Positions 1-64,000 of a stretch of 64,000 bases of DNA are shown here, piece by piece (position 1 is the first letter of the stretch; the number at the start of each line of letters is the position of its first letter). The DNA comes from an uncultured Gammaproteobacteria bacterium (lineage in GTDB: Bacteria; Patescibacteriota; Patescibacteriia; SBBC01; CAIJZX01). The stretch lies in contig CAYGGC010000001.1 of assembly GCA_964349465.1 (NCBI GenBank), positions 124,375 to 188,374 of the forward strand. The letters are read 5' to 3'. The notes under the pieces were generated by a model. The model saw nothing but the letters and a program-made list of their open reading frames with translations. It ran no database searches and had not been told where the DNA came from. Made by a program: the position numbers and the translations under genes.

Positions 1-2705
1 ATTGTCCAACCTGCCAGGGCGAGGGTTTTCTTATTCAGCAACATGGCGCATCACGTCGTTGTCCAACCTGCCAAGGTGTTGGCCTGACGACCTGGTGGTC
101 GGGAGCCTGGTGGACGTGGCGTCATCCGCTGACCGATTTTTCTATCGCTGAACGCCGGATGGAAAAAAGCATTCGGGTGGTGTTGTCAGCCGCGTGTCTC
201 GCTGTGTTTGGGCTCGGCCTGTGGTTTGGCGGGCGTGAGCTCGCCCCCGCGTTCGACCGTCAGGAAATTCTTTTTACTCTGCTGTCGCGCAGTTGGCCGA
301 TGACGATGTGGTGGTTTGGCTGGTTGGCGGTATTATTTTTCATTTTTCGTTTGATTCGTGCCAGGACCGCTTTTCCAAGCATACCTCGCGGTGCGCAAAC
401 GACACCAGCGGCAGACCTGAATTGGTCGAGCCCGGTTTCGTGGGGTGACGTGGCTGTTTGTTACACCGATGAGACGATGGCGGTCCTGGAACAGGCCTGG
501 CTGATGGCAAAATCCGCTCATGCCTCGACCCTGACACCTCTCCATGTTCTGGCTGCGGCGGTTACCAGGCCGAGCGTTGGAGCGATGTTTATCCGGTTGA
601 ATATTGCGCCGTCTGAATTGCGTGAGCGTGCTTTACGTACGACTGCTACGGCCACATCGTCTGATCCAGAGCTTGGTGCAGCGGTCCGAACGCTGTTGGT
701 CACGGCCTTTCATTTAGCGGCCCTTGATGGCCGTGAACGCGTGAGTCCACCGTATCTCGTGGCCGCGATGGCCGAGCTGGCGGATCCGGCGCGCGAATTA
801 CTCTACGATCTGAACGTTGATGAGCAAAAGTTTGCGCATGTGATTGAATGGATGAAGATTCAAGAAGACCTGCGTTTGAATTTGCGTCGTTATGCTAGTC
901 GTGCGGCCGCCAAACCGAAAGGGGCAATTGATCGCGCATATACCGCTTCGGCCACGCCCCTCTTGAATCGATTCAGTGTCGACCTGACTCGGTTAGCGCG
1001 TGACGGGCGTTTGCCGTACGTGATTGGTCGTGATGATCAACTCAAACACGCCTTCCGAATTGTTGAGAGTGGTCGCCGGAGCGTCCTCTTTGTTGGCGAA
1101 GCCGGAGTCGGATTAACGACCCTCCTTCACGCCGTCGCCGAACGCATGGTTACCGAAGATGTTCCGGAAACCCTGCAAGATAAACGCCTGGTGTTGCTGT
1201 CGGCTGCCTCCTTAGTAGCCGGCGCTGGGGCGGTCGGTCAGCTCGAAGAGCGAGTGGAGGCGATTTTGACTGAGATGGTGAATGCTGGAAATATTATTTT
1301 GGCAATTGAAGATCTTGACCAACTGGTCGGCGTGACGAGCACCGGGGGGAGCGGTCTTGATGCTGCTCATCTGATCGCCCAAGAGCTCAGTCAGCATAAC
1401 CTCATTGCGTTTGCGACTGTCACGTCGACGGCGTTTCGGCAAGTCATCGAACAAGCTGGAATTGTAAACTCCTTCGAAAAAGTCGATGTCCCAGAAATGT
1501 CGGCCGATGAATCAATCGTTGCGATTGAGTCGCGGATTGGATCCTTGGAGTACAAATACAAAATCATTTTCTCGTATGACGCGATTGCGCAAGCCGTCGC
1601 GCTCTCGAATCGCTATCTCCACGAAAAAACTTTACCAGGCAAAGCAATTGAGCTGATGGAAGAAGCGGCCGTCGCGGTGAAACGAGATCGCGGCGTTAAT
1701 GCACTCGTGTCGGGTGAAGATATTGCGAAGATTGTGACTGAGCAGACGAAGATTACCGTCACGGCTATGACCGGCGACGAGCAACAAAAACTTTTGCATT
1801 TAGAAGATGAGCTTCATCGTCGCGTGGTTGGACAAGATGAGGCGGTTAAGGCTGTCGCGAACGCGTTACGTCGGGCGAGAGCTGAGTTACGTGATACCAA
1901 GCGACCAATTGCCAACCTGTTATTCCTTGGTCCGACCGGGGTGGGAAAAACAGAATTAGCGAAAACCGTTGCCGCAAGTTATTTTGGCTCGGAAGAAGCG
2001 ATGATTCGCCTGGATATGTCGGAATATCAGGACGTCTCGAGCATCAATCGACTCCTCGGCGCACCGGCCGGGTATGCGGGGGCTCAGGCCGGTGGATACC
2101 TGACCGACGCGGTTCGACATAACCCGTTTAGCATTGTCTTGCTTGATGAATTAGAAAAGGCCCATCCGGATATTTTAAATCTGTTCCTGCAGGTGATGGA
2201 CGATGGTCGGTTAACCGACAATCTTGGACGGACTGTCGACTTTACGAATGTCATTCTTATAGCGACCTCGAATGCTGGTACGCAACACATTCAACAGCGC
2301 CTCACTGAGCAAGTCCCACTAACGACGATCAAGCAAGAGCTAGTGAGCGATGTACTACTGAAGTGGTACCGGCCGGAATTCTTAAACCGGTTTGACGCAA
2401 TTGTGCTCTTTACACCATTAAACCTTCAAGAAATTGAAACGATTGTCGGGTTGATGGTGAAGGGGATTGCTGACCGTTTAGCGGCGAAAGGCGTAACTCT
2501 CCAAGCTTCCCCGGCGGCGATTGCTGAATTAGCTCGAACCGGTTTTGATCCGTTGTATGGAGCTCGACCACTTCGCCGTGCGGTCCAAGAACATGTCGAT
2601 AATGCGCTGGCGCAATTTATGTTGCAAGGAAAACTCAATCGACGTGACGTTGCTATTCTTGAGCCGGGTGGCGCTATTCGGGTTGAGACTGCCACAAAGG
2701 TATAA
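1..2705 (+). CDS. ClpC/ClpB-like two-domain AAA+ chaperone ATPase, 5'-partial (ORF-track ATG at 159). N-terminal TM helices. The upstream in-frame stretch encodes DnaJ-type CxxCxGxG zinc-finger repeats.
   Basis: The 848-aa ORF has Clp_N-like repeats and two P-loops (GEAGVGLTT and GPTGVGKTE). The frame of the 159 ATG is stop-free back to base 3 and there reads CPTCQGEGF...CPTCQGVGL, so the CDS probably continues upstream of the window. Hydrophobic segments lie at aa 8-70 of the ORF. Confidence 0.8.
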   Translation, partial: CPTCQGEGFLIQQHGASRRCPTCQGVGLTTWWSGAWWTWRHPLTDFSIAERRMEKSIRVVLSAACLAVFGLGLWFGGRELAPAFDRQEILFTLLSRSWPMTMWWFGWLAVLFFIFRLIRARTAFPSIPRGAQTTPAADLNWSSPVSWGDVAVCYTDETMAVLEQAWLMAKSAHASTLTPLHVLAAAVTRPSVGAMFIRLNIAPSELRERALRTTATATSSDPELGAAVRTLLVTAFHLAALDGRERVSPPYLVAAMAELADPARELLYDLNVDEQKFAHVIEWMKIQEDLRLNLRRYASRAAAKPKGAIDRAYTASATPLLNRFSVDLTRLARDGRLPYVIGRDDQLKHAFRIVESGRRSVLFVGEAGVGLTTLLHAVAERMVTEDVPETLQDKRLVLLSAASLVAGAGAVGQLEERVEAILTEMVNAGNIILAIEDLDQLVGVTSTGGSGLDAAHLIAQELSQHNLIAFATVTSTAFRQVIEQAGIVNSFEKVDVPEMSADESIVAIESRIGSLEYKYKIIFSYDAIAQAVALSNRYLHEKTLPGKAIELMEEAAVAVKRDRGVNALVSGEDIAKIVTEQTKITVTAMTGDEQQKLLHLEDELHRRVVGQDEAVKAVANALRRARAELRDTKRPIANLLFLGPTGVGKTELAKTVAASYFGSEEAMIRLDMSEYQDVSSINRLLGAPAGYAGAQAGGYLTDAVRHNPFSIVLLDELEKAHPDILNLFLQVMDDGRLTDNLGRTVDFTNVILIATSNAGTQHIQQRLTEQVPLTTIKQELVSDVLLKWYRPEFLNRFDAIVLFTPLNLQEIETIVGLMVKGIADRLAAKGVTLQASPAAIAELARTGFDPLYGARPLRRAVQEHVDNALAQFMLQGKLNRRDVAILEPGGAIRVETATKV

Positions 2706-2748
2706 AAAACCGTCCAGGGGTAGCGGACGGGTGAGGGGCGCTCGCAGT

Positions 2749-3303
2749 TTAACGGCGAGAGGCCAGTTCTCGTTGGCGGATGATCATTCGTCCTCGGTTG
2801 AGCGCCTCTTTGGCGCTGAGTCCGGGCTTTCTCATCGGCTGAGTGCTCGGCTTGGAGCGGAGGAACTGAACGATAATGAGATCGTCATCTTCGCCGACGC
2901 GGCAGATCGCCCGCCCGTTCTTGATCACGAAGATCGTCGGGTCGGCAGCGTGCATCGCTGACATCAAGTAGACGAGACCGAGATCGGCCTGACTGGTCAA
3001 CCCAATCTCGAACCGTTCAGGTTCGATCCGGTGAAACCGCGGCCGATCGAGGCGCTCGAGGTACTCCCCGAAGCGGGTCAGGGTTTCCCGCCTGACCATG
3101 AACGCTGGCTTGCGCCATTCCGAGTTGATGGTGTTGACTAGGCGTCGACCGGCGGCCGTCATCTGGTCGGTGTGCCAACTCAAGTTGGTCAGGTTGACGA
3201 TCCGAAGGTCGTGGTGATGGACGTGAACCGGCTGACCGGAACTGGAAAGCAGATCATGACTGCAGGTGATGACCAAAGCAAATCCATGTGGATTCGTCGC
3301 CAT
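2749..3303 (-). CDS. Hypothetical His-rich protein of 185 aa. Start moved to the internal ATG, which has a GGAGGA RBS; the ORF track starts at a TTG at 3405.
   Basis: ATG at 3303-3301 is preceded by CACGGAGGAAGC. Contains the PVHVHHHD and SAMHAADP motifs. No confident family assignment. Confidence 0.4.
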   Translation of the reverse strand: MATNPHGFALVITCSHDLLSSSGQPVHVHHHDLRIVNLTNLSWHTDQMTAAGRRLVNTINSEWRKPAFMVRRETLTRFGEYLERLDRPRFHRIEPERFEIGLTSQADLGLVYLMSAMHAADPTIFVIKNGRAICRVGEDDDLIIVQFLRSKPSTQPMRKPGLSAKEALNRGRMIIRQRELASRR

Positions 3304-3410
3304 GCTTCCTCCGTGAAAGGTACACATCGTGGCTACCAGGGAACAGTGAACAACAACTGGCAACAGATGAAGGAGCACGATAGCATTTGACGCGGAAAAA
3401 GTCAAGATCC

Positions 3411-3439
3411 TTGAAGTTTTGCTCTGAAGTTGGTAGAAT
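3411..3439 (+). promoter_or_regulatory. Sigma70-like promoter of glyS: TTGAAG-17-TAGAAT, with the -10 hexamer ending 6 nt before the ATG (leaderless candidate).
   Basis: TTGAAG at 3411-3416 and TAGAAT at 3434-3439; ATG at 3446. Confidence 0.45.
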
Positions 3440-3445
3440 CAGCCC

Positions 3446-5146
3446 ATGTCAAAAGCTTCAGCTGACATGGAAAAAATCGTCAACTTAGCGAAACGCCGCG
3501 GGTTTGTTTTTCCGTCCAGTGAGATATATGGAGGTTTAGCTGGTTTTTGGGATTGGGGACCGCTTGGTGTTCTTCTAAAAAACAATATAAAACGAGAATG
3601 GTGGCGGACTTTTGTCCAAAAAAGGAGCGATATGGTTGGTATTGATGGCACAATAATTTCCGCACCCAAGGTTTGGATGGCAAGCGGGCATGTTGATACC
3701 TTTGCTGATTTTTTAGTTGATTGCCAAAACTGTAAACACAGATTTCGTGGTGATCATTTGATTGAGCAATATACTGAGCAAAGCATTGTAGATTTTGCAA
3801 TTGCTTATCTTAGCGATTGGATTGAGTCAATTAGCGAAAGATATGGTAATGCAATAGTTAAAAAAAAGATTTCTCTTGAAGACTTAAACATTAGGGTTGC
3901 TGAGTCAAGAAAAAATCTTCTCGAATCAGGTATTGATCCTGACGAGGTATTAGAGGAATCAAAAAAGAAAAAGAAATTGATAATAAAAAGTGCCTCTGAT
4001 CGTCAAGAAGACCTTTCTCTTGATGCGGAATTTGAAGCTTGGAAAAGGGTAAAATCAAACATAGGAGAATTTATTAATCATTACATATATTACTCCCAAA
4101 TTCCCTGTCCTTCATGCAAAAAAACTGGTGAGTTTACAAAAGCGAGAAAATTTAATTTAATGTTAAAAACCAATATTGGTCCCGTTGAAGACTCTAGTAG
4201 CACCGGGTATTTGCGTCCTGAAACCGCGCAAAGCATTTTCATTAACTTTGAAAATGTCCGTGAATCAACGAGGAAAAAGCTGCCATTTGGTATCGCCCAG
4301 ATCGGCAAAGCCTTCCGGAATGAAATCACGCCTGGAAATTTTGTGTTCCGCCAACGGGAATTCGAACAAATGGAAATCGAATATTTCGTACGGCCGGGCG
4401 ATGACGACGCGCATTTTTCCACCTGGGTTGAAATGTGTTATCAATGGTTCCTCTCTTTAGGACTGAAAGCCGAGCATCTGCGCAAGTTTGAACAGCCGGC
4501 CAGCGAGTTGGCGCATTACTCGAAAGCCACAACAGATATTGAATTCACCTTTCCAATTGAAAAGGGTTGGGGCGAATTAATGGGGATCGCGAATCGGACT
4601 GATTACGATTTGAAACAGCACGGGCAGCACGCGAAGGGGAGTCCCGAAGCTTTTGCGACGCCGATTGACGACGAAGGGAAAGAGAAAAAAGTCCCGTTTG
4701 TGATTGAGCCGTCGATGGGCGTTGATCGCGCGGCGCTGGCCTTTCTGCTCGATGCGTATACCATCATCGATGGTGGTCGGTCCACGACGACCGAAAGTAT
4801 TAAAGACGAAGAAGTGGTGCTCAAGTTGCACCCGCGTTTAGCGCCATACACCGTGGCGATTTTACCACTCTCAAAAAAGCCGGAGCTAACCGCGATCGCG
4901 GAACCGTTGCTGGCTGAGCTGCGAAAAACGTGGATGGTTGATTATGATCAAACTGGTTCGATTGGGAAGCGCTACCGACGTCAGGACGAAATTGGTACCC
5001 CGCTGTGCGTGACCGTTGATTTCGATACGATCGAAGGTGTGAAGCGCCCAAAGGGAACCGTCACCGTCCGTGATCGCGATACCATGGAACAACATAACGT
5101 CGCTATTGATGAACTTCCGGCCTACGTGGCGGAGCGTCTCCGCTAG
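3446..5146 (+). CDS. glyQS: Glycine--tRNA ligase, dimeric glyQS type.
   Basis: N-terminal MEKIVNLAKRRGFVFPSSEIYGG...WDWGPLG signature, class II motifs, paired CxxC knuckles, C-terminal anticodon-binding domain. The first ~800 bp are markedly AT-rich. Confidence 0.9.
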   Translation: MSKASADMEKIVNLAKRRGFVFPSSEIYGGLAGFWDWGPLGVLLKNNIKREWWRTFVQKRSDMVGIDGTIISAPKVWMASGHVDTFADFLVDCQNCKHRFRGDHLIEQYTEQSIVDFAIAYLSDWIESISERYGNAIVKKKISLEDLNIRVAESRKNLLESGIDPDEVLEESKKKKKLIIKSASDRQEDLSLDAEFEAWKRVKSNIGEFINHYIYYSQIPCPSCKKTGEFTKARKFNLMLKTNIGPVEDSSSTGYLRPETAQSIFINFENVRESTRKKLPFGIAQIGKAFRNEITPGNFVFRQREFEQMEIEYFVRPGDDDAHFSTWVEMCYQWFLSLGLKAEHLRKFEQPASELAHYSKATTDIEFTFPIEKGWGELMGIANRTDYDLKQHGQHAKGSPEAFATPIDDEGKEKKVPFVIEPSMGVDRAALAFLLDAYTIIDGGRSTTTESIKDEEVVLKLHPRLAPYTVAILPLSKKPELTAIAEPLLAELRKTWMVDYDQTGSIGKRYRRQDEIGTPLCVTVDFDTIEGVKRPKGTVTVRDRDTMEQHNVAIDELPAYVAERLR

Positions 5147-6824
5147 CTTTCTCTTGGCCGTAGGGTTGGCACTGCCGGCCCAGGCTCAAGGCTCGAATTG
5201 GACGATGTCGTTTTTTCGATCCGACATTTCTGTCCATGACGATGCAAGTATTACTGTCACCGAAACTATTCAGGCCGATTTTTCCGTCGCGAAACACGGT
5301 ATCTTCCGCAACATTCCCTGGCGATACACAACTGACGATGGGGGGACGATGCAGGTCCCGGTTCAGGTTACGCGAGTGGCTAGAAACGGGGAGTCTGAAC
5401 CGTACACAACCTCATACAGTGGTGACAATCTGGAAATAAAAATTGGTGACGCGGACACAACGATCACTGGTGAACAAACCTATACAATTGAGTATTCCGC
5501 CCAAGCGGCGGTGAACTTTTTTTCTGATCACGACGAGTTGTATTGGAACGCGACCGGACATGACTGGGAAGTGCCGCTCGGGGCGGTTGAGGTCTCCGTT
5601 CGACTTGATACGCTCGTTGCGAAAGATCAGCTTCAGGTTCGATGTTTGACTGGAGTCGTCGGCTCAACCGCATCGGACTGCGTGGCTACGACGGATGATT
5701 CCGCTGTTAGTGCAACAACCGTCGGACAACCGTTAACGGTGGTATTCGGTTGGCCGCCTGGCTTCGTGACGAAGCCGGAGAACTACGATCAGATCCGATC
5801 GACGGCCGGGACGACGTTAATTGAACGGATTTTCAAAACCCCAATTGTTTTTTGGGGCCTGAACGGAGCGTTCCCGTTGTTGGCGCTGATGGGGATGATG
5901 TGGCACTGGCGTCAACGCGGTCGCGATGTACCGGGCAAAGGGACCGTTATCGCGCAGTATGAGCCACCGTCGGGCCTGACGCCTGGGGAAATGGGTACCT
6001 TATACGACGAGCAGGCGAATCATCGCGACGTGATTGCGACGATGGTTGATCTCGCGGTCCGTGGTCACCTCACGATTACGCAGCTGACCACGAAGAAATT
6101 CCTTGGCACAAGCACTGACTACCAGCTCGACCAACTTCATCCGACGAAGACGACGCCTCTGAAGGATCATGAAAAGCAGATTTTGGAGGGACTGTTCAGT
6201 GGCGGAGAGCGTGTGACCTTATCAAAACTCAAAGGAACTTTTGCGGACGATGTAAAAAAAATACAGGGCTCGTTGTATGACCAGGTTCGTGATCAAGGAT
6301 ATTTTACGGCTAATCCAAATACGATCCGCACGCTCTATATTGTCGCCGGACTTATTGTGGCTGGGGCTGGTTTCTTCCTCGTACCCTTTTTGATCTTCGG
6401 GCCAATAGTGGTCGGCCTGGTAATTGCCGGAATAGGACCGTTCATGCCGAAGCGAACCGCCAAAGGGGCGGAAGCACTCTGGCACGCGAAAGGCTTTAAA
6501 TTGTTTCTCGAGAAGGCGGAAAAATATCGGATCAAGTGGCAAGAAAAAGAAAATATTTTTGAAACCTATTTGCCGTACGCGATGGCGTTCGGGGTGGCGG
6601 ATAAATGGACGAAAGCCTTCGAGGGTTTGCAAAGAGAATCGCCGGGCTGGTTTCATGGTAACGGGAACACGTTTAACACCATCATGTTTTGGTCCGCCTT
6701 GAATAGCTTTAGTACGGCCAGCGCGAAAAGCTTTGCCCCACCGGCGGCGAGTGGTGGGTCAGGCCTAGGCGGGGGCGGTTTTTCTGGCGGTGGCTTTGGC
6801 GGCGGCGGAGGCGGGTCATGGTAG
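5109..6824 (+). CDS. DUF2207-like membrane protein: signal peptide, extracellular domain, two TM helices and a Gly-rich C-terminal tail.
   Basis: Signal-peptide-like MNFRPTWRSVSASFLLAVGLALPAQA from the internal ATG at 5109 (ORF-track start 5070 overlaps glyS). C-terminal GGSGLGGGGFSGGGFGGGGGGSW is typical of DUF2207. Confidence 0.6.
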   Translation: MNFRPTWRSVSASFLLAVGLALPAQAQGSNWTMSFFRSDISVHDDASITVTETIQADFSVAKHGIFRNIPWRYTTDDGGTMQVPVQVTRVARNGESEPYTTSYSGDNLEIKIGDADTTITGEQTYTIEYSAQAAVNFFSDHDELYWNATGHDWEVPLGAVEVSVRLDTLVAKDQLQVRCLTGVVGSTASDCVATTDDSAVSATTVGQPLTVVFGWPPGFVTKPENYDQIRSTAGTTLIERIFKTPIVFWGLNGAFPLLALMGMMWHWRQRGRDVPGKGTVIAQYEPPSGLTPGEMGTLYDEQANHRDVIATMVDLAVRGHLTITQLTTKKFLGTSTDYQLDQLHPTKTTPLKDHEKQILEGLFSGGERVTLSKLKGTFADDVKKIQGSLYDQVRDQGYFTANPNTIRTLYIVAGLIVAGAGFFLVPFLIFGPIVVGLVIAGIGPFMPKRTAKGAEALWHAKGFKLFLEKAEKYRIKWQEKENIFETYLPYAMAFGVADKWTKAFEGLQRESPGWFHGNGNTFNTIMFWSALNSFSTASAKSFAPPAASGGSGLGGGGFSGGGFGGGGGGSW

Positions 6825-8437
6825 TGCGACTGCGGCGCCTCGTGCGGTGGTGGTATAAAACGGATTGGGCGATTGGGCTAACAGTATTTCTCATTGCTGT
6901 TATCCCACGGCTCATCCCTAGTGGGATGTTTATGGATCCTGATTCCGCGACCCTCTGGATTGGGCGGACGAGGGGTTTTCTCGAAGCCCTGCAGGGCGGG
7001 GATCCGAACCTCTTCGCGCCGAGTGTCCATCCCGGGGTGCCGCTGATGTGGCTCACGGCGGCGGGACTTGGTTGGTGGAAACTCGTCAGTGGATTTTTTT
7101 CTGGGCCCGACCAACTCGAAGCGTTTACCTGGATGGTAAAAGTGCCGCTGGCGCTGGTGACGAGTGGTCTAGCCGTTGGAGCGTGGCGCTACCTACGTCG
7201 GTGGGCTGCTCGACCCGTGGCGATACTAACGGCCGCGATCTTTGCGCTTGATCCGCTCTACCTTGTTTTTTCTCGGTATCAACATCTCGATGCTCTCGTC
7301 ACTGGTTTTGTGTTTGTTGGGCTCATCGCGACGTGGTCAGGTATTACTCAGCGACGATTCGGTGACCTGGCCGTCGGTTCCGCGCTCCTCGTGCTTGGAA
7401 TACTCACACGACTGAATGGCGGACTCGCGATTGTCGTCGCGGCAATTGGCCTGGCTTTTTTTTGGCCCCGTGGAGGCAAAAGAAAAGCGTGGTTGGTTTT
7501 TTGTCTATCCGGGAGCGTGACCGCCCTGATCGTTTGGCCGGCCATTCTCTTCGGACCGCAGGGGATTATCGATCTCCTCAACAATCGGATCGGCCTCGCG
7601 CTTGTCCCGCATGAAGTCGCGCCGAATGTCGATGTGATCCCGTGGGTTCGGGGCTTGCTGTATCCCTTGTTTATCCTGACTCGTGAATTTCCACTTCTAC
7701 TGGGCTTGGCCGCGGTTGGGGTAGTGAGACTCTGGCGAGGCCGAACCCCGTTCGACCGGTTTGGACAAGGACTAACTATTTTTTCGTTGGCCTATTACGC
7801 GATGCTTCTGGCCTTACCAAAAGACCTCGATCGGTACGCACTTCCACTTATCGGCCCGCTCGCACTATTTTCTGCACAAGGCATGTTGTGGATGTGGTCA
7901 AAACTGCCGACCAGGGTGTTTCGTTCCTTGTTCATTGGCCTGATGATCTTTCAACTCATACTGTTCTATCGGCTCGGTCCGTATTTCCAAACCTACCAGA
8001 ATTTTTTAACGAACCTTGCGCGCCAGACGCCGCTGGGGACCTCGCAGGCGCTTGATCCGGCCTGGGGCGAGGGAATTTCGGAGGCGGTCGCGTATCTCAA
8101 AAACGGTCAGCCTACGCTGCCGCCGACAGCGGCTTGGTTTGCTGGAGTAGCTTGTTATTACGGGAGCGCCCACAAGTCGACAGAGTATCCGTTTGTTGGT
8201 CGAGATCATTTGGCGTGCCCCCCCGGCTTACGTTGGTTAGCGACTCCGCAGGACGCTACCTACCTCATTCTTTCTCGCGATCAAATTGCGCAACGGATAT
8301 ATCCGAAACTCCTTGATGATATCGATCGGCTTGGTTGGCAACCGGAAAAAGTTATTTCGATCAACGGCGTCCCGCATGTGTATATCTATCGTAACCAAGG
8401 AGGTTTGGCTAAGCGGTACAAACTTACCGACCAATAA
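6818..8437 (+). CDS. GT-C fold glycosyltransferase, ArnT/PMT (family 39/83)-like integral membrane protein, paralog 1.
   Basis: Multi-TM N-terminal half with a periplasmic-loop DxD-like region. About 45% identity to the next gene. The start overlaps the upstream stop (ATGGTAG). Confidence 0.6.
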   Translation: MVVRLRRLVRWWYKTDWAIGLTVFLIAVIPRLIPSGMFMDPDSATLWIGRTRGFLEALQGGDPNLFAPSVHPGVPLMWLTAAGLGWWKLVSGFFSGPDQLEAFTWMVKVPLALVTSGLAVGAWRYLRRWAARPVAILTAAIFALDPLYLVFSRYQHLDALVTGFVFVGLIATWSGITQRRFGDLAVGSALLVLGILTRLNGGLAIVVAAIGLAFFWPRGGKRKAWLVFCLSGSVTALIVWPAILFGPQGIIDLLNNRIGLALVPHEVAPNVDVIPWVRGLLYPLFILTREFPLLLGLAAVGVVRLWRGRTPFDRFGQGLTIFSLAYYAMLLALPKDLDRYALPLIGPLALFSAQGMLWMWSKLPTRVFRSLFIGLMIFQLILFYRLGPYFQTYQNFLTNLARQTPLGTSQALDPAWGEGISEAVAYLKNGQPTLPPTAAWFAGVACYYGSAHKSTEYPFVGRDHLACPPGLRWLATPQDATYLILSRDQIAQRIYPKLLDDIDRLGWQPEKVISINGVPHVYIYRNQGGLAKRYKLTDQ

Positions 8438-8440
8438 GCT

Positions 8441-10105
8441 ATGGTTAACCGGGATTCAAACGTAGTCCGAATATTCTTGCGAGCGTGGTTATGGTGCTAT
8501 CGGTCGAATGTGCTACTTGGTCTAGCTGTTTTTTTATTCGCCCTAGTACCACGGGTCATGACACCGTCGGGTCAATTTCTTGATCCTGACTCGGCCGCAT
8601 ATTGGCTACCAAGAATAAAGGAGTTTCTAAACGGACTCCGCGGACAAGGGATCGAGCACTTAGCCCCGGCGAGCCATCCTGGTGTACCCCTGCTCTGGTT
8701 GACGGCGCCGGTTGAGTGGATTCATCAAACGTACCATCCGTGGCAAAAAATGGCTGATCCACTAGTTTCATACTTGGGAGCTTTAAAGTTCCCGATAGCG
8801 CTTGCTACAAGCGGCCTCGCGACTTTACTTTGGTCACTATTACGGCGAGTGGTCACACGATCATTGGCAATTACCACTGCTTTCGTCTTTGCGACCGATC
8901 CATTGTATTTGGTGTTTTCGCGATACCTGCACCTTGATGCATTGCTTTCAGGATTCCTAATTACCGGTCTAGTTAGTCTTTGGGTTGGACTGCGCTTGTC
9001 ACGTGATCGCTGGATATTTTTAGCAGGCTGCTTGCTAGCCCTGGCAACGTTAACGAGGATTAACGGGATCATTGGGGTTGTCTTCGCGCTTGCAACCATT
9101 GCGATTGTGTCGTTGAAGAATGTACATCTTTTTTGGCGGCGTAGTATCCTTTTTCTATGCGCCTGTTTTGTGACGATTGTGGTTGTATGGCCGCCGGTAG
9201 TGGTAGTACCGTCGCATGTTTTAGCGACGCAGAACCGTAACCTAGCCATGGCCCTGAGTGTTCACGAAGTTCCACCAGGGGTCGACATTATCCCTTGGAT
9301 ACGTGCTTTGCTGTACCCGATTTTTTTACTGACCCGCGAGTTTCCAATTTTCCTGGTCCTTGGACTGTATGGTGTAACGGCTGGCTGGAGACAACGATTG
9401 CGAACCGAATCGTTACTGGTACGGTTGCTATCTATATTTGCTGTAACATATTGGATATTTTTGTTGCTCGGGCCCAAAAAAATTGATCGATATATTCTTC
9501 CCGAGGTCGGGCCGTTAAGTTTTTTTATTGCGTTCGGTTTGCAAACGCTCTGGTCCAAGCTGGGTCAGTGGCCCCGGTCTAACTGGGTTCGTGGAATTGT
9601 ATGCTTTCTTGTGGCAGTCCAGTTGATCTTGTTCTGGAGATTAGCGCCCTATTTTCAAACCTATCAGAATGTATTCGCTGATGTATTGCGCCAAACCCCG
9701 CTACAGGCTTCGCAGGCCCTTGACCCGGCCTGGGGAGAAGGGATGGCGGAAGCGGTTGCTTATCTTAAAAATACCTCAACCGAGCTTCCTTCTACCGCTA
9801 GTTCGTTTGCTGGAGTACTTTGTGCGTTAGGGCAGACACATACGGTCGAGGCATACCCACTTTCGGCAACACCTCGTCTGTCATGTCCACCGGGATTGCG
9901 CTTGCTTGAAACACCGGCGGACGCTACCTACCTCATCCTTTCTCGCGATCAAATTGCGCAACGGATATATCCGAAACTCCTTGATGATATCGATCGGCTT
10001 GGTTGGCAACCGGAAAAAGTTATTTCGATCAACGGCGTTCCGTACATCTCTATCTACCGCAATCGCGGAGGTTTAGACGAGCACTATTCGCTGACAGGTC
10101 GATAG
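8441..10105 (+). CDS. GT-C fold glycosyltransferase, ArnT/PMT-like, paralog 2.
   Basis: Same architecture as 6818-8437. The C-terminal ~40 aa and ~125 bp are nearly identical to paralog 1. Confidence 0.6.
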   Translation: MVNRDSNVVRIFLRAWLWCYRSNVLLGLAVFLFALVPRVMTPSGQFLDPDSAAYWLPRIKEFLNGLRGQGIEHLAPASHPGVPLLWLTAPVEWIHQTYHPWQKMADPLVSYLGALKFPIALATSGLATLLWSLLRRVVTRSLAITTAFVFATDPLYLVFSRYLHLDALLSGFLITGLVSLWVGLRLSRDRWIFLAGCLLALATLTRINGIIGVVFALATIAIVSLKNVHLFWRRSILFLCACFVTIVVVWPPVVVVPSHVLATQNRNLAMALSVHEVPPGVDIIPWIRALLYPIFLLTREFPIFLVLGLYGVTAGWRQRLRTESLLVRLLSIFAVTYWIFLLLGPKKIDRYILPEVGPLSFFIAFGLQTLWSKLGQWPRSNWVRGIVCFLVAVQLILFWRLAPYFQTYQNVFADVLRQTPLQASQALDPAWGEGMAEAVAYLKNTSTELPSTASSFAGVLCALGQTHTVEAYPLSATPRLSCPPGLRLLETPADATYLILSRDQIAQRIYPKLLDDIDRLGWQPEKVISINGVPYISIYRNRGGLDEHYSLTGR

Positions 10106-10131
10106 GTTCTATGGTATGCTGATAACCATCT

Positions 10132-10815
10132 ATGGCTGAACTCCTTGACCCAAACGGAATCGTCCCGGTTCCGCCCAAACCAAAAATCCGTCCGATGACA
10201 CTGGTGATGCTTTTATTGTATCCGATAGTCCTGGGTGTTGGGACCGCGGTAGGGTTTGTCATTGGCGTCGCCCAAGGGAAAAAGGATACGACGACCCAGC
10301 AGAATCAGAATGTGACACCAATCAACACCTCGGTCATTCCGAGCGCGAATACCAACGTGGGGACGAATACCATCAACGCCAATACCAATGTCAGTAATGT
10401 TTTTCTGAACTCCAACAGCGCTTTGAGCGGGGGAGACTACTTGCAGCTTGATGCCGCCACGACCGCCAGCCTCCAACAACAGCAGCAGCGCGACGAAGCA
10501 CAATACGTCACAACCTCAGGAACGGTCACAGATCAGCTTCGTCAAAAAGATCTGATAGCTTTGAAGTACAACCTGAAAGCGTATTTTACTGTCAAAGGGA
10601 GTTACCCCTCAACCGGCGGTGCTCAGATCAAGCTCGATAAAACCGAAACGGATGTTTTTTATTCTGCCATGAAGACGTTTTATGGGGGGAGCTTTAATCA
10701 TCGGATCGACCCCGAGTCGCCGACCTATTACTATGGCTACACATCTGATGGCTCGACGTTTACTTTGACCTGCTACCTCGTTGGACCAAAGCAAGTCTTT
10801 ACGTTGACTCAATAA
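10132..10815 (+). CDS. Hypothetical membrane-anchored protein with an Asn/Thr/Gln-rich low-complexity linker and a C-terminal globular domain.
   Basis: N-terminal TM segment (LVMLLLYPIVLGVGTAVGFVIGV), N/T-rich repeats, C-terminal YYYGYTSDGSTFTLTCY. Confidence 0.5.
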   Translation: MAELLDPNGIVPVPPKPKIRPMTLVMLLLYPIVLGVGTAVGFVIGVAQGKKDTTTQQNQNVTPINTSVIPSANTNVGTNTINANTNVSNVFLNSNSALSGGDYLQLDAATTASLQQQQQRDEAQYVTTSGTVTDQLRQKDLIALKYNLKAYFTVKGSYPSTGGAQIKLDKTETDVFYSAMKTFYGGSFNHRIDPESPTYYYGYTSDGSTFTLTCYLVGPKQVFTLTQ

Positions 10816-10825
10816 TTTTTTACAC

Positions 10826-12091
10826 ATGACTACTCAGACCCTGCCGAATGGCCTGCGCGTTTTAACCGTTCCCTTACACGACACGAAGGCGGTCACTGTT
10901 TTCGTCTTTGCGAAAGTTGGCTCACGACATGAAACTCGCACCATCAATGGTATTTCCCATTTTATTGAGCACATGATGTTTAAAGGGACCAAGAAGCGAC
11001 CACAAACGGCAATCATTGCTCGTGAACTCGATGGGGTCGGCGCGGCCTATAATGCCTTTACGTCAAAAGACTGGACCGGCTATTACGTGAAGCTGACCCA
11101 CGAACGGACTGAATTGGCGCTCGACTTAGTTAGCGATATTTTACGCAACTCAACCTTCCCAAAAGCAGAAATCGAAAAAGAACGTGGCGCGGTCATCGAA
11201 GAGATCAATATGTATGACGACAATCCGATGATGTCGATCGACGATTTGTTTGAACGGCACGTCTTCGGCGATCACCCGGTCGGTTGGAATATCGCCGGCC
11301 CACGTGAGGTTATTAAGACCGTGACCCGCGAAACGATGATTACCTATCGCGATAAGTATTACCACGCCGGGAATATGCTGGTCGTCGTGGCCGGTCATTT
11401 GCCAGCCGATATCAACAAACGAATATTGCGCCATTTTGGTTCGGTCCGACGCCGAGCCTCAACGCCAACCGCGAAACCATATCTCGCGCCGAAAGCCGGG
11501 CCAGTCGTTACGGTTAAAACAAAAACCGTCGAGCAAACGCAAATTGGACTCGGGACCCGGTCCTTTTCTTACACTGACAAGCGGCAACCCGCTTTGCAAC
11601 TCCTGTCGACGATACTTGGTGGTGGTATGAGCTCCCGATTATTCATTAAGGTTCGGGAACGGCGGGGATTGTGCTATTCGATTCATTCCAGCACCAGCCC
11701 GTACGAAGATACCGGCGCGTTTATGATTCAGGCGGGCCTGGATAATCGTCGATTAGCGATCGCCCTGAAGGTGATCGTCGGCGAGCTTCGCCGTTTAAAG
11801 ACAACCCTGATTCCAGCGGCCGAGTTGCAACGCGCAAAAGATCAAATTAGTGGTCGAACGCTGATTGGTTTTGAGGATTCTGATGCGTTAGCGACGTGGT
11901 ATGGCCGGCAAGCCTTGTTTTACCCGAAAGTTTCTTCACCCGAAGAAACGTTAAAAAAGATTCAGGCGGTGACGGCGAAGGATATTCAAGCGGTCGCGAA
12001 ACAGCTCTTTACGCCCGCGAATCTTCGATTAGCGATTATCGGACCGATGAAAAACGCCGATCACTTGGCGGATATTTTGCGCCAGGTCTAG
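10826..12091 (+). CDS. M16 family zinc metallopeptidase (insulinase-like).
   Basis: HxxEH zinc motif in HFIEHMMFKGT and two-domain M16 length. Confidence 0.85.
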   Translation: MTTQTLPNGLRVLTVPLHDTKAVTVFVFAKVGSRHETRTINGISHFIEHMMFKGTKKRPQTAIIARELDGVGAAYNAFTSKDWTGYYVKLTHERTELALDLVSDILRNSTFPKAEIEKERGAVIEEINMYDDNPMMSIDDLFERHVFGDHPVGWNIAGPREVIKTVTRETMITYRDKYYHAGNMLVVVAGHLPADINKRILRHFGSVRRRASTPTAKPYLAPKAGPVVTVKTKTVEQTQIGLGTRSFSYTDKRQPALQLLSTILGGGMSSRLFIKVRERRGLCYSIHSSTSPYEDTGAFMIQAGLDNRRLAIALKVIVGELRRLKTTLIPAAELQRAKDQISGRTLIGFEDSDALATWYGRQALFYPKVSSPEETLKKIQAVTAKDIQAVAKQLFTPANLRLAIIGPMKNADHLADILRQV

Positions 12092-12131
12092 CCTGGTTGC
12101 GGAATTCGGCCATTATCGGTAGACTATCCCC

Positions 12132-13181
12132 ATGGCTCAACCCTCCACGAACGTCAATATTTCCACGACCACCATTTTTAAGGTGGTATTGATTGGTTTA
12201 GCAATTTGGTTCTTGGCGACGATTAGTCAGGTGCTGATTATCGTGTTTGTGGCTTTGGTTCTGGCGGCGGCGATCGATCCGTGGATTACCCGCCTCGAGC
12301 GGATGGGCATGGCTCGTGGTTGGGCGATGACGATTATCTTTGTTAGCGCGATGGCGCTTTTGTCGCTGATTGTTATTTTGTTCGTCCCGCTGGTCGTCGA
12401 TCAGCTCGGCAAATTTACGCAGGCCTTCCCGAAACTCTACGAACGGATATTTAGTCTCTATCAGAATAACCAAGATAGCGTCGCCCTCGACACGATTCAA
12501 AAGGGTCTCCAGAACTTGAACAGCGCCCTGTCCGACGTAACGAAAGGCGTCTTTAGCAGCGTCTTTGGATTCTTTGGCGGATTGGTTTCAGTCATCAGCG
12601 TCTTGGTCTTAACCTTCTACCTGACCCTCGAAGAAAAGGGGATGAAGCGGATTGCGGTTGATCTGGCGCCGGCAAAATATCGCCCCTATCTGATTCAGTT
12701 GTTTAATCGGGTGGAAGACCGCTTGGGTGATTGGCTTCGCGGACAGATTATTCTCGGACTCATTATCGGTATGTTGACGCTGATCGGCTTGCTCGTCTTT
12801 AAAGTCGAATTCGCGGTCGTCCTAGCATTGATTGCCGGTGTGACGGAGTTGATTCCGATCATTGGTCCGTTCATTGGTGCCATTCCGGCCGTGATTGTCG
12901 CGTTCTCTCAAGACCCAGTTCTGGCCCTGATCGTCATGGGGCTCTATATCGTTATTCAACAACTCGAAAATAACCTGATCGTGCCGCGGGTTATGTCGAA
13001 AGCGACCGGCTTGAATCCGGTGATTGTGATTGTGTCTATTCTCGTCGGTGGAAAAGTCGCGGGCATTACAGGTGTAATCCTCGCCGTCCCAACGATGATT
13101 ATCATCACGACGTTCCTCGAAGATTTCCTGGAAGAGAAAAAAGCCGATGATATGCGGCTCGAGCCAACGCCGAAAGGATAA
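12132..13181 (+). CDS. AI-2E family transporter (PerM/YhhT-like, UPF0118).
   Basis: Eight-TM profile and a conserved C-terminal region. Upstream TTGCGG-17-TAGACT with the -10 ending 6 nt before the ATG. Confidence 0.8.
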   Translation: MAQPSTNVNISTTTIFKVVLIGLAIWFLATISQVLIIVFVALVLAAAIDPWITRLERMGMARGWAMTIIFVSAMALLSLIVILFVPLVVDQLGKFTQAFPKLYERIFSLYQNNQDSVALDTIQKGLQNLNSALSDVTKGVFSSVFGFFGGLVSVISVLVLTFYLTLEEKGMKRIAVDLAPAKYRPYLIQLFNRVEDRLGDWLRGQIILGLIIGMLTLIGLLVFKVEFAVVLALIAGVTELIPIIGPFIGAIPAVIVAFSQDPVLALIVMGLYIVIQQLENNLIVPRVMSKATGLNPVIVIVSILVGGKVAGITGVILAVPTMIIITTFLEDFLEEKKADDMRLEPTPKG

Positions 13182-13192
13182 ATCCTCTCGCC

Positions 13193-13861
13193 GTGGGTAA
13201 GCTCTATATTGTCGGAACGCCAATCGGTAATTTGGAAGATCTCACGTTTCGCGCGAAACGAATATTGTCGTCGGTCAGCGTCGTTGCTTGCGAAGATACT
13301 CGCGTGACGCGGAAACTGTTATCGCACTACGAAATTGAGGTGGCGACGATTGCTGTCCACCATCACTCCACCCCAACCGAGCTCGATCGAGTTCTTGATC
13401 GGACAACTGAGGCAGACGTGGCGGTTGTGACCGACGCTGGCATGCCTGGTGTCTCGGACCCGGGCGGAAAACTCGTGGCGCGGGCCCTCGAACGAGGGAT
13501 TGCTGTCGAAACGGTACCTGGTCCAAGCGCACTCACGACGGCGACATCTCTAGCGGGCTGGGCGACGGATCAGTTTTTGTTTCTCGGATTCCTACCGCAC
13601 AAGAAAGGCCGCGAGACGCTCTTCAAGCGAATTGCCGAAACGGAAGAGTCGGTGATACTCTATGAATCGCCACATCGGATTCTTAAGACCCTTGAATCCT
13701 TATTGAGAATGATTCCCAATAGGCCGATCGCGGTTGCGCGTGAGCTGACGAAGATTCACGAGTCGGTGGTGCGTGGTACACCGGACATGGTCCTGAAACA
13801 TTTTACTGATCACCCCGATCAGGTCCGCGGTGAAATTGTTTTGATGATAGCCCCGTTATGA
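13193..13861 (+). CDS. rsmI: 16S rRNA (cytidine1402-2'-O)-methyltransferase RsmI.
   Basis: LYIVGTPIGNLEDLTFRA...ACEDTR N-terminal signature of tetrapyrrole-methylase-like RsmI. Confidence 0.85.
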   Translation: MGKLYIVGTPIGNLEDLTFRAKRILSSVSVVACEDTRVTRKLLSHYEIEVATIAVHHHSTPTELDRVLDRTTEADVAVVTDAGMPGVSDPGGKLVARALERGIAVETVPGPSALTTATSLAGWATDQFLFLGFLPHKKGRETLFKRIAETEESVILYESPHRILKTLESLLRMIPNRPIAVARELTKIHESVVRGTPDMVLKHFTDHPDQVRGEIVLMIAPL

Positions 13862-15303
13862 AAAAAATCTCTCTCACAACAACGCTACCGTATGTAAACT
13901 CAGATCCGCACATCGGTTTTGCGCTAGAAATTATCCAAGCTGATATCATTGCACGTTGGTATGCCCAGCAAGGCTACGACATCTTTTTTAATACGGGCAC
14001 AGACGAACACGGCGTCAAGATTTTTCGTAAAGCGCAAGAAGAAGGGAAAGAGGTTCAAGTCTATGTTAATGAATACGCGGCGAAGTTTGATCAATTAAAA
14101 CAAGCGCTGAACCTTTCCTACAATTCATTTATTCGGACAACTGACCCGAAGCATGTCGCCGCGGCGCAGGAATTTTGGAAACAGTGTCTCGCTCACGGCG
14201 ATATCTATAAAAAGCAGTACTCGGTAAAATATTGCAGTGGTTGTGAGCTCGAAAAAACTGATTCGGAACTCGATCATGGCCGATGTATTCTGCACCCCAA
14301 TCTGGTCATCGAAAATATTTCTGAAGAAAACTATTTCTTCAAATTTACGAAGTATCAAGAACCACTGCTGAAACTCTACACCGAATATCCGGAATTCGTT
14401 GTGCCGGCCCACCGGCTCAAGGAAATCAAAACCTTTGTCGAAGGCGGATTGCAAGACTTCAGTATCTCGCGGTTGAAGGAGAAAATGCCGTGGGGTGTAC
14501 CGGTGCCGGATGATGAAGCGCAGGTCATGTATGTCTGGTTCGACGCCTTAGTAAATTATATTTCCTGTCTTGGCTGGCCCGACAAGAAGTTTTCTGACTG
14601 GTGGCCATCGATCCAGTTTGCCGGGAAGGATAATTTGCGCCAGCAGTCGGCGATGTGGCAGGCGATGTTGATGTCCGCCGAGATCGCGCCTTCGCAGCAA
14701 ATTGTGATTCATGGATTTATTACGAGTGGTGGACAGAAGATGTCGAAGTCGCTCGGGAACGTCATCGATCCGTTCAGCGTCGTCGAGAAGTACGGGACGG
14801 ACGCGTTACGGTATTTCCTGGCGCGACACGTGAAACCGTTTGAAGATAGCGATTTTACCATTGAACGATTGCATGAAGTCTATAGCGCTGATTTAGCGAA
14901 CGGACTCGGGAATCTTGTGTCTCGGGTGACGAATATGTTGGAAAAATATTGTGGCGGTGTATTTACACGGACCCAGATGCTTGGTTCCGAAACGCTTAAC
15001 GCCTATACGAGCTCGCTCAAAAGCTATCGTTTTGATGAAGCACTAGCGACGGTTTGGAGCTTAGTTGATCAGGCGAATAAATTGATTGACGACACGGCGC
15101 CGTGGAAAATGGCAAAAGAGGGAAAAGAAGCCGAGATTCGGCCCTTGCTTAACGAGTTAGCGAATCGTATTCTCGATCTGAACGAACTACTGACGCCGTT
15201 CATGCCAGCGACGGTTGAAAAAATTACGAATGCGTTTGCGCAGCCAGTGAAGAAGGCGGAGCCATTATTTCCGCGACTTGAGGATTCGCAAAAAGGAGAG
15301 TAA
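13858..15303 (+). CDS. metG: Methionine--tRNA ligase, minimal form.
   Basis: PHIG(F) HIGH-like motif and KMSKS. There is no C-terminal tRNA-binding extension. Confidence 0.9.
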   Translation: MKKISLTTTLPYVNSDPHIGFALEIIQADIIARWYAQQGYDIFFNTGTDEHGVKIFRKAQEEGKEVQVYVNEYAAKFDQLKQALNLSYNSFIRTTDPKHVAAAQEFWKQCLAHGDIYKKQYSVKYCSGCELEKTDSELDHGRCILHPNLVIENISEENYFFKFTKYQEPLLKLYTEYPEFVVPAHRLKEIKTFVEGGLQDFSISRLKEKMPWGVPVPDDEAQVMYVWFDALVNYISCLGWPDKKFSDWWPSIQFAGKDNLRQQSAMWQAMLMSAEIAPSQQIVIHGFITSGGQKMSKSLGNVIDPFSVVEKYGTDALRYFLARHVKPFEDSDFTIERLHEVYSADLANGLGNLVSRVTNMLEKYCGGVFTRTQMLGSETLNAYTSSLKSYRFDEALATVWSLVDQANKLIDDTAPWKMAKEGKEAEIRPLLNELANRILDLNELLTPFMPATVEKITNAFAQPVKKAEPLFPRLEDSQKGE

Positions 15304-15312
15304 TCTATTTGT

Positions 15313-15843
15313 ATGAACTGGTTTGATATCATTCTCGCGGTTTCCCTGATCGGTTTTGTGTGGGGCGGTTTTTGGACCGGCCTGATTCAATCGATTGGCG
15401 GTATTATCGGACTCTTCCTCGGACAATTGCTCGCTTCGCGGCTGTATGAACCGTTTGCCGGGGTGATCGAGCCACTCTTTAAGGGGAATACCGTCGCGGC
15501 GAAAATTGCCGCTTTTCTCTTACTCTTTTTGTTGATTACGCGATTGATCGGACTGGTTTTTATGTTGATCGAAAAAATGTTTAACCTGGTCGCGATTTTC
15601 CCGGGGATCAAAACGCTTAATCGACTCGGTGGCGCCCTCTTGGGATTTCTTGAAGGTGCCTTGTTTATCGGTATCGCCCTGCAATTTATTGTTCACTTGC
15701 CGATCAGCTTGCCATTTGCCGAGAACATTGAGAAGTCGGTTCTGGCGGGTATCGCGCTCGCGGTCAGTGGCTGGCTTGTGCCGTTGTTCCCGAAAATTCT
15801 CAAGGACGCGACGAACGCGGTTGATGCGGTGGTACCAAAATGA
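15313..15843 (+). CDS. cvpA: CvpA family membrane protein.
   Basis: MNWFDIILAVSLIGFVWGGFWTGLIQ and a four-TM profile. Confidence 0.7.
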   Translation: MNWFDIILAVSLIGFVWGGFWTGLIQSIGGIIGLFLGQLLASRLYEPFAGVIEPLFKGNTVAAKIAAFLLLFLLITRLIGLVFMLIEKMFNLVAIFPGIKTLNRLGGALLGFLEGALFIGIALQFIVHLPISLPFAENIEKSVLAGIALAVSGWLVPLFPKILKDATNAVDAVVPK

Positions 15844-16634
15844 AACTGATCGACGTCCACGCTCATGTTCAGGCGAGCGAGTTTGATGCCGATCGTGAGG
15901 AAGTTATTCAACGAAGTCTCGACGCTGGGATCGGGATGATTGTGGTTGGCACGACGATAACCGATAGCCTCGCGGCGATTCGTTTGGCTCAAGGCCACGC
16001 AACCGATCCGGTCTACGCTGCCGTCGGCGTGCATCCGACTGATGAAGATATTGAAGGAATCCATCCGGCCCAGCTTCACGCGCTCGTCGGTGACAAGAAA
16101 GTGGTCGCGATTGGGGAGTGTGGGCTCGATTATTATCGTCTCGATCCGGATGATACCGAAACTCGCCAGCTCCAACAAGACGTGTTCGACCAGCATATTT
16201 TGCTCGCGGCTCAGTCGCACCTGCCGTTGGTTATTCATTGTCGCGACCGGGACAATGTTTATGATGCCTACGAGGATGTGCTCGTCTCGCTCGCGCGGCA
16301 GCAGTCCACGAACTTTGTCATGCATTGTTATTCTGGAACCTGGGAGATCGCGGAAAAGTTTCTCGAGCGCGGCGGTTACCTCTCGTTCACCGGGATTGTG
16401 ACGTTTCCGAAAAGCGAGACGATGCAAGAGGTCGCGAAAAAAACTCCGGCTGATAAAATCCTGGTTGAAACTGACGCGCCGTTTCTCGCGCCGGTGCCGC
16501 ACCGGGGCCAACGGAATGAACCGGCTAATGTGGCTGATACGGCCGCAACGATCGCGCAGCTTCGCGGAGTCAGCCTGGATGAATTTTCCGCCCAGGTCGT
16601 GAAGAATGCCCAGCAATTTTTTAAACTGCCCTAG
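15840..16634 (+). CDS. tatD: TatD family metal-dependent DNase/hydrolase.
   Basis: IDVHAHV start, with conserved His/Glu/Asp residues of the TIM-barrel TatD family. Confidence 0.85.
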   Translation: MKLIDVHAHVQASEFDADREEVIQRSLDAGIGMIVVGTTITDSLAAIRLAQGHATDPVYAAVGVHPTDEDIEGIHPAQLHALVGDKKVVAIGECGLDYYRLDPDDTETRQLQQDVFDQHILLAAQSHLPLVIHCRDRDNVYDAYEDVLVSLARQQSTNFVMHCYSGTWEIAEKFLERGGYLSFTGIVTFPKSETMQEVAKKTPADKILVETDAPFLAPVPHRGQRNEPANVADTAATIAQLRGVSLDEFSAQVVKNAQQFFKLP

Positions 16635-16676
16635 AAGCTTTTTTGGCCGAGCCGTGGTATACTACTCTTATCAGGT

Positions 16677-17840
16677 ATGAACTCCTCAACCAATCCAGTT
16701 ATGCGGGCGTTTGTGGCCTTCCAGGAGTGGGTCACGAAGCAATGGCAGAGTGGTAACCGTGGCGGCGCCATCCTTGCCTACGCGGTCGTTGTGTTTGGTG
16801 GTTGGTGGCTTATCGAAAAGTTCTTTGGGTATTTTGTTGCCATCGGCCTCGCGGTGTATTTTCTTCGTCGTTACTTCCGTCGACCAGGGCACGCGCCGCC
16901 GCGCCCCGTCACGGCGTCCTCGCCGGGCCCGAAAGTTACCGTTATGCCTCGACCCCCAGAACCAAGTTCAACCTCAAAAAATTCTTCAACGAATTATCAG
17001 CCCCCGTCTATGAAAATCTCCGTTCGTCTCGTCAGTATCGTTATCGCCCTCGTCATCGTCGGGATCCTCTTTACCCGCTTCCTGGTGGTCATCCCAGCCG
17101 GAACGGTTGGCGTCTACTCACTCTTCGGTAAGGTCAGCCCAAATGAAATGTCGTCAGGGTTGAATCTCGTAAACCCGCTCGGCAAGGTTGAAAAAATGTC
17201 AATCCGGACTGAGCAATATACGATGAGCGTGGCCCGTGAAGAAGGGAATCGTGTTGGTGATGATTCGATCGATGCGCTCACCAAAGAAGGCTTGCAGCTG
17301 AAACTCGACATTACGGTGCTCTATAGCCTTCAATCCGCCAAAGCCTCGGATGTGTATGTTCAGCTCGGACGTGGGTTTGCCGATAAAGTTATTCGCCCGG
17401 AAATTCGCTCGGCGATTCGTGAGGTCGCGGCGCAATATGACGCAAACGCGGTCTATTCCGAAAAGCGAACGGAAATGACAACCAAGATTGACGAAGCGTT
17501 AGCGGCGTCGTTGTTACCACGCGGTATCACCGTCGAAGATGTCCTGCTCCGGAACGTGATTCTGCCGCAAAAACTTTCCGATAGCATTCAGGAAAAACTT
17601 CAAGCCGATCAAGAACAGCAACGCTACGATTTCGTGCTTCAGAAAGAAGAAAAAGAAGCCGAGCGGAAACGAATCGAAGCGGCTGGTCAACGCGATGCGC
17701 AAAAAATTATCGCTGATGGTTTGACCCCAAACTACCTGAACTATCTCTATATCCAAAATCTCAAAGAAAATAAGGGCACGGTCTATGTACCGACCGATCC
17801 GTCAAGCGGCTTACCGCTGTTCAGGGGCGTGAATCAGTAA
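16677..17840 (+). CDS. SPFH/band-7 (prohibitin/HflC-like) membrane protein with an N-terminal Pro/Ser-rich extension.
   Basis: TM segment followed by an SPFH domain (VYSLFGKVSPNEMSSGLNLVNPLGKVEKMS) and a C-terminal coiled-coil. Confidence 0.75.
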   Translation: MNSSTNPVMRAFVAFQEWVTKQWQSGNRGGAILAYAVVVFGGWWLIEKFFGYFVAIGLAVYFLRRYFRRPGHAPPRPVTASSPGPKVTVMPRPPEPSSTSKNSSTNYQPPSMKISVRLVSIVIALVIVGILFTRFLVVIPAGTVGVYSLFGKVSPNEMSSGLNLVNPLGKVEKMSIRTEQYTMSVAREEGNRVGDDSIDALTKEGLQLKLDITVLYSLQSAKASDVYVQLGRGFADKVIRPEIRSAIREVAAQYDANAVYSEKRTEMTTKIDEALAASLLPRGITVEDVLLRNVILPQKLSDSIQEKLQADQEQQRYDFVLQKEEKEAERKRIEAAGQRDAQKIIADGLTPNYLNYLYIQNLKENKGTVYVPTDPSSGLPLFRGVNQ

Positions 17841-17846
17841 AGACTC

Positions 17847-17878
17847 AAAAACCGCCGTCGTCTGACGGCGGTTTTTTA
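17847..17878. terminator. Bidirectional rho-independent terminator.
   Basis: AAAACCGCCGTCgtctGACGGCGGTTTTTT: an A-tract, a 9-bp stem and a T-tract. Confidence 0.7.
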
Positions 17879-17902
17879 TACTAAAAAAGCCCCTGAGACA
17901 TC

Positions 17903-18892
17903 TTATGTTTCAGGAGCGTGACTAATCATTAGGCAGTAGCAGTTCATCAGCGTCTGCCGGAGAAGATCATCGTAGGCGACGCGCCTGATCCAGAGAGCTT
18001 CCTCGTAGTTATTCGTGGTTGCCGGTTCGATCGGTAAAGCTAATATCTGGTCATCGATCAATTGACCGACAGGTTTCCGATTGACGACGAAGTCCAGGTA
18101 GCGTCGATCGTGGGCGTCAGCTTCGCCAATCAAGCGGTAAGTGCTTTCATAGATCGCCAGGGCGAAATTGAGCCATTCAAGTCGTCGTTGTTTTGGCGAC
18201 ATCTCCTTGAAGCGGTCATCGCTCTGGTGGATGAACCTGACCATGTGCCTGACCTTACGCCAGACGCCATTCGGGTCGAGCATTTCTCGCGTTTCGAGAT
18301 GCGGCGCGAGCCCGTACCAGATGATGTTAGCGAACGTAGCGTACCGCCAACGGGGCGTGCGGGGGAGGTTGCGATCGAGTGTCAGCTTAATATCTGAACT
18401 GATCCGCGCGACGTTCAGGTCAACGAGAATTCGCTGGGCCCGCAAGTAGGGGACGAACCGGTCCTGGACAGCGTCATGCAAAATGAACTGCTGACGGGCG
18501 GGTCGTTCTTTTTTCTTCCGCTTGCCGTTCTTCTCCTCGTACTCAATTGGATCGAACTCGTCGTCGATCCGCGTCCTGAGGTGCTTGCGAATTGTCGTGA
18601 GTTGCGCCCGCCAGGCGGATTGGGCGGCCTCGTCATCTTGTGGCGTGATCGGGAATGGCCAGGTTGTACGACATCGCTCTTCCTCCAAGAGCGCAAGGTA
18701 GAGCGTGTTTGCAAACTGATACGGCATGCCGCGACCAAACCCATGTTGATTGGCCGCGCGTCCCCACAGTCGAATTCTGGCTTGCTCAGACATCAGCCCA
18801 ATTCGCAGGGTGGTTTGATGGGACAACTCGAAGCGGGTGGTATGCCGTTGGTTCACATCCAGTGTGGGAATATCTGTCATCTCGATACTCAC
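17903..18892 (-). CDS. Hypothetical 329-aa protein, no family recognised. It is an isolated opposite-strand gene between terminators.
   Basis: GTG start at 18892 with AAGGAGG 5 nt upstream. Basic/KR-rich segment (KNGKRKKKERPARQQ). Flanked by terminators. Confidence 0.6.
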   Translation of the reverse strand: MSIEMTDIPTLDVNQRHTTRFELSHQTTLRIGLMSEQARIRLWGRAANQHGFGRGMPYQFANTLYLALLEEERCRTTWPFPITPQDDEAAQSAWRAQLTTIRKHLRTRIDDEFDPIEYEEKNGKRKKKERPARQQFILHDAVQDRFVPYLRAQRILVDLNVARISSDIKLTLDRNLPRTPRWRYATFANIIWYGLAPHLETREMLDPNGVWRKVRHMVRFIHQSDDRFKEMSPKQRRLEWLNFALAIYESTYRLIGEADAHDRRYLDFVVNRKPVGQLIDDQILALPIEPATTNNYEEALWIRRVAYDDLLRQTLMNCYCLMISHAPET

Positions 18893-19156
18893 GTGACCTC
18901 CTTAGTCGCGTTTGCTGAAGACAGCGTACAGCGCGGGGACAATGATGATGAGACAGGCCTGCAACAACGGTGATCAGGATAGAGATCGCCGTCAAAAAAC
19001 ATAACCGGATGAGGAGCATCGCCGCGATCAGTGTGGCCTGGGCGATGGTGACATCGTCGGCAGAACGGACAGTGGCACTCATACACCCTCCAGTCGTGGC
19101 GTGATGATAGGGTTTGTGTAAGGAACGACAGTCGATACTACCGTAGTTTTCGACGC

Positions 19157-19185
19157 TTGTCAAAGCGTCTTGGGCACGGTACACT
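19157..19185 (+). promoter_or_regulatory. rmuC promoter TTGTCA-17-TACACT. The -10 ends 6 nt before the ATG and the -35 overlaps an inverted repeat.
   Basis: GACGCTTgtcaAAGCGTC palindrome over the -35; ATG at 19192. Confidence 0.4.
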
Positions 19186-19191
19186 CTGCCC

Positions 19192-20253
19192 ATGGACATT
19201 GCTGTCATTGCCCTGATCGTCGTTTTACTGGCCGTTGTAGGCGTGATTTTTTCGCGTCTCTCCAGTACGACGAAAATCCTTCAGGAACTGAAAGATCAGA
19301 AGGGGAATGACCAGGCCTCGATCCTCCTGAATCAAAATATTCAAGGCCTCCAGCAACGCCTCGACTCGCAAAACCAGAATCTCCAGTCGACCCTCCAGAA
19401 GCAATTTGGAGACAGCGCGAAAATTATTCAGGATGTGACCGAGCGCCTAACGAAGCTTGATGAGACGAACCGCCAAGTCGTCGGTTTTGCCGATCAGCTC
19501 AAACGCCTCCAAGATACGCTCAACAACCCGAAACAGCGCGGCGTCCTCGGTGAATATTACCTTGAGACGGTATTAAAAAATGTTCTGCCACCGAAGAACT
19601 ATAAACTCCAGTACAAATTTAAGGACGGAGAAATTGTCGATGCGGCGATTTTCATCCAAGATAAAATTATTCCGGTCGACGCGAAATTTTCCCTCGAAAA
19701 TTATAACCGCTTAGCGGAACTGACAACCGAATCGGATCGTGAACGGGTCGAAAAAGTCTTTAAGCAGGATTTAAAGAATCGCATCGACGAAACCTCGAAG
19801 TATATTCGGCCGGGTGAGAATACGATGGACTTTGCGTTCATGTTCATTCCGGCGGAAGGGATTTATTACGATTTGCTCGTCAATAAAGTTGGCGCGGCTG
19901 GCGTTTCGTCCCGTGACCTGATCGATTACGCCTTTAAGGAAAAGCACGTCATCATTGTTTCGCCGACGTCGTTCTTCGCGTATTTGCAAACAGTGCTGCA
20001 AGGCTTACGCGCAATGCAAATCGAAGAAGGGGCGAAAGAGATTCGGAAGAACGTTGAGGTTCTGGCCAAGCATCTACAATCTTATCAAGGTTATATGGAT
20101 AAGCTTGGCAACTCTCTGAATACGTCGATGAATCACTATGGCGCCGCCCAAAAAGCCTTTGAGCGGATTGATAAAGATGTCTTAAAGATTGCCGAGGCAG
20201 AAGTATCCGAATCAAAGCTGATTGAAAACAACATGGAAAATGAGCGATCCTAA
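19192..20253 (+). CDS. rmuC: DNA recombination protein RmuC.
   Basis: N-terminal TM segment, a long coiled-coil and a conserved C-terminal RmuC domain. Confidence 0.85.
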   Translation: MDIAVIALIVVLLAVVGVIFSRLSSTTKILQELKDQKGNDQASILLNQNIQGLQQRLDSQNQNLQSTLQKQFGDSAKIIQDVTERLTKLDETNRQVVGFADQLKRLQDTLNNPKQRGVLGEYYLETVLKNVLPPKNYKLQYKFKDGEIVDAAIFIQDKIIPVDAKFSLENYNRLAELTTESDRERVEKVFKQDLKNRIDETSKYIRPGENTMDFAFMFIPAEGIYYDLLVNKVGAAGVSSRDLIDYAFKEKHVIIVSPTSFFAYLQTVLQGLRAMQIEEGAKEIRKNVEVLAKHLQSYQGYMDKLGNSLNTSMNHYGAAQKAFERIDKDVLKIAEAEVSESKLIENNMENERS

Positions 20254-20419
20254 GAAAAACGAGAGCCATGAAGAGGAGTTATTAACTGGTATTTCGTCTG
20301 CAGAATTTGAGATACAAATTAAAAAACTTGGAGAAGAGGCAAAGAAGAACCCAATATTAAAATCGCTAGGTACGGCATCAACGGAAATTCTTGAAGAAGT
20401 CCGGGAAAAGGATGAGTAA
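20240..20419 (+). CDS. Small acidic protein of 59 aa (65 aa from the 20222 ATG). It overlaps the rmuC end and the PIN-gene start. Candidate antitoxin-like partner.
   Basis: An intact ORF in 36% GC DNA with a 29-nt overlap onto the downstream PIN gene. No recognisable DNA-binding motif. Confidence 0.3.
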   Translation: MSDPKKNESHEEELLTGISSAEFEIQIKKLGEEAKKNPILKSLGTASTEILEEVREKDE

Positions 20420-20972
20420 CCTGCCATCATTAATCCTTTTAGATACGATGGCTGCGGCAGGAATTTTTTCTGATAGGCAAGAAAAACAAAAAAAGTGGGT
20501 GTCTACCATTCTACATTTGATCGCTTTTCTACCAGAAGCAGACATTACCATCCCCACACCTGTTTTTTTGGAGTTAGCGCAGTGGCATGTCAACTGGTAC
20601 AAATACGTTCAGAATATCAACCAGCCGAGTATCTCTAGCAGTCCGTTACTTAAGTACGTAAGCTATAGTATTCCTAAAAAAGTATTTTATCCGGCTGCCG
20701 CCTATAAACTTTTTTGTTCAAATAAGCAAAATAAGCCAGATGAATTTCGTAAAGAAAAGAATAAGATATCATTTATTGATTCTCTTTTAGCTTCATATTG
20801 TCTAACGTATAATTACGCTCTAGTAACGGAGAATCATAATGATTTTCCGGACAAATATTTTAGTATCGTTAAAGTTGCGACCTCTCCTGAATCAACCGGC
20901 ACAGAAAGGCGTCTACTCTTTTTGTTAAAACCTAATACCGAGGCATGGAGAAACGATTTATCAAGGATATAA
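20391..20972 (+). CDS. PIN-domain protein (VapC-like) with a ~60-aa insertion, in an AT-rich island.
   Basis: LILLDTMAA (Asp1), VFLELAQ (Glu), IDSLLASYCL (Asp3) and LVTENHNDF (Asp4). About 36% GC versus ~55% in the flanks. Confidence 0.65.
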   Translation: MKKSGKRMSNLPSLILLDTMAAAGIFSDRQEKQKKWVSTILHLIAFLPEADITIPTPVFLELAQWHVNWYKYVQNINQPSISSSPLLKYVSYSIPKKVFYPAAAYKLFCSNKQNKPDEFRKEKNKISFIDSLLASYCLTYNYALVTENHNDFPDKYFSIVKVATSPESTGTERRLLFLLKPNTEAWRNDLSRI

Positions 20973-20983
20973 CTTCGGAAAAC

Positions 20984-21014
20984 AAAAGCCGGTGTTGCGC
21001 AACACCGGCTTTGT
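20984..21014 (+). terminator. Rho-independent terminator after the PIN gene.
   Basis: GCCGGTGTTGCGCAACACCGGC followed by TTTGTG. Confidence 0.6.
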
Positions 21015-21374
21015 GAGAGGGCGCTTCGTTTGCCCGACCCTTGGAGCGACTCAACCCTGATCTTCAACAGCTCTGTATTTACTCGTCGTTCCTCCGGCGC
21101 GTGTGACTAAAAGTCTTTTCTCGTTTCGGCCCATCGTTTCCCCATGTAGTCCTGACGGAGTTGAAGTTGGCTTTTTTGCCAGCTCTCTTCGTGGTTTGGC
21201 GCCAAACCGTTCTACTTCGGTACTGCGATTGGCGACAGTGTAGCATAGGGTTTTATTGTTGAATAGTTTACATAAGTGTCAGGTGGAAACTGGTCGCGCA
21301 TTCGCTAACCTTAGCCAAAAAGTTTTACAACCCTTGCGTAAGTCGCCGGAAAGTAGTAGACTCGTGGCGCCTTT

Positions 21375-21698
21375 TTGGCTATGACTAGCGAAAATCCATT
21401 ACAAAATAGCGGTGACGGTGGCCCTTCGGCAGGCTCAGGGCGCCCTCTGTGGACGGCCCTCAACCTTGCCTGGGAGCTCGGGTATACTATTGTTATCCCG
21501 TTAGTCCTCTTCGCCCTCGCAGGCCGGTTCGCCGATAAACAGTTCGGCACGTCGCCCTGGCTGCTCCTGGCTGGGATGGCCCTCGCGATTACGGTAACGA
21601 CGATTGCGCTGGTCCGTAAGTTCTCGAAATTGATTAACGATATGAATAAAGAGATTCCGGCTCAAGGCCGGAATGACAAGAACCCTGATGGCCGCTGA
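21375..21698 (+). CDS. atpZ: AtpZ/AtpI-like small membrane protein, first gene of the ATP synthase operon.
   Basis: Two TM helices with FADKQFGTSPWLLLAGMALAI matching the AtpZ (ATPase_gene1) consensus. Confidence 0.6.
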   Translation: MAMTSENPLQNSGDGGPSAGSGRPLWTALNLAWELGYTIVIPLVLFALAGRFADKQFGTSPWLLLAGMALAITVTTIALVRKFSKLINDMNKEIPAQGRNDKNPDGR

Positions 21699-21716
21699 TC
21701 CCGTTAGAGTTGACCC

Positions 21717-21977
21717 ATGTATTACGTCTACGTTCTACGAAGTATCAGCAGCGGTCGTCTCTACACAGGCTATACTGAAAATCTACGGAAACGCTTGAGT
21801 GAACATGTTGAAAAGAAATCTAAGTACACCAAACATCGAGGTCCATACGAACTTATTTATTACGAAGCGAGTAAACACCGATACGACGCAATGGCACGAG
21901 AGATTTATTTGAAAAGTGGAATGGGTAAACGATATCTTCGCAATCGAATGAAAAGGTTTTTCTCAAGCGTTTCCTAA
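21717..21977 (+). CDS. GIY-YIG nuclease superfamily protein (UPF0213/YhbQ-like) inserted between atpZ and atpB.
   Basis: YVYVLRSISSGRLYTGYTENLRKRLSEH, a GIY-YIG core. The gene is AT-rich relative to its surroundings. Confidence 0.8.
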   Translation: MYYVYVLRSISSGRLYTGYTENLRKRLSEHVEKKSKYTKHRGPYELIYYEASKHRYDAMAREIYLKSGMGKRYLRNRMKRFFSSVS

Positions 21978-21987
21978 CTCTAACGGG

Positions 21988-22737
21988 ATGGCCGCTGAAA
22001 TCAACATCTCGCTCGCTGCTGAACCGATTGCCCACCTCGGTAGTTTTCCGATTACCAACAGCATGCTCGGGTCGTTGTTGGCTGGGGGAGTCTTAACGCT
22101 GATTGCCTGTGCCGCGGCGAAGCGCCCGAAGATGGTCCCGACGAAATTACAGAATGGCGCTGAGATGATTATCGAGTTCTTGTTGAATCTGATGGATAGC
22201 GTCACCCACGACCGGGCGAAGACGAAAAAATTCTTTCCGGTGATCGCGACGATTTTCCTGTTTATTATGTCGATGAACTGGATGGGCCTCCTGCCGATTT
22301 TCGGCACGATCGGCCTGAATGAGGTTCACGATGGTCATAAAGTCTTTATTCCGTTTCTGCGAGCCGGAACGGCTGATTTGAATATGACGATTGCGATTGC
22401 GATGATTTCCGTCATCTCAGCTCAGGTGTTCGGGGTGATGTATATCGGTATCAAGAAGCATCTGCGCAAATATTTCAATCCGAATCCGACCTTTACCTTC
22501 GTCGGGATTATTGAATTCATTTCCGAATTCACGAAAATCATTTCCTTCTCGTTCCGGTTGTTCGGGAATGTCTTCGCTGGGGAAGTGCTCCTGCTCGTGA
22601 TTGCCACCCTCTTACCACTCGTCGGACCGTTGCCGTTCTACTTCCTCGAATTGTTTGTGGGGTTCATTCAGGCGTTTGTGTTCGCCCTCCTCTCCTTGGT
22701 CTTCTTCACGATTGCGTCGACCGCGGAGGAGCACTAA
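21988..22737 (+). CDS. atpB: F0F1 ATP synthase subunit a.
   Basis: A-subunit TM topology with the conserved Arg in RLFGNVFAGE. Confidence 0.9.
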   Translation: MAAEINISLAAEPIAHLGSFPITNSMLGSLLAGGVLTLIACAAAKRPKMVPTKLQNGAEMIIEFLLNLMDSVTHDRAKTKKFFPVIATIFLFIMSMNWMGLLPIFGTIGLNEVHDGHKVFIPFLRAGTADLNMTIAIAMISVISAQVFGVMYIGIKKHLRKYFNPNPTFTFVGIIEFISEFTKIISFSFRLFGNVFAGEVLLLVIATLLPLVGPLPFYFLELFVGFIQAFVFALLSLVFFTIASTAEEH

Positions 22738-22753
22738 ACTTAATTACTCGTAA

Positions 22754-23008
<255 letters not shown>

Positions 23009-23025
23009 TCTGACCACACAGCGGC

Positions 23026-23526
23026 ATGGCCGAACTATTTGAAAAACTCGGGATCGACTGGAAGCTGTTAATCGCCAATACCGCGACGTTCTTTATCGTC
23101 CTGTGGGTTTTACGCAAATTCGCGTTTAAACCCTTGATGGCGGTGATGGACAAGCGTCAGAAAGCGATTGGCGATGGTTTGGATGCCGCAAAGCAATCAC
23201 AGACCGAACTGAAAGCGATCCAAGATGAAAAGCAGCGCGTCATGGAGCAGGCCAAAACCGAAGCGCTCCAAATGCTCCAAGCGACGCAAGCCGACGCGGC
23301 GAAACTCCGACAACAGCTGATCGATCAGGCCCAAGCTGATGCAACAGCTCTTGCAACGAAGACCCGCGCTGAACTCGATCGACAAAAAGTCCAGATGCTC
23401 GCCGAAGCGAAAAGCGAGTTAGCTGACCTCGTGGTCAGCGCGACCGAGAAGGTCATTGGTGATCAGTTTGACGCGAAACTCAGTAAAAAACTGGCCAGCC
23501 AGGCGATTGCGGAGGTACAGAAATAG
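23026..23526 (+). CDS. atpF: F0F1 ATP synthase subunit b.
   Basis: N-terminal TM segment plus a long Ala/Gln/Lys-rich helix. Confidence 0.8.
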   Translation: MAELFEKLGIDWKLLIANTATFFIVLWVLRKFAFKPLMAVMDKRQKAIGDGLDAAKQSQTELKAIQDEKQRVMEQAKTEALQMLQATQADAAKLRQQLIDQAQADATALATKTRAELDRQKVQMLAEAKSELADLVVSATEKVIGDQFDAKLSKKLASQAIAEVQK

Positions 23527-23527
23527 C

Positions 23528-24010
23528 ATGGCCCAGCGCGACTTTACCAGCTACATCGCCGATCTCCTGGAGCATGAGGATATCCAGGAGCTGCGCCGAA
23601 CGAACGCCCATTGGCGGCGGGATCGTTTTGCGCATAACCTCGCGGTTGGTCAGCTCGCATTTCGTTTAACCCGACTCGTCAACGGTAACCTGACGGTCGC
23701 CGCGCGCAGTGGTTTTCTCCATGACTGGTATCACGGTCATGTACCCGGCCGGAAACAATTTGTCCAGCCTGATCAGCATCATTTTCGGATTGCGCATGAA
23801 GCTGCAACAAAGTATGGCGAGCATCCACTTGTGCTGCACGCGATTCGAACCCATTTCTGGCCGTACGGTCGGGTGGTGCCGAAGACACGTGAAGCGTGGA
23901 TGGTCTGGATGGCTGATAATCTGATCTGGGTTGCTGATTTAATTCACAGCGTGAAGATGACCTGGCGCGATGGACTTCATCAAGCGATCTATGGGGAGGT
24001 CCGCGCATGA
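23528..24010 (+). CDS. HD-domain phosphohydrolase-like protein embedded in the atp operon. Its stop overlaps the atpH start (ATGA).
   Basis: H..H, LHDWYHGH and a downstream H/D pattern. ATG 1 nt after the atpF stop. Confidence 0.6.
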   Translation: MAQRDFTSYIADLLEHEDIQELRRTNAHWRRDRFAHNLAVGQLAFRLTRLVNGNLTVAARSGFLHDWYHGHVPGRKQFVQPDQHHFRIAHEAATKYGEHPLVLHAIRTHFWPYGRVVPKTREAWMVWMADNLIWVADLIHSVKMTWRDGLHQAIYGEVRA

Positions 24011-24396
24011 AACGCTTATCGAGTCGTGATTACGCGATTGCCGTTGTTGAAGCTTGGCAAGAAGCAAAAGCGAAAGACCGCATCGAAGTTGCGCGGAAAT
24101 TTCTCGAGTTACTACGTCGTCAGCGGGCAATGAAACTTCTGCCACGGATTCTGGACTGGATTACTCGGCTTGATGATCAAGCCGCAGGGCGAACCCGCGT
24201 GGTCGTGACCGGCGCGACGAAGCTTGATGCTGCATCATTAACCACAATGCTCACAAAAAAACTTGGAGCGGTCGCAGTTTCGACCGTGACGGATGAACGC
24301 GTAATTGGCGGCCTCGCCATTCGCGTCGGAGACACCGTCGTCGACGGAACTGTGGCCACTCGATTACAACGATTGCGCACCCATTTGCAACAATAA
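24007..24396 (+). CDS. atpH: F0F1 ATP synthase subunit delta (OSCP), truncated to 129 aa.
   Basis: C-terminal [25 protein letters not shown] is the delta signature. The N-terminal domain is shortened. Confidence 0.7.
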
Positions 24397-24400
24397 TACT

Positions 24401-25897
24401 ATGCCTGAAACTCTCGTAGACGTTTTAAAGAAAGAACTCACCACCTTCACCGATCAGGTTACGACCGCGACGGTCGGAACCGTTCTCGATGTTGGCGATG
24501 GTATCGCCCGCATCAGCGGTCTCGGCTCGGTCCAATCGCAGGAAATGATTACCTTCGCGAACGGAACCTTTGGCGTCGTCTTAAACCTAGAAGAAGATAC
24601 GGTTGGCGCAATGATTCTTGGTGGTACTGAAGGGATCAAGCAGGGTGAAACCGTTACGGCCACCGGCAAGATTCTGCAGGTGCCGGTCGGTGACGCGATT
24701 ATCGGTCGCGTGATTAACCCGCTCGGTGAAGCGGTCGATGGTAAAGGCTCGCTCAGCTCGAAACAGACCTATCCGGTCGAACGAATCGCGCCGGGCGTTA
24801 TTACGCGTCAATCAGTCAACCAGCCGCTCCAAACGGGGATTAAAGCGATCGACGCGATGATTCCGATCGGCCGCGGTCAGCGCGAGTTGATTATCGGTGA
24901 TCGTCAGACTGGAAAAACCGCCATCGCGATCGACACAATCATCAATCAAAAAGGCCAAGACGTGCTGTGCATTTATGTTGCAATTGGTCAGAAGGAATCG
25001 AAGATTGCTCGCATCGTTGGAAAGCTCGAAGAAGCTGGGGCGATGGCCTATACCACGATTGTGGTGGCCGGCGCGTCTGATCCAGCCGCCTTGTCCTATC
25101 TCGCGCCGTACGCTGGTTGCGCGATGGGTGAATACTTCATGGACAACGGCAAAGACGTTCTGATCATCTACGATGATCTTTCGAAACACGCCTGGGCCTA
25201 TCGCCAAATTTCACTCTTGCTCCGCCGTCCGCCGGGTCGCGAAGCGTATCCGGGTGATATTTTCTATGCCCACTCGCGCTTACTCGAACGCGCCGCGAAA
25301 CTGAATAAAGATTTTGGTGGTGGCTCGTTAACGGCACTTCCAATTATTGAAACGCAAGCCGGAGATAGCTCGGCCTATATTCCGACCAACGTCATCTCGA
25401 TTACTGACGGGCAGATTTATCTTGAATCGGATCTGTTTTACCAAGGCGTTCGCCCAGCCGTGAACGCCGGGTTATCCGTCTCACGCGTCGGTTCGGCGGC
25501 GCAAACGAAAGCGATGAAAAAAGTTGCTGGAAAAATCCGTCTCGCTCTCGCACAATATCGCGAGCTCGCGGCTTTCGCTCAATTCGGTTCGGATCTTGAT
25601 GATGCGACTCGCCAGCAAATTGAACGCGGTAAGCGCATTACCGAAGTGTTAAAACAAGGTCAATATTCACCACTCGATGTGCCGGGCCAAGTCTCGATTC
25701 TCTACGCTGTGAATAATGGTTTCCTTGATGCGATTGATCCAGAAGCCATTGGTACGTACGAAGCTGATCTTCACAATTACTTGAAGACCAAAGGCCGCGC
25801 CTGGGTTGAATCGATGAACGCGAAACCGGAACTGACTGAAGAGCACGAAGCCCAGCTGAAAGAACTCCTGACGGACTTTAACCAAACCCGCGCCTAA
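24401..25897 (+). CDS. atpA: F0F1 ATP synthase subunit alpha.
   Basis: GDRQTGKT P-loop. Start moved to the internal ATG at 24401, just after the atpH stop; the ORF-track start at 24305 overlaps atpH. Confidence 0.95.
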
Positions 25898-25899
25898 GT

Positions 25900-28228
<2,329 letters not shown>

Positions 28229-28229
<1 letters not shown>

Positions 28230-28681
28230 TGTCTCAGCTCAAACTCACCATTTCCACCCCGGAACGCAAAGTGCTTGAAGAAAGCATTGAGAGTATTTCT
28301 TTGCCAACGGTTGATGGTCAGATTACGATTCTGCCACACCATCTTGCGCTGACCACCGTTTTGAAAGCGGGGGAGTTGCTGGTTCGGATGAATGGCGAAG
28401 AAAAGCCGTTCGCGATTGGCGGAGGATTTGCGGAAATTCATGATGAGGGCGTGACGATTCTCGCCGATACCGCCGAAGGCGCGGCCGAAATCGACGAAGC
28501 GAAGGCTGAAGAAGCTCGCGCTCGGGCAAAAGAGCTGATGGAAGCGAAGCGTGATGACGCCGAGGAATATGCGTTCTTGGCTGCAAAACTTGAACGTGAT
28601 TTGACGCGCCTCCACGTTGTCCGAAAATACAAGCATCGCGGCCATCACGGGATTACCCAAGAACCCGTCTTCAAAGAATAG
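28229..28681 (+). CDS. atpC: F0F1 ATP synthase subunit epsilon with a C-terminal extension.
   Basis: N-terminal beta-sandwich (LTISTPERKVLEESIESISLPTVDGQITILPHH). 150 aa. Confidence 0.8.
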
Positions 28682-28685
28682 GTCA

Positions 28686-28768
28686 ACCCTCACACCAAAC
28701 AACGGGGTTGCTTGGTGTGAGGGTCAAGGGTCAGCAAAAAGAGCCGGTCTTGACGAATCCGGCTTTTT
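28686..28768 (+). terminator. Tandem hairpin terminators after the atp operon. The second hairpin contains the -35 of the next promoter.
   Basis: CCCTCACACCAA...TTGGTGTGAGGG (12-bp stem), then AAAAAGAGCCGG...CCGGCTTTTT. Confidence 0.6.
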
Positions 28769-28834
28769 GGGCTAGGGTCAAATTTCAGTTAGCTGCACTT
28801 TCTCATGATCGAAAACCCCCAATGACTGGAGGTC

Positions 28835-29434
28835 GTGATGATTCACGGAGTCACTGAAACTGACTATCAGCGGGTCATGGAGCTGCGGAACGCGCCGCCG
28901 AACAGTGACGGACGTCGTCCGCTTGATGAGCTGAAACCGGCTGGTTTCAATGAAGATGGCATGATCATTACCGTCAGCTGTGGTGACGGCGATCGGATCG
29001 AGGACATCCTCGGTCACAAGCGCGTCACGCACTGCTGCAAGGTCCACGCCATCTGCCAGAACGGCGGCGCTATGCTGATGTCGGAGGCGTGCCCGGCAAA
29101 CTCGGAAGAGTGGCCGTGGGGTCGTTTGCTTCGTCGCTCGGTGCTCGACGCCTGTGAACTCAAGGGGACGAACCTCGTCGCGCTCGGGTCACACTACCCG
29201 TGCGGTCTGGCGAAGAAGCTCGGCATCTCGCTCGACGATGTCATTCGCCTCACGGTTGACGCCAAGCGGACGCTCAAGGCGATGCAGCCGAGCTTGGAAG
29301 TCTACTGCTTCTTCCACGTCGCGTACTACGACGGTCGGGCCCGGACCTATACCATCGATCACAAGTACACTCCCTTCTCAGAGGGAGGAATCCTTCCGCC
29401 CGCACGCGTTGCAGGAACTGGAGGAGGCTGGTAG
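28835..29434 (+). CDS. Hypothetical Cys/His-rich protein, paralog of the next gene. Possible beta-carbonic-anhydrase-like zinc fold.
   Basis: Own promoter TTGACG-17-TAGGGT and a GGAGG RBS. SCGDGDR...GSHYPCG has the same Cys...HxxCG spacing as the next gene. Confidence 0.35.
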   Translation: MMIHGVTETDYQRVMELRNAPPNSDGRRPLDELKPAGFNEDGMIITVSCGDGDRIEDILGHKRVTHCCKVHAICQNGGAMLMSEACPANSEEWPWGRLLRRSVLDACELKGTNLVALGSHYPCGLAKKLGISLDDVIRLTVDAKRTLKAMQPSLEVYCFFHVAYYDGRARTYTIDHKYTPFSEGGILPPARVAGTGGGW

Positions 29435-29467
29435 AATCACACCAGCCTTTTTTCTTATTCTCGATTC

Positions 29468-29888
29468 TATGTCCCACACCGCCAAAGCCCTCCTCCTGCA
29501 TTGCATTGATTATCGCTTCGTTCACGAAACGGTTCACTTTATGAAGTCGCAGGGTTTGATTGACCAATACGATGATGTTGGCGCGGCCGGAGCGGCGAAA
29601 AATCTGGTTGATCCGTATGACGCGAGTGACGTGGAATTCATTTTCCGACAAATTGAAATCGCGAAAAAACTCCATGATATTCAGGAAGTGGTGATTGTGA
29701 ACCACCGCGATTGTGGCGCCTACGGAAAAGGGGTTTTCGCTACTGAAGCTGAGGAGACCGAGCGCCATACCCACGACTTGGCCAAAGCAAAAATGATGAT
29801 TGAGCATCGGGTTGACGGTGTAAAGGTTCGAACCTATTTGGCGTGGTTACAAGAACCGCACGGCGTCGACTTCGATCCGATTGGGTAA
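29468..29888 (+). CDS. Beta-class carbonic-anhydrase-like protein of 140 aa. The ORF-track 5' extension from 29154 is judged spurious.
   Basis: HCIDYRF (CxDxR) and VVIVNHRDCGAYG (HxxCG) motifs. The upstream 105 codons are Arg/Ser-rich alternate-frame junk overlapping the previous gene. Confidence 0.4.
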
Positions 29889-29899
29889 TCAAAAAAACC

Positions 29900-29928
29900 T
29901 TGACACTACCCTCGGAACAGGGTAGGAC
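29900..29928 (+). promoter_or_regulatory. Promoter TTGACA-17-TAGGAC with an upstream A-tract, for the FabH-like gene.
   Basis: AAAAAAACCTTGACA...TAGGAC, with a GGAGGTG RBS 5 nt before the ATG at 29983. Confidence 0.45.
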
Positions 29929-29982
29929 TTGGGGTAGAGAAATTACCGTTCCTTCCAACCCATACAACTCTGGAGGTGGCCT

Positions 29983-31056
29983 ATGTTGACTGACGTGCGT
30001 TCGCTGACCGACGGTCAGCCCGGCGCCATTCTCGGCGTTGGACATACGGAGCTAGGCGAGCAGTATCGTTTCGACAACCGACGCTTCATTCTGAATCCTG
30101 AGAAGGTTCCGGGGGCGCTGTCACCGCTTGGTCGCAGACAACTTTTCATCGACCTGTCACTTGGTGCAACGCAATCCGAAGAGGAGCTCGTTGCTCTGGC
30201 TGATCAGAAGTTTATCGCGACGACGGGTATTCGGTCGCGGTATATTTTTGACGGCCCGGTGGCCGAGCTCGCGGCTATGGCTGGTCGCCAGGCGCTACGC
30301 GCTGCGCAGGTTGAAGCGTCCGAGATTGACGCGGTCATCGTCGGATCAAATACAGGTTCGGGCTATCCAAGCACAGCCGATCGAGTCAAAGTCGCGCTCG
30401 GGATTCCGTCGACGGCGCTGAGCTTCGATGTTCAGGAGGCCTGCCCGGTTGGCGCGATCGCGGTCGAGCTAGCCTGGAAACTGATTCGTGGACGTTTCCA
30501 TCGACGCGTGCTCGTCATCGGCGCGGAGAAGGCCACGACCTTGGCTTCGCCGGACGATTACAAGGGCGCTAATCTCTTCGGGGATGCGGCCTTCGCCTTT
30601 GTCCTCGGCGCGAGTACGGCGGACGACTTCATCTTCTTCGAATCGGGTTCAGATCCGTACGACGACAAGGCGGAGTACATTACCCGAACGAAGGATGGTT
30701 TTTCTCAGAACGGTCGGGCGGTGCACAAGTATGTCGGAACCGTCATCCCTGACTTGCTCGGACGAACCTTCGAACGGTTACGGCTTGACCCGGCGACGGT
30801 TCATCACTTCTTCCCGCATCAGCCGTCGGCCAAGACCCTCGACTTCCTTGTCGACAACCTCAAAGGGCGCTGGCCGACCTTTAACCCGGTGATCCACCGG
30901 AACGTCGAAGAGATGGGCAACACTTCTGGGGCCTGCACCGGCTGGATGATCTCACGGGCCAAGGCGCAGGGGCAGCTCAAGCCGGGCGAGTTCTGCCTCG
31001 TTGCGACCTTCGGGTCGGGGATGAGTTGGGGCCTGTATGGGTTCATTGTTCGGTAA
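29983..31056 (+). CDS. 3-oxoacyl-ACP synthase III (FabH)-like / KAS III family condensing enzyme.
   Basis: Cys-His-Asn triad contexts: VQEACPVGA, HHFFPHQPSAKTL and NVEEMGNTSGA. Atypical N-terminal insertion. Confidence 0.75.
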   Translation: MLTDVRSLTDGQPGAILGVGHTELGEQYRFDNRRFILNPEKVPGALSPLGRRQLFIDLSLGATQSEEELVALADQKFIATTGIRSRYIFDGPVAELAAMAGRQALRAAQVEASEIDAVIVGSNTGSGYPSTADRVKVALGIPSTALSFDVQEACPVGAIAVELAWKLIRGRFHRRVLVIGAEKATTLASPDDYKGANLFGDAAFAFVLGASTADDFIFFESGSDPYDDKAEYITRTKDGFSQNGRAVHKYVGTVIPDLLGRTFERLRLDPATVHHFFPHQPSAKTLDFLVDNLKGRWPTFNPVIHRNVEEMGNTSGACTGWMISRAKAQGQLKPGEFCLVATFGSGMSWGLYGFIVR

Positions 31057-31057
31057 C

Positions 31058-31086
31058 ACACCTGTCCGCAAGGAGAGGTGTTTTTC
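31058..31086 (+). terminator. Rho-independent terminator.
   Basis: ACACCTgtccgcaaggagAGGTGT followed by TTTTTC. Confidence 0.6.
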
Positions 31087-31109
31087 TTATTGAGAATGAT
31101 TCTCAATAA
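31087..31109. promoter_or_regulatory. Perfect 23-bp palindrome TTATTGAGAATgATTCTCAATAA upstream of the helicase-nuclease gene. Candidate operator.
   Basis: 11-bp arms around a central G. A 22-nt near-identical copy lies inside rsmI at 13700-13721. Confidence 0.4.
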
Positions 31110-31127
31110 CACCAGAAGAGTGGTTTC

Positions 31128-34100
31128 ATGGTAAAATCTCTGCCTATGCCCGGCGAAATTCCATCCCAGGTCAACCCCGAACAGCAAGCTGCTATTCACC
31201 ATGGCCAAGGCCCATTGTTAATTGTGGCGGGAGCAGGGACCGGAAAAACGACCGTCGTGACCGAGCGGATTGCCCATCTGATCATGGACCAGCAGGTCCC
31301 GTCGGATAATATCCTCGCCCTGACGTTTACCGACAAGGCCGCTGGAGAAATGCAGGATCGGGTTGAACGGATTTTACCGTTCGGGTATGTCGATTTATGG
31401 GTGATGACGTTCCATGGATTTGCCCAGCGACTTCTCAAAGATCACGCGCTCGACATCGGCCTGTCGAATGATTTTAAGCTTTTATCACAAACAGATCAGT
31501 GGCTACTCATTCGCGAACACCTCGATGAGTTCGACCTCGACCACTATCGGCCGCTCGGCAATCCGACCAAGTTTATTACGGCCCTGGTCAAGCATTTCTC
31601 TCGTCTGAAGGACGAAGATATTACGCCGGAGGAATACGTGAAATATGCAAAAGGGTTGGCGAAGGGCAAGGCCAAGAAATCCGATGAAGAGAAAGCCGAA
31701 GCTGAACGGACGATGGAACTTGCGAAGGCGTATTCGACGTATAACCAACTTTTACTCGACACCAATGCGCTTGATTTCGGTGATCTCATTGTCTATACCC
31801 TCCGCCTGCTTCGCGAACGCCCGGCGATTCTCAAGCACTACCAAAAACAATTTCAATATGTCCTCGTTGACGAATTCCAAGACACGAACTGGGCGCAATT
31901 TGAATTGATTAAGCGCTTGTCGGCGCCACGGAATAATTTGACCGTCGTCGGCGACGATGACCAGTCGATCTATAAATTCCGCGGCGCCTCGGTTTCGAAT
32001 ATTCTCGAATTCAAAAAAGATTTTCCTGACGCGGACGTCATTGTGCTAACGAAGAACTATCGAACCCGCCAATCCATTCTTGATCTTTCTTATGATTTTA
32101 TCCAGCACAATAATCCGGACCGTCTCGAAGCAAAAAAGGAAGCACTGGGTGGATTGCAGATTGTGAAGAAGCTTATGTCCCAGCGCGAGGGGAAAGGTGA
32201 GATCGGCTTAATCCACGTTGAGACGCAAGAGTCGGAAGCGCGAAGCGTTGCTGAAAAAATTGATGAGCTGAAAAAATCTAATCCGGAGTTGTCCTGGGAC
32301 GCGTTCTGCGTCCTCGTTCGGGCAAACGACCATGCCGAAATTTTCATTAACGAGTTTGAGCGGCGTGGTTGGCCGTATGTTTTTTTAGCCGCGCGCGGAT
32401 TATTCACCAAGCCGCTAGTGATTGATCTCCTGGCCTATTTGCGTTTGCTGGATAATTATCACGAAAGCGCCGCGCTCTATCGTGTTCTCGCGATGCCGAT
32501 CTGGGACATTGATCATGCGGATATTGTTGAAATCGCGTATCAGGCGAAGAAAAAAACCCAGTCGCTCTACGAAGCGATCAACGACGCTCCAGCCGGAATT
32601 TCTGAAGCGAGTCGGAAAGGGATTACCAAACTCCTGGGCCACATCGCGGCTCACTCACAATTGGCACTGGCCCAGCCGGTCGGCGAGGTGCTCTTACACT
32701 TTCTCAATGATTCTGGGTATTTGCAAGACATGACCCGGGAAGAAACCCTCCAGTCACAACAGCAATCAGCCATTCTCCGCCAACTGTTTAAGGTGATTGA
32801 AGCCTTCCAGCACGGGAATCCCGCGGTTGGTTCGAGTCACGCGACGGTAAAAAGTTTTTTGAAATATATTGAACATGTCACGGAGTCCGGTGATGCCGGA
32901 GCGCTTGAGCGAGATATGGAAGCTGGACCGGAGACGATGAAGATCATGACGGTCCACGCCGCCAAGGGCTTGGAGTTTCCGTACGTCTTTATAGGTAACG
33001 TCGTGGAACAGCGTTTTCCAGGCCAAGACCGCAAGGATCCGATTCCGGTCCCAGACGCCCTCATTCGAGAAATTTTGCCGCAAGGCGACGCCCATCTGCA
33101 GGAAGAGCGGCGACTGATGTATGTCGCGATTACTCGCGCCCGCGACGGTGTATTCTTTACCTTAGCCGAAGATTACGGCGGGACGCGGCGCAAGAAGCCC
33201 TCACCGTTTATCTATGAACTGCAACTGCTCGCGCCGCCGGTCAAAGCTGAAAAGAAACCGCCCCTGCCAGAGCGTTTGTTTACTCCCACGCCGACGCAGG
33301 TGAAGGAGTCGGCCGCCTATCAGCTCCGTGAAAAACACTATAGTTTCACGAAACTGTCGACCTATAATGATTGCCCGTGGAAATACCGCTATGCCTTCGT
33401 CCTGCAAGTACCGAAGCGGGGAAGTCATGTCCTCTCCTATGGCTCATCCATCCATAAAACGTTACAAAACTTTTTTTCACTCTGGAAACAGCGCCAGCAT
33501 GATGGTATGACCGAAAAAAATCCAGTCAATCTCGAAGAACTACTGACGATGTACCGCCAATCCTTCATCGAAGAATGGTACCAATCAAAAAAAATCCGGA
33601 ATGAGTATTACGCGAAAGGGGAGGCGGCGTTGAAAACATGGTATACGAAAACAGTTCAGGCTCCGCCCGACGTCCTGCGGCTTGAACAAGTCTTTAATTT
33701 GAAAGTCGACGAGTTTGTCGTGAATGGCGCGATCGATCGCATTGATCAAATTGGCGTTGATGAAAAAACGAAAAAACCACAAGTGAAAATTGTCGATTAC
33801 AAAACCGGGAAGGTCAAAGAGAAATTTGAAAAGGATGATAAATATCAGCTTTTGATTTATACATTAGCAGTGAAGGATCCAAATATTCTTGACGGCGAAG
33901 TCACGGAGTTGGAATATTATTTCGTCGATGAAAATGCATCGCGGACAATGGTGCCAACCGAAAAAGACGCGACTGCGGCGCTTGATTGGGTCCGGGCCAC
34001 GGTGAAAGGGATTCAATCCGGTGATTTCCGGGCGACGCCGAACGAGATGATTTGCAAATTCTGCGACTATAAGGAAATTTGCGAGTTTCGAGCAATATAA
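31128..34100 (+). CDS. UvrD/PcrA-family superfamily-1 helicase fused to a C-terminal Cas4/AddB-like PD-(D/E)xK nuclease with a Cys cluster.
   Basis: AGAGTGKTT Walker A and UvrD motifs. C-terminal VDYKTGK, QLLIYTL and CKFCDYKEIC, plus an upstream CPW Cys (4Cys Fe-S nuclease pattern). Confidence 0.85.
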   Translation: MVKSLPMPGEIPSQVNPEQQAAIHHGQGPLLIVAGAGTGKTTVVTERIAHLIMDQQVPSDNILALTFTDKAAGEMQDRVERILPFGYVDLWVMTFHGFAQRLLKDHALDIGLSNDFKLLSQTDQWLLIREHLDEFDLDHYRPLGNPTKFITALVKHFSRLKDEDITPEEYVKYAKGLAKGKAKKSDEEKAEAERTMELAKAYSTYNQLLLDTNALDFGDLIVYTLRLLRERPAILKHYQKQFQYVLVDEFQDTNWAQFELIKRLSAPRNNLTVVGDDDQSIYKFRGASVSNILEFKKDFPDADVIVLTKNYRTRQSILDLSYDFIQHNNPDRLEAKKEALGGLQIVKKLMSQREGKGEIGLIHVETQESEARSVAEKIDELKKSNPELSWDAFCVLVRANDHAEIFINEFERRGWPYVFLAARGLFTKPLVIDLLAYLRLLDNYHESAALYRVLAMPIWDIDHADIVEIAYQAKKKTQSLYEAINDAPAGISEASRKGITKLLGHIAAHSQLALAQPVGEVLLHFLNDSGYLQDMTREETLQSQQQSAILRQLFKVIEAFQHGNPAVGSSHATVKSFLKYIEHVTESGDAGALERDMEAGPETMKIMTVHAAKGLEFPYVFIGNVVEQRFPGQDRKDPIPVPDALIREILPQGDAHLQEERRLMYVAITRARDGVFFTLAEDYGGTRRKKPSPFIYELQLLAPPVKAEKKPPLPERLFTPTPTQVKESAAYQLREKHYSFTKLSTYNDCPWKYRYAFVLQVPKRGSHVLSYGSSIHKTLQNFFSLWKQRQHDGMTEKNPVNLEELLTMYRQSFIEEWYQSKKIRNEYYAKGEAALKTWYTKTVQAPPDVLRLEQVFNLKVDEFVVNGAIDRIDQIGVDEKTKKPQVKIVDYKTGKVKEKFEKDDKYQLLIYTLAVKDPNILDGEVTELEYYFVDENASRTMVPTEKDATAALDWVRATVKGIQSGDFRATPNEMICKFCDYKEICEFRAI

Positions 34101-34176
34101 AAAATCCTTGGTGAAATAGCGGACAGGATTCTGCGAGTCTGTAATGTCCGTGTCGTTCCCGTGATACCGCCCCAGA

Positions 34177-34213
34177 TTTTTTTTCAAAAAAAACCTACAG
34201 CAGTATGTAGGTT
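34177..34213 (-). terminator. Rho-independent terminator of the minus-strand RNA locus.
   Basis: On the minus strand AACCTACATACTGCTGTAGGTT followed by TTTTTTTTG. Confidence 0.65.
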
Positions 34214-34217
34214 GAAA

Positions 34218-34307
34218 CGGGCGCGGCTGGATCGTCCAACACCTCTCCGACTACCCCCTTGGGAGCGCTCTGGTGATGACCCATGGCTATTATTGAGCTA
34301 CACGCCC
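34218..34307 (-). ncRNA. Degenerate tRNA-like element of ~90 nt. It has a 7-bp acceptor-like closing helix and a tRNA 5' half, but no canonical anticodon or T arm.
   Basis: 5' GGGCGTGTAGCTCAA pairs with 3' CGCGCCC. The T-arm is reduced to GGACGATCC. Possibly a pseudo-tRNA or an att-site remnant. Confidence 0.3.
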
Positions 34308-34316
34308 GAAAAATTG

Positions 34317-34390
34317 AGTTGGCGGCAGGATGTGAACCTACGACCAGAAGATTTCAAGTCTTGTGCTCTACCGGGTTGAGCTACGCCAGC
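34317..34390 (-). tRNA. tRNA-like gene of 74 nt, cloverleaf, anticodon loop CUUGAAA (anticodon UGA by position) with a short variable arm. Atypical. Identity uncertain.
   Basis: Acceptor GCUGGCG/CGCCAAC (one C·A mismatch), D-arm GCUC-AACCCGGUA-GAGC, T-arm GUAGG-UUCACAU-CCUGC. It begins 16 nt after a TTGACA-16-TAGAGT promoter. Confidence 0.45.
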
Positions 34391-34405
34391 GAAAAGAACT
34401 TTGCT

Positions 34406-34433
34406 ACTCTAGCAAATTCAAAATTCTTGTCAA
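34406..34433 (-). promoter_or_regulatory. Promoter TTTTTTCTTGACA-16-TAGAGT driving the tRNA-like pair.
   Basis: The reverse complement of 34428-34433 is TTGACA, preceded by a T-tract (UP-like). -10 TAGAGT at rc 34406-34411. Confidence 0.5.
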
Positions 34434-34465
34434 GAAAAAACCACTTCATGAGAAGCGGTCGTTTA

Positions 34466-34597
34466 GCGGAGGGGAACGGGTAGGGTTTGAACCTACTCTT
34501 TCGAAATGTACTCGAACGCTTTGTGTTGGTTCTCTCCTTCCAACCCAGGGGCTGAGCCTCCCCAGGCTCAGCCCGTAGCGATAAGCTACCGCCCCCC
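34466..34597 (-). ncRNA. Structured tRNA-like RNA of ~130 nt of unknown class. A 5' G-run pairs with the 3' end next to a canonical T-arm, and the interior has four hairpins.
   Basis: 5' GGGGGGCGG pairs with 3' CCGUUCCCC. GUAGG-UUCAAAC-CCUAC T-arm. 10-bp perfect hairpin GGGCUGAGCC/GGCUCAGCCC. Hairpin loop AAGGAGAGAA. Confidence 0.4.
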
Positions 34598-34609
34598 AAC
34601 CTGATCGAT

Positions 34610-34644
34610 AACTTAATAATGGTCCAACCGAAAGCCAATGTCAA
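34610..34644 (-). promoter_or_regulatory. Second copy of the TTTTTTCTTGACA promoter motif, driving the 130-nt RNA.
   Basis: The identical 13-mer TTTTTTCTTGACA is on the minus strand at 34639-34651. The -10 is an approximate TATTAA. Confidence 0.4.
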
Positions 34645-34662
34645 GAAAAAACTCCCGGGCCG

Positions 34663-35211
34663 TTACTCGGCGGGAGCGTGTTTGAGGTCGAAGCCCAGCG
34701 TGACCTCTTTCGCGTAGCCCGGTAGGTCCTCGAGGACCATGACGTCGGCCTGTGACTTCATGATCGGCAAGCCGCGGCCGCGGAGCTTATGAACGTCCTG
34801 CTGGTCTGGACGAGGGATCTTCCGGCTGGCCGGGAAGAGCGGCGTGCCGACTTCAACAACGTTGAAGACCCTGATCGTGCATCGTCGGTTGGAACCGATC
34901 CCAACCACGATGCAGCTCACTTGCACGTCCGATCCCGGTCGACAGTGTTGACCGGCATTGGTCAACGCTTCGCACGCGCAGTCGCTGACCCAGTGGACGA
35001 AGTTCCACGGCAGACGGTTGACGTCGAGCAGGTAGGCCTCGAGCAAGGGCATGATCAGCCCGGGAGTCGCTGCAGAACCGGCACAGCGCCAAGCTTCGCC
35101 GCTACTTTCGACCGTTCCACCAGACGCGATCGGCCACCGGGTGACCTGGCCTTTGATGATACGCTGCAGTACTGGGGTTCCATCAGGAATGTGCACGTGG
35201 GGCGTCGCCAT
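34663..35211 (-). CDS. RsbW/SpoIIAB-like GHKL ATPase (anti-sigma-factor-type serine kinase).
   Basis: VSDCACEALTNAGQHC (N-box-like) and GRGLPIMKSQADVMVL (G-box-like). ATG at 35211 with an AAAGGAGG RBS 8 nt upstream; the track's GTG at 35220 is too close to that RBS. Confidence 0.5.
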   Translation of the reverse strand: MATPHVHIPDGTPVLQRIIKGQVTRWPIASGGTVESSGEAWRCAGSAATPGLIMPLLEAYLLDVNRLPWNFVHWVSDCACEALTNAGQHCRPGSDVQVSCIVVGIGSNRRCTIRVFNVVEVGTPLFPASRKIPRPDQQDVHKLRGRGLPIMKSQADVMVLEDLPGYAKEVTLGFDLKHAPAE

Positions 35212-35322
35212 GAGATCCACCTCCTTTGGGCGATTGGGAAAGGACTGCTTCCTCTTCCTCTGGTCTACTCCCGCCCTCGACGGTTGTCAAGCGGATAAAA
35301 AATCAGTATAATCTCGAAGCCT

Positions 35323-35715
35323 ATGTCTTTAGTTCGTTTCCTCATCGTTCTGGCGATTGGCTCACTCCTGTCTTGGGCCGCCTGGGTTATGGTCCTCTTG
35401 AGTCTGGACCCGGTGAGCGGCGGATTAGTTGTGCTGGTGCTGTTCTACGTGAGTGGATCTTTGGCGCTGATCGGAACGTTGACGCTCGGTGGATTTTTTC
35501 TTCGGTATTGGTTGGAACGAGATAAAATTCCGTTTGAGCAAATTTCAACTGCCCTTCGTCAAGCCACCATTCTCACTATCGCGACCGTGATTGGCTTGTT
35601 GTTGCAGGCTGGTCGTTTACTCAATATCTGGTCGCTCATTGCCCTAGTTATCATCACCTTCATTACGGAATTTTTCTTTCTCGCCGGCCAAAGCCGACGC
35701 TCGCACGTCTCATGA
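35323..35715 (+). CDS. Hypothetical four-TM membrane protein.
   Basis: Hydrophobicity profile only. Confidence 0.5.
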   Translation: MSLVRFLIVLAIGSLLSWAAWVMVLLSLDPVSGGLVVLVLFYVSGSLALIGTLTLGGFFLRYWLERDKIPFEQISTALRQATILTIATVIGLLLQAGRLLNIWSLIALVIITFITEFFFLAGQSRRSHVS

Positions 35716-36701
35716 ATCTTCAAGAACTCACGACTGCTACCGCGACCGCTCTGTCCGACATTCGGCAGGCGGTTTCTGCGACCCAACTCGAAGCTGTGCG
35801 GGTGCGTTGGCTTGGGCGAAAAGGGCGTTTAACCGCCCTCCTCCAAGCAGTTGCAACGTTACCTGAGAGTCAGCGCCCAGCGGCCGGGCGAGCGGCAAAT
35901 GAAGCTAAGCAGAAACTTGACCAGGCGTTCCGCGAACAAGAAAAAGTTGTTGGCGTAAACGTCGTGGCGCAGTCGTTTGACCCGGCGTTACCCGGTGAGC
36001 ACCTTGAGCGCGGCCATCTTCATCCGTTAACGAGCTTCGCGCGCCAAGTGACAGAAGTGTGGCGGTCGTTTGGGTATGATGTCCACGAAGGTCCTGAACT
36101 CGAAGAAGTGAAAAATAACTTTGACGGATTGAATGTTCCACCTGACCACCCGGCGCGAGACGTACAGGATACCTTTTTCATTAAGGGCCACGACCATCTT
36201 GTTTTACGGACACATGCTTCAGCCGTGCAACTGCGCGCTCTGAAGCACGCCCAGCCGCCCCTCAAAGTCGTTGAGATTGGTAAAGTCTATCGACATGAAG
36301 CAACGGACGCGACGCATGAATCGATGTTTATGCAGTGTGACGGCGTGCTGATCGATCGGCACGTCACCATGGCGCATCTTGTCACCACATTAAACACCTT
36401 CATTGATCGTCTATTCCCAGGCGCGAAAACGCGCATTCGGCCGAGCTTTTTTCCGTTCGTTGAACCCGGGATTGAGCTCGATATGTGGTGGGAACAACCG
36501 GGTAAAAGCGGTCGCTGGCTTGAACTCCTTGGCGCTGGACTCGTCCATCCGAACGTGATTACCGCGATGGGTTTAAAACCGAGTGAATGGCAGGGCTTTG
36601 CGTTTGGGATGGGACTTGATCGGTTAGCGATGCTCCAGTACGGCATTCCCGATGTACGACTTTTTTATAGCGGTGAATTAGATTTTCTCCAACAGTTTTA
36701 A
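35712..36701 (+). CDS. pheS: Phenylalanine--tRNA ligase alpha subunit.
   Basis: Class II motifs, conserved catalytic core, ~330 aa. Confidence 0.9.
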   Translation: MNLQELTTATATALSDIRQAVSATQLEAVRVRWLGRKGRLTALLQAVATLPESQRPAAGRAANEAKQKLDQAFREQEKVVGVNVVAQSFDPALPGEHLERGHLHPLTSFARQVTEVWRSFGYDVHEGPELEEVKNNFDGLNVPPDHPARDVQDTFFIKGHDHLVLRTHASAVQLRALKHAQPPLKVVEIGKVYRHEATDATHESMFMQCDGVLIDRHVTMAHLVTTLNTFIDRLFPGAKTRIRPSFFPFVEPGIELDMWWEQPGKSGRWLELLGAGLVHPNVITAMGLKPSEWQGFAFGMGLDRLAMLQYGIPDVRLFYSGELDFLQQF

Positions 36702-36704
36702 TGT

Positions 36705-38960
36705 ATGCGCGTTCCACTCGTTTGGTTACAACATTTCCTCCCATCACTGCCGCCGACTGAAAAACTTGTCGAGGTATTAATGATGCACGGGCTCGAAGTC
36801 GAGTCAGTCATTGACCAATCAAACGATTTTGCCAACGTGGTAGTGGGTGAGATTATTGGAATTCGGCCACACCCGGATGCTGATAAGTTACGGATCGCTG
36901 AGGTCATTATCGCGCCAGGTGCGAAGCCTCAGGATATTGTGTGCGGCGCGCCGAATATTGCCGTGGGCCAGAAAGCGCCAGTCGCTCTCTTAGGGGCTCA
37001 GCTCCCGAACGGTCTAACAATCGCTCGGCGGGCAATTCGGGGCGTTGAATCGAATGGCATGCTCTGCGCGGCCGATGAACTCGGTTTGGGGAATGACCAT
37101 AGTGGCATTTTGGTTCTTGATCCGGCGACGAAGCCGGGTACTCCGTTTGCCAAGGCCGTTGGGCTGGACGACGTTGTCCTTGATCTCGCGTTACCAGCGA
37201 ACCGCGCCGACCTTATGTCGATGCGTGGGTTAGCGCGCGAAATCGCCGCGATTCTCGGGATCGCTTTCAAAGAGCCAGCCATCAAACTGCAGGAAAGTGG
37301 CGGGCGAACGTCCGCATCGGTGCGCGCAAATGTCGCATCATTCAAACTAGCCTCGGTCTACGCTCTGCGGATGATTCGCGGTGTGTCGGTCCAACCATCG
37401 CCGTCGTGGTTACAAGGGTATCTGCGGCAGGCGGGCCTGCGACCAATCAACTCAATCGTCGACGTGACGAACGCGGTGATGCTGGAATATGGTCAGCCGC
37501 TCCACGCCTTCGACGCAGCGAAAGTACAAGGGAAAATCACCGTTCGAAGTGCTAAAGCCGGTGAGTCGCTCATCACCCTCGATGGTCAAACTCGCCACCT
37601 CGATCCGAGCATGACGATCATCGCTGATACGTCCGGTCCGATCGCGTTGGCGGGCGTGATGGGTGGGCAGGCGACGGAAGTAACTGCGTCCACCACCGAT
37701 GTTATTCTTGAAGCGGCAATTTTTGATCCGGTCTCGGTTCGGAAAACATCACGCACGCTTGGATTGATCTCCGAAGCTTCAAAGCGTTTTGAAAAAGGCC
37801 TGTGGTTATCCTTGCCGGTTGAAGCGATCATGGCCGCTGCCGCGTTGATGCAGAGTTTGAGCGGCGGGAAGGTTGAACATGGCGCGGTGGTGATCGGGAG
37901 TTCAAAAATGAAGCCGACCGTTATTGCGTTCAAGCCCGAGGACGCGTCTGAACGCTTAGGTCTACCCGTCTCGGTAAAAAAAATCAAGAGCATTCTGACG
38001 CACCTTGGGTTCGAGGTGACCGGAGCGAAAGTGTGGCATGTCACAGTCCCGGACTGGCGCCTCGATGTTCGACAGCCAGAAGACCTCGTGGACGAGATCG
38101 GACGGATTGTTGGGTACAGTGATCTGCCGAAATTTTTCCCCCAAGTCAACGCGATTCCACAAGCCCTTCCGCGCTTGGTGGCCTTCAAGGAACGTGTTCG
38201 CGATCTTCTCGTTGATCTCGGGTTAACCGAAGTGATGACCCATTCGTATTATGGTCAGGCTGAACAGCAAGTCGTTGGTGGGGAACATATTGCAATCGCG
38301 AACCCACTCGATACGTCTCAGGCCTACTTACGCCGCAGTCTCACCCCAGCCATAAAAAAAATCTTAGAGCAAGCTGTCGATGCTGGACACGCTCTCCGGG
38401 TGTTTGAAATGAGTCGAGTGTTCGCCTCAGTGGAAAATATTGAACGTGGACAGGATTGGAAGCTAGCTATTGGCGTCGCCCAAAAGGTTCAGCCCGGGAC
38501 ACCGCCCGCGTGGAAAACGTTAGGGATTCTGCGCCAGCTCAGCGATGGTCTGCCGATTGATCAACCTGTTCTGGAGACAGCCGAAAGTGAGATTCGGAAG
38601 GGGTATGTCATGTCCTGGATTCAGATCGATATTCAGTCGATGGCCCAAAAGCAACAACCGAAAAAATATATTGAACATTCAAAATTTCCAACAGTTGATC
38701 GAGATATTTCAATGTTTGTTCCGGCCGGTTTTGGCTTTGAACGTGTCCAGCAGGCGATGGCCGAGCTCCCCGCCGGGGATCGCGAGTTACTGCGCAGGGA
38801 CTTGTTGAGCGGTGAGTGGTTTGCTAAGGACGAGCACACCTCTTTAAAAGTTCACATCGTGTTTCAGGCGATGGATCGGACGCTGACCAAGCCGGAAATC
38901 GATGCCGTCATGAGCCGTTTGACTTCGGCCCTGACCAGTTTTGGAGCGACTATCCGTTAG
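36705..38960 (+). CDS. pheT: Phenylalanine--tRNA ligase beta subunit (compact, 751 aa).
   Basis: MRVPLVWLQHFLPSL N-terminus and the B3/B4, B5 and C-terminal anticodon-binding arrangement. Confidence 0.9.
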   Translation: MRVPLVWLQHFLPSLPPTEKLVEVLMMHGLEVESVIDQSNDFANVVVGEIIGIRPHPDADKLRIAEVIIAPGAKPQDIVCGAPNIAVGQKAPVALLGAQLPNGLTIARRAIRGVESNGMLCAADELGLGNDHSGILVLDPATKPGTPFAKAVGLDDVVLDLALPANRADLMSMRGLAREIAAILGIAFKEPAIKLQESGGRTSASVRANVASFKLASVYALRMIRGVSVQPSPSWLQGYLRQAGLRPINSIVDVTNAVMLEYGQPLHAFDAAKVQGKITVRSAKAGESLITLDGQTRHLDPSMTIIADTSGPIALAGVMGGQATEVTASTTDVILEAAIFDPVSVRKTSRTLGLISEASKRFEKGLWLSLPVEAIMAAAALMQSLSGGKVEHGAVVIGSSKMKPTVIAFKPEDASERLGLPVSVKKIKSILTHLGFEVTGAKVWHVTVPDWRLDVRQPEDLVDEIGRIVGYSDLPKFFPQVNAIPQALPRLVAFKERVRDLLVDLGLTEVMTHSYYGQAEQQVVGGEHIAIANPLDTSQAYLRRSLTPAIKKILEQAVDAGHALRVFEMSRVFASVENIERGQDWKLAIGVAQKVQPGTPPAWKTLGILRQLSDGLPIDQPVLETAESEIRKGYVMSWIQIDIQSMAQKQQPKKYIEHSKFPTVDRDISMFVPAGFGFERVQQAMAELPAGDRELLRRDLLSGEWFAKDEHTSLKVHIVFQAMDRTLTKPEIDAVMSRLTSALTSFGATIR

Positions 38961-38969
38961 CCGATTGTC

Positions 38970-40235
38970 ATGAACCCAGAAGCCGGATTTGCGCCAGCCG
39001 AAGGGATGACCGAAACTCCACCGCGGGAGGTAGCGGAATTGTTATTGATCACGAATCAAGACATTCGTGACCTCGTGTCGGAAGACTTGCAACGTCTTCA
39101 TGATGAACTTGTTCCACAGCTCGGCAAACCAGAGAAACCTTCGACCGGTTTTGCGGGCTATGTTGAACATCTTCCGCCGCCGTTGCAGCAGCGCGTTCGG
39201 AAGAATCCGGCGGTCGCGACGGAGCATTTACGAACATATCTTGAAACTGGTCTCCAGACACTTCGGACCCGCGAAAAACATAAGGCCGAGCAGGCGGTTG
39301 TGGGCGAGGTTCGGCGTGAAATGACGGGCGCGGAAAAACGGTTTGCGCAGCAGGCGGAACTGGTGGTGGAGCGGAACTTTTCGGCGTGGAACGCGAGTCG
39401 TCTCGTCGTTGATCGTGAAGGACGGCCGGGGCACTTGTACCCTGAAGATCAAGCCCATGTTGATATGATTGATGCGAAGCGAGATATCGCGCGGGCGAAA
39501 GGGGAAGAGTTTTTTGAATTAACGGATCGGTTTGAAGTAGGCTTTGCCCAGGGCCTCAACCACTTTGAGGTTTTTGGCGATCAGGTTGAAGTGGTGGTCC
39601 ACCCATCATCGAAATATGATGATTATGCTCGCGGGGTCGATATGATCGCCCAGATTCAACTGTCTGATGAAGCAAAAACAGAAATCATCCTTGGGATTGA
39701 TTTTACGATTAGTTCGACGAAGGAACAGTTAGCCGAAAAATTACTCCGAAACAAATCCCAGCCGCTCCGACGGACAAAATACGCGACCGCGGCTGTACCG
39801 AATAACCTTAAGTATCTTCCGGTAGTATTAGCGGTCGATCGACGTCGAGCTGAGCGAATTTCGAAACACGAGGCGATGGTCCAAGTTACCGCCGAGGTTC
39901 GTGGTGGTGAAGCTATGATGGCAGAATCGACGGCCGACCTCGAGCGGTACCATGACGAAGCGGTGTTCAAATACGCGGTTCTAGAAGAAGTTATAGCACA
40001 GCTCCATGTTCAGCGCGAAGTTTTAGAAGATCGTGGCGTAAATGATTCCTCAGTAATGGACTATCAAACAGCGATCGATTATTTCGAAGGAGTATTAGCA
40101 GACAGAAAAAATCTCCAGTCCATGGCTGGAGTGGAGAAGAAGCGTGATGAAGGGGTGTTTCTGGTGGCCGATGAAGCCTTTATTCGGTCCGCTTCGGCCC
40201 GACGGGTCGGCGGCGCGGCGTCACCTGCTCTCTGA
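38970..40235 (+). CDS. Hypothetical 421-aa soluble protein, co-transcribed after pheT.
   Basis: Long ORF with normal codon composition. No family recognised. Confidence 0.55.
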   Translation: MNPEAGFAPAEGMTETPPREVAELLLITNQDIRDLVSEDLQRLHDELVPQLGKPEKPSTGFAGYVEHLPPPLQQRVRKNPAVATEHLRTYLETGLQTLRTREKHKAEQAVVGEVRREMTGAEKRFAQQAELVVERNFSAWNASRLVVDREGRPGHLYPEDQAHVDMIDAKRDIARAKGEEFFELTDRFEVGFAQGLNHFEVFGDQVEVVVHPSSKYDDYARGVDMIAQIQLSDEAKTEIILGIDFTISSTKEQLAEKLLRNKSQPLRRTKYATAAVPNNLKYLPVVLAVDRRRAERISKHEAMVQVTAEVRGGEAMMAESTADLERYHDEAVFKYAVLEEVIAQLHVQREVLEDRGVNDSSVMDYQTAIDYFEGVLADRKNLQSMAGVEKKRDEGVFLVADEAFIRSASARRVGGAASPAL

Positions 40236-40505
40236 CGGCTGAAACTCGGGCCAGTTCCTGATCGGGTACTTGATCAGCGACCGGCTCCTCGTTGGCAGTC
40301 CTTGGCGGAGTAGTCCCATCCGTGGGAGCGTGCTGCTGCTGCGGTCGTTTGTTGGGCACGACGCTCCCTCCTTGTATCTGAAAGTACGAAACGGCTCGGA
40401 AATGAGCTGCCGAAACCTAGCAAAAATACAGGTTTTTGTCAAGATTCCGATGCTTGTCGATACTCGGCCTTTTATGCTATCCTTAGCGTATTCTTGATGA
40501 TTTGA

Positions 40506-42596
<2,091 letters not shown>

Positions 42597-42597
42597 G

Positions 42598-42801
42598 GTG
42601 GACCAAGACCTCTCACAACGCCTCGCGACTCTCGAAGCCAAAGTCGATAAAGTTTGGCATTCGGTTGAGCAAACCCGGAAAATGTATTTGTGGTCGCTGA
42701 TCATCGGTGCGGCGCTTTTTATTCTGCCGTTGATTGGGATTGGGTTAGTCATTCCGCAGTACCTCCAATCGCTTAACCTTGATGCGTTCCTCGGCTCATA
42801 A
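42598..42801 (+). CDS. Small one-TM protein of 67 aa. GTG start abutting the gyrB stop.
   Basis: N-terminal coiled-coil plus a C-terminal TM segment. Low certainty. Confidence 0.35.
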   Translation: MDQDLSQRLATLEAKVDKVWHSVEQTRKMYLWSLIIGAALFILPLIGIGLVIPQYLQSLNLDAFLGS

Positions 42802-42841
42802 CAGAGCCTCCAGCGTCTTTTGATATCGGAGTATATAGGTC

Positions 42842-43198
42842 ATGAACTCCCGCAACATCCTTGGTCACGTCATTATTGCGCTCTTCAGCTTCCTAGCCGC
42901 GTTTTTTGGCGTCTTTAATGTGCTGTTCTCCGATATCTTTGGCTTAGGTCAGCAGTACATCGCGATTTTCATGGTTTTAGTGATGTACGGTGTGCTGTCA
43001 GGCTTAGCACATCTCGTTTGGCCAGTGCACGGATGGGTGTGGGTTCGCTGGTTGGTGATTCCCGCGCTGCTGCTTGGTGGGTTCTATCTCTTTCAGGAAT
43101 TCAGCTCGTTGAGCTGGTATGGCGTCGCGGTGCTTATTGCCGTGGTCATTGGCGCAACGCTCGGGCGAGAAATCATCAGTCGAAAACGCGGTGCCTAA
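42842..43198 (+). CDS. Hypothetical four-TM membrane protein.
   Basis: Hydrophobicity profile. Confidence 0.5.
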   Translation: MNSRNILGHVIIALFSFLAAFFGVFNVLFSDIFGLGQQYIAIFMVLVMYGVLSGLAHLVWPVHGWVWVRWLVIPALLLGGFYLFQEFSSLSWYGVAVLIAVVIGATLGREIISRKRGA

Positions 43199-43535
43199 GA
43201 GGAGCGCGTTCGGCGCCTCTCACCTGCGCGCCTATTGTCTCGACCGTCTTGGCGCTTCAGAAGATTATCCGTTTGGTCCTGACGTCGCGGTCTATCGGGT
43301 GAAGAAAAAAATATTTGCCCTCGCGTCACTCGACGAGGAGCCGTTTCAGTTTAACTTGAAATGTGATCCAGAGTATGCGCAAGCTCTCCGAAAAAACTAT
43401 CCACAAATTACGCCGGGGTATCATATGAACAAGCGGCACTGGAATACCATTATTCCTGATTCTGATATGCCGCTTGACCTGATTCACGAAATGATTGATC
43501 ATTCATACCAGCTCGTTGCCCCGCGGTCCCGCTGA
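43191..43535 (+). CDS. MmcQ/YjbR family protein.
   Basis: EDYPFGPDVAVYRVKKKIFALASLDEEPFQFNLKCDPE. Probable GTG start overlapping the upstream stop; the track's longer frame from 43119 overlaps the previous gene. Confidence 0.6.
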   Translation: MPKRSAFGASHLRAYCLDRLGASEDYPFGPDVAVYRVKKKIFALASLDEEPFQFNLKCDPEYAQALRKNYPQITPGYHMNKRHWNTIIPDSDMPLDLIHEMIDHSYQLVAPRSR

Positions 43536-43564
43536 AGGCCAGGTCTGACCCCACGGAGGAAGTC

Positions 43565-43714
43565 ATGGAATGGTGGCAGATGCCGTTCGCGTGTCTCATT
43601 GTCATTCTGGCCTGGTTGCCCGCCGCAATCATCTTGTGGACCTGGCCGGTCGAAGTCGATCCGCCGCCGGGTGGTCGTGAATACAAACCAGTACCCTTGC
43701 CTCTGGCCGCATAG
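43565..43714 (+). CDS. Unannotated small membrane peptide of 49 aa.
   Basis: ATG with a GGAGGA RBS 6 nt upstream. MEWWQMPFACLIVILAWLPAAIILWTW TM segment, then a Pro-rich tail. Below the ORF-track size cut-off. Confidence 0.35.
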   Translation: MEWWQMPFACLIVILAWLPAAIILWTWPVEVDPPPGGREYKPVPLPLAA

Positions 43715-43747
43715 TGCCTGGGCTTTTTTTGCCCGAAAATAACGATC

Positions 43748-43776
43748 TTGACGGTTGAGCGTAACTGTTGTAGAGT
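43748..43776 (+). promoter_or_regulatory. Promoter TTGACG-17-TAGAGT of the secE-nusG-rplK-rplA cluster.
   Basis: Spacing and hexamers match. Followed by a GGCCTCGCAAGGCC hairpin in the leader. Confidence 0.5.
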
Positions 43777-43821
43777 GTATCCATCGGGCCTCGCAAGGCC
43801 TGTTTAGAGTCGACAATCATC

Positions 43822-44010
43822 ATGGCAATCCGCATTTTCAGCTATTTCCGCGAATCTCGCGAAGAACTTAAGAAAGTTGTTTGGCCGACCCGTAAGGAGA
43901 CGCAGAACAACACGATGCTGGTTATCGGGATCAGCTTGTTTGTGGCAGTTTTTCTGGGCCTTCTCGACCTCGGACTCAATTATCTCTTGAATACATTTAT
44001 CATCCGCTAA
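43822..44010 (+). CDS. secE: Preprotein translocase subunit SecE.
   Basis: 62-aa single-TM protein in the conserved position upstream of nusG. Confidence 0.85.
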   Translation: MAIRIFSYFRESREELKKVVWPTRKETQNNTMLVIGISLFVAVFLGLLDLGLNYLLNTFIIR

Positions 44011-44014
44011 CGGT

Positions 44015-44560
44015 ATGGCGAAGCAAACATTACAACAAGGCCGACGCTGGTACGTGCTCCACACCTATTCTGGGTACGAAGAAAACGTGTCGCGCAACTT
44101 AAAACAGCGTATCGAGTCGATGGACATGGAAGACAAGATCTACAATGTCCTGATTCCAACCGAAAATCGCATTAAGATTAAGAACGGGAAGCGTAAAATC
44201 GTCACCGAAAAGATTTTTCCTGGCTATGTCTTGGTGGAAATGGTCGTGACGGATGACTCCTGGTACGTTGTACGAAATACGCCGAACGTGACCGGATTCG
44301 TTGGGTCCGGCACAACCCCGACACCAATCTCTGAAACGGAAGTCAAAGAACTCCTGCAACGCATGGGCGTCGCCGAACCGAAGTACAAGATCGACGTCGA
44401 AACTGGATCGGCTGTGCGGATTACCGACGGTCCATTCAAAGAGTTTGAAGGGAAAGTTTCCGAAGTTGACGAAGGCCGTGGCAAGGTCAAAGTCTTGGTC
44501 TCGATGTTCGGACGCGAAACCCCGGTCGAACTCGATTTCCTTCAAATCAAGAAAGTCTAA
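44015..44560 (+). CDS. nusG: Transcription termination/antitermination factor NusG.
   Basis: NGN plus KOW domains (RWYVLHTYSGYE...). Confidence 0.9.
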   Translation: MAKQTLQQGRRWYVLHTYSGYEENVSRNLKQRIESMDMEDKIYNVLIPTENRIKIKNGKRKIVTEKIFPGYVLVEMVVTDDSWYVVRNTPNVTGFVGSGTTPTPISETEVKELLQRMGVAEPKYKIDVETGSAVRITDGPFKEFEGKVSEVDEGRGKVKVLVSMFGRETPVELDFLQIKKV

Positions 44561-44623
44561 CGTTTTCGTTCAGCCGGGCGCGCTTCTCGCTCGATCGAAC
44601 ACCCACTCATCTCTCACATCTCT

Positions 44624-45049
44624 ATGGCTAAGAAAGTTAAGGTTCTCCTCAAACTCCAACTACCGGGCGGTAAAGCGACGCCAGGTCAGCAAATTGGTAC
44701 GGCCCTTGGGCCCCACGGCGTCAACATGGCCGAATTCGTTAAAAAGTTTAACGACGCGTCGGCTGATCGCAACGGCGAATTGACCCCGGTGGAAATTACG
44801 ATCTTCGAAGATCGGACCTATACCTTTATTCTCAAAACCGCTCCGGCAGCGACGCTCTTAATGAAGGCGGCGAATATCGAAAAAGGTAGTGGCGACCCGC
44901 TCCGCAATAAAGTCGGTAAGGTCACGAAGGCCCAGATTAAAGAAATTGCCGAAAAGAAAATGCCCGACCTGAACGCAAAAGACGTTGAGGGCGCGATGCG
45001 GATCATTGAAGGGACCGCTCGCAATATGGGGATTGTCGTCGAAGGTTAA
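44624..45049 (+). CDS. rplK: 50S ribosomal protein L11.
   Basis: Conserved L11 sequence ([25 protein letters not shown]). Confidence 0.95.
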
Positions 45050-45067
45050 TTCTCTAAGACCACGCGT

Positions 45068-46033
45068 ATGGAAAGTTTAGCCTGGCTCGCGGTGCTTGTA
45101 CCGCTCCTCGGTGTGGCGATGGTGGTGGTGTTTATCGTGGCGATTGTCCAAGAGGGAAAGGCGGAACGGCGCGGTGGCTTTAAGCAAGCCTTCTTTACGA
45201 TGGTGACACTGGTCATGCTCGGAATTTCAGTCGGTGCGACGATTGGATTGCTCAATACTACCATGCGGAATGTGATTTTCCGTGGTGAAGGGAATACAAA
45301 TCGTTTCAACGCTCCGCCGTATTTATACTTACCGAGCGCCCCAAGCGTTGCGACTCCTGAGGGGGTCAAGTCCTCCGTGGCTCCAACGATTGCTCCGTAT
45401 ACATGTGCTTCTGAGTGCCAATTTTCTGCAGATGATAAAGCCGCGGTGAAAAGCTGGAAAGCCGAATATAAGCGGTGGCAAACAAATAGCACTGTAAGCT
45501 ATGCATATCGTCGCGATTTAGCGGTTATCTTGCCGTTCTTGATCGTCGCACTGCCGCTGTTCTTCGTTTTTTTCCGATTGATGCAAAAAGGCGCGGTTAT
45601 CGAATTGACAGAAACGAAAAAACTCAGCCCGATCCGATCACTGTATTTCTACTTTATTGCCTTCTCTGGATTATTGGTCGCGGTGATTGGCGCCGGCGGT
45701 CTCGTCAATCTTGGACTGAATCAAGCCTTACGAGTCAATGAAGCAGATATTCAAACAGTCCCTGCATTATCGCTTGACACCGTAACGGTAAAAAATATTA
45801 TTACCTGCGCGACAGCCTGTGACTTCACGACTGATGACGTAGCGATGGCTGAACGATGGGTGACGGACGCTGAAAAGTTCTCAACCGAGCAAACACTTTC
45901 AAAGGGAAAAATTGGTAGCGACCTATCAAATTTCTTGCCCTTACTCTTAATCGGTTTCCCATTATTCTGGTTCCACTTCAACCGTATTCGCAAAGAAACT
46001 CAAGACCATCAATCAACACCGGCCACTTCATAA
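45068..46033 (+). CDS. Hypothetical membrane protein with an internal tandem duplication, inserted between rplK and rplA.
   Basis: Two repeats, each TM...C-x-x/A-C-x-F-[ST]-x-DD-x-A...W...KF...TM (YTCASECQFSADDKAAV versus ITCATACDFTTDDVAMA). Confidence 0.55.
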   Translation: MESLAWLAVLVPLLGVAMVVVFIVAIVQEGKAERRGGFKQAFFTMVTLVMLGISVGATIGLLNTTMRNVIFRGEGNTNRFNAPPYLYLPSAPSVATPEGVKSSVAPTIAPYTCASECQFSADDKAAVKSWKAEYKRWQTNSTVSYAYRRDLAVILPFLIVALPLFFVFFRLMQKGAVIELTETKKLSPIRSLYFYFIAFSGLLVAVIGAGGLVNLGLNQALRVNEADIQTVPALSLDTVTVKNIITCATACDFTTDDVAMAERWVTDAEKFSTEQTLSKGKIGSDLSNFLPLLLIGFPLFWFHFNRIRKETQDHQSTPATS

Positions 46034-46091
46034 TTTCATTTGTGGGACCTCGTCGGCCGGACGGGGATTTGAACCACGAAAGGACAGTTGT

Positions 46092-46769
46092 ATGCACAGT
46101 AAACGATACCAGGCAGCGAAAACCTTAGTCGAAGTCGGGAAGACCTACACGTTGACCGAGGCCGTTGCCTTGGCGAAACAAACTGCCTCGACGAAGTTTG
46201 ATGGCAGTATTGAAATCCATCTTCGTCTCGGGATTGACCCGACGAAGGGTGATCAAGCCGTCCGCGGCACGGTTGAACTTCCGCACGGGTCCGGGAAGAA
46301 GGTTCGTGTGGCCGTGATTGCGAAAGGTCCGGCGGCAAAAGCCGCAAAGGATGCGGGCGCTGATATCGTGGGTGACGATGATTTGATTGCTGAGATTAAG
46401 AAGAACGAAAGCATTGCGGCTGATGTCGTGATTGCTACGCCAGATATGATGAAACTGCTCGCGCCGGTGGCCAAAATCCTAGGGACCAAAGGCCTGATGC
46501 CGAACCCGAAGAACGAGACGGTGACCGCCGACCCAGGCAAAGCCGTGGCGGCCTGGCAGAAAGGGAAAGTCCCGTTCCGCTCGGATAACACGGCCAACGT
46601 TCACGCGATTATCGGCAAGCCAAGTTTTTCACCAGAGCAACTTGAGGCTAATATTACCGCTTTCATGGAGGCGGTAAAAAAAGTGAAGCCAACAACCATG
46701 AAAGGTACCTATATAAAGTCGATCACCATGGCCGCCTCGATGGGGCCAGGAATCAAAGTCACGGTCTAA
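46092..46769 (+). CDS. rplA: 50S ribosomal protein L1.
   Basis: Conserved L1 sequence. Confidence 0.95.
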   Translation: MHSKRYQAAKTLVEVGKTYTLTEAVALAKQTASTKFDGSIEIHLRLGIDPTKGDQAVRGTVELPHGSGKKVRVAVIAKGPAAKAAKDAGADIVGDDDLIAEIKKNESIAADVVIATPDMMKLLAPVAKILGTKGLMPNPKNETVTADPGKAVAAWQKGKVPFRSDNTANVHAIIGKPSFSPEQLEANITAFMEAVKKVKPTTMKGTYIKSITMAASMGPGIKVTV

Positions 46770-46791
46770 CCTGCTGACATCTGATGATACA

Positions 46792-46821
46792 ACGCCCCGC
46801 CTTTGGCGGGGCGTTGTTGTT
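46792..46821 (+). terminator. Rho-independent terminator after rplA.
   Basis: ACGCCCCGCCtttgGCGGGGCGT followed by TGTTGTT. Confidence 0.65.
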
Positions 46822-46890
46822 AGTGTTGACGAACTAGGATTGAAAGCGTAAGATCAGCCCGATTTGCCCTTTCCTAAAGGAGGTACCCAG

Positions 46891-47574
46891 GTGCAGAACC
46901 ACCATCGTCGACGCGGTAAGATCCGCGGTTTTGCCGGCAATATGGGCTCTGGCAAGACCAGCCGGTTGATCGGCGTGGCCTACGAGCCGAGCAAGCAGGC
47001 GAGCGGAGTCATCTTTCTTCAGCCGCCCGAAGCGAATCGAGCGGACACCAAGACCCGAGTCGAGTCACGCATCCACGCCCGGTACGAAGGAGCGATTCCG
47101 GTCACGACGCCGGCCGACATTGCTCGGGAAGTGCGGGCCACGCGGGCGCGCAACATCTTCCTCGAAGAGATTCAGTTCTTCGGGAAGGATGAAGCGATGA
47201 TCAACGAGTTTCAGAAGCTGATGCTCGAGTTGCGTGACGAGGGCTACAACATCTACTGGTCGGGTTTGCCGCTCGATTTCCGCGGCGACCCGTTCGAGGT
47301 GGTCGCCTTCATGATGGCCTTGTCGGGGGTCCTCGAGATGCTCCAGGTCGAGTGCGCGCATTGCCAAGCGGTACCGGCGCCCTTGCCCCAGCGGCTCGAG
47401 TTCAACCAGCCGGTGCCGCACGGTCACCCGCGGTTTCTGGCTGACACCTCTGAACACAACAACGCCGGGATCACCTACGAACCGCGCTGCGAAGGCTGCC
47501 ACATCGTTCTCGATGACTGGAACACTCATTCACGAGCGATTCACGACGCCCTCCAGGCGCAGAAGCCGGCCTAA
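46891..47574 (+). CDS. tdk: Thymidine kinase.
   Basis: GNMGSGKTS P-loop and C-terminal Zn ribbon CAHC...CEGC. GTG start with AAAGGAGG 7 nt upstream (the track's TTG at 46864 is unlikely). Promoter TTGACG-17-TAAGAT. Confidence 0.8.
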   Translation: MQNHHRRRGKIRGFAGNMGSGKTSRLIGVAYEPSKQASGVIFLQPPEANRADTKTRVESRIHARYEGAIPVTTPADIAREVRATRARNIFLEEIQFFGKDEAMINEFQKLMLELRDEGYNIYWSGLPLDFRGDPFEVVAFMMALSGVLEMLQVECAHCQAVPAPLPQRLEFNQPVPHGHPRFLADTSEHNNAGITYEPRCEGCHIVLDDWNTHSRAIHDALQAQKPA

Positions 47575-47610
47575 CAACTCTCATAGCAATGGGAGTTTTT
47601 TCTTGCCTTG

Positions 47611-47651
47611 CCCAGCCCCACTTTTTTGTTAAGGAAAAAAGTGGGGCTGGG
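47611..47651. terminator. 17-bp perfect hairpin with an A/T loop (bidirectional terminator or attenuator) between tdk and tmk.
   Basis: CCCAGCCCCACTTTTTTgttaaggAAAAAAGTGGGGCTGGG. Confidence 0.5.
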
Positions 47652-47751
47652 CTTGCCGATGGTTTTGGGGTGTGATAGAGTCATCCGGCCAAGAAACTGG
47701 AGGGCTTGGTGACAAGCCCTTTGACAATCACGTCAAACCCACGGAGGAACT

Positions 47752-48378
47752 ATGCCCGAAGGGAATTTCATCGTCTTTTCCGGCGGCGAGGGGAGCGGAA
47801 AAACAACCGCGCTCGATCGACTGAAGGAAGAGTATCCACATCTCATTACGACTCGCGAACCTGGAGGGACAGAGTTCGGGCAGCGCCTGCGCCACATGCT
47901 CGTCAATGAGCCGGAGCGCGATGCGGCCACTGAGCTACTTCTCTTCTTCACCGATCGGGCTCATCACGTCCAGACGGTCATCCGACCGGCGCTGGCGGCT
48001 CATGAGACGATCATCTCCGACCGCTACTGGATGGACTCGTTTGCCTACCAGTGGTGGGGGCGGATGGGTATTCGCGACCAGAATACCTACCCGAATTTCG
48101 GCAACCTGTTCTGGCCGTTCCATTTCCCGACGCCACGGGCCTGGCTCTGGTTCGATGTCCAGCCGGAAATCGGGCTGGCGCGGAAGGCGGTGGCCACGGA
48201 TCGTAATCGCCTTGATGATTTGCCGGTGGATTTTCACCAGCAGGTCAGGGCGGGATTCGAGTATCTGTTCGAACACTGTCTGAATGAAGAAACCAGTCAC
48301 CGGATCGACGCCAACCAGTCTCCGGATAACGTCTACGCGAGCGTCAAAGCGGCGCTCAAACCGTACCTGCGTGCCTAG
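47752..48378 (+). CDS. tmk: Thymidylate (dTMP) kinase.
   Basis: FSGGEGSGKTT P-loop and REPGGT. Own promoter TTGCCG-17-TAGAGT. The 5'-UTR carries TTTGACaatcacGTCAAA. Confidence 0.85.
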   Translation: MPEGNFIVFSGGEGSGKTTALDRLKEEYPHLITTREPGGTEFGQRLRHMLVNEPERDAATELLLFFTDRAHHVQTVIRPALAAHETIISDRYWMDSFAYQWWGRMGIRDQNTYPNFGNLFWPFHFPTPRAWLWFDVQPEIGLARKAVATDRNRLDDLPVDFHQQVRAGFEYLFEHCLNEETSHRIDANQSPDNVYASVKAALKPYLRA

Positions 48379-48386
48379 GAGGGAAG

Positions 48387-49298
48387 ATGATCACGACGAA
48401 GGGGACGGAACTCCCGATCCTGGATCTGGATGGTTTTCCGGCCATTCACGTCCCGGTCCTTCAGACTGCGGCTGGAACGCCGTATCTGCGCGAACCGGGC
48501 GTGGCTTTGCTCGCCAAGCCGGATGTCAGCCTGGCTGGGATGCAGGGTTTCCTCGAGGGCTACGATCCGAACTTCAAGTTCGAGGAGTATCTCAACGATC
48601 CTGACATCTTGCCCCCCGCGGAGACGCTGCTCAAGGCGGCTGGCCAGACCTGCTACGCGAGCTGGGGTCCGGGACGTTCCTGGAACAAGGATGCGGCCAA
48701 GTATCTCGATCACATCAAGTCGTCGGGACACGGCTCGGTTCTCGAGCACGCCAACTTCTCGTTCCTGCTCTACGGCATTTCCCGCAGCAATTCCCACGAA
48801 GGGGTTCGCCATCGGGCCGGCACGGCCTTCTCGCAGCTGAGCCAGCGCTACGTCTCGGGCCGGGTTCTGCGGTTCGTCGAGCGGCCGTCTTACGTCGCGA
48901 GCGAGAAGCTCCACGCGCGCTTCGAGCGCCGGATCGACTTCCTGGCCAAGGAGTACGCGGAGATCAGTGAAGAGCTCTACGCCATGCAGGCGGCGGGTGA
49001 GAATGCGATCCTGTCGGCCGATCAGAAGACCGATCTGCGCAAGAAGGTCCAGCAGGAAGCGCGTTCGGTTCTCCCGAACGAGACGGAGACCGTCATGGTC
49101 CTGACCGGCAACGTGCGGTCGTGGCGACACATGATCGAGATGCGCGCCAACGGGGGCGCTGAAGTGGAGATTCGGGGCACCTTCTACCGGCTCTTCCACT
49201 GCCTGAAGCTGGTCGCGCCGTTGCTCTTCAACGACTACGAGATCGTCCAGCAGCCGGACGGCACCTGCGTCGTGGCGACGCCGTATCGCAAGGTGTAG
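48387..49298 (+). CDS. thyX: FAD-dependent thymidylate synthase ThyX.
   Basis: ThyX motif EGVRHRAGTAFSQLSQRY (RHRxxxxxS). Confidence 0.85.
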   Translation: MITTKGTELPILDLDGFPAIHVPVLQTAAGTPYLREPGVALLAKPDVSLAGMQGFLEGYDPNFKFEEYLNDPDILPPAETLLKAAGQTCYASWGPGRSWNKDAAKYLDHIKSSGHGSVLEHANFSFLLYGISRSNSHEGVRHRAGTAFSQLSQRYVSGRVLRFVERPSYVASEKLHARFERRIDFLAKEYAEISEELYAMQAAGENAILSADQKTDLRKKVQQEARSVLPNETETVMVLTGNVRSWRHMIEMRANGGAEVEIRGTFYRLFHCLKLVAPLLFNDYEIVQQPDGTCVVATPYRKV

Positions 49299-49300
49299 CC

Positions 49301-49528
49301 ATGTTCCTGACCTGCAAGGAAGCTCGCCGGATCGTCCGACGGTTTCGCAAGGGCGATCGTCCACGTCCCGTAGTGCACCTCATTTTCCGGGCCTCGGCTC
49401 ATGTCGATAACTGTGGGTGTGAATTCTGCTCGGCCGTTGTGGTCGAGATGGAGCGTGCACCCCAGCCGACGCCCGACGTTCTGTCCTTTCCGGCGCACCG
49501 CGCACCAACCGTTTCCACGGCCCGTTGA
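49301..49528 (+). CDS. Small Cys/His-containing hypothetical protein of 75 aa.
   Basis: HVDNCGCEFC cluster. Same high-GC composition as the island. Followed by a terminator. Confidence 0.3.
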   Translation: MFLTCKEARRIVRRFRKGDRPRPVVHLIFRASAHVDNCGCEFCSAVVVEMERAPQPTPDVLSFPAHRAPTVSTAR

Positions 49529-49550
49529 AGTCTGACGGGCCTTTTTTCTT
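49519..49550 (+). terminator. Rho-independent terminator.
   Basis: GGCCCGTtgaagtctgACGGGCC followed by TTTTTTC. Confidence 0.6.
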
Positions 49551-49579
49551 TGCTAAAACTCTGGTAAACTACGCCTACT

Positions 49580-51061
49580 ATGGAACTTGAAGCAGTCATC
49601 GGTCTGGAAGTCCACGTCCAGCTGAAAACGAAGTCAAAAATGTTCTGTCGCTGCGATAATCGCGACGACCAGCCGCCGAATTCCGCGATCTGTCCGGTTT
49701 GTTCAGGTCAGCCGGGGGCGTTGCCGGTGCCGAATGCGCAAGCGATCGACTGGGCGGTAAAAACCTCCTTAGCCCTCGGCTGTGCGATCAATCAGGAATC
49801 GAAATTTGATCGCAAAAACTATTTCTATCCGGACCTCCCAAAGGGATATCAGATTAGCCAGTACGACAAACCATTTGGCCATGACGGAACTCTGACCTTC
49901 CCAGTTGCTGGTGTCCCAACCACCATTCGTATCAATCGTCTCCATCTGGAAGAAGACGCCGGGAAGTTGATGCATTCCGGAAGCGCCACACTGGTTGATC
50001 TGAATCGTTCCGGAACTCCGCTGTGTGAAATTGTGAGCGAGCCAGATTTTCGCACCCCAGCTCAAGCGAAGGCCTACCTGGAAGAGATGCAGCTGATCAT
50101 GCGCTACCTTGGTGTGTCCGATGCGGATATGGAAAAGGGGCATTTGCGTTGCGATGCGAATATTTCCTTGCGCCCGGTTGGCGAAGAGAAGCTCTATCCG
50201 AAAACGGAAATTAAAAACCTGAATTCGTTTCGTTCGGTTGAGCGGGCCTTGCAGTATGAAATTGACCGCCAGACGAAACTTTGGAACGCGGGAACTCCGG
50301 TTATGCAGCAGTCGACGCGTGGCTGGGATGATGGTGGACAAAAAACGACCGACCAGCGCGCAAAAGAAGATGCGGCTGACTATCGTTACTTCCCGGAGCC
50401 AGACCTTCCACCGGTTATGATTTCCGATGATCATCTGGCTCGACTTCTCGCGGAAGTTCCAGAATTGCCAGCCGCGCGGCGTGAACGGTTTATGGACATG
50501 TATCGTCTGACCACAACGCAAGCGGATGGATTGGTAGCGGAAAAAACCCTAGCGAACTACTTCGAAGAAGTTGTTTCGGAATTCCGTGATTATGCGGAAA
50601 CTGAAATTGGGGCCGACAAAGCGAGTGCCCTGTGGGAAGCCGAAAAGGGGAAAGAGACCGCAGTTATCGCGAACTGGCTCCTGAACCGCATTTCAGGCGA
50701 ACGGCGGGCCGCTGAAGGCCTTCCTGTGCCAGCGGTTGACCTTGGTCGACTCCTGTGGATGGTTCATCAGAATGTGATTAATATTCCCTCAGCCGTCCAG
50801 GTGTACGATCACATGATTGCTACGAAAAAAGGACCGCATCAACTTGTGAAAGATCTCGGCCTCGAGCAAGTCAGCGATACCGGCGAACTCGAAAAAATCC
50901 TCCAGGAGATTATCGCTGCCAATGAAAATGTCGTCGCCGAAGTGAAAAGTGGTAAGGCCCCAGCCGCCCAGTTCCTCGTTGGGCAAGCAATGAAAGCGAC
51001 GAAAGGTAAAGCGAACCCACAGATGATTCAGGAGCTATTAAAGAAGCTCTTAGGGACGTAG
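49580..51061 (+). CDS. gatB: Asp-tRNA(Asn)/Glu-tRNA(Gln) amidotransferase subunit B.
   Basis: Conserved N-terminus (IGLEVHVQLKTKSKMFCRC). No gatA or gatC in the window. Confidence 0.9.
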   Translation: MELEAVIGLEVHVQLKTKSKMFCRCDNRDDQPPNSAICPVCSGQPGALPVPNAQAIDWAVKTSLALGCAINQESKFDRKNYFYPDLPKGYQISQYDKPFGHDGTLTFPVAGVPTTIRINRLHLEEDAGKLMHSGSATLVDLNRSGTPLCEIVSEPDFRTPAQAKAYLEEMQLIMRYLGVSDADMEKGHLRCDANISLRPVGEEKLYPKTEIKNLNSFRSVERALQYEIDRQTKLWNAGTPVMQQSTRGWDDGGQKTTDQRAKEDAADYRYFPEPDLPPVMISDDHLARLLAEVPELPAARRERFMDMYRLTTTQADGLVAEKTLANYFEEVVSEFRDYAETEIGADKASALWEAEKGKETAVIANWLLNRISGERRAAEGLPVPAVDLGRLLWMVHQNVINIPSAVQVYDHMIATKKGPHQLVKDLGLEQVSDTGELEKILQEIIAANENVVAEVKSGKAPAAQFLVGQAMKATKGKANPQMIQELLKKLLGT

Positions 51062-51925
51062 AAATTTTTTCACGAGCGGTATCGCTTGCGTCGGCGTCAC
51101 CCACACAATATCCTGGTCACGTTTCCACCAGGTCATTTGGCGTTTGGCGAAGTGACGTATGGCCGAGTTCAACTGCGCGACCATTTCCGGTTTCGTTATG
51201 TTCTTTTGCAGATACGCAGCGAGATAGCGGTACTCAAGCCCAAAAGCATCAAGGCGTTTCCATGACAAACCTTGTCGATGAAGTTGTCGAACCTCGTTGA
51301 TCATGCCAGCTTGCAGGCGCCGATCAACACGCCGAGCAATATTTGTATGCAGTTTCGGTTTGGAAATTTTTGTCCCGAGTTGTAAAATGTCGAAGGGCGG
51401 AAGGACAGGGAATGTCCGAGTTTTTTTGTCATTGGCAACTTCAATCGCCCGTATGAGGCGGCGGCGGTTGGCTGGGTCAATTGTTTTTGCGCGCTCCGGG
51501 TTTTTCTTCTTGAGCATGGCGATCAAGAGCGGCGTGGATTTTTTCTCCAACCGCCGCCGCAGAGCCGGATTCGGCGGGACGGGGGAGTAGGCGCCCGGTT
51601 TCGTTAGCGCGTCGATGTAAAAGGGTGACCCACCGACCAGGAAGATTGGCGTGCGAGCGGGAATATGTTGTAAGACACGGGCCACATCACGAACGTACCG
51701 ATCGACCGAGTATTGTCCGCGCGGCGCGGCGACATCAAGAAGAAAGTGGGGGACGCCGTCCATTTCTCGCTTGGTCACCTTTCCGGTTCCGAGGTTCAAA
51801 CCGCTGTAGACCTGACGTGAATCGGCGGAAATAATCACCCCGTGAAACTTTTTCGCGAGGCGAACCCCGAGCGCGGATTTTCCGCTAGCGGTTGGGCCGA
51901 GGATAATGATGAGTTGACGATCCAT
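51050..51925 (-). CDS. miaA: tRNA dimethylallyltransferase.
   Basis: ILGPTASGKS P-loop and the MiaA core. Confidence 0.9.
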   Translation of the reverse strand: MDRQLIIILGPTASGKSALGVRLAKKFHGVIISADSRQVYSGLNLGTGKVTKREMDGVPHFLLDVAAPRGQYSVDRYVRDVARVLQHIPARTPIFLVGGSPFYIDALTKPGAYSPVPPNPALRRRLEKKSTPLLIAMLKKKNPERAKTIDPANRRRLIRAIEVANDKKTRTFPVLPPFDILQLGTKISKPKLHTNIARRVDRRLQAGMINEVRQLHRQGLSWKRLDAFGLEYRYLAAYLQKNITKPEMVAQLNSAIRHFAKRQMTWWKRDQDIVWVTPTQAIPLVKKFLRP

Positions 51926-51975
51926 GGGTGCAGTATATCATGCGAAAAGGCTGCTCGTGATCAGTGCTATAACCC

Positions 51976-52803
51976 TTATTGTAAGTAGTTCAGCAGTTCA
52001 GTGAGCTTGTTGATGCGTCGGACTGATCGAGGTAATCGTTGCGGGGCCCAGCCTTGACCGCCAATCACGAGCAGTGTCTTAGTTGGGCAGGCGGCGATAA
52101 ATTTTTGTAGATAGTCGCGGTTCACTCGTTGCGCATAGGTGTTCGTGATGCTCACCATAGCCGGTTGCAGGTCCTTTGTCGCTCGAAGGAGCTCCTCGAC
52201 TGGGGTATTTGCGCCGAGGATTTCTCGCTGGTACCCGCATTGCTTAAAGATCAACGCAGCCATTTGTAGCGGGAGTTCATGGAAGTCGCCGCGGACGCAG
52301 GCCATGATGACTTTCGGTGGACGCGACTGGTTTGGTTCGGGGATGAGATTTTCAAGCCGAAGCAGGTCTTGGCGGATGCGAAAACTCATGCGGTGCTCTT
52401 CAACAATTGTCAGACTTCCTTGGGACCAGAGGTCGCCAATCATCCGTAAGGTTGGAGCGATAATATCCTCCAGAATCGTAACCAAAGGAGTTCCGGTTAC
52501 GTACTTATGTTCAATCAAATCTGTCGCTTCGATATCACGATGATCCCGAAGGAGCAGAAAATATGAACCCGGACCTTCAATCGGGACTACTTCGCGTTTC
52601 AATCGCTTCAGGACATAGGACCGAGGAGCGAGATGCGGAAACCGTTGTATAAATACATCAAGCTGTTTTCGGCTCGTCCGACGATGCCCCCCAGGCGTGA
52701 CCGATGAGGGGATAATACTTTTATCAATCCAACGCTTGATGGTCGAGACATTAACGTCAAAAAGGCGGGCTAGTTGGGGCGGACTAAAATGCACGTTTTG
52801 CAT
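51976..52803 (-). CDS. MerR-family HTH regulator with a C-terminal cobalamin-binding domain (CarH/LitR-like).
   Basis: N-terminal HTH (PPQLARLFDVNVSTIKRWI). C-terminal Rossmann-like B12 domain (VIMACVRGDFHEL...VSITN...VIGGQG). The DxHxxG motif is degenerate (the G is a P). Confidence 0.55.
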   Translation of the reverse strand: MQNVHFSPPQLARLFDVNVSTIKRWIDKSIIPSSVTPGGHRRTSRKQLDVFIQRFPHLAPRSYVLKRLKREVVPIEGPGSYFLLLRDHRDIEATDLIEHKYVTGTPLVTILEDIIAPTLRMIGDLWSQGSLTIVEEHRMSFRIRQDLLRLENLIPEPNQSRPPKVIMACVRGDFHELPLQMAALIFKQCGYQREILGANTPVEELLRATKDLQPAMVSITNTYAQRVNRDYLQKFIAACPTKTLLVIGGQGWAPQRLPRSVRRINKLTELLNYLQ

Positions 52804-52868
52804 GTTTCAATAGTACCGGGTATTATCTTTTTACGCAAGTCGACTTATTCACTCAATGACAACCAGAT

Positions 52869-53423
52869 ATGAAAAGTTCTGCATGGGTGGTCATCATCGT
52901 TATCCTCGCGGCGGGAATTGGAGCTTGGGCTCTTGTTTCATCCGGGTCGAACAAGGAGACGAAAGAAATTGAAACCACAAAAACATCTTCAGAAACAACT
53001 AACCCAACTACTCCTATGGAAAAAAATATTGTTGAAACCGCGATTGCGGCTGGTTCCTTCAAAACACTTGTGACCGCCGTCCAGGCCGCCGGACTCGTTG
53101 AAACCTTAAGTGGTCCAGGACCCTTTACGGTCTTTGCCCCAACCGATGAAGCGTTCGCAAAGCTCCCAGCCGGGACGCTCGAAGCCTTGCTCGCTGACAA
53201 AGCCAAGCTCGCCTCGATTCTGACCTATCACGTCGTGTCTGGAAAAGTGATGGCCGCCGATGTGGTTAAACTGACCTCAGCCAAAACAGTTCAAGGTCAA
53301 TCGGTCACGATTAGCACGACGGATGGTGTGACGGTTGATAACGCGAACGTTATTCAAACGGACATCGAAACCTCGAACGGCGTGATCCACGTGATCGACG
53401 CGGTCATCTTACCAAAGGAATAA
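52869..53423 (+). CDS. Fasciclin (FAS1) domain protein, secreted or membrane-anchored.
   Basis: N-terminal TM/signal segment. FAS1 motifs [10 protein letters not shown] and [13 protein letters not shown]. Confidence 0.8.
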
Positions 53424-53491
53424 ACACTTTTTTCTCTAGCGCCCCGCGTTCGCGAGGCGCTAGAGAATACTCTTGAAAGGAGGTGAGAACA

Positions 53492-53710
53492 ATGAAAAAC
53501 AATTTTATGGATATGTTGATGATGACCTTACTCGTCGTCGGTGGTCTAAACTGGGGCTTGGTCGGGGTCGCAAAATTTGATCTCGTCGCCGCGATCGTTG
53601 GGAAAACATTTGGCGAAGTGAACGTGGTGAGCCAGATCGTGTATACTCTCGTCGGTATCGCCGCGATCTACACCGCGGTTCGGATGATGACTCGTCCACG
53701 ACAAGCGTAA
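53492..53710 (+). CDS. DUF378 family membrane protein.
   Basis: GGLNWGLVGVAKFDLVAAIVG signature. GGAGGTG RBS. The track's longer ORF starts at 53483. Confidence 0.7.
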   Translation: MKNNFMDMLMMTLLVVGGLNWGLVGVAKFDLVAAIVGKTFGEVNVVSQIVYTLVGIAAIYTAVRMMTRPRQA

Positions 53711-53733
53711 TGTCTTCTCACGAATACACAGCT

Positions 53734-53764
53734 CCACCCGCCAGTACACTGGCGGGTGGTTTGT
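53734..53764. terminator. Bidirectional terminator shared by the DUF378 gene and thrS.
   Basis: CCACCCGCCAGTacacTGGCGGGTGG followed by TTTG. Confidence 0.6.
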
Positions 53765-53786
53765 AGTGTTTGGTTATGAGCTTGTT

Positions 53787-55535
53787 CTAAAGTGTGAGCG
53801 AGCGCTTGGTAACCAGTCCCTGGGTTTTCGTGACCCAGGCTTTCAGCGTTACGGTCTGAACTACTTTTTTCCCGCGAACACGGATCGCTATTTTTTTCAG
53901 CGCCTTTTCCTTATCGCCAAGGACAATCATATAAGGAACTTTTTGCTTTTCGGCTTTGCGGATTTTATAGCCGACGGTTTCGTCAGCATCATCGAGGTGG
54001 GCCCGGAGACCAGCTTCCTTGAGAAGCTTGAGGAGTTTTTTCCCCGAGGCGTTATGTTTCTTGGCGACGGTTGCGATTTGGACTTGCACCGGGGCGAGCC
54101 ACAGTGGGAATGCTCCGCCAAAGTGCTCGATCAAGACCGCGAGGTAGCGCTCAATCGAGCCCATGATCGCGGCGTGGAGCATGACAACTCGTTCATGATC
54201 ACCTTGTTCGTTGACGCAGGTCAGGTTGAAACGATCCGGCATGTTGAAGTCGAGTTGGATCGTCGCGACCTGCCACTCACGGCCGAGCGAGTCCTTGGCC
54301 ATAAAATCAATTTTTGGACCATAGAAGGCGGCTTCACCAATTGCTTCGGTCACCGACAGCTTGGCTTTTTTTGCAAAGGCCCGGAGGGTTTGCTCGGCTT
54401 CTTTCCAGCGGACGGGCTCACCGAGATATTTTTCTGGGTGGGCTGGATCGTGCAGTGACAGCCGAGGCGTGAGGCTGAAACCGGCGGCTTTATAGAACGT
54501 CGCGATAATTTTCCAGATCTTCATCATTTCATCGACCACTTGGGAATCGCGGCAGAACACGTGGGCGTCATCTTGGGTAATCGATCGAACGCGGGAGAGT
54601 CCAGCCAGCTCGCCAGTTTGTTCATCGCGATAGACTTTCGTGGTCGACGAATACCGTTGGGGTAATTCGCGGTAGGAATGCTGTTTGCGCGCGTAGATTT
54701 GCGTGTGGTGCGGGCAGTTCATCGGCTTCATCGCGAACTCATGCCCTTCACGAGTGGTAATCCGGAACAATTCATCTTTAAATTTGGCCCAGTGGCCACT
54801 CGTTTCATACAGGTCTTTTTTCGTGATGTGCGGAATATCAACGCGGTCATAACCGGCCGCCTGCCGTAATTCCCAGACAAAGCCATCTAGGAGGTCACGA
54901 ATGAGTGTGCCTTTTGGTGTCCAGAGGGGTAGACCGCTACCAACCAGTTCCGAAAAAGTGAAGAGGTCCAGTTCGGGGCCGAGGATTTTATGATCGCGTT
55001 TTTTTGCTTCCGCTTGCTGGATTTGGTAGGCGTCGAGTTCCGCTTTGGTATTGAAGGCGAGGCCATAAATGCGTTGTAGCATCGGCTTCGTGCTATCACC
55101 GCGCCAGTAGGCCCCAGCTGCATGACTCAGCTGAAAAGCGTCAGGATTCATCTCGCCGGTGTTCGCGACGTGCCCGCCTCGGCAGAGGTCGATAAATTTT
55201 CCGACGCGGTACCAGGTTACCGTCTCACCCTTTTTTTTGAGTTCTTCGAAGAGCTCTTGCTTGAAGGGTTGGTCAGCGAGGTATTCATGAACGCCGGGCG
55301 TGTTTACGTCGATCTGCTCCATCGGTAGGCGCTGCTTGATCAGGTGCTTCATCCGTTTTTCCAGCGGTTTCAAATCTTCTTGCGTCACTGGCCGACCGAT
55401 ATCAAGATCATAGTAGAAGCCGGTATCAATTGACGGGCCGATCGCAAATTTCGCTTGCGGGAAGGTGTCTTGGATCGCATGGGCGAGTAGGTGAGCGAGG
55501 GTGTGGCGGACGTGGTCGAGGGCGGGTGTTGACAT
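53787..55535 (-). CDS. thrS: Threonine--tRNA ligase lacking the N-terminal TGS domain.
   Basis: Begins at the editing-domain HxxxH (VRHTLAHLLAHAI). Class II core and anticodon-binding domain. Confidence 0.9.
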   Translation of the reverse strand: MSTPALDHVRHTLAHLLAHAIQDTFPQAKFAIGPSIDTGFYYDLDIGRPVTQEDLKPLEKRMKHLIKQRLPMEQIDVNTPGVHEYLADQPFKQELFEELKKKGETVTWYRVGKFIDLCRGGHVANTGEMNPDAFQLSHAAGAYWRGDSTKPMLQRIYGLAFNTKAELDAYQIQQAEAKKRDHKILGPELDLFTFSELVGSGLPLWTPKGTLIRDLLDGFVWELRQAAGYDRVDIPHITKKDLYETSGHWAKFKDELFRITTREGHEFAMKPMNCPHHTQIYARKQHSYRELPQRYSSTTKVYRDEQTGELAGLSRVRSITQDDAHVFCRDSQVVDEMMKIWKIIATFYKAAGFSLTPRLSLHDPAHPEKYLGEPVRWKEAEQTLRAFAKKAKLSVTEAIGEAAFYGPKIDFMAKDSLGREWQVATIQLDFNMPDRFNLTCVNEQGDHERVVMLHAAIMGSIERYLAVLIEHFGGAFPLWLAPVQVQIATVAKKHNASGKKLLKLLKEAGLRAHLDDADETVGYKIRKAEKQKVPYMIVLGDKEKALKKIAIRVRGKKVVQTVTLKAWVTKTQGLVTKRSLTL

Positions 55536-55603
55536 ATGATGTAGGAGAGGTCTAGGGTAAAGTATATTTGGTGTTCCGGCTGCTCATTCCAAAGGGGGTT
55601 CAG

Positions 55604-55957
55604 ATGGAGCTTTGGATGGTTGTAGTTTTGGGCTATCTCGTCCTCTTAGGACTGGCTTTTCTTGAGGACTCGCGGGCGTTGTCGCGGCGAGACCGGTTGC
55701 GCTTGGAAGCGTCGAGGGCGGCCCGGAGACCGTCGCCGAATTGGCGACCGGTAGCCGGAGAGCGCATAACGCTTTTCCGAACGAATCGATCGCCTGATCT
55801 CGTGGCTGAGATTCTCCGGGCGACAGCTCGGAACTATGCCGAAGTTGCGAGCGAGTATAACCTATTGGTCCAGGTTCAGGAGCTCGAGGTTCCTCAGCGG
55901 CGTGGCCCGGTGGAGGGCCGCCTGACCTTCGAGGTTGTTTCTGTGCCGACTACCTAG
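55604..55957 (+). CDS. Hypothetical one-TM protein.
   Basis: Start moved to the ATG at 55604, which begins the TM segment (ELWMVVVLGYLVLLGLAF); the ORF track starts at 55568. Followed by terminator CCGACTACCTAGTGGTCGGCTTTTTT. Confidence 0.4.
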   Translation: MELWMVVVLGYLVLLGLAFLEDSRALSRRDRLRLEASRAARRPSPNWRPVAGERITLFRTNRSPDLVAEILRATARNYAEVASEYNLLVQVQELEVPQRRGPVEGRLTFEVVSVPTT

Positions 55958-56172
55958 TGGTCGGCTTTTTTATGCAAATGAACCAACCATCAAGAAATGA
56001 TGCTTGGGGCCCGGCGTAAGCGCCGGACGGTTCCACCCAGGTTCTCGCAGCGAGCGAGACTTTCGAATTGTCTATAGTTTAGGCCGTTTGGGCTCCTAGA
56101 GAGGGATTTGACTTGGTAAGTCAAACAATCACTATGAGGATAGTCTAGCGCAACCGCCCGAAGCCGTCAAAA

Positions 56173-57276
56173 CTAGGGGACGAGGAGATCGAGATGAATT
56201 TTACTTGGGTCGTCCACCGCCGCTGATCGCCACCACGGACTAATGTCGACCGTCGCTGTGGCCACATGTTCGTTAGCTAACAGTTTTTTGATGATGGCTT
56301 CACGACTGAGGCCGGCAAATTGACTGGCGGCGAGTTGTGATGCATCCGCCCGGATTTGGCTCAGCCCCTCAACCGTGACCACGACTGTCGCGCTCGTGGA
56401 GGTAGGTTGTGATTCGATGGCGAGTACAGGTGTTTCGATTGAGGCAATTTCTTGGCCATCGGTTAAGGTGCTGGCGAGTCGCTGACGAATGAGCTTGTCG
56501 AGCTCTTGTTGGTCATAGGTAATCGTGATCCCTTTCATAGTGACGGTGACTGCGTAGGTACTGGCCGCTTCTTCAGCTGCCGGAACAGTGGCGACTGATA
56601 CTGGGACGAGAGACTTAAAGACACCCGCCGACCCGGTCCCGAATTTTTCGCGGACTGCTTCTTCGCCAGCGTTGCTCGCGGCGGTGAGATTTTCTAAGGA
56701 GAGTGACCCCGATTGGCCAACCAGTCCACCGGAAAATGAGGCCGTGCTTTCACCAAAAATCAGAGCCTGGTTTGCTGGTCGGAGAGCCACAATCGTGAAT
56801 CGACCTGGTGGAACATTGCCATCCTCACCGAGCGGATCAGCGACGGCGGTCGCGGTGACTTGGCCTTTCGCCGGAACATCAAGTCGAGTCGTGGTCCGAA
56901 CAATGACGCCGTTGGCGTGTTCTAGTCGAGTCCCGGCCGCGAGCGGTTGGGGCGCGCTCGACGTGTTTTTGATAATGACCGTTCCGGAGGCGTGAGCTGG
57001 TACCTCGGCGCCGCTGACGCTGGGCGCGGCTGTGACCGTCGCGGACACATCCTCCGTGGTCACCGTTCCAATCAGTCCAAGGTCACCCTCGGCCTCTGGG
57101 CCAACCGTTACCGAAAACGTCGTAGTGAGCGAGGAGAGGGCGGGCGTGACCCGAATGACGGTGTTGCCACTGCTAGCGTAGACGACGCCGGCGATGACGA
57201 TTATTGCTAAACTACAAAATACGATGAGGACCGGGCGATAGAAGGCTTGGATGTGTGATTGGCGAAGGGTGGGCAT
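56173..57276 (-). CDS. Hypothetical N-terminally anchored extracytoplasmic protein, Thr/Ser/Ala/Val-rich, downstream of dnaE.
   Basis: TM segment at aa 15-35. Repetitive beta-rich composition. 4 nt from the dnaE stop. Confidence 0.5.
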   Translation of the reverse strand: MPTLRQSHIQAFYRPVLIVFCSLAIIVIAGVVYASSGNTVIRVTPALSSLTTTFSVTVGPEAEGDLGLIGTVTTEDVSATVTAAPSVSGAEVPAHASGTVIIKNTSSAPQPLAAGTRLEHANGVIVRTTTRLDVPAKGQVTATAVADPLGEDGNVPPGRFTIVALRPANQALIFGESTASFSGGLVGQSGSLSLENLTAASNAGEEAVREKFGTGSAGVFKSLVPVSVATVPAAEEAASTYAVTVTMKGITITYDQQELDKLIRQRLASTLTDGQEIASIETPVLAIESQPTSTSATVVVTVEGLSQIRADASQLAASQFAGLSREAIIKKLLANEHVATATVDISPWWRSAAVDDPSKIHLDLLVP

Positions 57277-57279
57277 AGG

Positions 57280-60200
57280 TTACTCCAGTATACACTGTCC
57301 GAGGAGTTGTTCGAGAGCTAGGCGTAGTTCCGGCGTCAGGGTGATCCGGTGTTGGGTTGGGACGAGCTTTTCCGCCGCTCCTTTCCTGACTACTAATTCG
57401 ACCGCTTGCTCCCCAGGTGAGGCGATCAACAGCGCTTTCAGTTCATCAAAGGTAGACGGTGTTATCGTGTCCATCTGAACGACAATCTGGACCGGACCGT
57501 TGGCTTCATCCGGGCCGAGGGTTGATAGGTCAATCACTTTAACGCGATCGGCTAGAATTTTCCATTCACCATCCTTGTGTGATGTTTGACCCTCAACCAG
57601 TACCACCGAATTTTCGTTCCAAAGGTGCGCACTTTCGGTAAAGAGTCGAGGGAAGACAACAATCTCAATCCCACCACTTAAGTCTTCGATGCGAACGAAA
57701 GCCATCGCCGCATTTGTTTTGGTTGTAATCCGTTTCATCTTCGTGATTAATCCGCCGACGCGAACTTTTTGTTTTGAACGCTCGCCTAAACCACTAATCG
57801 GTTGAGCGATCGACGCAAGGTGGCGTCGATAGGGCGTCAGCGGGTGATCGGTGATATAGAGGCCAAGGAGCTCCCGTTCCCAGGTCCCGCGTTGACCGGA
57901 CGAGGCGGCTTCAGCCGCGCGGAGGCGAAGTTTCGGGGCATGGGTCGTTGGGAGTTGGGCAAATAAATTCGTTTGTCCGTTACTGGCCTCTTCGTCAGCT
58001 CCCTTCGCGAATCGTAGTAATTCATTCGTGTTCGCCAACAATTGTTGCCGCTCACCGAAGGCGTCGAGCGCGCCGACTTTTGCTAAGCTTTCGAGTGATT
58101 TTTTATTGAGGTCCTTGTGTTGCACGCGACTGAGAAAATCTTCGAGATTGACGAATGGTCCGTTAGTTTTTCGCTCAGCGATGGTGGCGTGCACTAAATT
58201 TTCCCCGACGTTTTTGATCGCGCTGAGACCGAATCGGATTCTTGTCCCTTGACCAGTTTCATCATTGACGACTGTAAAACTCGCGAAGCTTTCATTGATA
58301 TCAGGCGGAAGTACGGTCAGATTCATTTTTCGGGCTTCTTCGATTTCCAGGGCGATGCGGTCCGCATTGTGCTGATCGGATGTGAGGAGCGCGGCCATAA
58401 ATTCGGCCGGGTAATTCGCCTTGAAGAAGGCGGTTTGATAGGCGATGACCGCGTAACAGGCGGCGTGTGATCGGTTGAACCCGTAGCGTGCGAATGGTTC
58501 GATGAAGTCGAAGATTTTTTCAGCGACGGATTTTGTGGTGCCACCCTTGACCGCGCCGGCGACGAAACGATCGCGCTGTTCTTTCAGGAGTTTGGCAATT
58601 TTTTTTCCGACCGCTTTTCGTAGAACGTCGGCTTCGCCCAACGTAAACCCGGCAATGTCGCGGGCCATTTGCATGACTTGCTCTTGATAGACCGCGACGC
58701 CGTAGGTTTTATTTAAAATTGGCTCGAGACGAGGATCGAGATATTCGGGTTTATATTTCCCGCGTTTGCCGGCGATGAATTGCGGAATGAGTTCCATCGG
58801 GCCTGGACGGTAGAGGGCGACCATGGCGATAATGTCTTCCAGGCTGGTTGGTTTCAGTTCCCGTAAATAGCGGCGCATGCCGCCTGATTCAAGCTGGAAG
58901 ACGCCGACCGTATCGCCGCGCTGGAGGAGTTTAAAGGCTGGCTTGTTATCGAACGGAATATGGTCAAGATCAATCGTTTCGCCTCTGGTCTGGCGGATAA
59001 TAGTGATACAATTTTCCAAAATGGTCAGGTTTGATAAACCAAGAAAGTCCATTTTCAATAAGCCCAGGTCTTCAACCGGATGGAGTGAGTACTGGGAAAT
59101 GATTGAGTCGTCATCCGGTCCGGCGTATTGGAGCGGGACGTGTTGTTCAAGCGGTTCTTTCGTGATGACAACGCCGCAGGCATGGCGAGAGGAGTGACGC
59201 GCGACGCCTTCGAGTTTACGGGCGCTATCGAGTAATCGTTTTGCCTCCGGGTCGTTTTCGTAAATATCTTTTAACTCCGGGACCGTCGCAATCGCTTGAT
59301 CGAGGGTCGTAAACATCGGAATGAGTTTTGCGACTTTGTCGCAATACGCATACGAAACCCCTAACACGCGACCAACGTCGCGGATAGCCGCCCGGGCCGC
59401 CATCGTTCCAAAGGTAATGATTTGCGCGACATGATCTTTGCCGTATTTCGATTCAACATATCGGAGCACTTCGTCTCGACGCGTATCCGCGAAGTCGATA
59501 TCGATATCGGGCATGGCGATCCGTTCGGGATTCAAAAAACGTTCAAACAGTAGATCGTATTTGATCGGATCGACGTTCGTGATATTGAGGAGATACGAGA
59601 CAATCGAGCCAGCGGCTGAACCACGTCCCGGACCGACGACAATCTGTTGCGCTTTTGCCCAGTTCACGAAGTCTTGAACGATTAAAAAATACGCCGCAAA
59701 GCCAGTTTTTTCGATAACCGCCAATTCGTATTCGAGACGTTCACGGATGACCGGGGTTTCTTGGCCGTAGCGCCCGGGAATACCTTCTTCTGCTAAGTGA
59801 CGTAAAAACTGCTCGGTGGTTTGTCCAGCTGGAACATCGTAGTGGGGGAGTTGAACCTGGCCGAGCTGAATCGTGACGTTGCACCGTTCGGCGATCGACA
59901 TCGTTTGCTCAATCGCACCAGCGTCGTCGGGGAAGAGTTGTCGCATCTGCTCCTCGGTTTTGAGCGACAAATCTTCGGAGCGCATTGACATCCGCTCGGT
60001 ATCATCGAGCTGCTTTTTCATGTGAATACACAGCAGAATGTCTTGTGCTTCAGCATCGTCGGGTTGCAGATAATGACTATCGGCGGTGACAACAAGCGGC
60101 GCACCGGTGGTCGTCGAAAGTTTGCGTAAGGCGGTGTTGACGGTCTGCTGGTCCGGCAAGCTCGGGTGATCTTGCATTTCCAAAAAGAAATTGTTGACGC

Positions 60201-60702
60201 CGAAAATCTCTTGATATTTTTTTATCACCTCGGCGCCCTTCTTTTCTCCGTCGGCGACGATGGCGGTAGCTACCTCACCCTTCAGACAGGCGCTCAAGGC
60301 AATTAAACCCTCGGCGTGTTGCCGGAGGAGTTCGTGATCGACGCGGGGGCGGTAATAATACCCATCAAGATGGGCTTTCGTGACTAACTTGATCAGGTTT
60401 TTATAGCCAATGTCGTTCTCGGCGAGCAAAATCAAGTGATAGTTTTTTTCATCGATTTTTGCTCGTTTTTCCGTGTGCCCATACGGCGCGACATAGGTTT
60501 CGACCCCAATGATCGGTTTAATTCCGGCAGCCGTGCATTTTTGGTAAAACTCAATAATTCCATAGAGTGAACCATGGTCGGTTAAGGCCAGCGACGTCGC
60601 GCCTTGGTCTTTCGCCGTCTGCACTAACTCATCGATCTTGGGGAGACCGTCGAGGAGGGAATAGTGACTATGGGTATGAAGATTGACGAAGCGGTTAGGC
60701 AT
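57280..60702 (-). CDS. dnaE: DNA polymerase III alpha subunit.
   Basis: PHP domain (NLHTHSHYSLLDG), polymerase core, OB fold. 1140 aa. Confidence 0.95.
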   Translation of the reverse strand: MPNRFVNLHTHSHYSLLDGLPKIDELVQTAKDQGATSLALTDHGSLYGIIEFYQKCTAAGIKPIIGVETYVAPYGHTEKRAKIDEKNYHLILLAENDIGYKNLIKLVTKAHLDGYYYRPRVDHELLRQHAEGLIALSACLKGEVATAIVADGEKKGAEVIKKYQEIFGVNNFFLEMQDHPSLPDQQTVNTALRKLSTTTGAPLVVTADSHYLQPDDAEAQDILLCIHMKKQLDDTERMSMRSEDLSLKTEEQMRQLFPDDAGAIEQTMSIAERCNVTIQLGQVQLPHYDVPAGQTTEQFLRHLAEEGIPGRYGQETPVIRERLEYELAVIEKTGFAAYFLIVQDFVNWAKAQQIVVGPGRGSAAGSIVSYLLNITNVDPIKYDLLFERFLNPERIAMPDIDIDFADTRRDEVLRYVESKYGKDHVAQIITFGTMAARAAIRDVGRVLGVSYAYCDKVAKLIPMFTTLDQAIATVPELKDIYENDPEAKRLLDSARKLEGVARHSSRHACGVVITKEPLEQHVPLQYAGPDDDSIISQYSLHPVEDLGLLKMDFLGLSNLTILENCITIIRQTRGETIDLDHIPFDNKPAFKLLQRGDTVGVFQLESGGMRRYLRELKPTSLEDIIAMVALYRPGPMELIPQFIAGKRGKYKPEYLDPRLEPILNKTYGVAVYQEQVMQMARDIAGFTLGEADVLRKAVGKKIAKLLKEQRDRFVAGAVKGGTTKSVAEKIFDFIEPFARYGFNRSHAACYAVIAYQTAFFKANYPAEFMAALLTSDQHNADRIALEIEEARKMNLTVLPPDINESFASFTVVNDETGQGTRIRFGLSAIKNVGENLVHATIAERKTNGPFVNLEDFLSRVQHKDLNKKSLESLAKVGALDAFGERQQLLANTNELLRFAKGADEEASNGQTNLFAQLPTTHAPKLRLRAAEAASSGQRGTWERELLGLYITDHPLTPYRRHLASIAQPISGLGERSKQKVRVGGLITKMKRITTKTNAAMAFVRIEDLSGGIEIVVFPRLFTESAHLWNENSVVLVEGQTSHKDGEWKILADRVKVIDLSTLGPDEANGPVQIVVQMDTITPSTFDELKALLIASPGEQAVELVVRKGAAEKLVPTQHRITLTPELRLALEQLLGQCILE

Positions 60703-60762
60703 ACGAGAGGATCCACCGTCGCACCAGATGCGACGGCAGCAGCGTCATCGTTCCACCGGGAT

Positions 60763-61071
60763 TTAAAAATCGTCCGTGGAATCGGATGCTCGCGCGCTGG
60801 GGCGGCGCTTGGCGCGCCGGCTAACAAAAAACCCAATTAACTCTTTCAAGCCGCCGGCCAAGGCGGTGAGTTGGAGATGGGTCGAGGAAATTTTATCTTG
60901 GATAGTTCGGAGGATCTCATCAATCATTCCAAGGCGATGCCGGAAGTCTTCAACGAGGCCGTTGAACGAACGGAAGAGCTTCAGGAATGACATAAACGTC
61001 CAGACCATCGTAACGGTGAACGCGGCGGCGGCCACGGCCAAGCTATAGAAGAGGACATCGCGGGAAATCAT
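60763..61071 (-). CDS. DUF948-like small membrane/coiled-coil protein.
   Basis: N-terminal TM plus an amphipathic helix. Confidence 0.45.
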   Translation of the reverse strand: MISRDVLFYSLAVAAAAFTVTMVWTFMSFLKLFRSFNGLVEDFRHRLGMIDEILRTIQDKISSTHLQLTALAGGLKELIGFFVSRRAKRRPSARASDSTDDF

Positions 61072-61146
61072 GTTTGGAGTATATCACACTCTCTTTTGCT
61101 CGTCATGGCGGTTGCCACCTCGGCCTGATTTTGGTAGGCTCACCAC

Positions 61147-61983
61147 GTGGCAAAACCTCGCGGCGACCTACAATTAGCGATTGGCTATTGGATTGTCAGT
61201 CATAAAGATCAGCTCCGGACCTGGTGGGCGGTGTCGTTATTGGCCGTGATTGGCGGGAGCTTACTCTGGGCGATTGCCTTTTTTTCCGTTTTCTTTATTC
61301 AACAAGCGAGTTTAGAAAAAGCCATTGCCGCCAGCGGCGCCAAGCTTTCATCGTACCGACAGTCGGCCGCGCTCGCGCCGACGGATATTCAGATCTCAGC
61401 CGTGACCGTCTTGCGACGTGATGCGACCCATGTTGACGTGGTAGTGATCGCTTCGAATCCAAATACCGCGTGGGGCATCAAATCGGCCGAGGTTGAATGG
61501 CGAGTTGCGGGTCTGACGCTACCAAGTCAAACTGTTTTCCTCAACCCTTCGAGCACGCGCCCGATCATGGCCTTAAATGTGGAAGTGGATGATGCAAGCA
61601 CCGTCCAAGCGACGGCTGAAATACGCGCTGTTGTGTGGGCTCGAGCCTCGGCCGCGCCGCTTCCGGATCCGCAATTTATCACCTCAGAGTTGGCACTTTC
61701 TTCTCGGACTGTGCTAGGCGCGGATGGTAATAGTTTCTTTACCGTGAATGTCCGCGGCGACATTCGTAACCAATCAGTCTACAATTTTTTCCGCGTGGTG
61801 GTTCCGTTGGTGGTGAAGTCGGGTGAAGCCATCGTCGCGGTTGATCAAATCACCCAAACAAATTGGCCGACCTTGTCCTCGAAGTCGTTGAACACGACCT
61901 GGGCATATCCGGTCAGTGGCGCGACATCGGTTGAAGCCTGGCCGCAAGTAAGCCGCTTTGACGCGGCTAATCTGTATCGCTAA
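61147..61983 (+). CDS. Hypothetical N-terminally anchored protein.
   Basis: TM segment at aa 25-50, then a beta-rich domain. Confidence 0.5.
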   Translation: MAKPRGDLQLAIGYWIVSHKDQLRTWWAVSLLAVIGGSLLWAIAFFSVFFIQQASLEKAIAASGAKLSSYRQSAALAPTDIQISAVTVLRRDATHVDVVVIASNPNTAWGIKSAEVEWRVAGLTLPSQTVFLNPSSTRPIMALNVEVDDASTVQATAEIRAVVWARASAAPLPDPQFITSELALSSRTVLGADGNSFFTVNVRGDIRNQSVYNFFRVVVPLVVKSGEAIVAVDQITQTNWPTLSSKSLNTTWAYPVSGATSVEAWPQVSRFDAANLYR

Positions 61984-61985
61984 GC

Positions 61986-63095
61986 ATGGCGCGACTCGGG
62001 ACCAGACAACTGATCCGCGGTGTTGATATCGGATTACTAACGATTACGATCCTGCTGGTTTTATTTGGTTTGGCGGCGCTGTACAGCTTTTCCTTAACCG
62101 GGGCGGGGGACCGTTCACTGCTGTACCGCCAAGCCTTCATCGCCGCGCTGGGGTTTGCCGGAGTTTTTGTCTTCATGCGACTCGACTACCGCGGCCTCGT
62201 GGCGATGCACTGGGTGCTCTATGCGGTGAGTCTCGCGCTCCTGGGAGCGGTGCTGGTTTTTGGCCAAACCGTTCGTGGGACAACTGGTTGGTTTAGCTTT
62301 GGATTTTTTCAGGTCCAGCCGGTTGAGCTCGTTAAAGTCTTAATGGCGTTAGTCTTGGCAAAATTTTTAACCGATCGGGCTGATCGGATTGGGGAGTGGC
62401 GGACAATTATATTGAGTGGCGTGCTGATGGCCGGTCCGGTTGGGCTGGTGATGCTCCAGCCTGACCTCGGGTCAGCCATTGTCCTGATTGGGATGTGGTT
62501 TGGGGTGATGGTGGCGTTGCCGATTCCCCGAAGAAAAATTGGGTTGCTGATGGCGGCGATGGCGATGGCAGCCGTGATCGCCTGGAGTTTTTTTCTCCAG
62601 CCATACCAACACGATCGCATTCTGGATTTTTTATCACCATCGCGCGATCCGCTGGGAACTGGTTATAATGTCCGCCAAGCGGTTACGGCGATCGGGTCTG
62701 GTGGTTGGTTTGGTCGGGGACTCGGCCTTGGCCCTCAGTCCCAGCTGAACTTCCTGCCAGAACGGCAAACTGACTTTATTTTTGCCACCGTTGGCGAAGA
62801 GCTGGGCTTTGTCGGGGCGGCCAGCTTATTAATCCTGTTCGGACTCTTTTTTTGGCGGATTGGGCGGCTCGCCAGCCACGGGCGTGACATGATTGGCCTC
62901 ATTATTGCGGTCGCGTTGACCTCGATGTTTTTCTTACACGTCCTGATCAATATCGGAATGAATCTAGGTATTTTTCCGGTCACTGGGCTCCCTTTGCCCT
63001 TCTTGAGCTATGGTGGTAGCTCGCTGGCGGCCTGCCTCTTGGCCGTTGGCTTATTGGAAAGTATCATCATCCGACAACGGACCACCCCGCTCTAG
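61986..63095 (+). CDS. SEDS family peptidoglycan glycosyltransferase (FtsW/RodA).
   Basis: Ten-TM profile with conserved loops (GWFSFGFFQVQPVELVK and PDLGSAIVL). Confidence 0.85.
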   Translation: MARLGTRQLIRGVDIGLLTITILLVLFGLAALYSFSLTGAGDRSLLYRQAFIAALGFAGVFVFMRLDYRGLVAMHWVLYAVSLALLGAVLVFGQTVRGTTGWFSFGFFQVQPVELVKVLMALVLAKFLTDRADRIGEWRTIILSGVLMAGPVGLVMLQPDLGSAIVLIGMWFGVMVALPIPRRKIGLLMAAMAMAAVIAWSFFLQPYQHDRILDFLSPSRDPLGTGYNVRQAVTAIGSGGWFGRGLGLGPQSQLNFLPERQTDFIFATVGEELGFVGAASLLILFGLFFWRIGRLASHGRDMIGLIIAVALTSMFFLHVLINIGMNLGIFPVTGLPLPFLSYGGSSLAACLLAVGLLESIIIRQRTTPL

Positions 63096-63152
63096 AGTTC
63101 GGAGTTGACGGCCTTGACGAAGTTTGGTAGAGTGCAGGGCGTCTAGCGCTCT

Positions 63153-63509
63153 ATGTTTGCTACCCCACAACACCAGCCTGGCTCGGGAAAGGACTTACAG
63201 ATCCTGAGTACCTGTCCGTTGTGTCACGCCCAATATAACCCGATCAAAACGCAGATTGTCGCTGAACGGGATGACGCCCATCTCCTGTACTTGGAGTGCC
63301 GCCAATGCGGCAGCGCGGTGGTCGCCGTGGTGACCAACAGCGCCCAGGGCCTGACCTCGGTTGGCACGGTCACTGATCTGACCAGTCGGGAAGTGACCAT
63401 GTTGCCAGCGAAAGGGGCGGTTACTCACGATGACGTGATTGCCTTCTATGCCTGGTTAGCTCGGGATACCGGCGTACCACAGACGCTAACGAATTTCATT
63501 TCTCGTTGA
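63153..63509 (+). CDS. Hypothetical zinc-ribbon protein.
   Basis: CPLCHAQY...CRQCGSA paired CxxC. Confidence 0.45.
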   Translation: MFATPQHQPGSGKDLQILSTCPLCHAQYNPIKTQIVAERDDAHLLYLECRQCGSAVVAVVTNSAQGLTSVGTVTDLTSREVTMLPAKGAVTHDDVIAFYAWLARDTGVPQTLTNFISR

Positions 63510-63524
63510 ACAAGGACGAATTGT

Positions 63525-64000
63525 ATGGACATCATTGTATTGAAGGCTGACCGCCGAACGGTCGAAGGAAAAGCGACGAAGAAGCTGCGTCAAGCGAATA
63601 CCATTCCGGCCGTCATCTATGGCCACGACGTCAAGAGTCAAATGTTGGCGGTTGATGCGATTGCGTTTCAAAAAGCCTATCGCGTGGCCGGTTCTTCCAG
63701 TTTGGTTGATTTGGTGATTGACGAGGCAGCCCCAACGAAAGTCCTGATTCACGCCGTTCAACAGCACCCGACGAAAACGACGCCAATCCATATTGATTTC
63801 TACCAAGTGACGATGACCGAGAAGTTGCAAACCGACATCGAATTGCACTTCATCGGCGACTCCGCGGCGGTGAAAGAATCTGGTGGGATCCTGATCCGGA
63901 CCATCGATAAGATCAAGGTTGAGTGTTTACCTGGCGACTTAGTCCCATCGATTGATGTCGACCTGTCAGCCCTGAAAACCTTTGAAGATCGCATTCATGT
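63525..64000 (+). CDS. rplY: 50S ribosomal protein L25/general stress protein Ctc, 3'-partial at the window end.
   Basis: MDIIVLKADRRTVEGKATKKLRQANTIPAVIYG. The ORF is open to the window end. Confidence 0.8.
   Translation, partial: MDIIVLKADRRTVEGKATKKLRQANTIPAVIYGHDVKSQMLAVDAIAFQKAYRVAGSSSLVDLVIDEAAPTKVLIHAVQQHPTKTTPIHIDFYQVTMTEKLQTDIELHFIGDSAAVKESGGILIRTIDKIKVECLPGDLVPSIDVDLSALKTFEDRIH

Follow-up and report, generated by a model that had tools for sequence, protein, structure and literature searches.

The window, i.e. the whole stretch of 64,000 nucleotides that was analysed, carries genes of a housekeeping kind, encoding ClpB, MetRS, F-type ATP synthase, PheST, GyrB, NusG-L11-L1, GatB, MiaA, ThrRS, DnaE and FtsW. 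Between a gene for a UvrD-type helicase/PD-(D/E)XK nuclease (31128-34100) and a minus-strand ORF of 185 amino acids (34663-35220) lies a non-coding gap of 562 bp (34101-34662), which the preliminary description had put at about 450 bp. Three tRNA-derived elements are found in this gap on the minus strand, arranged as two units with the order promoter 1, Unit 1 and a terminator, followed by promoter 2, a cloverleaf with the anticodon UGA, element 3 (el3) and a final terminator, the second unit converging on the end of the helicase-nuclease gene. The label RsbW-like, given earlier to the neighbouring gene, corresponds to a sub-threshold Pfam match (21.8 bits as compared to a cut-off of 27.4). 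Pfam scans of 48 ORFs of the window revealed no Ro/TROVE, RtcB or integrase/recombinase domains, and a link to defence systems was dropped since the ORFs adjoining the RNA locus gave no matches with PADLOC or NCBIfam.

Both units are preceded by predicted promoters that share the 13-mer TTTTTTCTTGACA, exact copies of which are present on the minus strand at 34639-34651 and 34428-34440, 211 bp apart, as had been noticed at the outset. One further copy, differing by a single mismatch, is located at 3903-3915, and three copies were reached in none of 100 shuffles, the chance expectation being about 0.11 matches. Promoter 1 (34616-34651, minus strand) is composed of a T-tract with the -35 element TTGACA at 34639-34644, a 17-nt spacer and the -10 element CATTAT at 34616-34621, and promoter 2 (34406-34440, minus strand) of the same 13-mer, a 16-nt spacer and a TG-extended -10 element TAGAGT at 34406-34411. 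Each of these predicted sites agrees with the consensus in 10 of its 12 positions, and two such sites were observed in the 1-kb region as compared to 0.4 in shuffles. Intrinsic terminators, consisting of a hairpin and a T run, are predicted on the minus strand 3' of Unit 1 (34439-34460) and at the end of the second unit, where AACCUACAUACUGCUGUAGGUU is followed by a U run (34184-34213); the strong terminator originally placed near 34177-34213 was thus recovered, with a terminator-like hairpin and T run at 34192-34213. Upstream of promoter 1, a further terminator hairpin CUCCCG...CGGGAG (34652-34676, minus strand), read from the sequence, encloses the stop codon of the 185-aa ORF, whose 3' end is hence located inside the hairpin, and the T-tail of this hairpin serves at the same time as the T-tract of promoter 1, directly abutting TTGACA. 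Likewise, the T-tail of the terminator following Unit 1 is the T-tract of promoter 2, so that on reading the sequence each promoter's T-tract doubles as the tail of the preceding terminator. The arrangement of hairpin, T-tail and promoter at 34652-34676 is conserved in a sister species (loci L086-L089), and in L086 promoter and terminator occupy conserved positions.

Unit 1 (34471-34597, minus strand) is a tRNA-derived RNA of 127 nt, delineated by alignment to the Rfam tRNA model, folding and a covariance model. It is closed by a 9-bp terminal helix and contains a D stem GCUU/AAGC, within which 61 nt with two hairpins are inserted, followed by an arm resembling that of the anticodon (UUCGA-GUACAUU-UCGAA) and a canonical T arm GUAGG-UUCAAAC-CCUAC. 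When folded, as had been suggested in the preliminary description, it reached a minimum free energy of -60.8 kcal/mol (z = -3.83) with 0 of 200 shuffles being as stable, and the terminal helix, the textbook T arm and the internal hairpins reported there are borne out as real. A cloverleaf forced on the sequence has -58.7 kcal/mol, 2.1 above this minimum, with every cloverleaf helix intact, and the 61-nt insert alone folds into two hairpins with -31 kcal/mol. Unit 1 aligns end-to-end with the Rfam tRNA model over 34472-34595 with 29.9 bits, the gathering score being 29, a match that was obtained only in a sensitive search and with a 59-nt D-loop insert. The proposal of a tRNA frame with an insertion of about 60 nt thus agrees with both the Rfam alignment (59 nt) and the frame itself (61 nt), and its exclusion as a tmRNA also stands, with no tmRNA found by ARAGORN or Rfam. 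The anticodon position within the loop GUACAUU reads ACA, with U37. A G3-U70 pair can be read in the 7-bp frame, and an alanine identity was nevertheless dropped since this pair is missing from the elements of the relatives L001 and L083. Origin of the insert from a repeated element was also dropped, as no second copy of the insert hairpin is present in the window. A Shine-Dalgarno reading of GGAG motifs in the inserts was rejected because they are accounted for, at least partly, by the anticodon stem of tRNA-Asp, one strand of which is GGAG, and no start codon follows these motifs. Besides the window, only identical copies of Unit 1 were found, in L090 and L091, which represent the same organism. 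As modelled, the intact helices and the strongly folding insert do not look like the result of erosion.

The second unit begins with a 74-nt class I cloverleaf (34317-34390, minus strand) with the anticodon UGA and the discriminator U. ARAGORN calls it tRNA-Ser(UGA) at 34316-34390 and Rfam assigns it 56.3 bits at 34317-34390, and the Rfam alignment reveals two non-pairs, C2/A71 and C27/C43. Bacterial SerRS requires a long variable arm. The variable region of this cloverleaf measures 5 nt, lacking the class II long arm of bacterial tRNA-Ser, and the earlier remark that a short variable arm is atypical for a Ser-type anticodon is in line with this. That the UGA cloverleaf departs from an ordinary tRNA-Ser is supported. 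U33 and the context A36-A37-A38 can be read from the sequence as well, and the genes of the window include one for MiaA. With its two mismatches, the cloverleaf looks the most pseudogene-like of the three elements. Another ARAGORN call of tRNA-Ser(UGA), in L028, was discarded as spurious, being located inside a coding region.

The last element of the unit, el3 (34218-34307, minus strand), is a tRNA-Asp-derived RNA defined by its fold, its orthologues in L086-L089 and a covariance model. It has an acceptor helix of 7 bp (GGGCGUG/CGCGCCC) with G73, a D stem GCUC/GAGC that encloses an enlarged 25-nt loop, and at the position of the T arm a hairpin of 6 bp, the loop of which has 3 nt and which stacks directly against the acceptor helix, in agreement with the acceptor helix and collapsed T arm noted initially. 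The anticodon region is variable and G-rich with a loop of 12-13 nt, and neither a 7-nt anticodon loop nor a 7-nt T loop is present. No Rfam match was obtained for el3 at E <= 10. Position 73 is G in the window and A in L086. In the comparison of the window with L086, the helices and junctions are identical at 35 of 40 positions and the remainder of el3 at 59%, as compared to 52-71% identity at four-fold sites of four flanking genes (about 60% as the neutral level), giving a binomial P of about 2e-4 to 9e-3 for conservation of the helices. The anticodon region of el3 changes as fast as neutral sites do. None of the 17 pairs is lost in any of the sequences, the three stem substitutions being G-C/G-U switches; no two-sided pair changes occurred in el3, and hence the structural support comes from conservation and not from covariation. 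In the population of the sister species, nine of 15 variable sites are concentrated in the 17 nt that directly precede el3 on its 5' side, and only one is inside it. Taken together, the sequence evidence says that el3 is not merely decaying and that its helices appear to be under constraint, reversing its previous description as degenerate, for it is the sole element that the sister species retains. The acceptor and D stem of el3 could also be kept similar, without any function, by gene conversion from a real tRNA-Asp in another part of the genome.

The origin of these elements becomes visible only by comparison with other genomes. In about 25 other Patescibacteria loci, ARAGORN identified two CAU tRNAs, one of them of the initiator type, together with tRNA-Asp(GUC) just upstream of pheS, and in the window this same neighbourhood is taken by the three elements. 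The covariance model R1, built from el3 and its orthologues, retrieved its own orthologues first and then the tRNA-Asp(GUC) genes of L038, L008, L026 and L065 (E = 0.011-0.15), and the acceptor stem with G73 is identical to that of the L026 tRNA-Asp. The best non-self matches of the Unit 1 model were also tRNA-Asp genes, with E = 4e-4 to 2e-3. The cloverleaf is closest to GCCGGCG-type (elongator-type) CAU tRNAs, a weaker ranking given that CAU tRNAs dominate the reference set, and its derivation from a CAU-type tRNA is suggested on this basis. Furthermore, the three elements share 5' and T-arm segments among themselves. A tRNA origin of all three is regarded as well supported, and they appear to descend from the Patescibacteria tRNA cluster that flanks pheS.

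Examination of relatives revealed a rapid turnover at this site. Among Patescibacteria, PheS of the window has 40-47% identity to Parcubacteria-type genomes and 76% to L001, and in the comparison with L001 the helicase is 78% identical and the adjacent 185-aa ORF only 25%. The helicase-pheS interval turns over fast, with conserved flanks. L001 contains a 121-nt tRNA frame and a tRNA-like gene, for which ARAGORN reads the anticodon UCA over a stem with three of five pairs. L083 carries two elements above the Rfam tRNA threshold, one of 53.4 bits in which 28 nt replace 11 nt of the anticodon arm, and one of 43.5 bits that keeps CAU and has 46 nt in the T-loop region. Splicing of the anticodon-arm insert of L083 was rejected, as by inspection it forms an internal loop and not a bulge-helix-bulge. 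The anticodons of the counterparts at the site, which are counterparts by position, are UGA in the window, UCA in L001 and CAU in L083. No RNAs were found at the site in L082, where there is nothing, in L084/85, where a GIY-YIG gene is present, or in L081, which has another gene. In L086-L089, with flanks 82-86% identical, there are one promoter, el3 only and the terminator, and Unit 1 and the UGA cloverleaf are absent; the leader of L086 was considered as a remnant of a lost cloverleaf and rejected, since local alignment was no better than with shuffles (P of about 0.84). The long elements of L001 and L083 were not picked up by the Unit 1 model and thus show no detectable homology to Unit 1. 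A wider search for relatives with the adjacent ORF, the C-terminus of the helicase and the L001 ORF returned only the organism of the window, one sister species and distant fragments devoid of the RNAs. When long tRNA frames were sought as a canonical T arm, a perfect 7-bp acceptor and U8 within a total of 95-220 nt, four were found in 0.95 Mb of fetched loci as compared to 0-1 in shuffles, namely those of the window, of L001 and two of L004, all in the tRNA cluster near pheS. Splicing of the nested tRNA in L004 was considered and dropped, as the joined flanks do not restore a CAU loop.

These observations are best accommodated, with a probability that we place at about one half, if the locus represents remodelled, non-decoding tRNA paralogues that would be expressed as tRNA-like small RNAs. 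The three paralogues would stem from the initiator-Met/CAU/Asp tRNA cluster that adjoins pheST across Patescibacteria, and would be transcribed from the minus strand as two units, with promoter 1 serving Unit 1 and promoter 2 serving the UGA cloverleaf together with el3. Features needed for decoding would have been lost, as reflected by the unconserved anticodon, the missing Ser-type variable arm, and an expanded D loop or a collapsed T loop, with retention in all three of an acceptor helix predicted to stack on the T-arm helix. The transcripts may then be trimmed like tRNAs by RNase P, 3' trimming and CCA addition, may persist as stable small RNAs resembling tRNAs, and may act via proteins that recognize the upper half of tRNA and not by reading codons. 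Within such a set, el3 would be the maintained member, and Unit 1 and the UGA cloverleaf dispensable accessory copies. Probably none of the three elements is a decoding tRNA, considering the 5-nt variable arm, the varying anticodon, the absence of two of the elements from the sister species and the lack of 7-nt loops in el3. Since Unit 1 and the cloverleaf are absent from the sister species, neither can be an essential isoacceptor, and as the T loop of el3 is shortened and not interrupted, no splicing could restore a tRNA from it.

The main and serious rival, especially for the cloverleaf, is pseudogene decay, in which a duplicated or displaced Met/Met/Asp cluster is eroding and leaves behind promoters, terminators and functionless RNAs; we regard this as possible, if rather unlikely for the locus as a whole. 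The turnover, with relatives lacking the RNAs altogether, also fits decay, given the patchy presence in close relatives, of which L086-L089 keep one of the three elements and L081, L082 and L084/85 none. The two stem mismatches of the cloverleaf, the three-of-five anticodon stem of its L001 counterpart, the variation of anticodons by lineage, the neutral rate of the el3 anticodon region and the lack of two-sided covariation in any el3 pair point in the same direction. However, erosion does not readily explain why the el3 helices are conserved well above four-fold sites with no pair broken, why Unit 1 keeps all cloverleaf pairs, its 9-bp terminal helix and a strongly folding insert, or why the two promoters come close to the consensus and duplicate each other exactly. 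Moreover, streamlined genomes generally lose dead DNA quickly, and such genomes would be expected to purge decaying copies fast.

That the elements are working, if unusual, tRNAs is improbable. Here the inserts would be tolerated or removed post-transcriptionally, the cloverleaf, being of non-standard identity, would read UCN codons, and tRNA-Asp-like adaptors would arise from Unit 1 and el3 by maturation. Rfam scores at or above the tRNA threshold for the cloverleaf and Unit 1, the U33 and A36-A37-A38 context of the cloverleaf together with the MiaA gene, and the retention of G73 and a tRNA-Asp acceptor stem by el3 would be in keeping with this, and in Patescibacteria genes for tRNA-Asp and tRNA-Asn are known to be hidden behind introns (PMC13011429). 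On the other hand, the cloverleaf is without the variable arm on which SerRS depends, the anticodon is unconserved among counterparts, the sister species manages without the cloverleaf and Unit 1, the deleted T loop of el3 is beyond repair by splicing, and Unit 1 has ACA with U37 at its anticodon position. Neither el3 nor Unit 1 has the combination of a 7-nt GUC loop, a 7-nt T loop and G73 that defines tRNA-Asp(GUC). The inserts, with 6-61 nt, are also below the size of group I/II introns, and Rfam shows no intron or ribozyme.

Two further explanations carry little weight. Of the initial candidates, the lineage-specific, insert-containing tRNA derivatives with their own predicted promoters are supported, and Y-RNA mimics and att remnants are not. 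Mobile-element footprints, whether att sequences left behind in tRNA-derived form or the cargo of an integrated element or phage, with the promoters brought along, are very unlikely: the hypervariable helicase-pheS interval, occupied in relatives by a GIY-YIG gene, an unrelated gene or nothing, and the divergence of the 185-aa ORF from L001 relative to the 76-78% of flanking genes would suit them, but each of the elements spans an entire frame including both strands of the acceptor and none is a 3' fragment, no integrase or recombinase is found among the annotated ORFs, no match was obtained in 50,697 phage records or viral contigs, the insert of Unit 1 is single-copy in the window, and direct repeats are limited to the promoter 14-mer and tRNA-paralogue segments, no 3' fragment being repeated. 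Quality-control RNAs of the YrlA or tmRNA type are the least probable of all, since the tRNA upper half with G3-U70 of Unit 1, resembling the tRNA-like domain of tmRNA, and a weak YrlA alignment in L083 (24.3 bits, far under the 69-bit threshold) are outweighed by the lack of any YrlA (RF02553) match at E <= 10 in 34100-34720 of the window, of a Ro (Rsr/TROVE) gene nearby or among the annotated ORFs, of ARAGORN or Rfam tmRNA matches in the window and of a tag reading frame in Unit 1, which has only 127 nt, and by the missing G3-U70 in the L001 and L083 elements.

Compared with known systems, remodelled paralogues of the kind favoured here share ancestry and neighbourhood with canonical tRNA genes (RF00005), i.e. 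the fMet/CAU/Asp cluster by pheS. They keep the acceptor helix and D stem, two of the three have a canonical T arm, and the Rfam tRNA threshold is reached by the cloverleaf and, in the sensitive search and with its insert, by Unit 1. They differ from canonical tRNAs in the altered anticodons, the 61-nt D-loop insert of Unit 1, and the 3-nt 'T loop' and scrambled anticodon region of el3, and two of them are missing from the sister species. Non-decoding tRNA mimics such as YrlA, the tRNA-like domain of tmRNA and mammalian mascRNA keep the upper half of tRNA, with the anticodon domain replaced. The elements of the window likewise keep the upper half and would probably be handled by tRNA end-processing enzymes; however, YrlA carries its tRNA-like part internally, as opposed to the acceptor helix formed here by the ends of the RNA, and unlike with YrlA and tmRNA there is no Ro partner gene, tag reading frame or model match in the window. 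Mukai et al. in 2017 reportedly recovered allo-tRNAs and tRNA-Sec-like 8/4, 9/3 and 8/5 structures from metagenomes. In allo-tRNAs, 12-13 pairs are stacked, the variable arm is long and the anticodon loop is normal. They resemble Unit 1 as odd architectures in uncultured bacteria with a lengthened acceptor helix, whereas in Unit 1 the stack comprises 9+5 pairs and the additional nucleotides are located in the D loop. Prokaryotic tRNA pseudogenes and fragments (PMC9897764) are likewise non-canonical, missed or mislabelled by tools, and lineage-specific, and the elements of the window are distinguished from them by their full length, a near-consensus promoter and a terminator for each unit, and the constrained helices of el3. 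In Patescibacteria, tRNA-Asp and tRNA-Asn contain group I introns at position 35/36 (PMC13011429), and such intron-containing tRNAs, as well as archaeal multi-intron tRNAs, are also interrupted in loops and hidden from standard finders, with tRNA-Asp involved in both cases. The inserts of the window, of 6-61 nt, are without a ribozyme or intron signature and one loop is shortened, and the locus and these group I introns (PMC13011429) are distinct phenomena.

A tentative extension would be that Patescibacteria possess a class of 'expanded tRNA-scaffold' RNAs, in which the acceptor/T-arm helix is selected and one loop becomes a structured domain, to serve in these very small genomes as tRNA mimics in the form of regulators, decoys or sponges for tRNA-binding enzymes; we hold this to be doubtful at present. 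Candidate members are Unit 1 with its 61-nt D-loop insert, the L083 elements with segments of 28 nt and 46 nt, and the 128-nt and nested frames of L004.

For annotation, the locus implies that the label 'tRNA-Ser(UGA)' is misleading and that two more tRNA-derived genes escape standard finders. In evolutionary terms, it appears to capture tRNA genes in the course of leaving the decoding pool, with a folded domain of 61 nt added to an intact cloverleaf, and with a copy of tRNA-Asp reduced to a conserved acceptor/T helix. If these are only decaying copies, they would represent an ordinary and well-resolved case of tRNA gene turnover. In minimal genomes, non-coding genes that are retained usually matter, and provided that the RNAs are expressed and that proteins handling tRNAs bind them, a new kind of tRNA mimic would be added in minimal-genome bacteria.

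Tracts with tRNA frames enlarged by insertions were also found in other Patescibacteria loci, and two of these lie on the plus strand of locus L004. In this locus, an outer tRNA frame (2622-2783), with identical D and T arms and the acceptor GCCGGCG/CGCCGGC, encloses in its anticodon region a whole tRNA-Met(CAU) gene, complete at 2666-2738 (Rfam 75.9 bits) and bordered on either side by the complementary CCACAAA/UUUGUGG. Directly after a normal tRNA-Asp follows a further frame of 128 nt (3269-3396, plus strand; folding z = -2.77) with the acceptor GUCUAGG/CCUAGGC, the T arm GAGGG-UUCGAAU-CCCUU and an internal AGGAGGU-U6-ACCUCCU hairpin. On the minus strand of L083, the terminal helix of a tRNA-like element (5075-5170) spans 10 bp, GGUGGGCUUG/CAAGCCCACC, and an ACCA is encoded directly after it; an alternative 7-bp acceptor reading gives a 3' end of ACCACCA. 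The GGU...ACC extension of this element is shared by the long element of L001.

Among four near-identical contigs of the sister species (L086-L089), which carry element 3 only, 9 of the 15 variable sites fall within 17 nt immediately 5' of this element (L086:3947-3963 and matching positions in L087-L089) as two haplotypes, and element 3 itself contains one. In L084 and L085, the interval that separates the helicase gene from the RsbW-like ORF has a terminator and a TTGACA promoter at the same position, but here the promoter drives a putative GIY-YIG-type ORF (assigned by visual inspection of the N-terminal sequence MKTYYVYILRC...) in place of tRNA-like RNAs. The window's own RsbW-like ORF, named so in the preliminary description (34663-35220, minus strand), yielded a HATPase_c_2 match only, sub-threshold, and is represented by just three clusters among 5.8 billion proteins. 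It is very fast-evolving, with 25% identity to the L001 counterpart versus 76-78% for flanking genes. A 130-aa ORF overlapping the pheS start (35323-35715, plus strand) is 91% identical in L086 and lacks a counterpart in L001.

Elsewhere in the window, the promoter 13-mer recurs a third time, as the near-copy TTTTTTCTTGACT at 3903-3915 on the minus strand, and this genome seems to use the T-tract with CTTGAC as a general form of promoter. GC content falls locally to 0.445 at 20001-22000, compared with ~0.52 elsewhere, just ahead of the gene for subunit a of the F-type ATP synthase (21988-22737).

In some 25 loci from Patescibacteria, L007, L008, L037 and L038 among them, an initiator-type CAU tRNA, a second CAU tRNA and tRNA-Asp(GUC) precede pheS in this shared order, the trio lying 100-4600 nt upstream of it. 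This synteny of the CAU/CAU/Asp tRNAs with pheS explains the origin of the window's three elements, Unit 1 (34471-34597), the UGA cloverleaf (34317-34390) and element 3 (34218-34307), all on the minus strand.

Follow-up and report, generated by a model that had tools for sequence, protein, structure and literature searches.

A thymidylate locus in the conserved rplA-gatB slot of a Patescibacteria/CPR-like bacterium, with genes probably exchanged between related lineages

Genes for a thymidine kinase (tdk), a dTMP kinase (tmk) and a flavin-dependent thymidylate synthase (thyX) lie contiguously on the forward strand of the window, the 64-kb stretch of DNA that was analysed as a whole, and are followed by an open reading frame (ORF) for a 75-residue Cys/His protein. 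This set had been recognised in the initial annotation, and Pfam and NCBIfam return the three enzymes in the same order. The flanking ORFs are the housekeeping genes rplA, gatB and miaA, and the terminators said to bracket the block are present at 46789-46817 and 49519-49541. The features are listed below.

46789-46817, forward strand: intrinsic terminator of rplA, 13-bp stem with a T-rich tail, marking the slot's left border; stem kept in L007, L098, L102 and L093
46826-46854, forward strand: promoter P1 of tdk, TTGACG-17-TAAGAT, from a consensus scan
46891-47574, forward strand: tdk, divergent TK1-type thymidine kinase, 227 aa, by Pfam TK and PDB profile matches
47576-47603, forward strand: terminator T1 after tdk, GC-rich 9-bp stem followed by T6
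47607-47655, no strand assigned: 41-nt palindromic insertion with 17-bp arms, a 7-nt loop and a 4-bp direct repeat CTTG, from empty and filled sites
47653-47681, forward strand: putative promoter P2 of the tmk-thyX-small ORF operon, TTGCCG-17-(TGa)TAGAGT, from sequence reading and conservation
47701-47727, forward strand: conserved leader element, hairpin AGGGCTTG-gtga-CAAGCCCT followed by invariant CCCTTTGACAA, in every clade locus covering the junction
47720-47737, forward strand: inverted repeat TTTGAC-N6-GTCAAA (TTTGACaatcacGTCAAA) before the Shine-Dalgarno sequence (SD; GGAGG, 47743-47747), in the window and L098
47752-48378, forward strand: tmk, dTMP kinase, 208 aa, by TIGR00041 and Pfam Thymidylate_kin
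48387-49298, forward strand: thyX, flavin-dependent thymidylate synthase, 303 aa, by TIGR02170, Pfam Thy1 and RHR...SQLSQRY
49301-49528, forward strand: small Cys/His protein, 75 aa, starting 2 nt after the thyX stop, a conserved ORF
49519-49551, forward strand: terminator T2, 9-bp stem with a T-run, marking the slot's right border and overlapping the small ORF at its end; conserved in L003

This layout suggests the thymidylate-supply locus of a Patescibacteria/CPR-like bacterium, arranged as two transcription units. The host is placed in the CPR from best matches and record titles, some of them mislabelled. In the first, P1 would drive tdk as far as T1; in the second, P2 would precede the conserved leader hairpin and the tightly coupled genes for Tmk, ThyX and the Cys/His protein, with T2 at the end. 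By established enzymology, the TK1-type kinase would convert salvaged thymidine and deoxyuridine to dTMP and dUMP, ThyX would methylate dUMP to dTMP without dihydrofolate reductase (DHFR), and Tmk would yield dTDP.

Tdk scores 53.9 bits against Pfam TK (PF00265; cut-off 20.6) and lies below every NCBIfam TK equivalog cut-off, the best being NF003296 with 82 bits against 183. A profile search of the PDB matches it to the thymidine kinases 8y7w, 3e2i and 1xx6 at E ~1e-23, and the alignment with 8y7w, the only one seen residue by residue, is full length and includes the P-loop GNMGSGKTS, FLEEIQFF, CAHC and CEGC. The P-loop, the catalytic acidic pair and the zinc-binding Cys pairs of the lasso domain are shared with the TK1-type (type II) bacterial thymidine kinases (8y7w, 3e2i, 1xx6, 2ja1), from which the window's Tdk differs in being very divergent and in carrying about 30 additional C-terminal residues. 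It is thus classed as a divergent subfamily of the TK1 type, with thymidine kinase as its predicted function. The subfamily is rare, with 12 representatives at E<1e-30 among 1.84 billion and about a dozen 50%-identity clusters, and no close homologues of Tdk were found outside the clade. The gene starts at GTG 46891, with the SD AAGGAGG at 46877-46883, 7 nt before the start; directly upstream of this GTG, L007 carries TAG, and TTG 46864 is rejected as the start.

Tmk passes the TIGR00041 equivalog model with 119.6 bits (cut-off 83.25) and contains the P-loop GGEGSGKTT and the DR(Y/H) motif as SDRYW. ThyX passes both TIGR02170 (125.6 bits; cut-off 87.9) and Pfam Thy1 (145.3 bits; cut-off 24.8). 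The signature of ThyX proteins, RHR-x7/8-S(Q)xSxR, is found in the translation as VRHRAGTAFSQLSQRY, and the gene is assigned to ThyX, with FAD/NADPH-dependent methylation of dUMP as the predicted activity. The protein resembles the actinobacterial-type homotetrameric ThyX (e.g. M. tuberculosis Rv2754c; Rubrobacter/Actinomycetota) in its Thy1 domain, its RHR...SQLSQRY motif and its length of about 300 aa with an N-terminal extension, and is 59-65% identical to ThyX from genomes labelled Actinomycetota/Rubrobacter. Unlike these, it lies in a 52%-GC CPR-like genome, where it would be co-transcribed with tmk and the small Cys/His protein gene.

The 75-aa ORF is real, being conserved in 5 lineages with invariant C5 and H34-x3-C38-x-C40-x2-C43. 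Only 5 homologues were found, none of them close outside the clade, and the ORF follows thyX in the slot in all four contexts read (the window, L003, L099/L100 and L093; the P0140 contig apart). An AF2 model has three helices, with pLDDT 85-91 for residues 1-45. The zinc-binding anti-sigma (ZAS) domains, e.g. RsiW (PDB 5wuq), were among the nearest known systems considered. Neither profile similarity nor a cognate ECF sigma factor speaks for a ZAS/zf-HC2 anti-sigma factor: no Pfam family, zf-HC2 included, matches at E<=10, the PDB profile search at E<=10 returns no ZAS chain, and no ECF sigma factor is co-transcribed with the ORF, the operon being tmk-thyX-small ORF with gatB beyond the terminator.

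The signals that frame these genes are conserved to differing degrees. Three hairpins, those of rplA, of T1 at 47576-47597 and of T2, combine a GC-rich stem with a T-run as intrinsic terminators do, while an 18-bp hairpin between tdk and tmk lacks the T-run. All 9 pairs of T1 are kept in 4 distinct sequences, the stem being reshaped yet maintained in L102. P1 is the only sigma-70-like site to pass the scan, and in L007, L098, L102 and L093 (TAAGCT) its hexamers are kept and its spacer has diverged. The promoter TTGCCG-17-TAGAGT of the initial annotation falls below the threshold of the same scan; its hexamers at 47653-47681 are nevertheless conserved in six lineages with the TG extension, and P2 is found as TTGCCG/TTGCGG/TTGACG-17-TAGAGT/TAGGGT in L007, L098, L099, L102 and L093. 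Further downstream, the hairpin with CCCTTTGACAA recurs even in the distant L093, upstream of tmk2; its closing apical pair covaries from G-C to A-T, and its loop is variable. Rfam covariance models returned nothing at gathering scores, and chance hairpin matches alone at E<=1. On sequence conservation, the hairpin plus CCCTTTGACAA is the clade-wide leader element, and the TTGAC palindrome noted in the tmk leader is conserved only partly.

In base composition, the block stands apart from the rest of the window. GC content is 60.4% at 46826-49550 against 52.2% in the remainder, and the block is the GC maximum among all 2725-bp windows (mean 52.4%, sd 2.5); the figure of ~62% given previously suits the gene bodies (59-63%) and is slightly high for the block as a whole. 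Nearly all of the excess falls at third codon positions, where GC3 reaches 0.836 in thyX, 0.789 in tdk, 0.718 in tmk and 0.658 in the small ORF against 0.584 +/- 0.064 in 44 other genes, for z-scores of 2-4 and up to 3.9.

Such composition would suit a single, fairly recent island from a high-GC donor (e.g. Actinomycetota), by which a complete salvage-plus-de-novo dTMP module was inserted between rplA and gatB. The identity of ThyX to Actinomycetota/Rubrobacter-labelled sequences also favours this origin, as do its GC1/GC2/GC3 values of 0.63/0.42/0.84, which match the 0.64/0.45/0.83 of ThyX from a ~60%-GC genome (L094/L095). A ThyX 62% identical to the window's is also found in a genome of 46.6% GC (L101), there at host-like GC. 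The distribution of the block argues against the insertion of an island. All comparators are metagenome contigs, many of 1-4 kb; in every clade member found, down to 68% RplA identity (L007, L098, L099/L100, L102-105, L003 and L093), the tdk/tmk/thyX/small ORF set lies at this same site, and it is replaced only in distant relatives. Slot-gene GC3 is 0.64-0.84 in the window, L007, L003, L093 and L099, against 0.51-0.62 for rplA and gatB, and the excess is equal in lineages whose synonymous sites are saturated, identity at 4-fold sites between the window and L093 being 0.34-0.43. The slot genes keep their elevated GC3 throughout the clade, and its interpretation as the unameliorated trace of one recent transfer does not hold. 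Furthermore, Tdk and the small protein lack close homologues outside the clade, and the Actinomycetota-type thyX loci examined hold thyX alone, without tdk, tmk or the small ORF. A deviating composition and an incongruent phylogeny, two marks of an island, are present; mobility signatures at the borders and absence from close relatives, two others, are not. The borders are the terminators of rplA and the small ORF, with no integrase, tRNA or direct repeats, and the sole tRNA in the window is at 34316-34390. A single island is therefore considered unlikely; the likeliest sources of the high GC3 are repeated import from GC-richer donors, GC-biased conversion at a recombination hot spot, or both.

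The gap itself has a wider history. In related CPR genomes, the space between rplA and gatB holds thyA, folA, dut, dcd, dCMP deaminase and tmk. In L014 the order is DHFR-ThyA-DCD-dCMP deaminase-dNMP kinase-Tmk/Dut followed by gatB, with similar sets before gatB in L015, L020, L021, L025, L026 and L063; the slot of L045 holds a dCMP deaminase-ThyX fusion and that of L016 only a membrane protein, each again followed by gatB. That distant relatives also keep dNTP genes here counts further against the arrival of a foreign island in this gap. The thymidylate locus occupies a conserved rplA-gatB slot, in which the CPR set (dCMP/dCTP deaminases, dUTPase, ThyA with DHFR, and Tmk) is represented here by tdk and thyX, an in-place non-orthologous displacement.

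Within the clade, the slot genes and their flanks tell different stories. Flanking proteins are 92-99% identical, with Tmk at ~50% and Tdk, in one lineage, at 62%; nearly identical flanks enclose three or more alleles of Tmk, two types of Tdk and two types of ThyX that are unrelated to each other. Tmk of the window is 48-51% identical to that of relatives whose Tdk is 97-99% identical, and in L007, RplA and Tdk are 97-98% identical to the window's with Tmk at 48-50%. In L102, RplA is 92% but Tdk 62% identical to the window's; the same Tdk shares 75% identity with the one in L093, a lineage with RplA at only 68%. Against L099, Tdk is 99% and GatB 97% identical in amino acids and the small ORF 64%, and nucleotide identity falls from 98-100% at 47136-47255 and ~100% at 49779-49958 to 43-60% across tmk. 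This lineage also carries the second type of ThyX, a tandem protein of 540 aa unrelated to the 303-aa type (BLAST, 34% identity over 50 aa only). L099 and L100 are one and the same assembly (100% identical), so that the evidence for near-identical distal flanks of the type-B cassette comes from a single contig, possibly a strain chimera. The discordances of L007 and L102 are independent of that contig, but the flank DNA of these lineages is ~12-20% diverged. For ThyX, identity to the protein at the same position in L093 is only 49%, and in a crude neighbour-joining tree the window groups with L003 at 100% bootstrap, L093 joining them in 0 of 100 replicates.

Discordance this strong between flank and cassette identity argues for allele or cassette replacement by recombination, and exchange of slot genes within the clade, as alleles or as cassettes, is the reading that these sequence comparisons support. 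The gradual decay of flank identity indicates homologous recombination, for which the conserved flanks and the conserved P2/leader region would be likely anchors. A conserved rplA-gatB thymidylate slot, with genes repeatedly exchanged by recombination between related lineages, stably high GC3 and a mobile hairpin, is given a probability of about 0.65. The horizontal part of the initial annotation thereby keeps its footing, given the ThyX matches and discordant identities; when phylogeny was checked, the identities of ThyX, Tmk and Tdk were incongruent with host relatedness, though the trees are crude.

Purely vertical inheritance without replacement, in which local peculiarities of mutation or selection, e.g. 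GC-biased conversion or relaxed constraint, produced the high GC3 and low identity, would account for the synteny kept across the clade, the stable GC3 excess and the clade-specific motifs that Tmk alleles have in common, e.g. WLWFDV and RIDANQS..VYASVKAAL. It is nonetheless improbable: the 303-aa and tandem 540-aa ThyX cannot have descended as alleles of one gene, the L102 Tdk clusters with that of the distant L093 and not with its RplA neighbours, the window's ThyX is nearer to ThyX from outside the clade than to that of L093, and the leader is a mosaic, one segment of the window's sequence being common to L007 and the following one to L098. Faster evolution of Tmk in place of replacement is formally conceivable, as its N- and C-terminal patches are still alignable as DNA between alleles.

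The 18-bp hairpin invites a different question. It consists of a perfect stem, 47610-47627 paired with 47635-47652 around a 7-nt loop; no other perfect hairpin in the window is as long, and this one occurs in single copy within the 64 kb. The 17-bp stem described earlier at 47611-47651 is exactly the inserted element, flanked by CTTG at 47607-10 and 47652-55, and the 18th pair exists because it is supplied by the duplicated target. As an attenuator or terminator, with the TTGAC palindrome as an operator or translational hairpin, it might be a functional regulator of tmk-thyX: it is very stable (intergenic fold -81.9 kcal/mol, z = -5.2), the copies in the window and L099 differ by two compensatory arm changes, and the palindrome, directly adjacent to the SD, is found again in L098, with a 4-nt-spacer form (TTGAC-N4-GTCAA) in L099. 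However, the hairpin lies upstream of the P2 -35 and is therefore not in the tmk mRNA, has no U-tail, is precisely missing from L007, L098 and L102, which retain the operon signals, and occurs at an unrelated locus in L004/L005. The palindrome, for its part, is present just before the SD as first noted but keeps its register in just 2 of the 4 distinct sequences, is degenerate in L007, and is paired in 60% of cells only with variable spacing; by our own estimate, a leader of ~100 nt has a chance of ~0.2 of containing a 6-bp inverted repeat, which is not unexpected. By itself, the palindrome is not beyond chance, and its significance is weak. A regulatory role for the two is accordingly doubtful, and for the hairpin it gives way to that of a polymorphic inserted palindrome. 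In L004/L005 the copy lies upstream of gyrB between duplicated TCAA, and the matching site in the window (near 40430-40450) is empty. An inverted-repeat body, empty and filled orthologous sites and target duplication, the hallmarks of MITE/REP-like elements, are all observed. With REP/BIME and MITE-like elements it shares a perfect inverted repeat, presence/absence polymorphism, a second site, short flanking repeats and an intergenic position, and differs in being merely 41 nt long with two known sites, families having been compared by Rfam only. On this reading, the hairpin is a small mobile palindrome, inserted between T1 and P2 and probably neutral.

An origin as a phage-derived or prophage-remnant module is very improbable. 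Nucleotide-metabolism genes (TK, Tmk, ThyX) are common in phages and PHROG families for all three match, but such matches denote family membership only; the best GenBank phage matches (<=36.5% for ThyX, <=30% for Tdk, <=36% for Tmk) fall far under the cellular homologues, an IMG/VR search with Tdk and ThyX gave no matches, the neighbours are housekeeping genes with no structural, integrase or lysis gene among the annotated ORFs, which cover part of the 64 kb, and no phage or defence link was found for the block.

Exchange of this kind has precedents. The sporadic distribution, frequent lateral transfer and non-homologous displacement of ThyA and ThyX are described in PMC5954106 (citing Stern et al. 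2010), and transfer of thyA into Patescibacteria has been reported (PMC12455944). As in the displacement described in PMC5954106, relatives carry ThyA with DHFR where ThyX is found here, the similarity of ThyX is incongruent with how the organisms are related and two unrelated ThyX types alternate; relative to that account, displacement here occurs in place within one chromosomal slot, alleles of Tmk and Tdk are exchanged too, and flank identity decays gradually. Capsule and O-antigen loci, which switch by flanking homology, likewise place divergent or non-homologous cassettes between conserved flanks with identity decaying towards the cassette, but the cassettes here encode core nucleotide-metabolism enzymes, not surface structures, with no evident selective agent.

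More speculatively, and with little expectation that it is right, the rplA-gatB gap may be a dedicated recombination hot spot at which strains that co-occur trade thymidylate cassettes (tmk alleles, two unrelated ThyX types, tdk types), with dTMP metabolism under diversifying pressure from, for example, phage- or host-derived inhibitors or a changing nucleoside supply. The Arg-rich Cys/His mini-protein specific to the clade may, with the invariant leader hairpin and CCCUUUGACAA, make up a new autoregulatory module of thyX operons that is sensitive to zinc or redox state. What the locus represents is a known kind of system with modest new detail, in which ordinary DNA-precursor genes are held in a fixed slot.

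The gap between rplA and gatB is, on comparative sequence evidence, a conserved slot for the dTMP pathway, since the same gap in more distant relatives also carries deoxynucleotide genes, and the clade to which the window belongs represents a different solution to filling it. The relatives surveyed came from an RplA search in which, among the matches listed, all were at most 56% identical and none was a close relative. Among the species representatives listed, RplA and NusG find their best matches in metagenome-assembled genomes (MAGs) titled Falkowbacteria, Uhrbacteria, Peribacteria, Gracilibacteria or ‘Patescibacteria group’, and we infer a Patescibacteria/CPR-like host; some of the best-matching MAGs are evidently mislabelled as Gammaproteobacteria. 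The surveyed relatives have NusG at 71-83% identity and retain the order nusG-rplK-rplA ... gatB-miaA, with deoxynucleotide genes filling the gap 3' of rplA. One relative, L014, carries DHFR, ThyA, dCTP deaminase, dCMP deaminase, a dNMP kinase and a Tmk-dUTPase fusion, with similar sets in L015, L020, L021, L025, L026 and L063. In L045, a MAG titled Falkowbacteria, the slot codes for a 625-aa fusion protein (11829-13706) that joins dCMP deaminase to a Thy1 (ThyX) domain; in L016 it codes for a membrane protein only. Neither tdk nor the window's type of ThyX was found in the slots of these distant relatives, nor thyA, folA, dut or dcd elsewhere within the 64 kb of the window. Tdk and ThyX stand where the relatives have deaminases, dUTPase, ThyA and DHFR.

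Two neighbouring genes are recorded here in their own right. Between rplK and rplA lies a gene for a 321-aa DUF5671 membrane protein (45068-46033, +) with an internal duplication marked by its two C..C.F..DD...W motifs; it is hypervariable, at 59-71% amino acid identity in relatives where NusG, RplK and RplA are 92-98% identical. In the more distant relatives, the rplK-rplA gap is 77-170 nt in L013, L014, L016 and L021, where the two genes are directly adjacent, and 450-570 nt in L020, L025, L033 and L063. Adjoining miaA is a MerR/HTH protein with a B12-binding domain (51976-52803, -), a CarH-like architecture unusual for a small CPR-type genome.

Features of the rplA-gatB slot in the window
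46092-46769 (+): rplA
46789-46817: terminator
46826-46854: predicted promoter P1, TTGACG-17-TAAGAT, the sole site passing the promoter scan
46891-47574 (+): tdk, thymidine kinase (Pfam TK, 53.9 bits)
47576-47597: terminator
47610-47652: hairpin with a perfect 18-bp stem
47653-47681: predicted promoter P2, TTGCCG-17-TGaTAGAGT
47682-47751: leader segment upstream of tmk
47752-48378 (+): tmk, dTMP kinase (TIGR00041, 119.6 bits)
48387-49298 (+): thyX (TIGR02170, 125.6 bits)
49301-49528 (+): 75-aa Cys/His protein
49519-49541: terminator
49580-51061 (+): gatB

The Tdk is divergent, scoring 82 bits against a 183-bit cut-off and falling under every NCBIfam TK equivalog cut-off. A profile derived from it matches solved TK1-type kinases (E ~1e-23), and the sole alignment printed, to 8y7w, is full length and takes in the P-loop as well as the EEIQFF motif and the two Cys pairs. 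The gene starts at a GTG (46891) behind the Shine-Dalgarno sequence AAGGAGG; in the clade contig L007, a TAG stop lies immediately 5' of the corresponding GTG. The fourth ORF has no family match among Pfam, PHROG and NCBIfam profiles. Its product has invariant residues C5, H34, C38, C40 and C43; the first helix is rich in Arg, and the tail is disordered but carries a conserved PQPxPEVLxFP motif. The ORF lies 3' of both ThyX types found in the clade, and the protein may act with ThyX as a helical, zinc-binding partner or regulator; membership of the ZAS family was considered and is not borne out by the sequence. Two paralogues of this ORF occur in L093, the most divergent clade contig by RplA (4333-4515 and 4534-4770). 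A word-index search returned five matches each for Tdk and the small protein, and an exhaustive search of 1.84 billion sequences returned 12 Tdk-like representatives at E<1e-30; by these searches, both proteins appear essentially without relatives beyond the clade. An antisense 329-aa ORF across thyX is spurious, being an artefact of high GC3.

The terminators, the two promoters and the tight packing of tmk, thyX and the small ORF (gaps of 8 and 2 nt) predict two transcription units, namely tdk alone and tmk-thyX-small. The P1 hexamers are kept in five other lineages, with diverging spacers. P2, the tmk promoter proposed in the initial annotation, fits the consensus less well than P1, yet is conserved in all lineages compared. 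The conserved element of the leader segment is distinct from the 18-bp hairpin. It consists of a short stem-loop (47701-47720; AGGGCTTG-gtga-CAAGCCCT), with G-C to A-T covariation at one pair, and an invariant CCCTTTGACAA after it; the segment includes this stem-loop and CCCUUUGACAA. This element recurs in every clade locus that spans the junction, L093 among them, though with a longer stem. The recurrence was established by exact-motif search; MAFFT misaligned L093, the only distant sequence, and the other four are too alike to support a covariance model. Leader and block gave nothing at Rfam gathering scores and nothing meaningful at E<=1. The leader element may be a regulatory or stabilising 5' structure. 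The TTGAC palindrome noted earlier in this leader (TTTGAC-N6-GTCAAA, 47720-47737) survives in part: its left half is common with the invariant motif, but its right half is retained in L098 alone, with an N4 version in L099 and a degenerate one in L007.

The window's arrangement is not an assembly artefact, since identical contigs (L001 and L002) were assembled independently from two runs (ERR3094302 and ERR3094292). The tdk-tmk-thyX-small block occupies the same site in all clade members recovered, against the earlier suggestion of a foreign insertion.

Amino acid identity of clade metagenome contigs to the window
L007, L098, L102-L105: RplA 92-98%
L007: RplA and Tdk 97-98%; Tmk 48-50%
L098: third Tmk allele, 51% (60% to type B, the L099-type cassette)
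L099/L100 (tdk-to-gatB span only): Tdk 99%, GatB 97%; Tmk 50%, small ORF 64%; ThyX a tandem 540 aa against 303 aa
L102: RplA 92%; Tdk 62% (75% to L093)
L003: GatB 91%
L093: RplA 68%, GatB 72%

The two ThyX types share just 34% identity across 50 residues. Nucleotide identity between the window and L099 is 98-100% at 47136-47255 and ~100% at 49779-49958, with 43-60% over tmk; L099 and L100 are the same assembly, so that a single contig stands behind the near-identical distal flanks. Between tdk and tmk the sequence is a mosaic, in which the window shares its proximal leader with L007 and its distal leader with L098. We read this discordance between flank and slot identities, together with the leader mosaic, as replacement of alleles or whole cassettes by homologous recombination anchored in the conserved flanks. 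From its leader, L098 had been taken to carry the window-type cassette, a reading ruled out by its third Tmk allele. Two tmk paralogues are present in L093 (1940-2590 and 2733-3353), one with a host-like GC3 of 0.55, preceded by a duplicated promoter but lacking the leader hairpin, and the other with a GC3 of 0.70 behind the conserved leader. Three contigs from independent assemblies (L004, L005 and L006) end 37-38 nt past the rplA stop and were first read as population heterogeneity at the slot border; the ends lie inside the terminator palindrome and are probably an assembler break at the inverted repeat rather than a biological boundary.

The 17-bp hairpin of the initial annotation is real, with a stem of 18 bp, and is the longest perfect hairpin in the window, occurring once. 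It is predicted to lie outside the tmk mRNA because it is upstream of the P2 -35 element. It is also polymorphic, being absent from L007, L098 and L102, where the empty site reads ...CCTTGCCGA.... The window's filled site reads CCTTG, then the 41-nt palindrome (CCCAGCCCCACTTTTTT GTTAAGG AAAAAAGTGGGGCTGGG), then CTTGCCGA, with the 4-bp CTTG duplicated, and the copy in L099 is a variant whose arms differ by two compensatory changes. A second insertion site lies upstream of gyrB (L004 4699-4739, L005 3222-3262; CCCAGCCCCACTTTTT-loop-AAAAAGTGGGGCTGGG), where the copies are flanked by duplicated TCAA and the window is empty (40430-40450). The hairpin is, as its filled and empty sites show, an insertion that behaves as a small mobile palindrome, probably neutral between tdk and tmk. 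Neither the JGI metagenome scan for the exact palindrome nor the viral scan found a match. An integron-like attC site was considered and rejected: an integrase is absent, lineages lacking the hairpin nevertheless have different cassettes, and the decay of identity is gradual, as with homologous recombination.

The compositional distinctness first reported for the block is confirmed by the statistics within the window. Its GC content is 60.4% versus 52.2% for the remaining window, the maximum over all 2725-bp windows and 3.2 sd above the mean. The excess is synonymous, GC1 and GC2 being ordinary, and GC3 reaches 0.836 in thyX, 0.789 in tdk, 0.718 in tmk and 0.658 in the small ORF, against 0.584 +/- 0.064 for the 44 other genes of the window. 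The slot genes of the window, L007, L003, L093 and L099 have GC3 values of 0.64-0.84, a range that also takes in the unrelated long ThyX, and rplA and gatB in those lineages 0.51-0.62. Fourfold sites are saturated between the window and L093, with an identity of 0.34-0.43. A single recent import is accordingly disfavoured, because it would not leave a GC3 excess that persists across saturated lineages; recurrent import from GC-richer donors and GC-biased conversion at a recombination hot spot were both considered.

Other stretches of unusual composition were noted in the window. A FabH/KAS III-like ORF (29983-31056, +) stands above its neighbours at 59.7% GC (GC3 0.69). Within 34316-35220 (-), the sole tRNA, tRNA-Ser UGA (34316-34390), adjoins a 185-aa ORF with a GC3 of 0.74 and a weak HATPase_c_2 (anti-sigma kinase-like) match under the Pfam cut-off. 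A low-GC patch (20001-21000, 39.4% GC) holds a 193-aa ORF (20391-20972, +) of 37.3% GC, whose codon usage deviates more than that of any other gene in the window and which has no Pfam match, and a perfect 14-bp palindrome 3' of it (20985-21012). GC is also lower (45-47%) at 3000-5000, where two small ORFs on the minus strand (3480-3800 and 4090-4422; 41-43% GC) have no Pfam match.

Against 118 non-clade homologues, the named ones being Actinomycetota or Rubrobacter, the window's ThyX shows 59-65% identity; it is 73% identical to the ThyX of L003 and 49% to that of L093. In a neighbour-joining tree the window and L003 group at 100/100, and a group of window, L003 and L093 was never recovered. 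Actinomycetota-type loci (60-71% GC) carry thyX alone. L101, from an unrelated genome of 46.6% GC whose EF-Ts is 152 aa long, encodes a ThyX of host GC, 62% identical to the window's, in a dcd-(85-aa ORF)-tmk-thyX operon (5196-7892); this type of ThyX therefore circulates in low-GC lineages as well as in Actinomycetota. From these identities, the tree and the two kinds of locus, exchange of this ThyX type between phyla is evident. Ordinary GC1 and GC2 were dropped as an argument against an actinobacterial donor; the composition of the window's ThyX matches that of a ThyX from a ~60%-GC genome at all three positions. The phage origin suggested at first fares worst: PHROG matches are at family level only, tblastn against GenBank phages gave at most 36.5% identity, and IMG/VR scans with the Tdk profile and ThyX found no match. 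The JGI metagenome scan with the Tdk profile likewise found none, and PADLOC returned weak P-loop matches only, so membership of a defence system was rejected.

ThyA and ThyX are well documented as sporadically distributed, laterally transferred and subject to non-homologous displacement (PMC5954106, citing Stern et al. 2010), and there is a report of thyA having been transferred to Patescibacteria (PMC12455944). Beside that record, the present locus is another instance, here resolved to one slot. As a natural example of non-orthologous displacement seen in place it is a clean one, and it warns against taking a GC-rich block for a recent foreign island. Three small items were yielded as well, namely a family of ThyX-linked Cys/His mini-proteins, a conserved tmk/thyX leader motif and a 41-nt mobile palindrome, none of which alters current concepts. 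To our knowledge, CPR/Patescibacteria bacteria have no de novo nucleotide synthesis, and dTTP supply is for this reason central to their dependent lifestyle. Throughout a group of these organisms, one chromosomal slot beside rplA houses the dTMP pathway; what it contains has been rewired from deaminase, dUTPase, ThyA and DHFR to Tdk and ThyX, with exchange still going on between close lineages.
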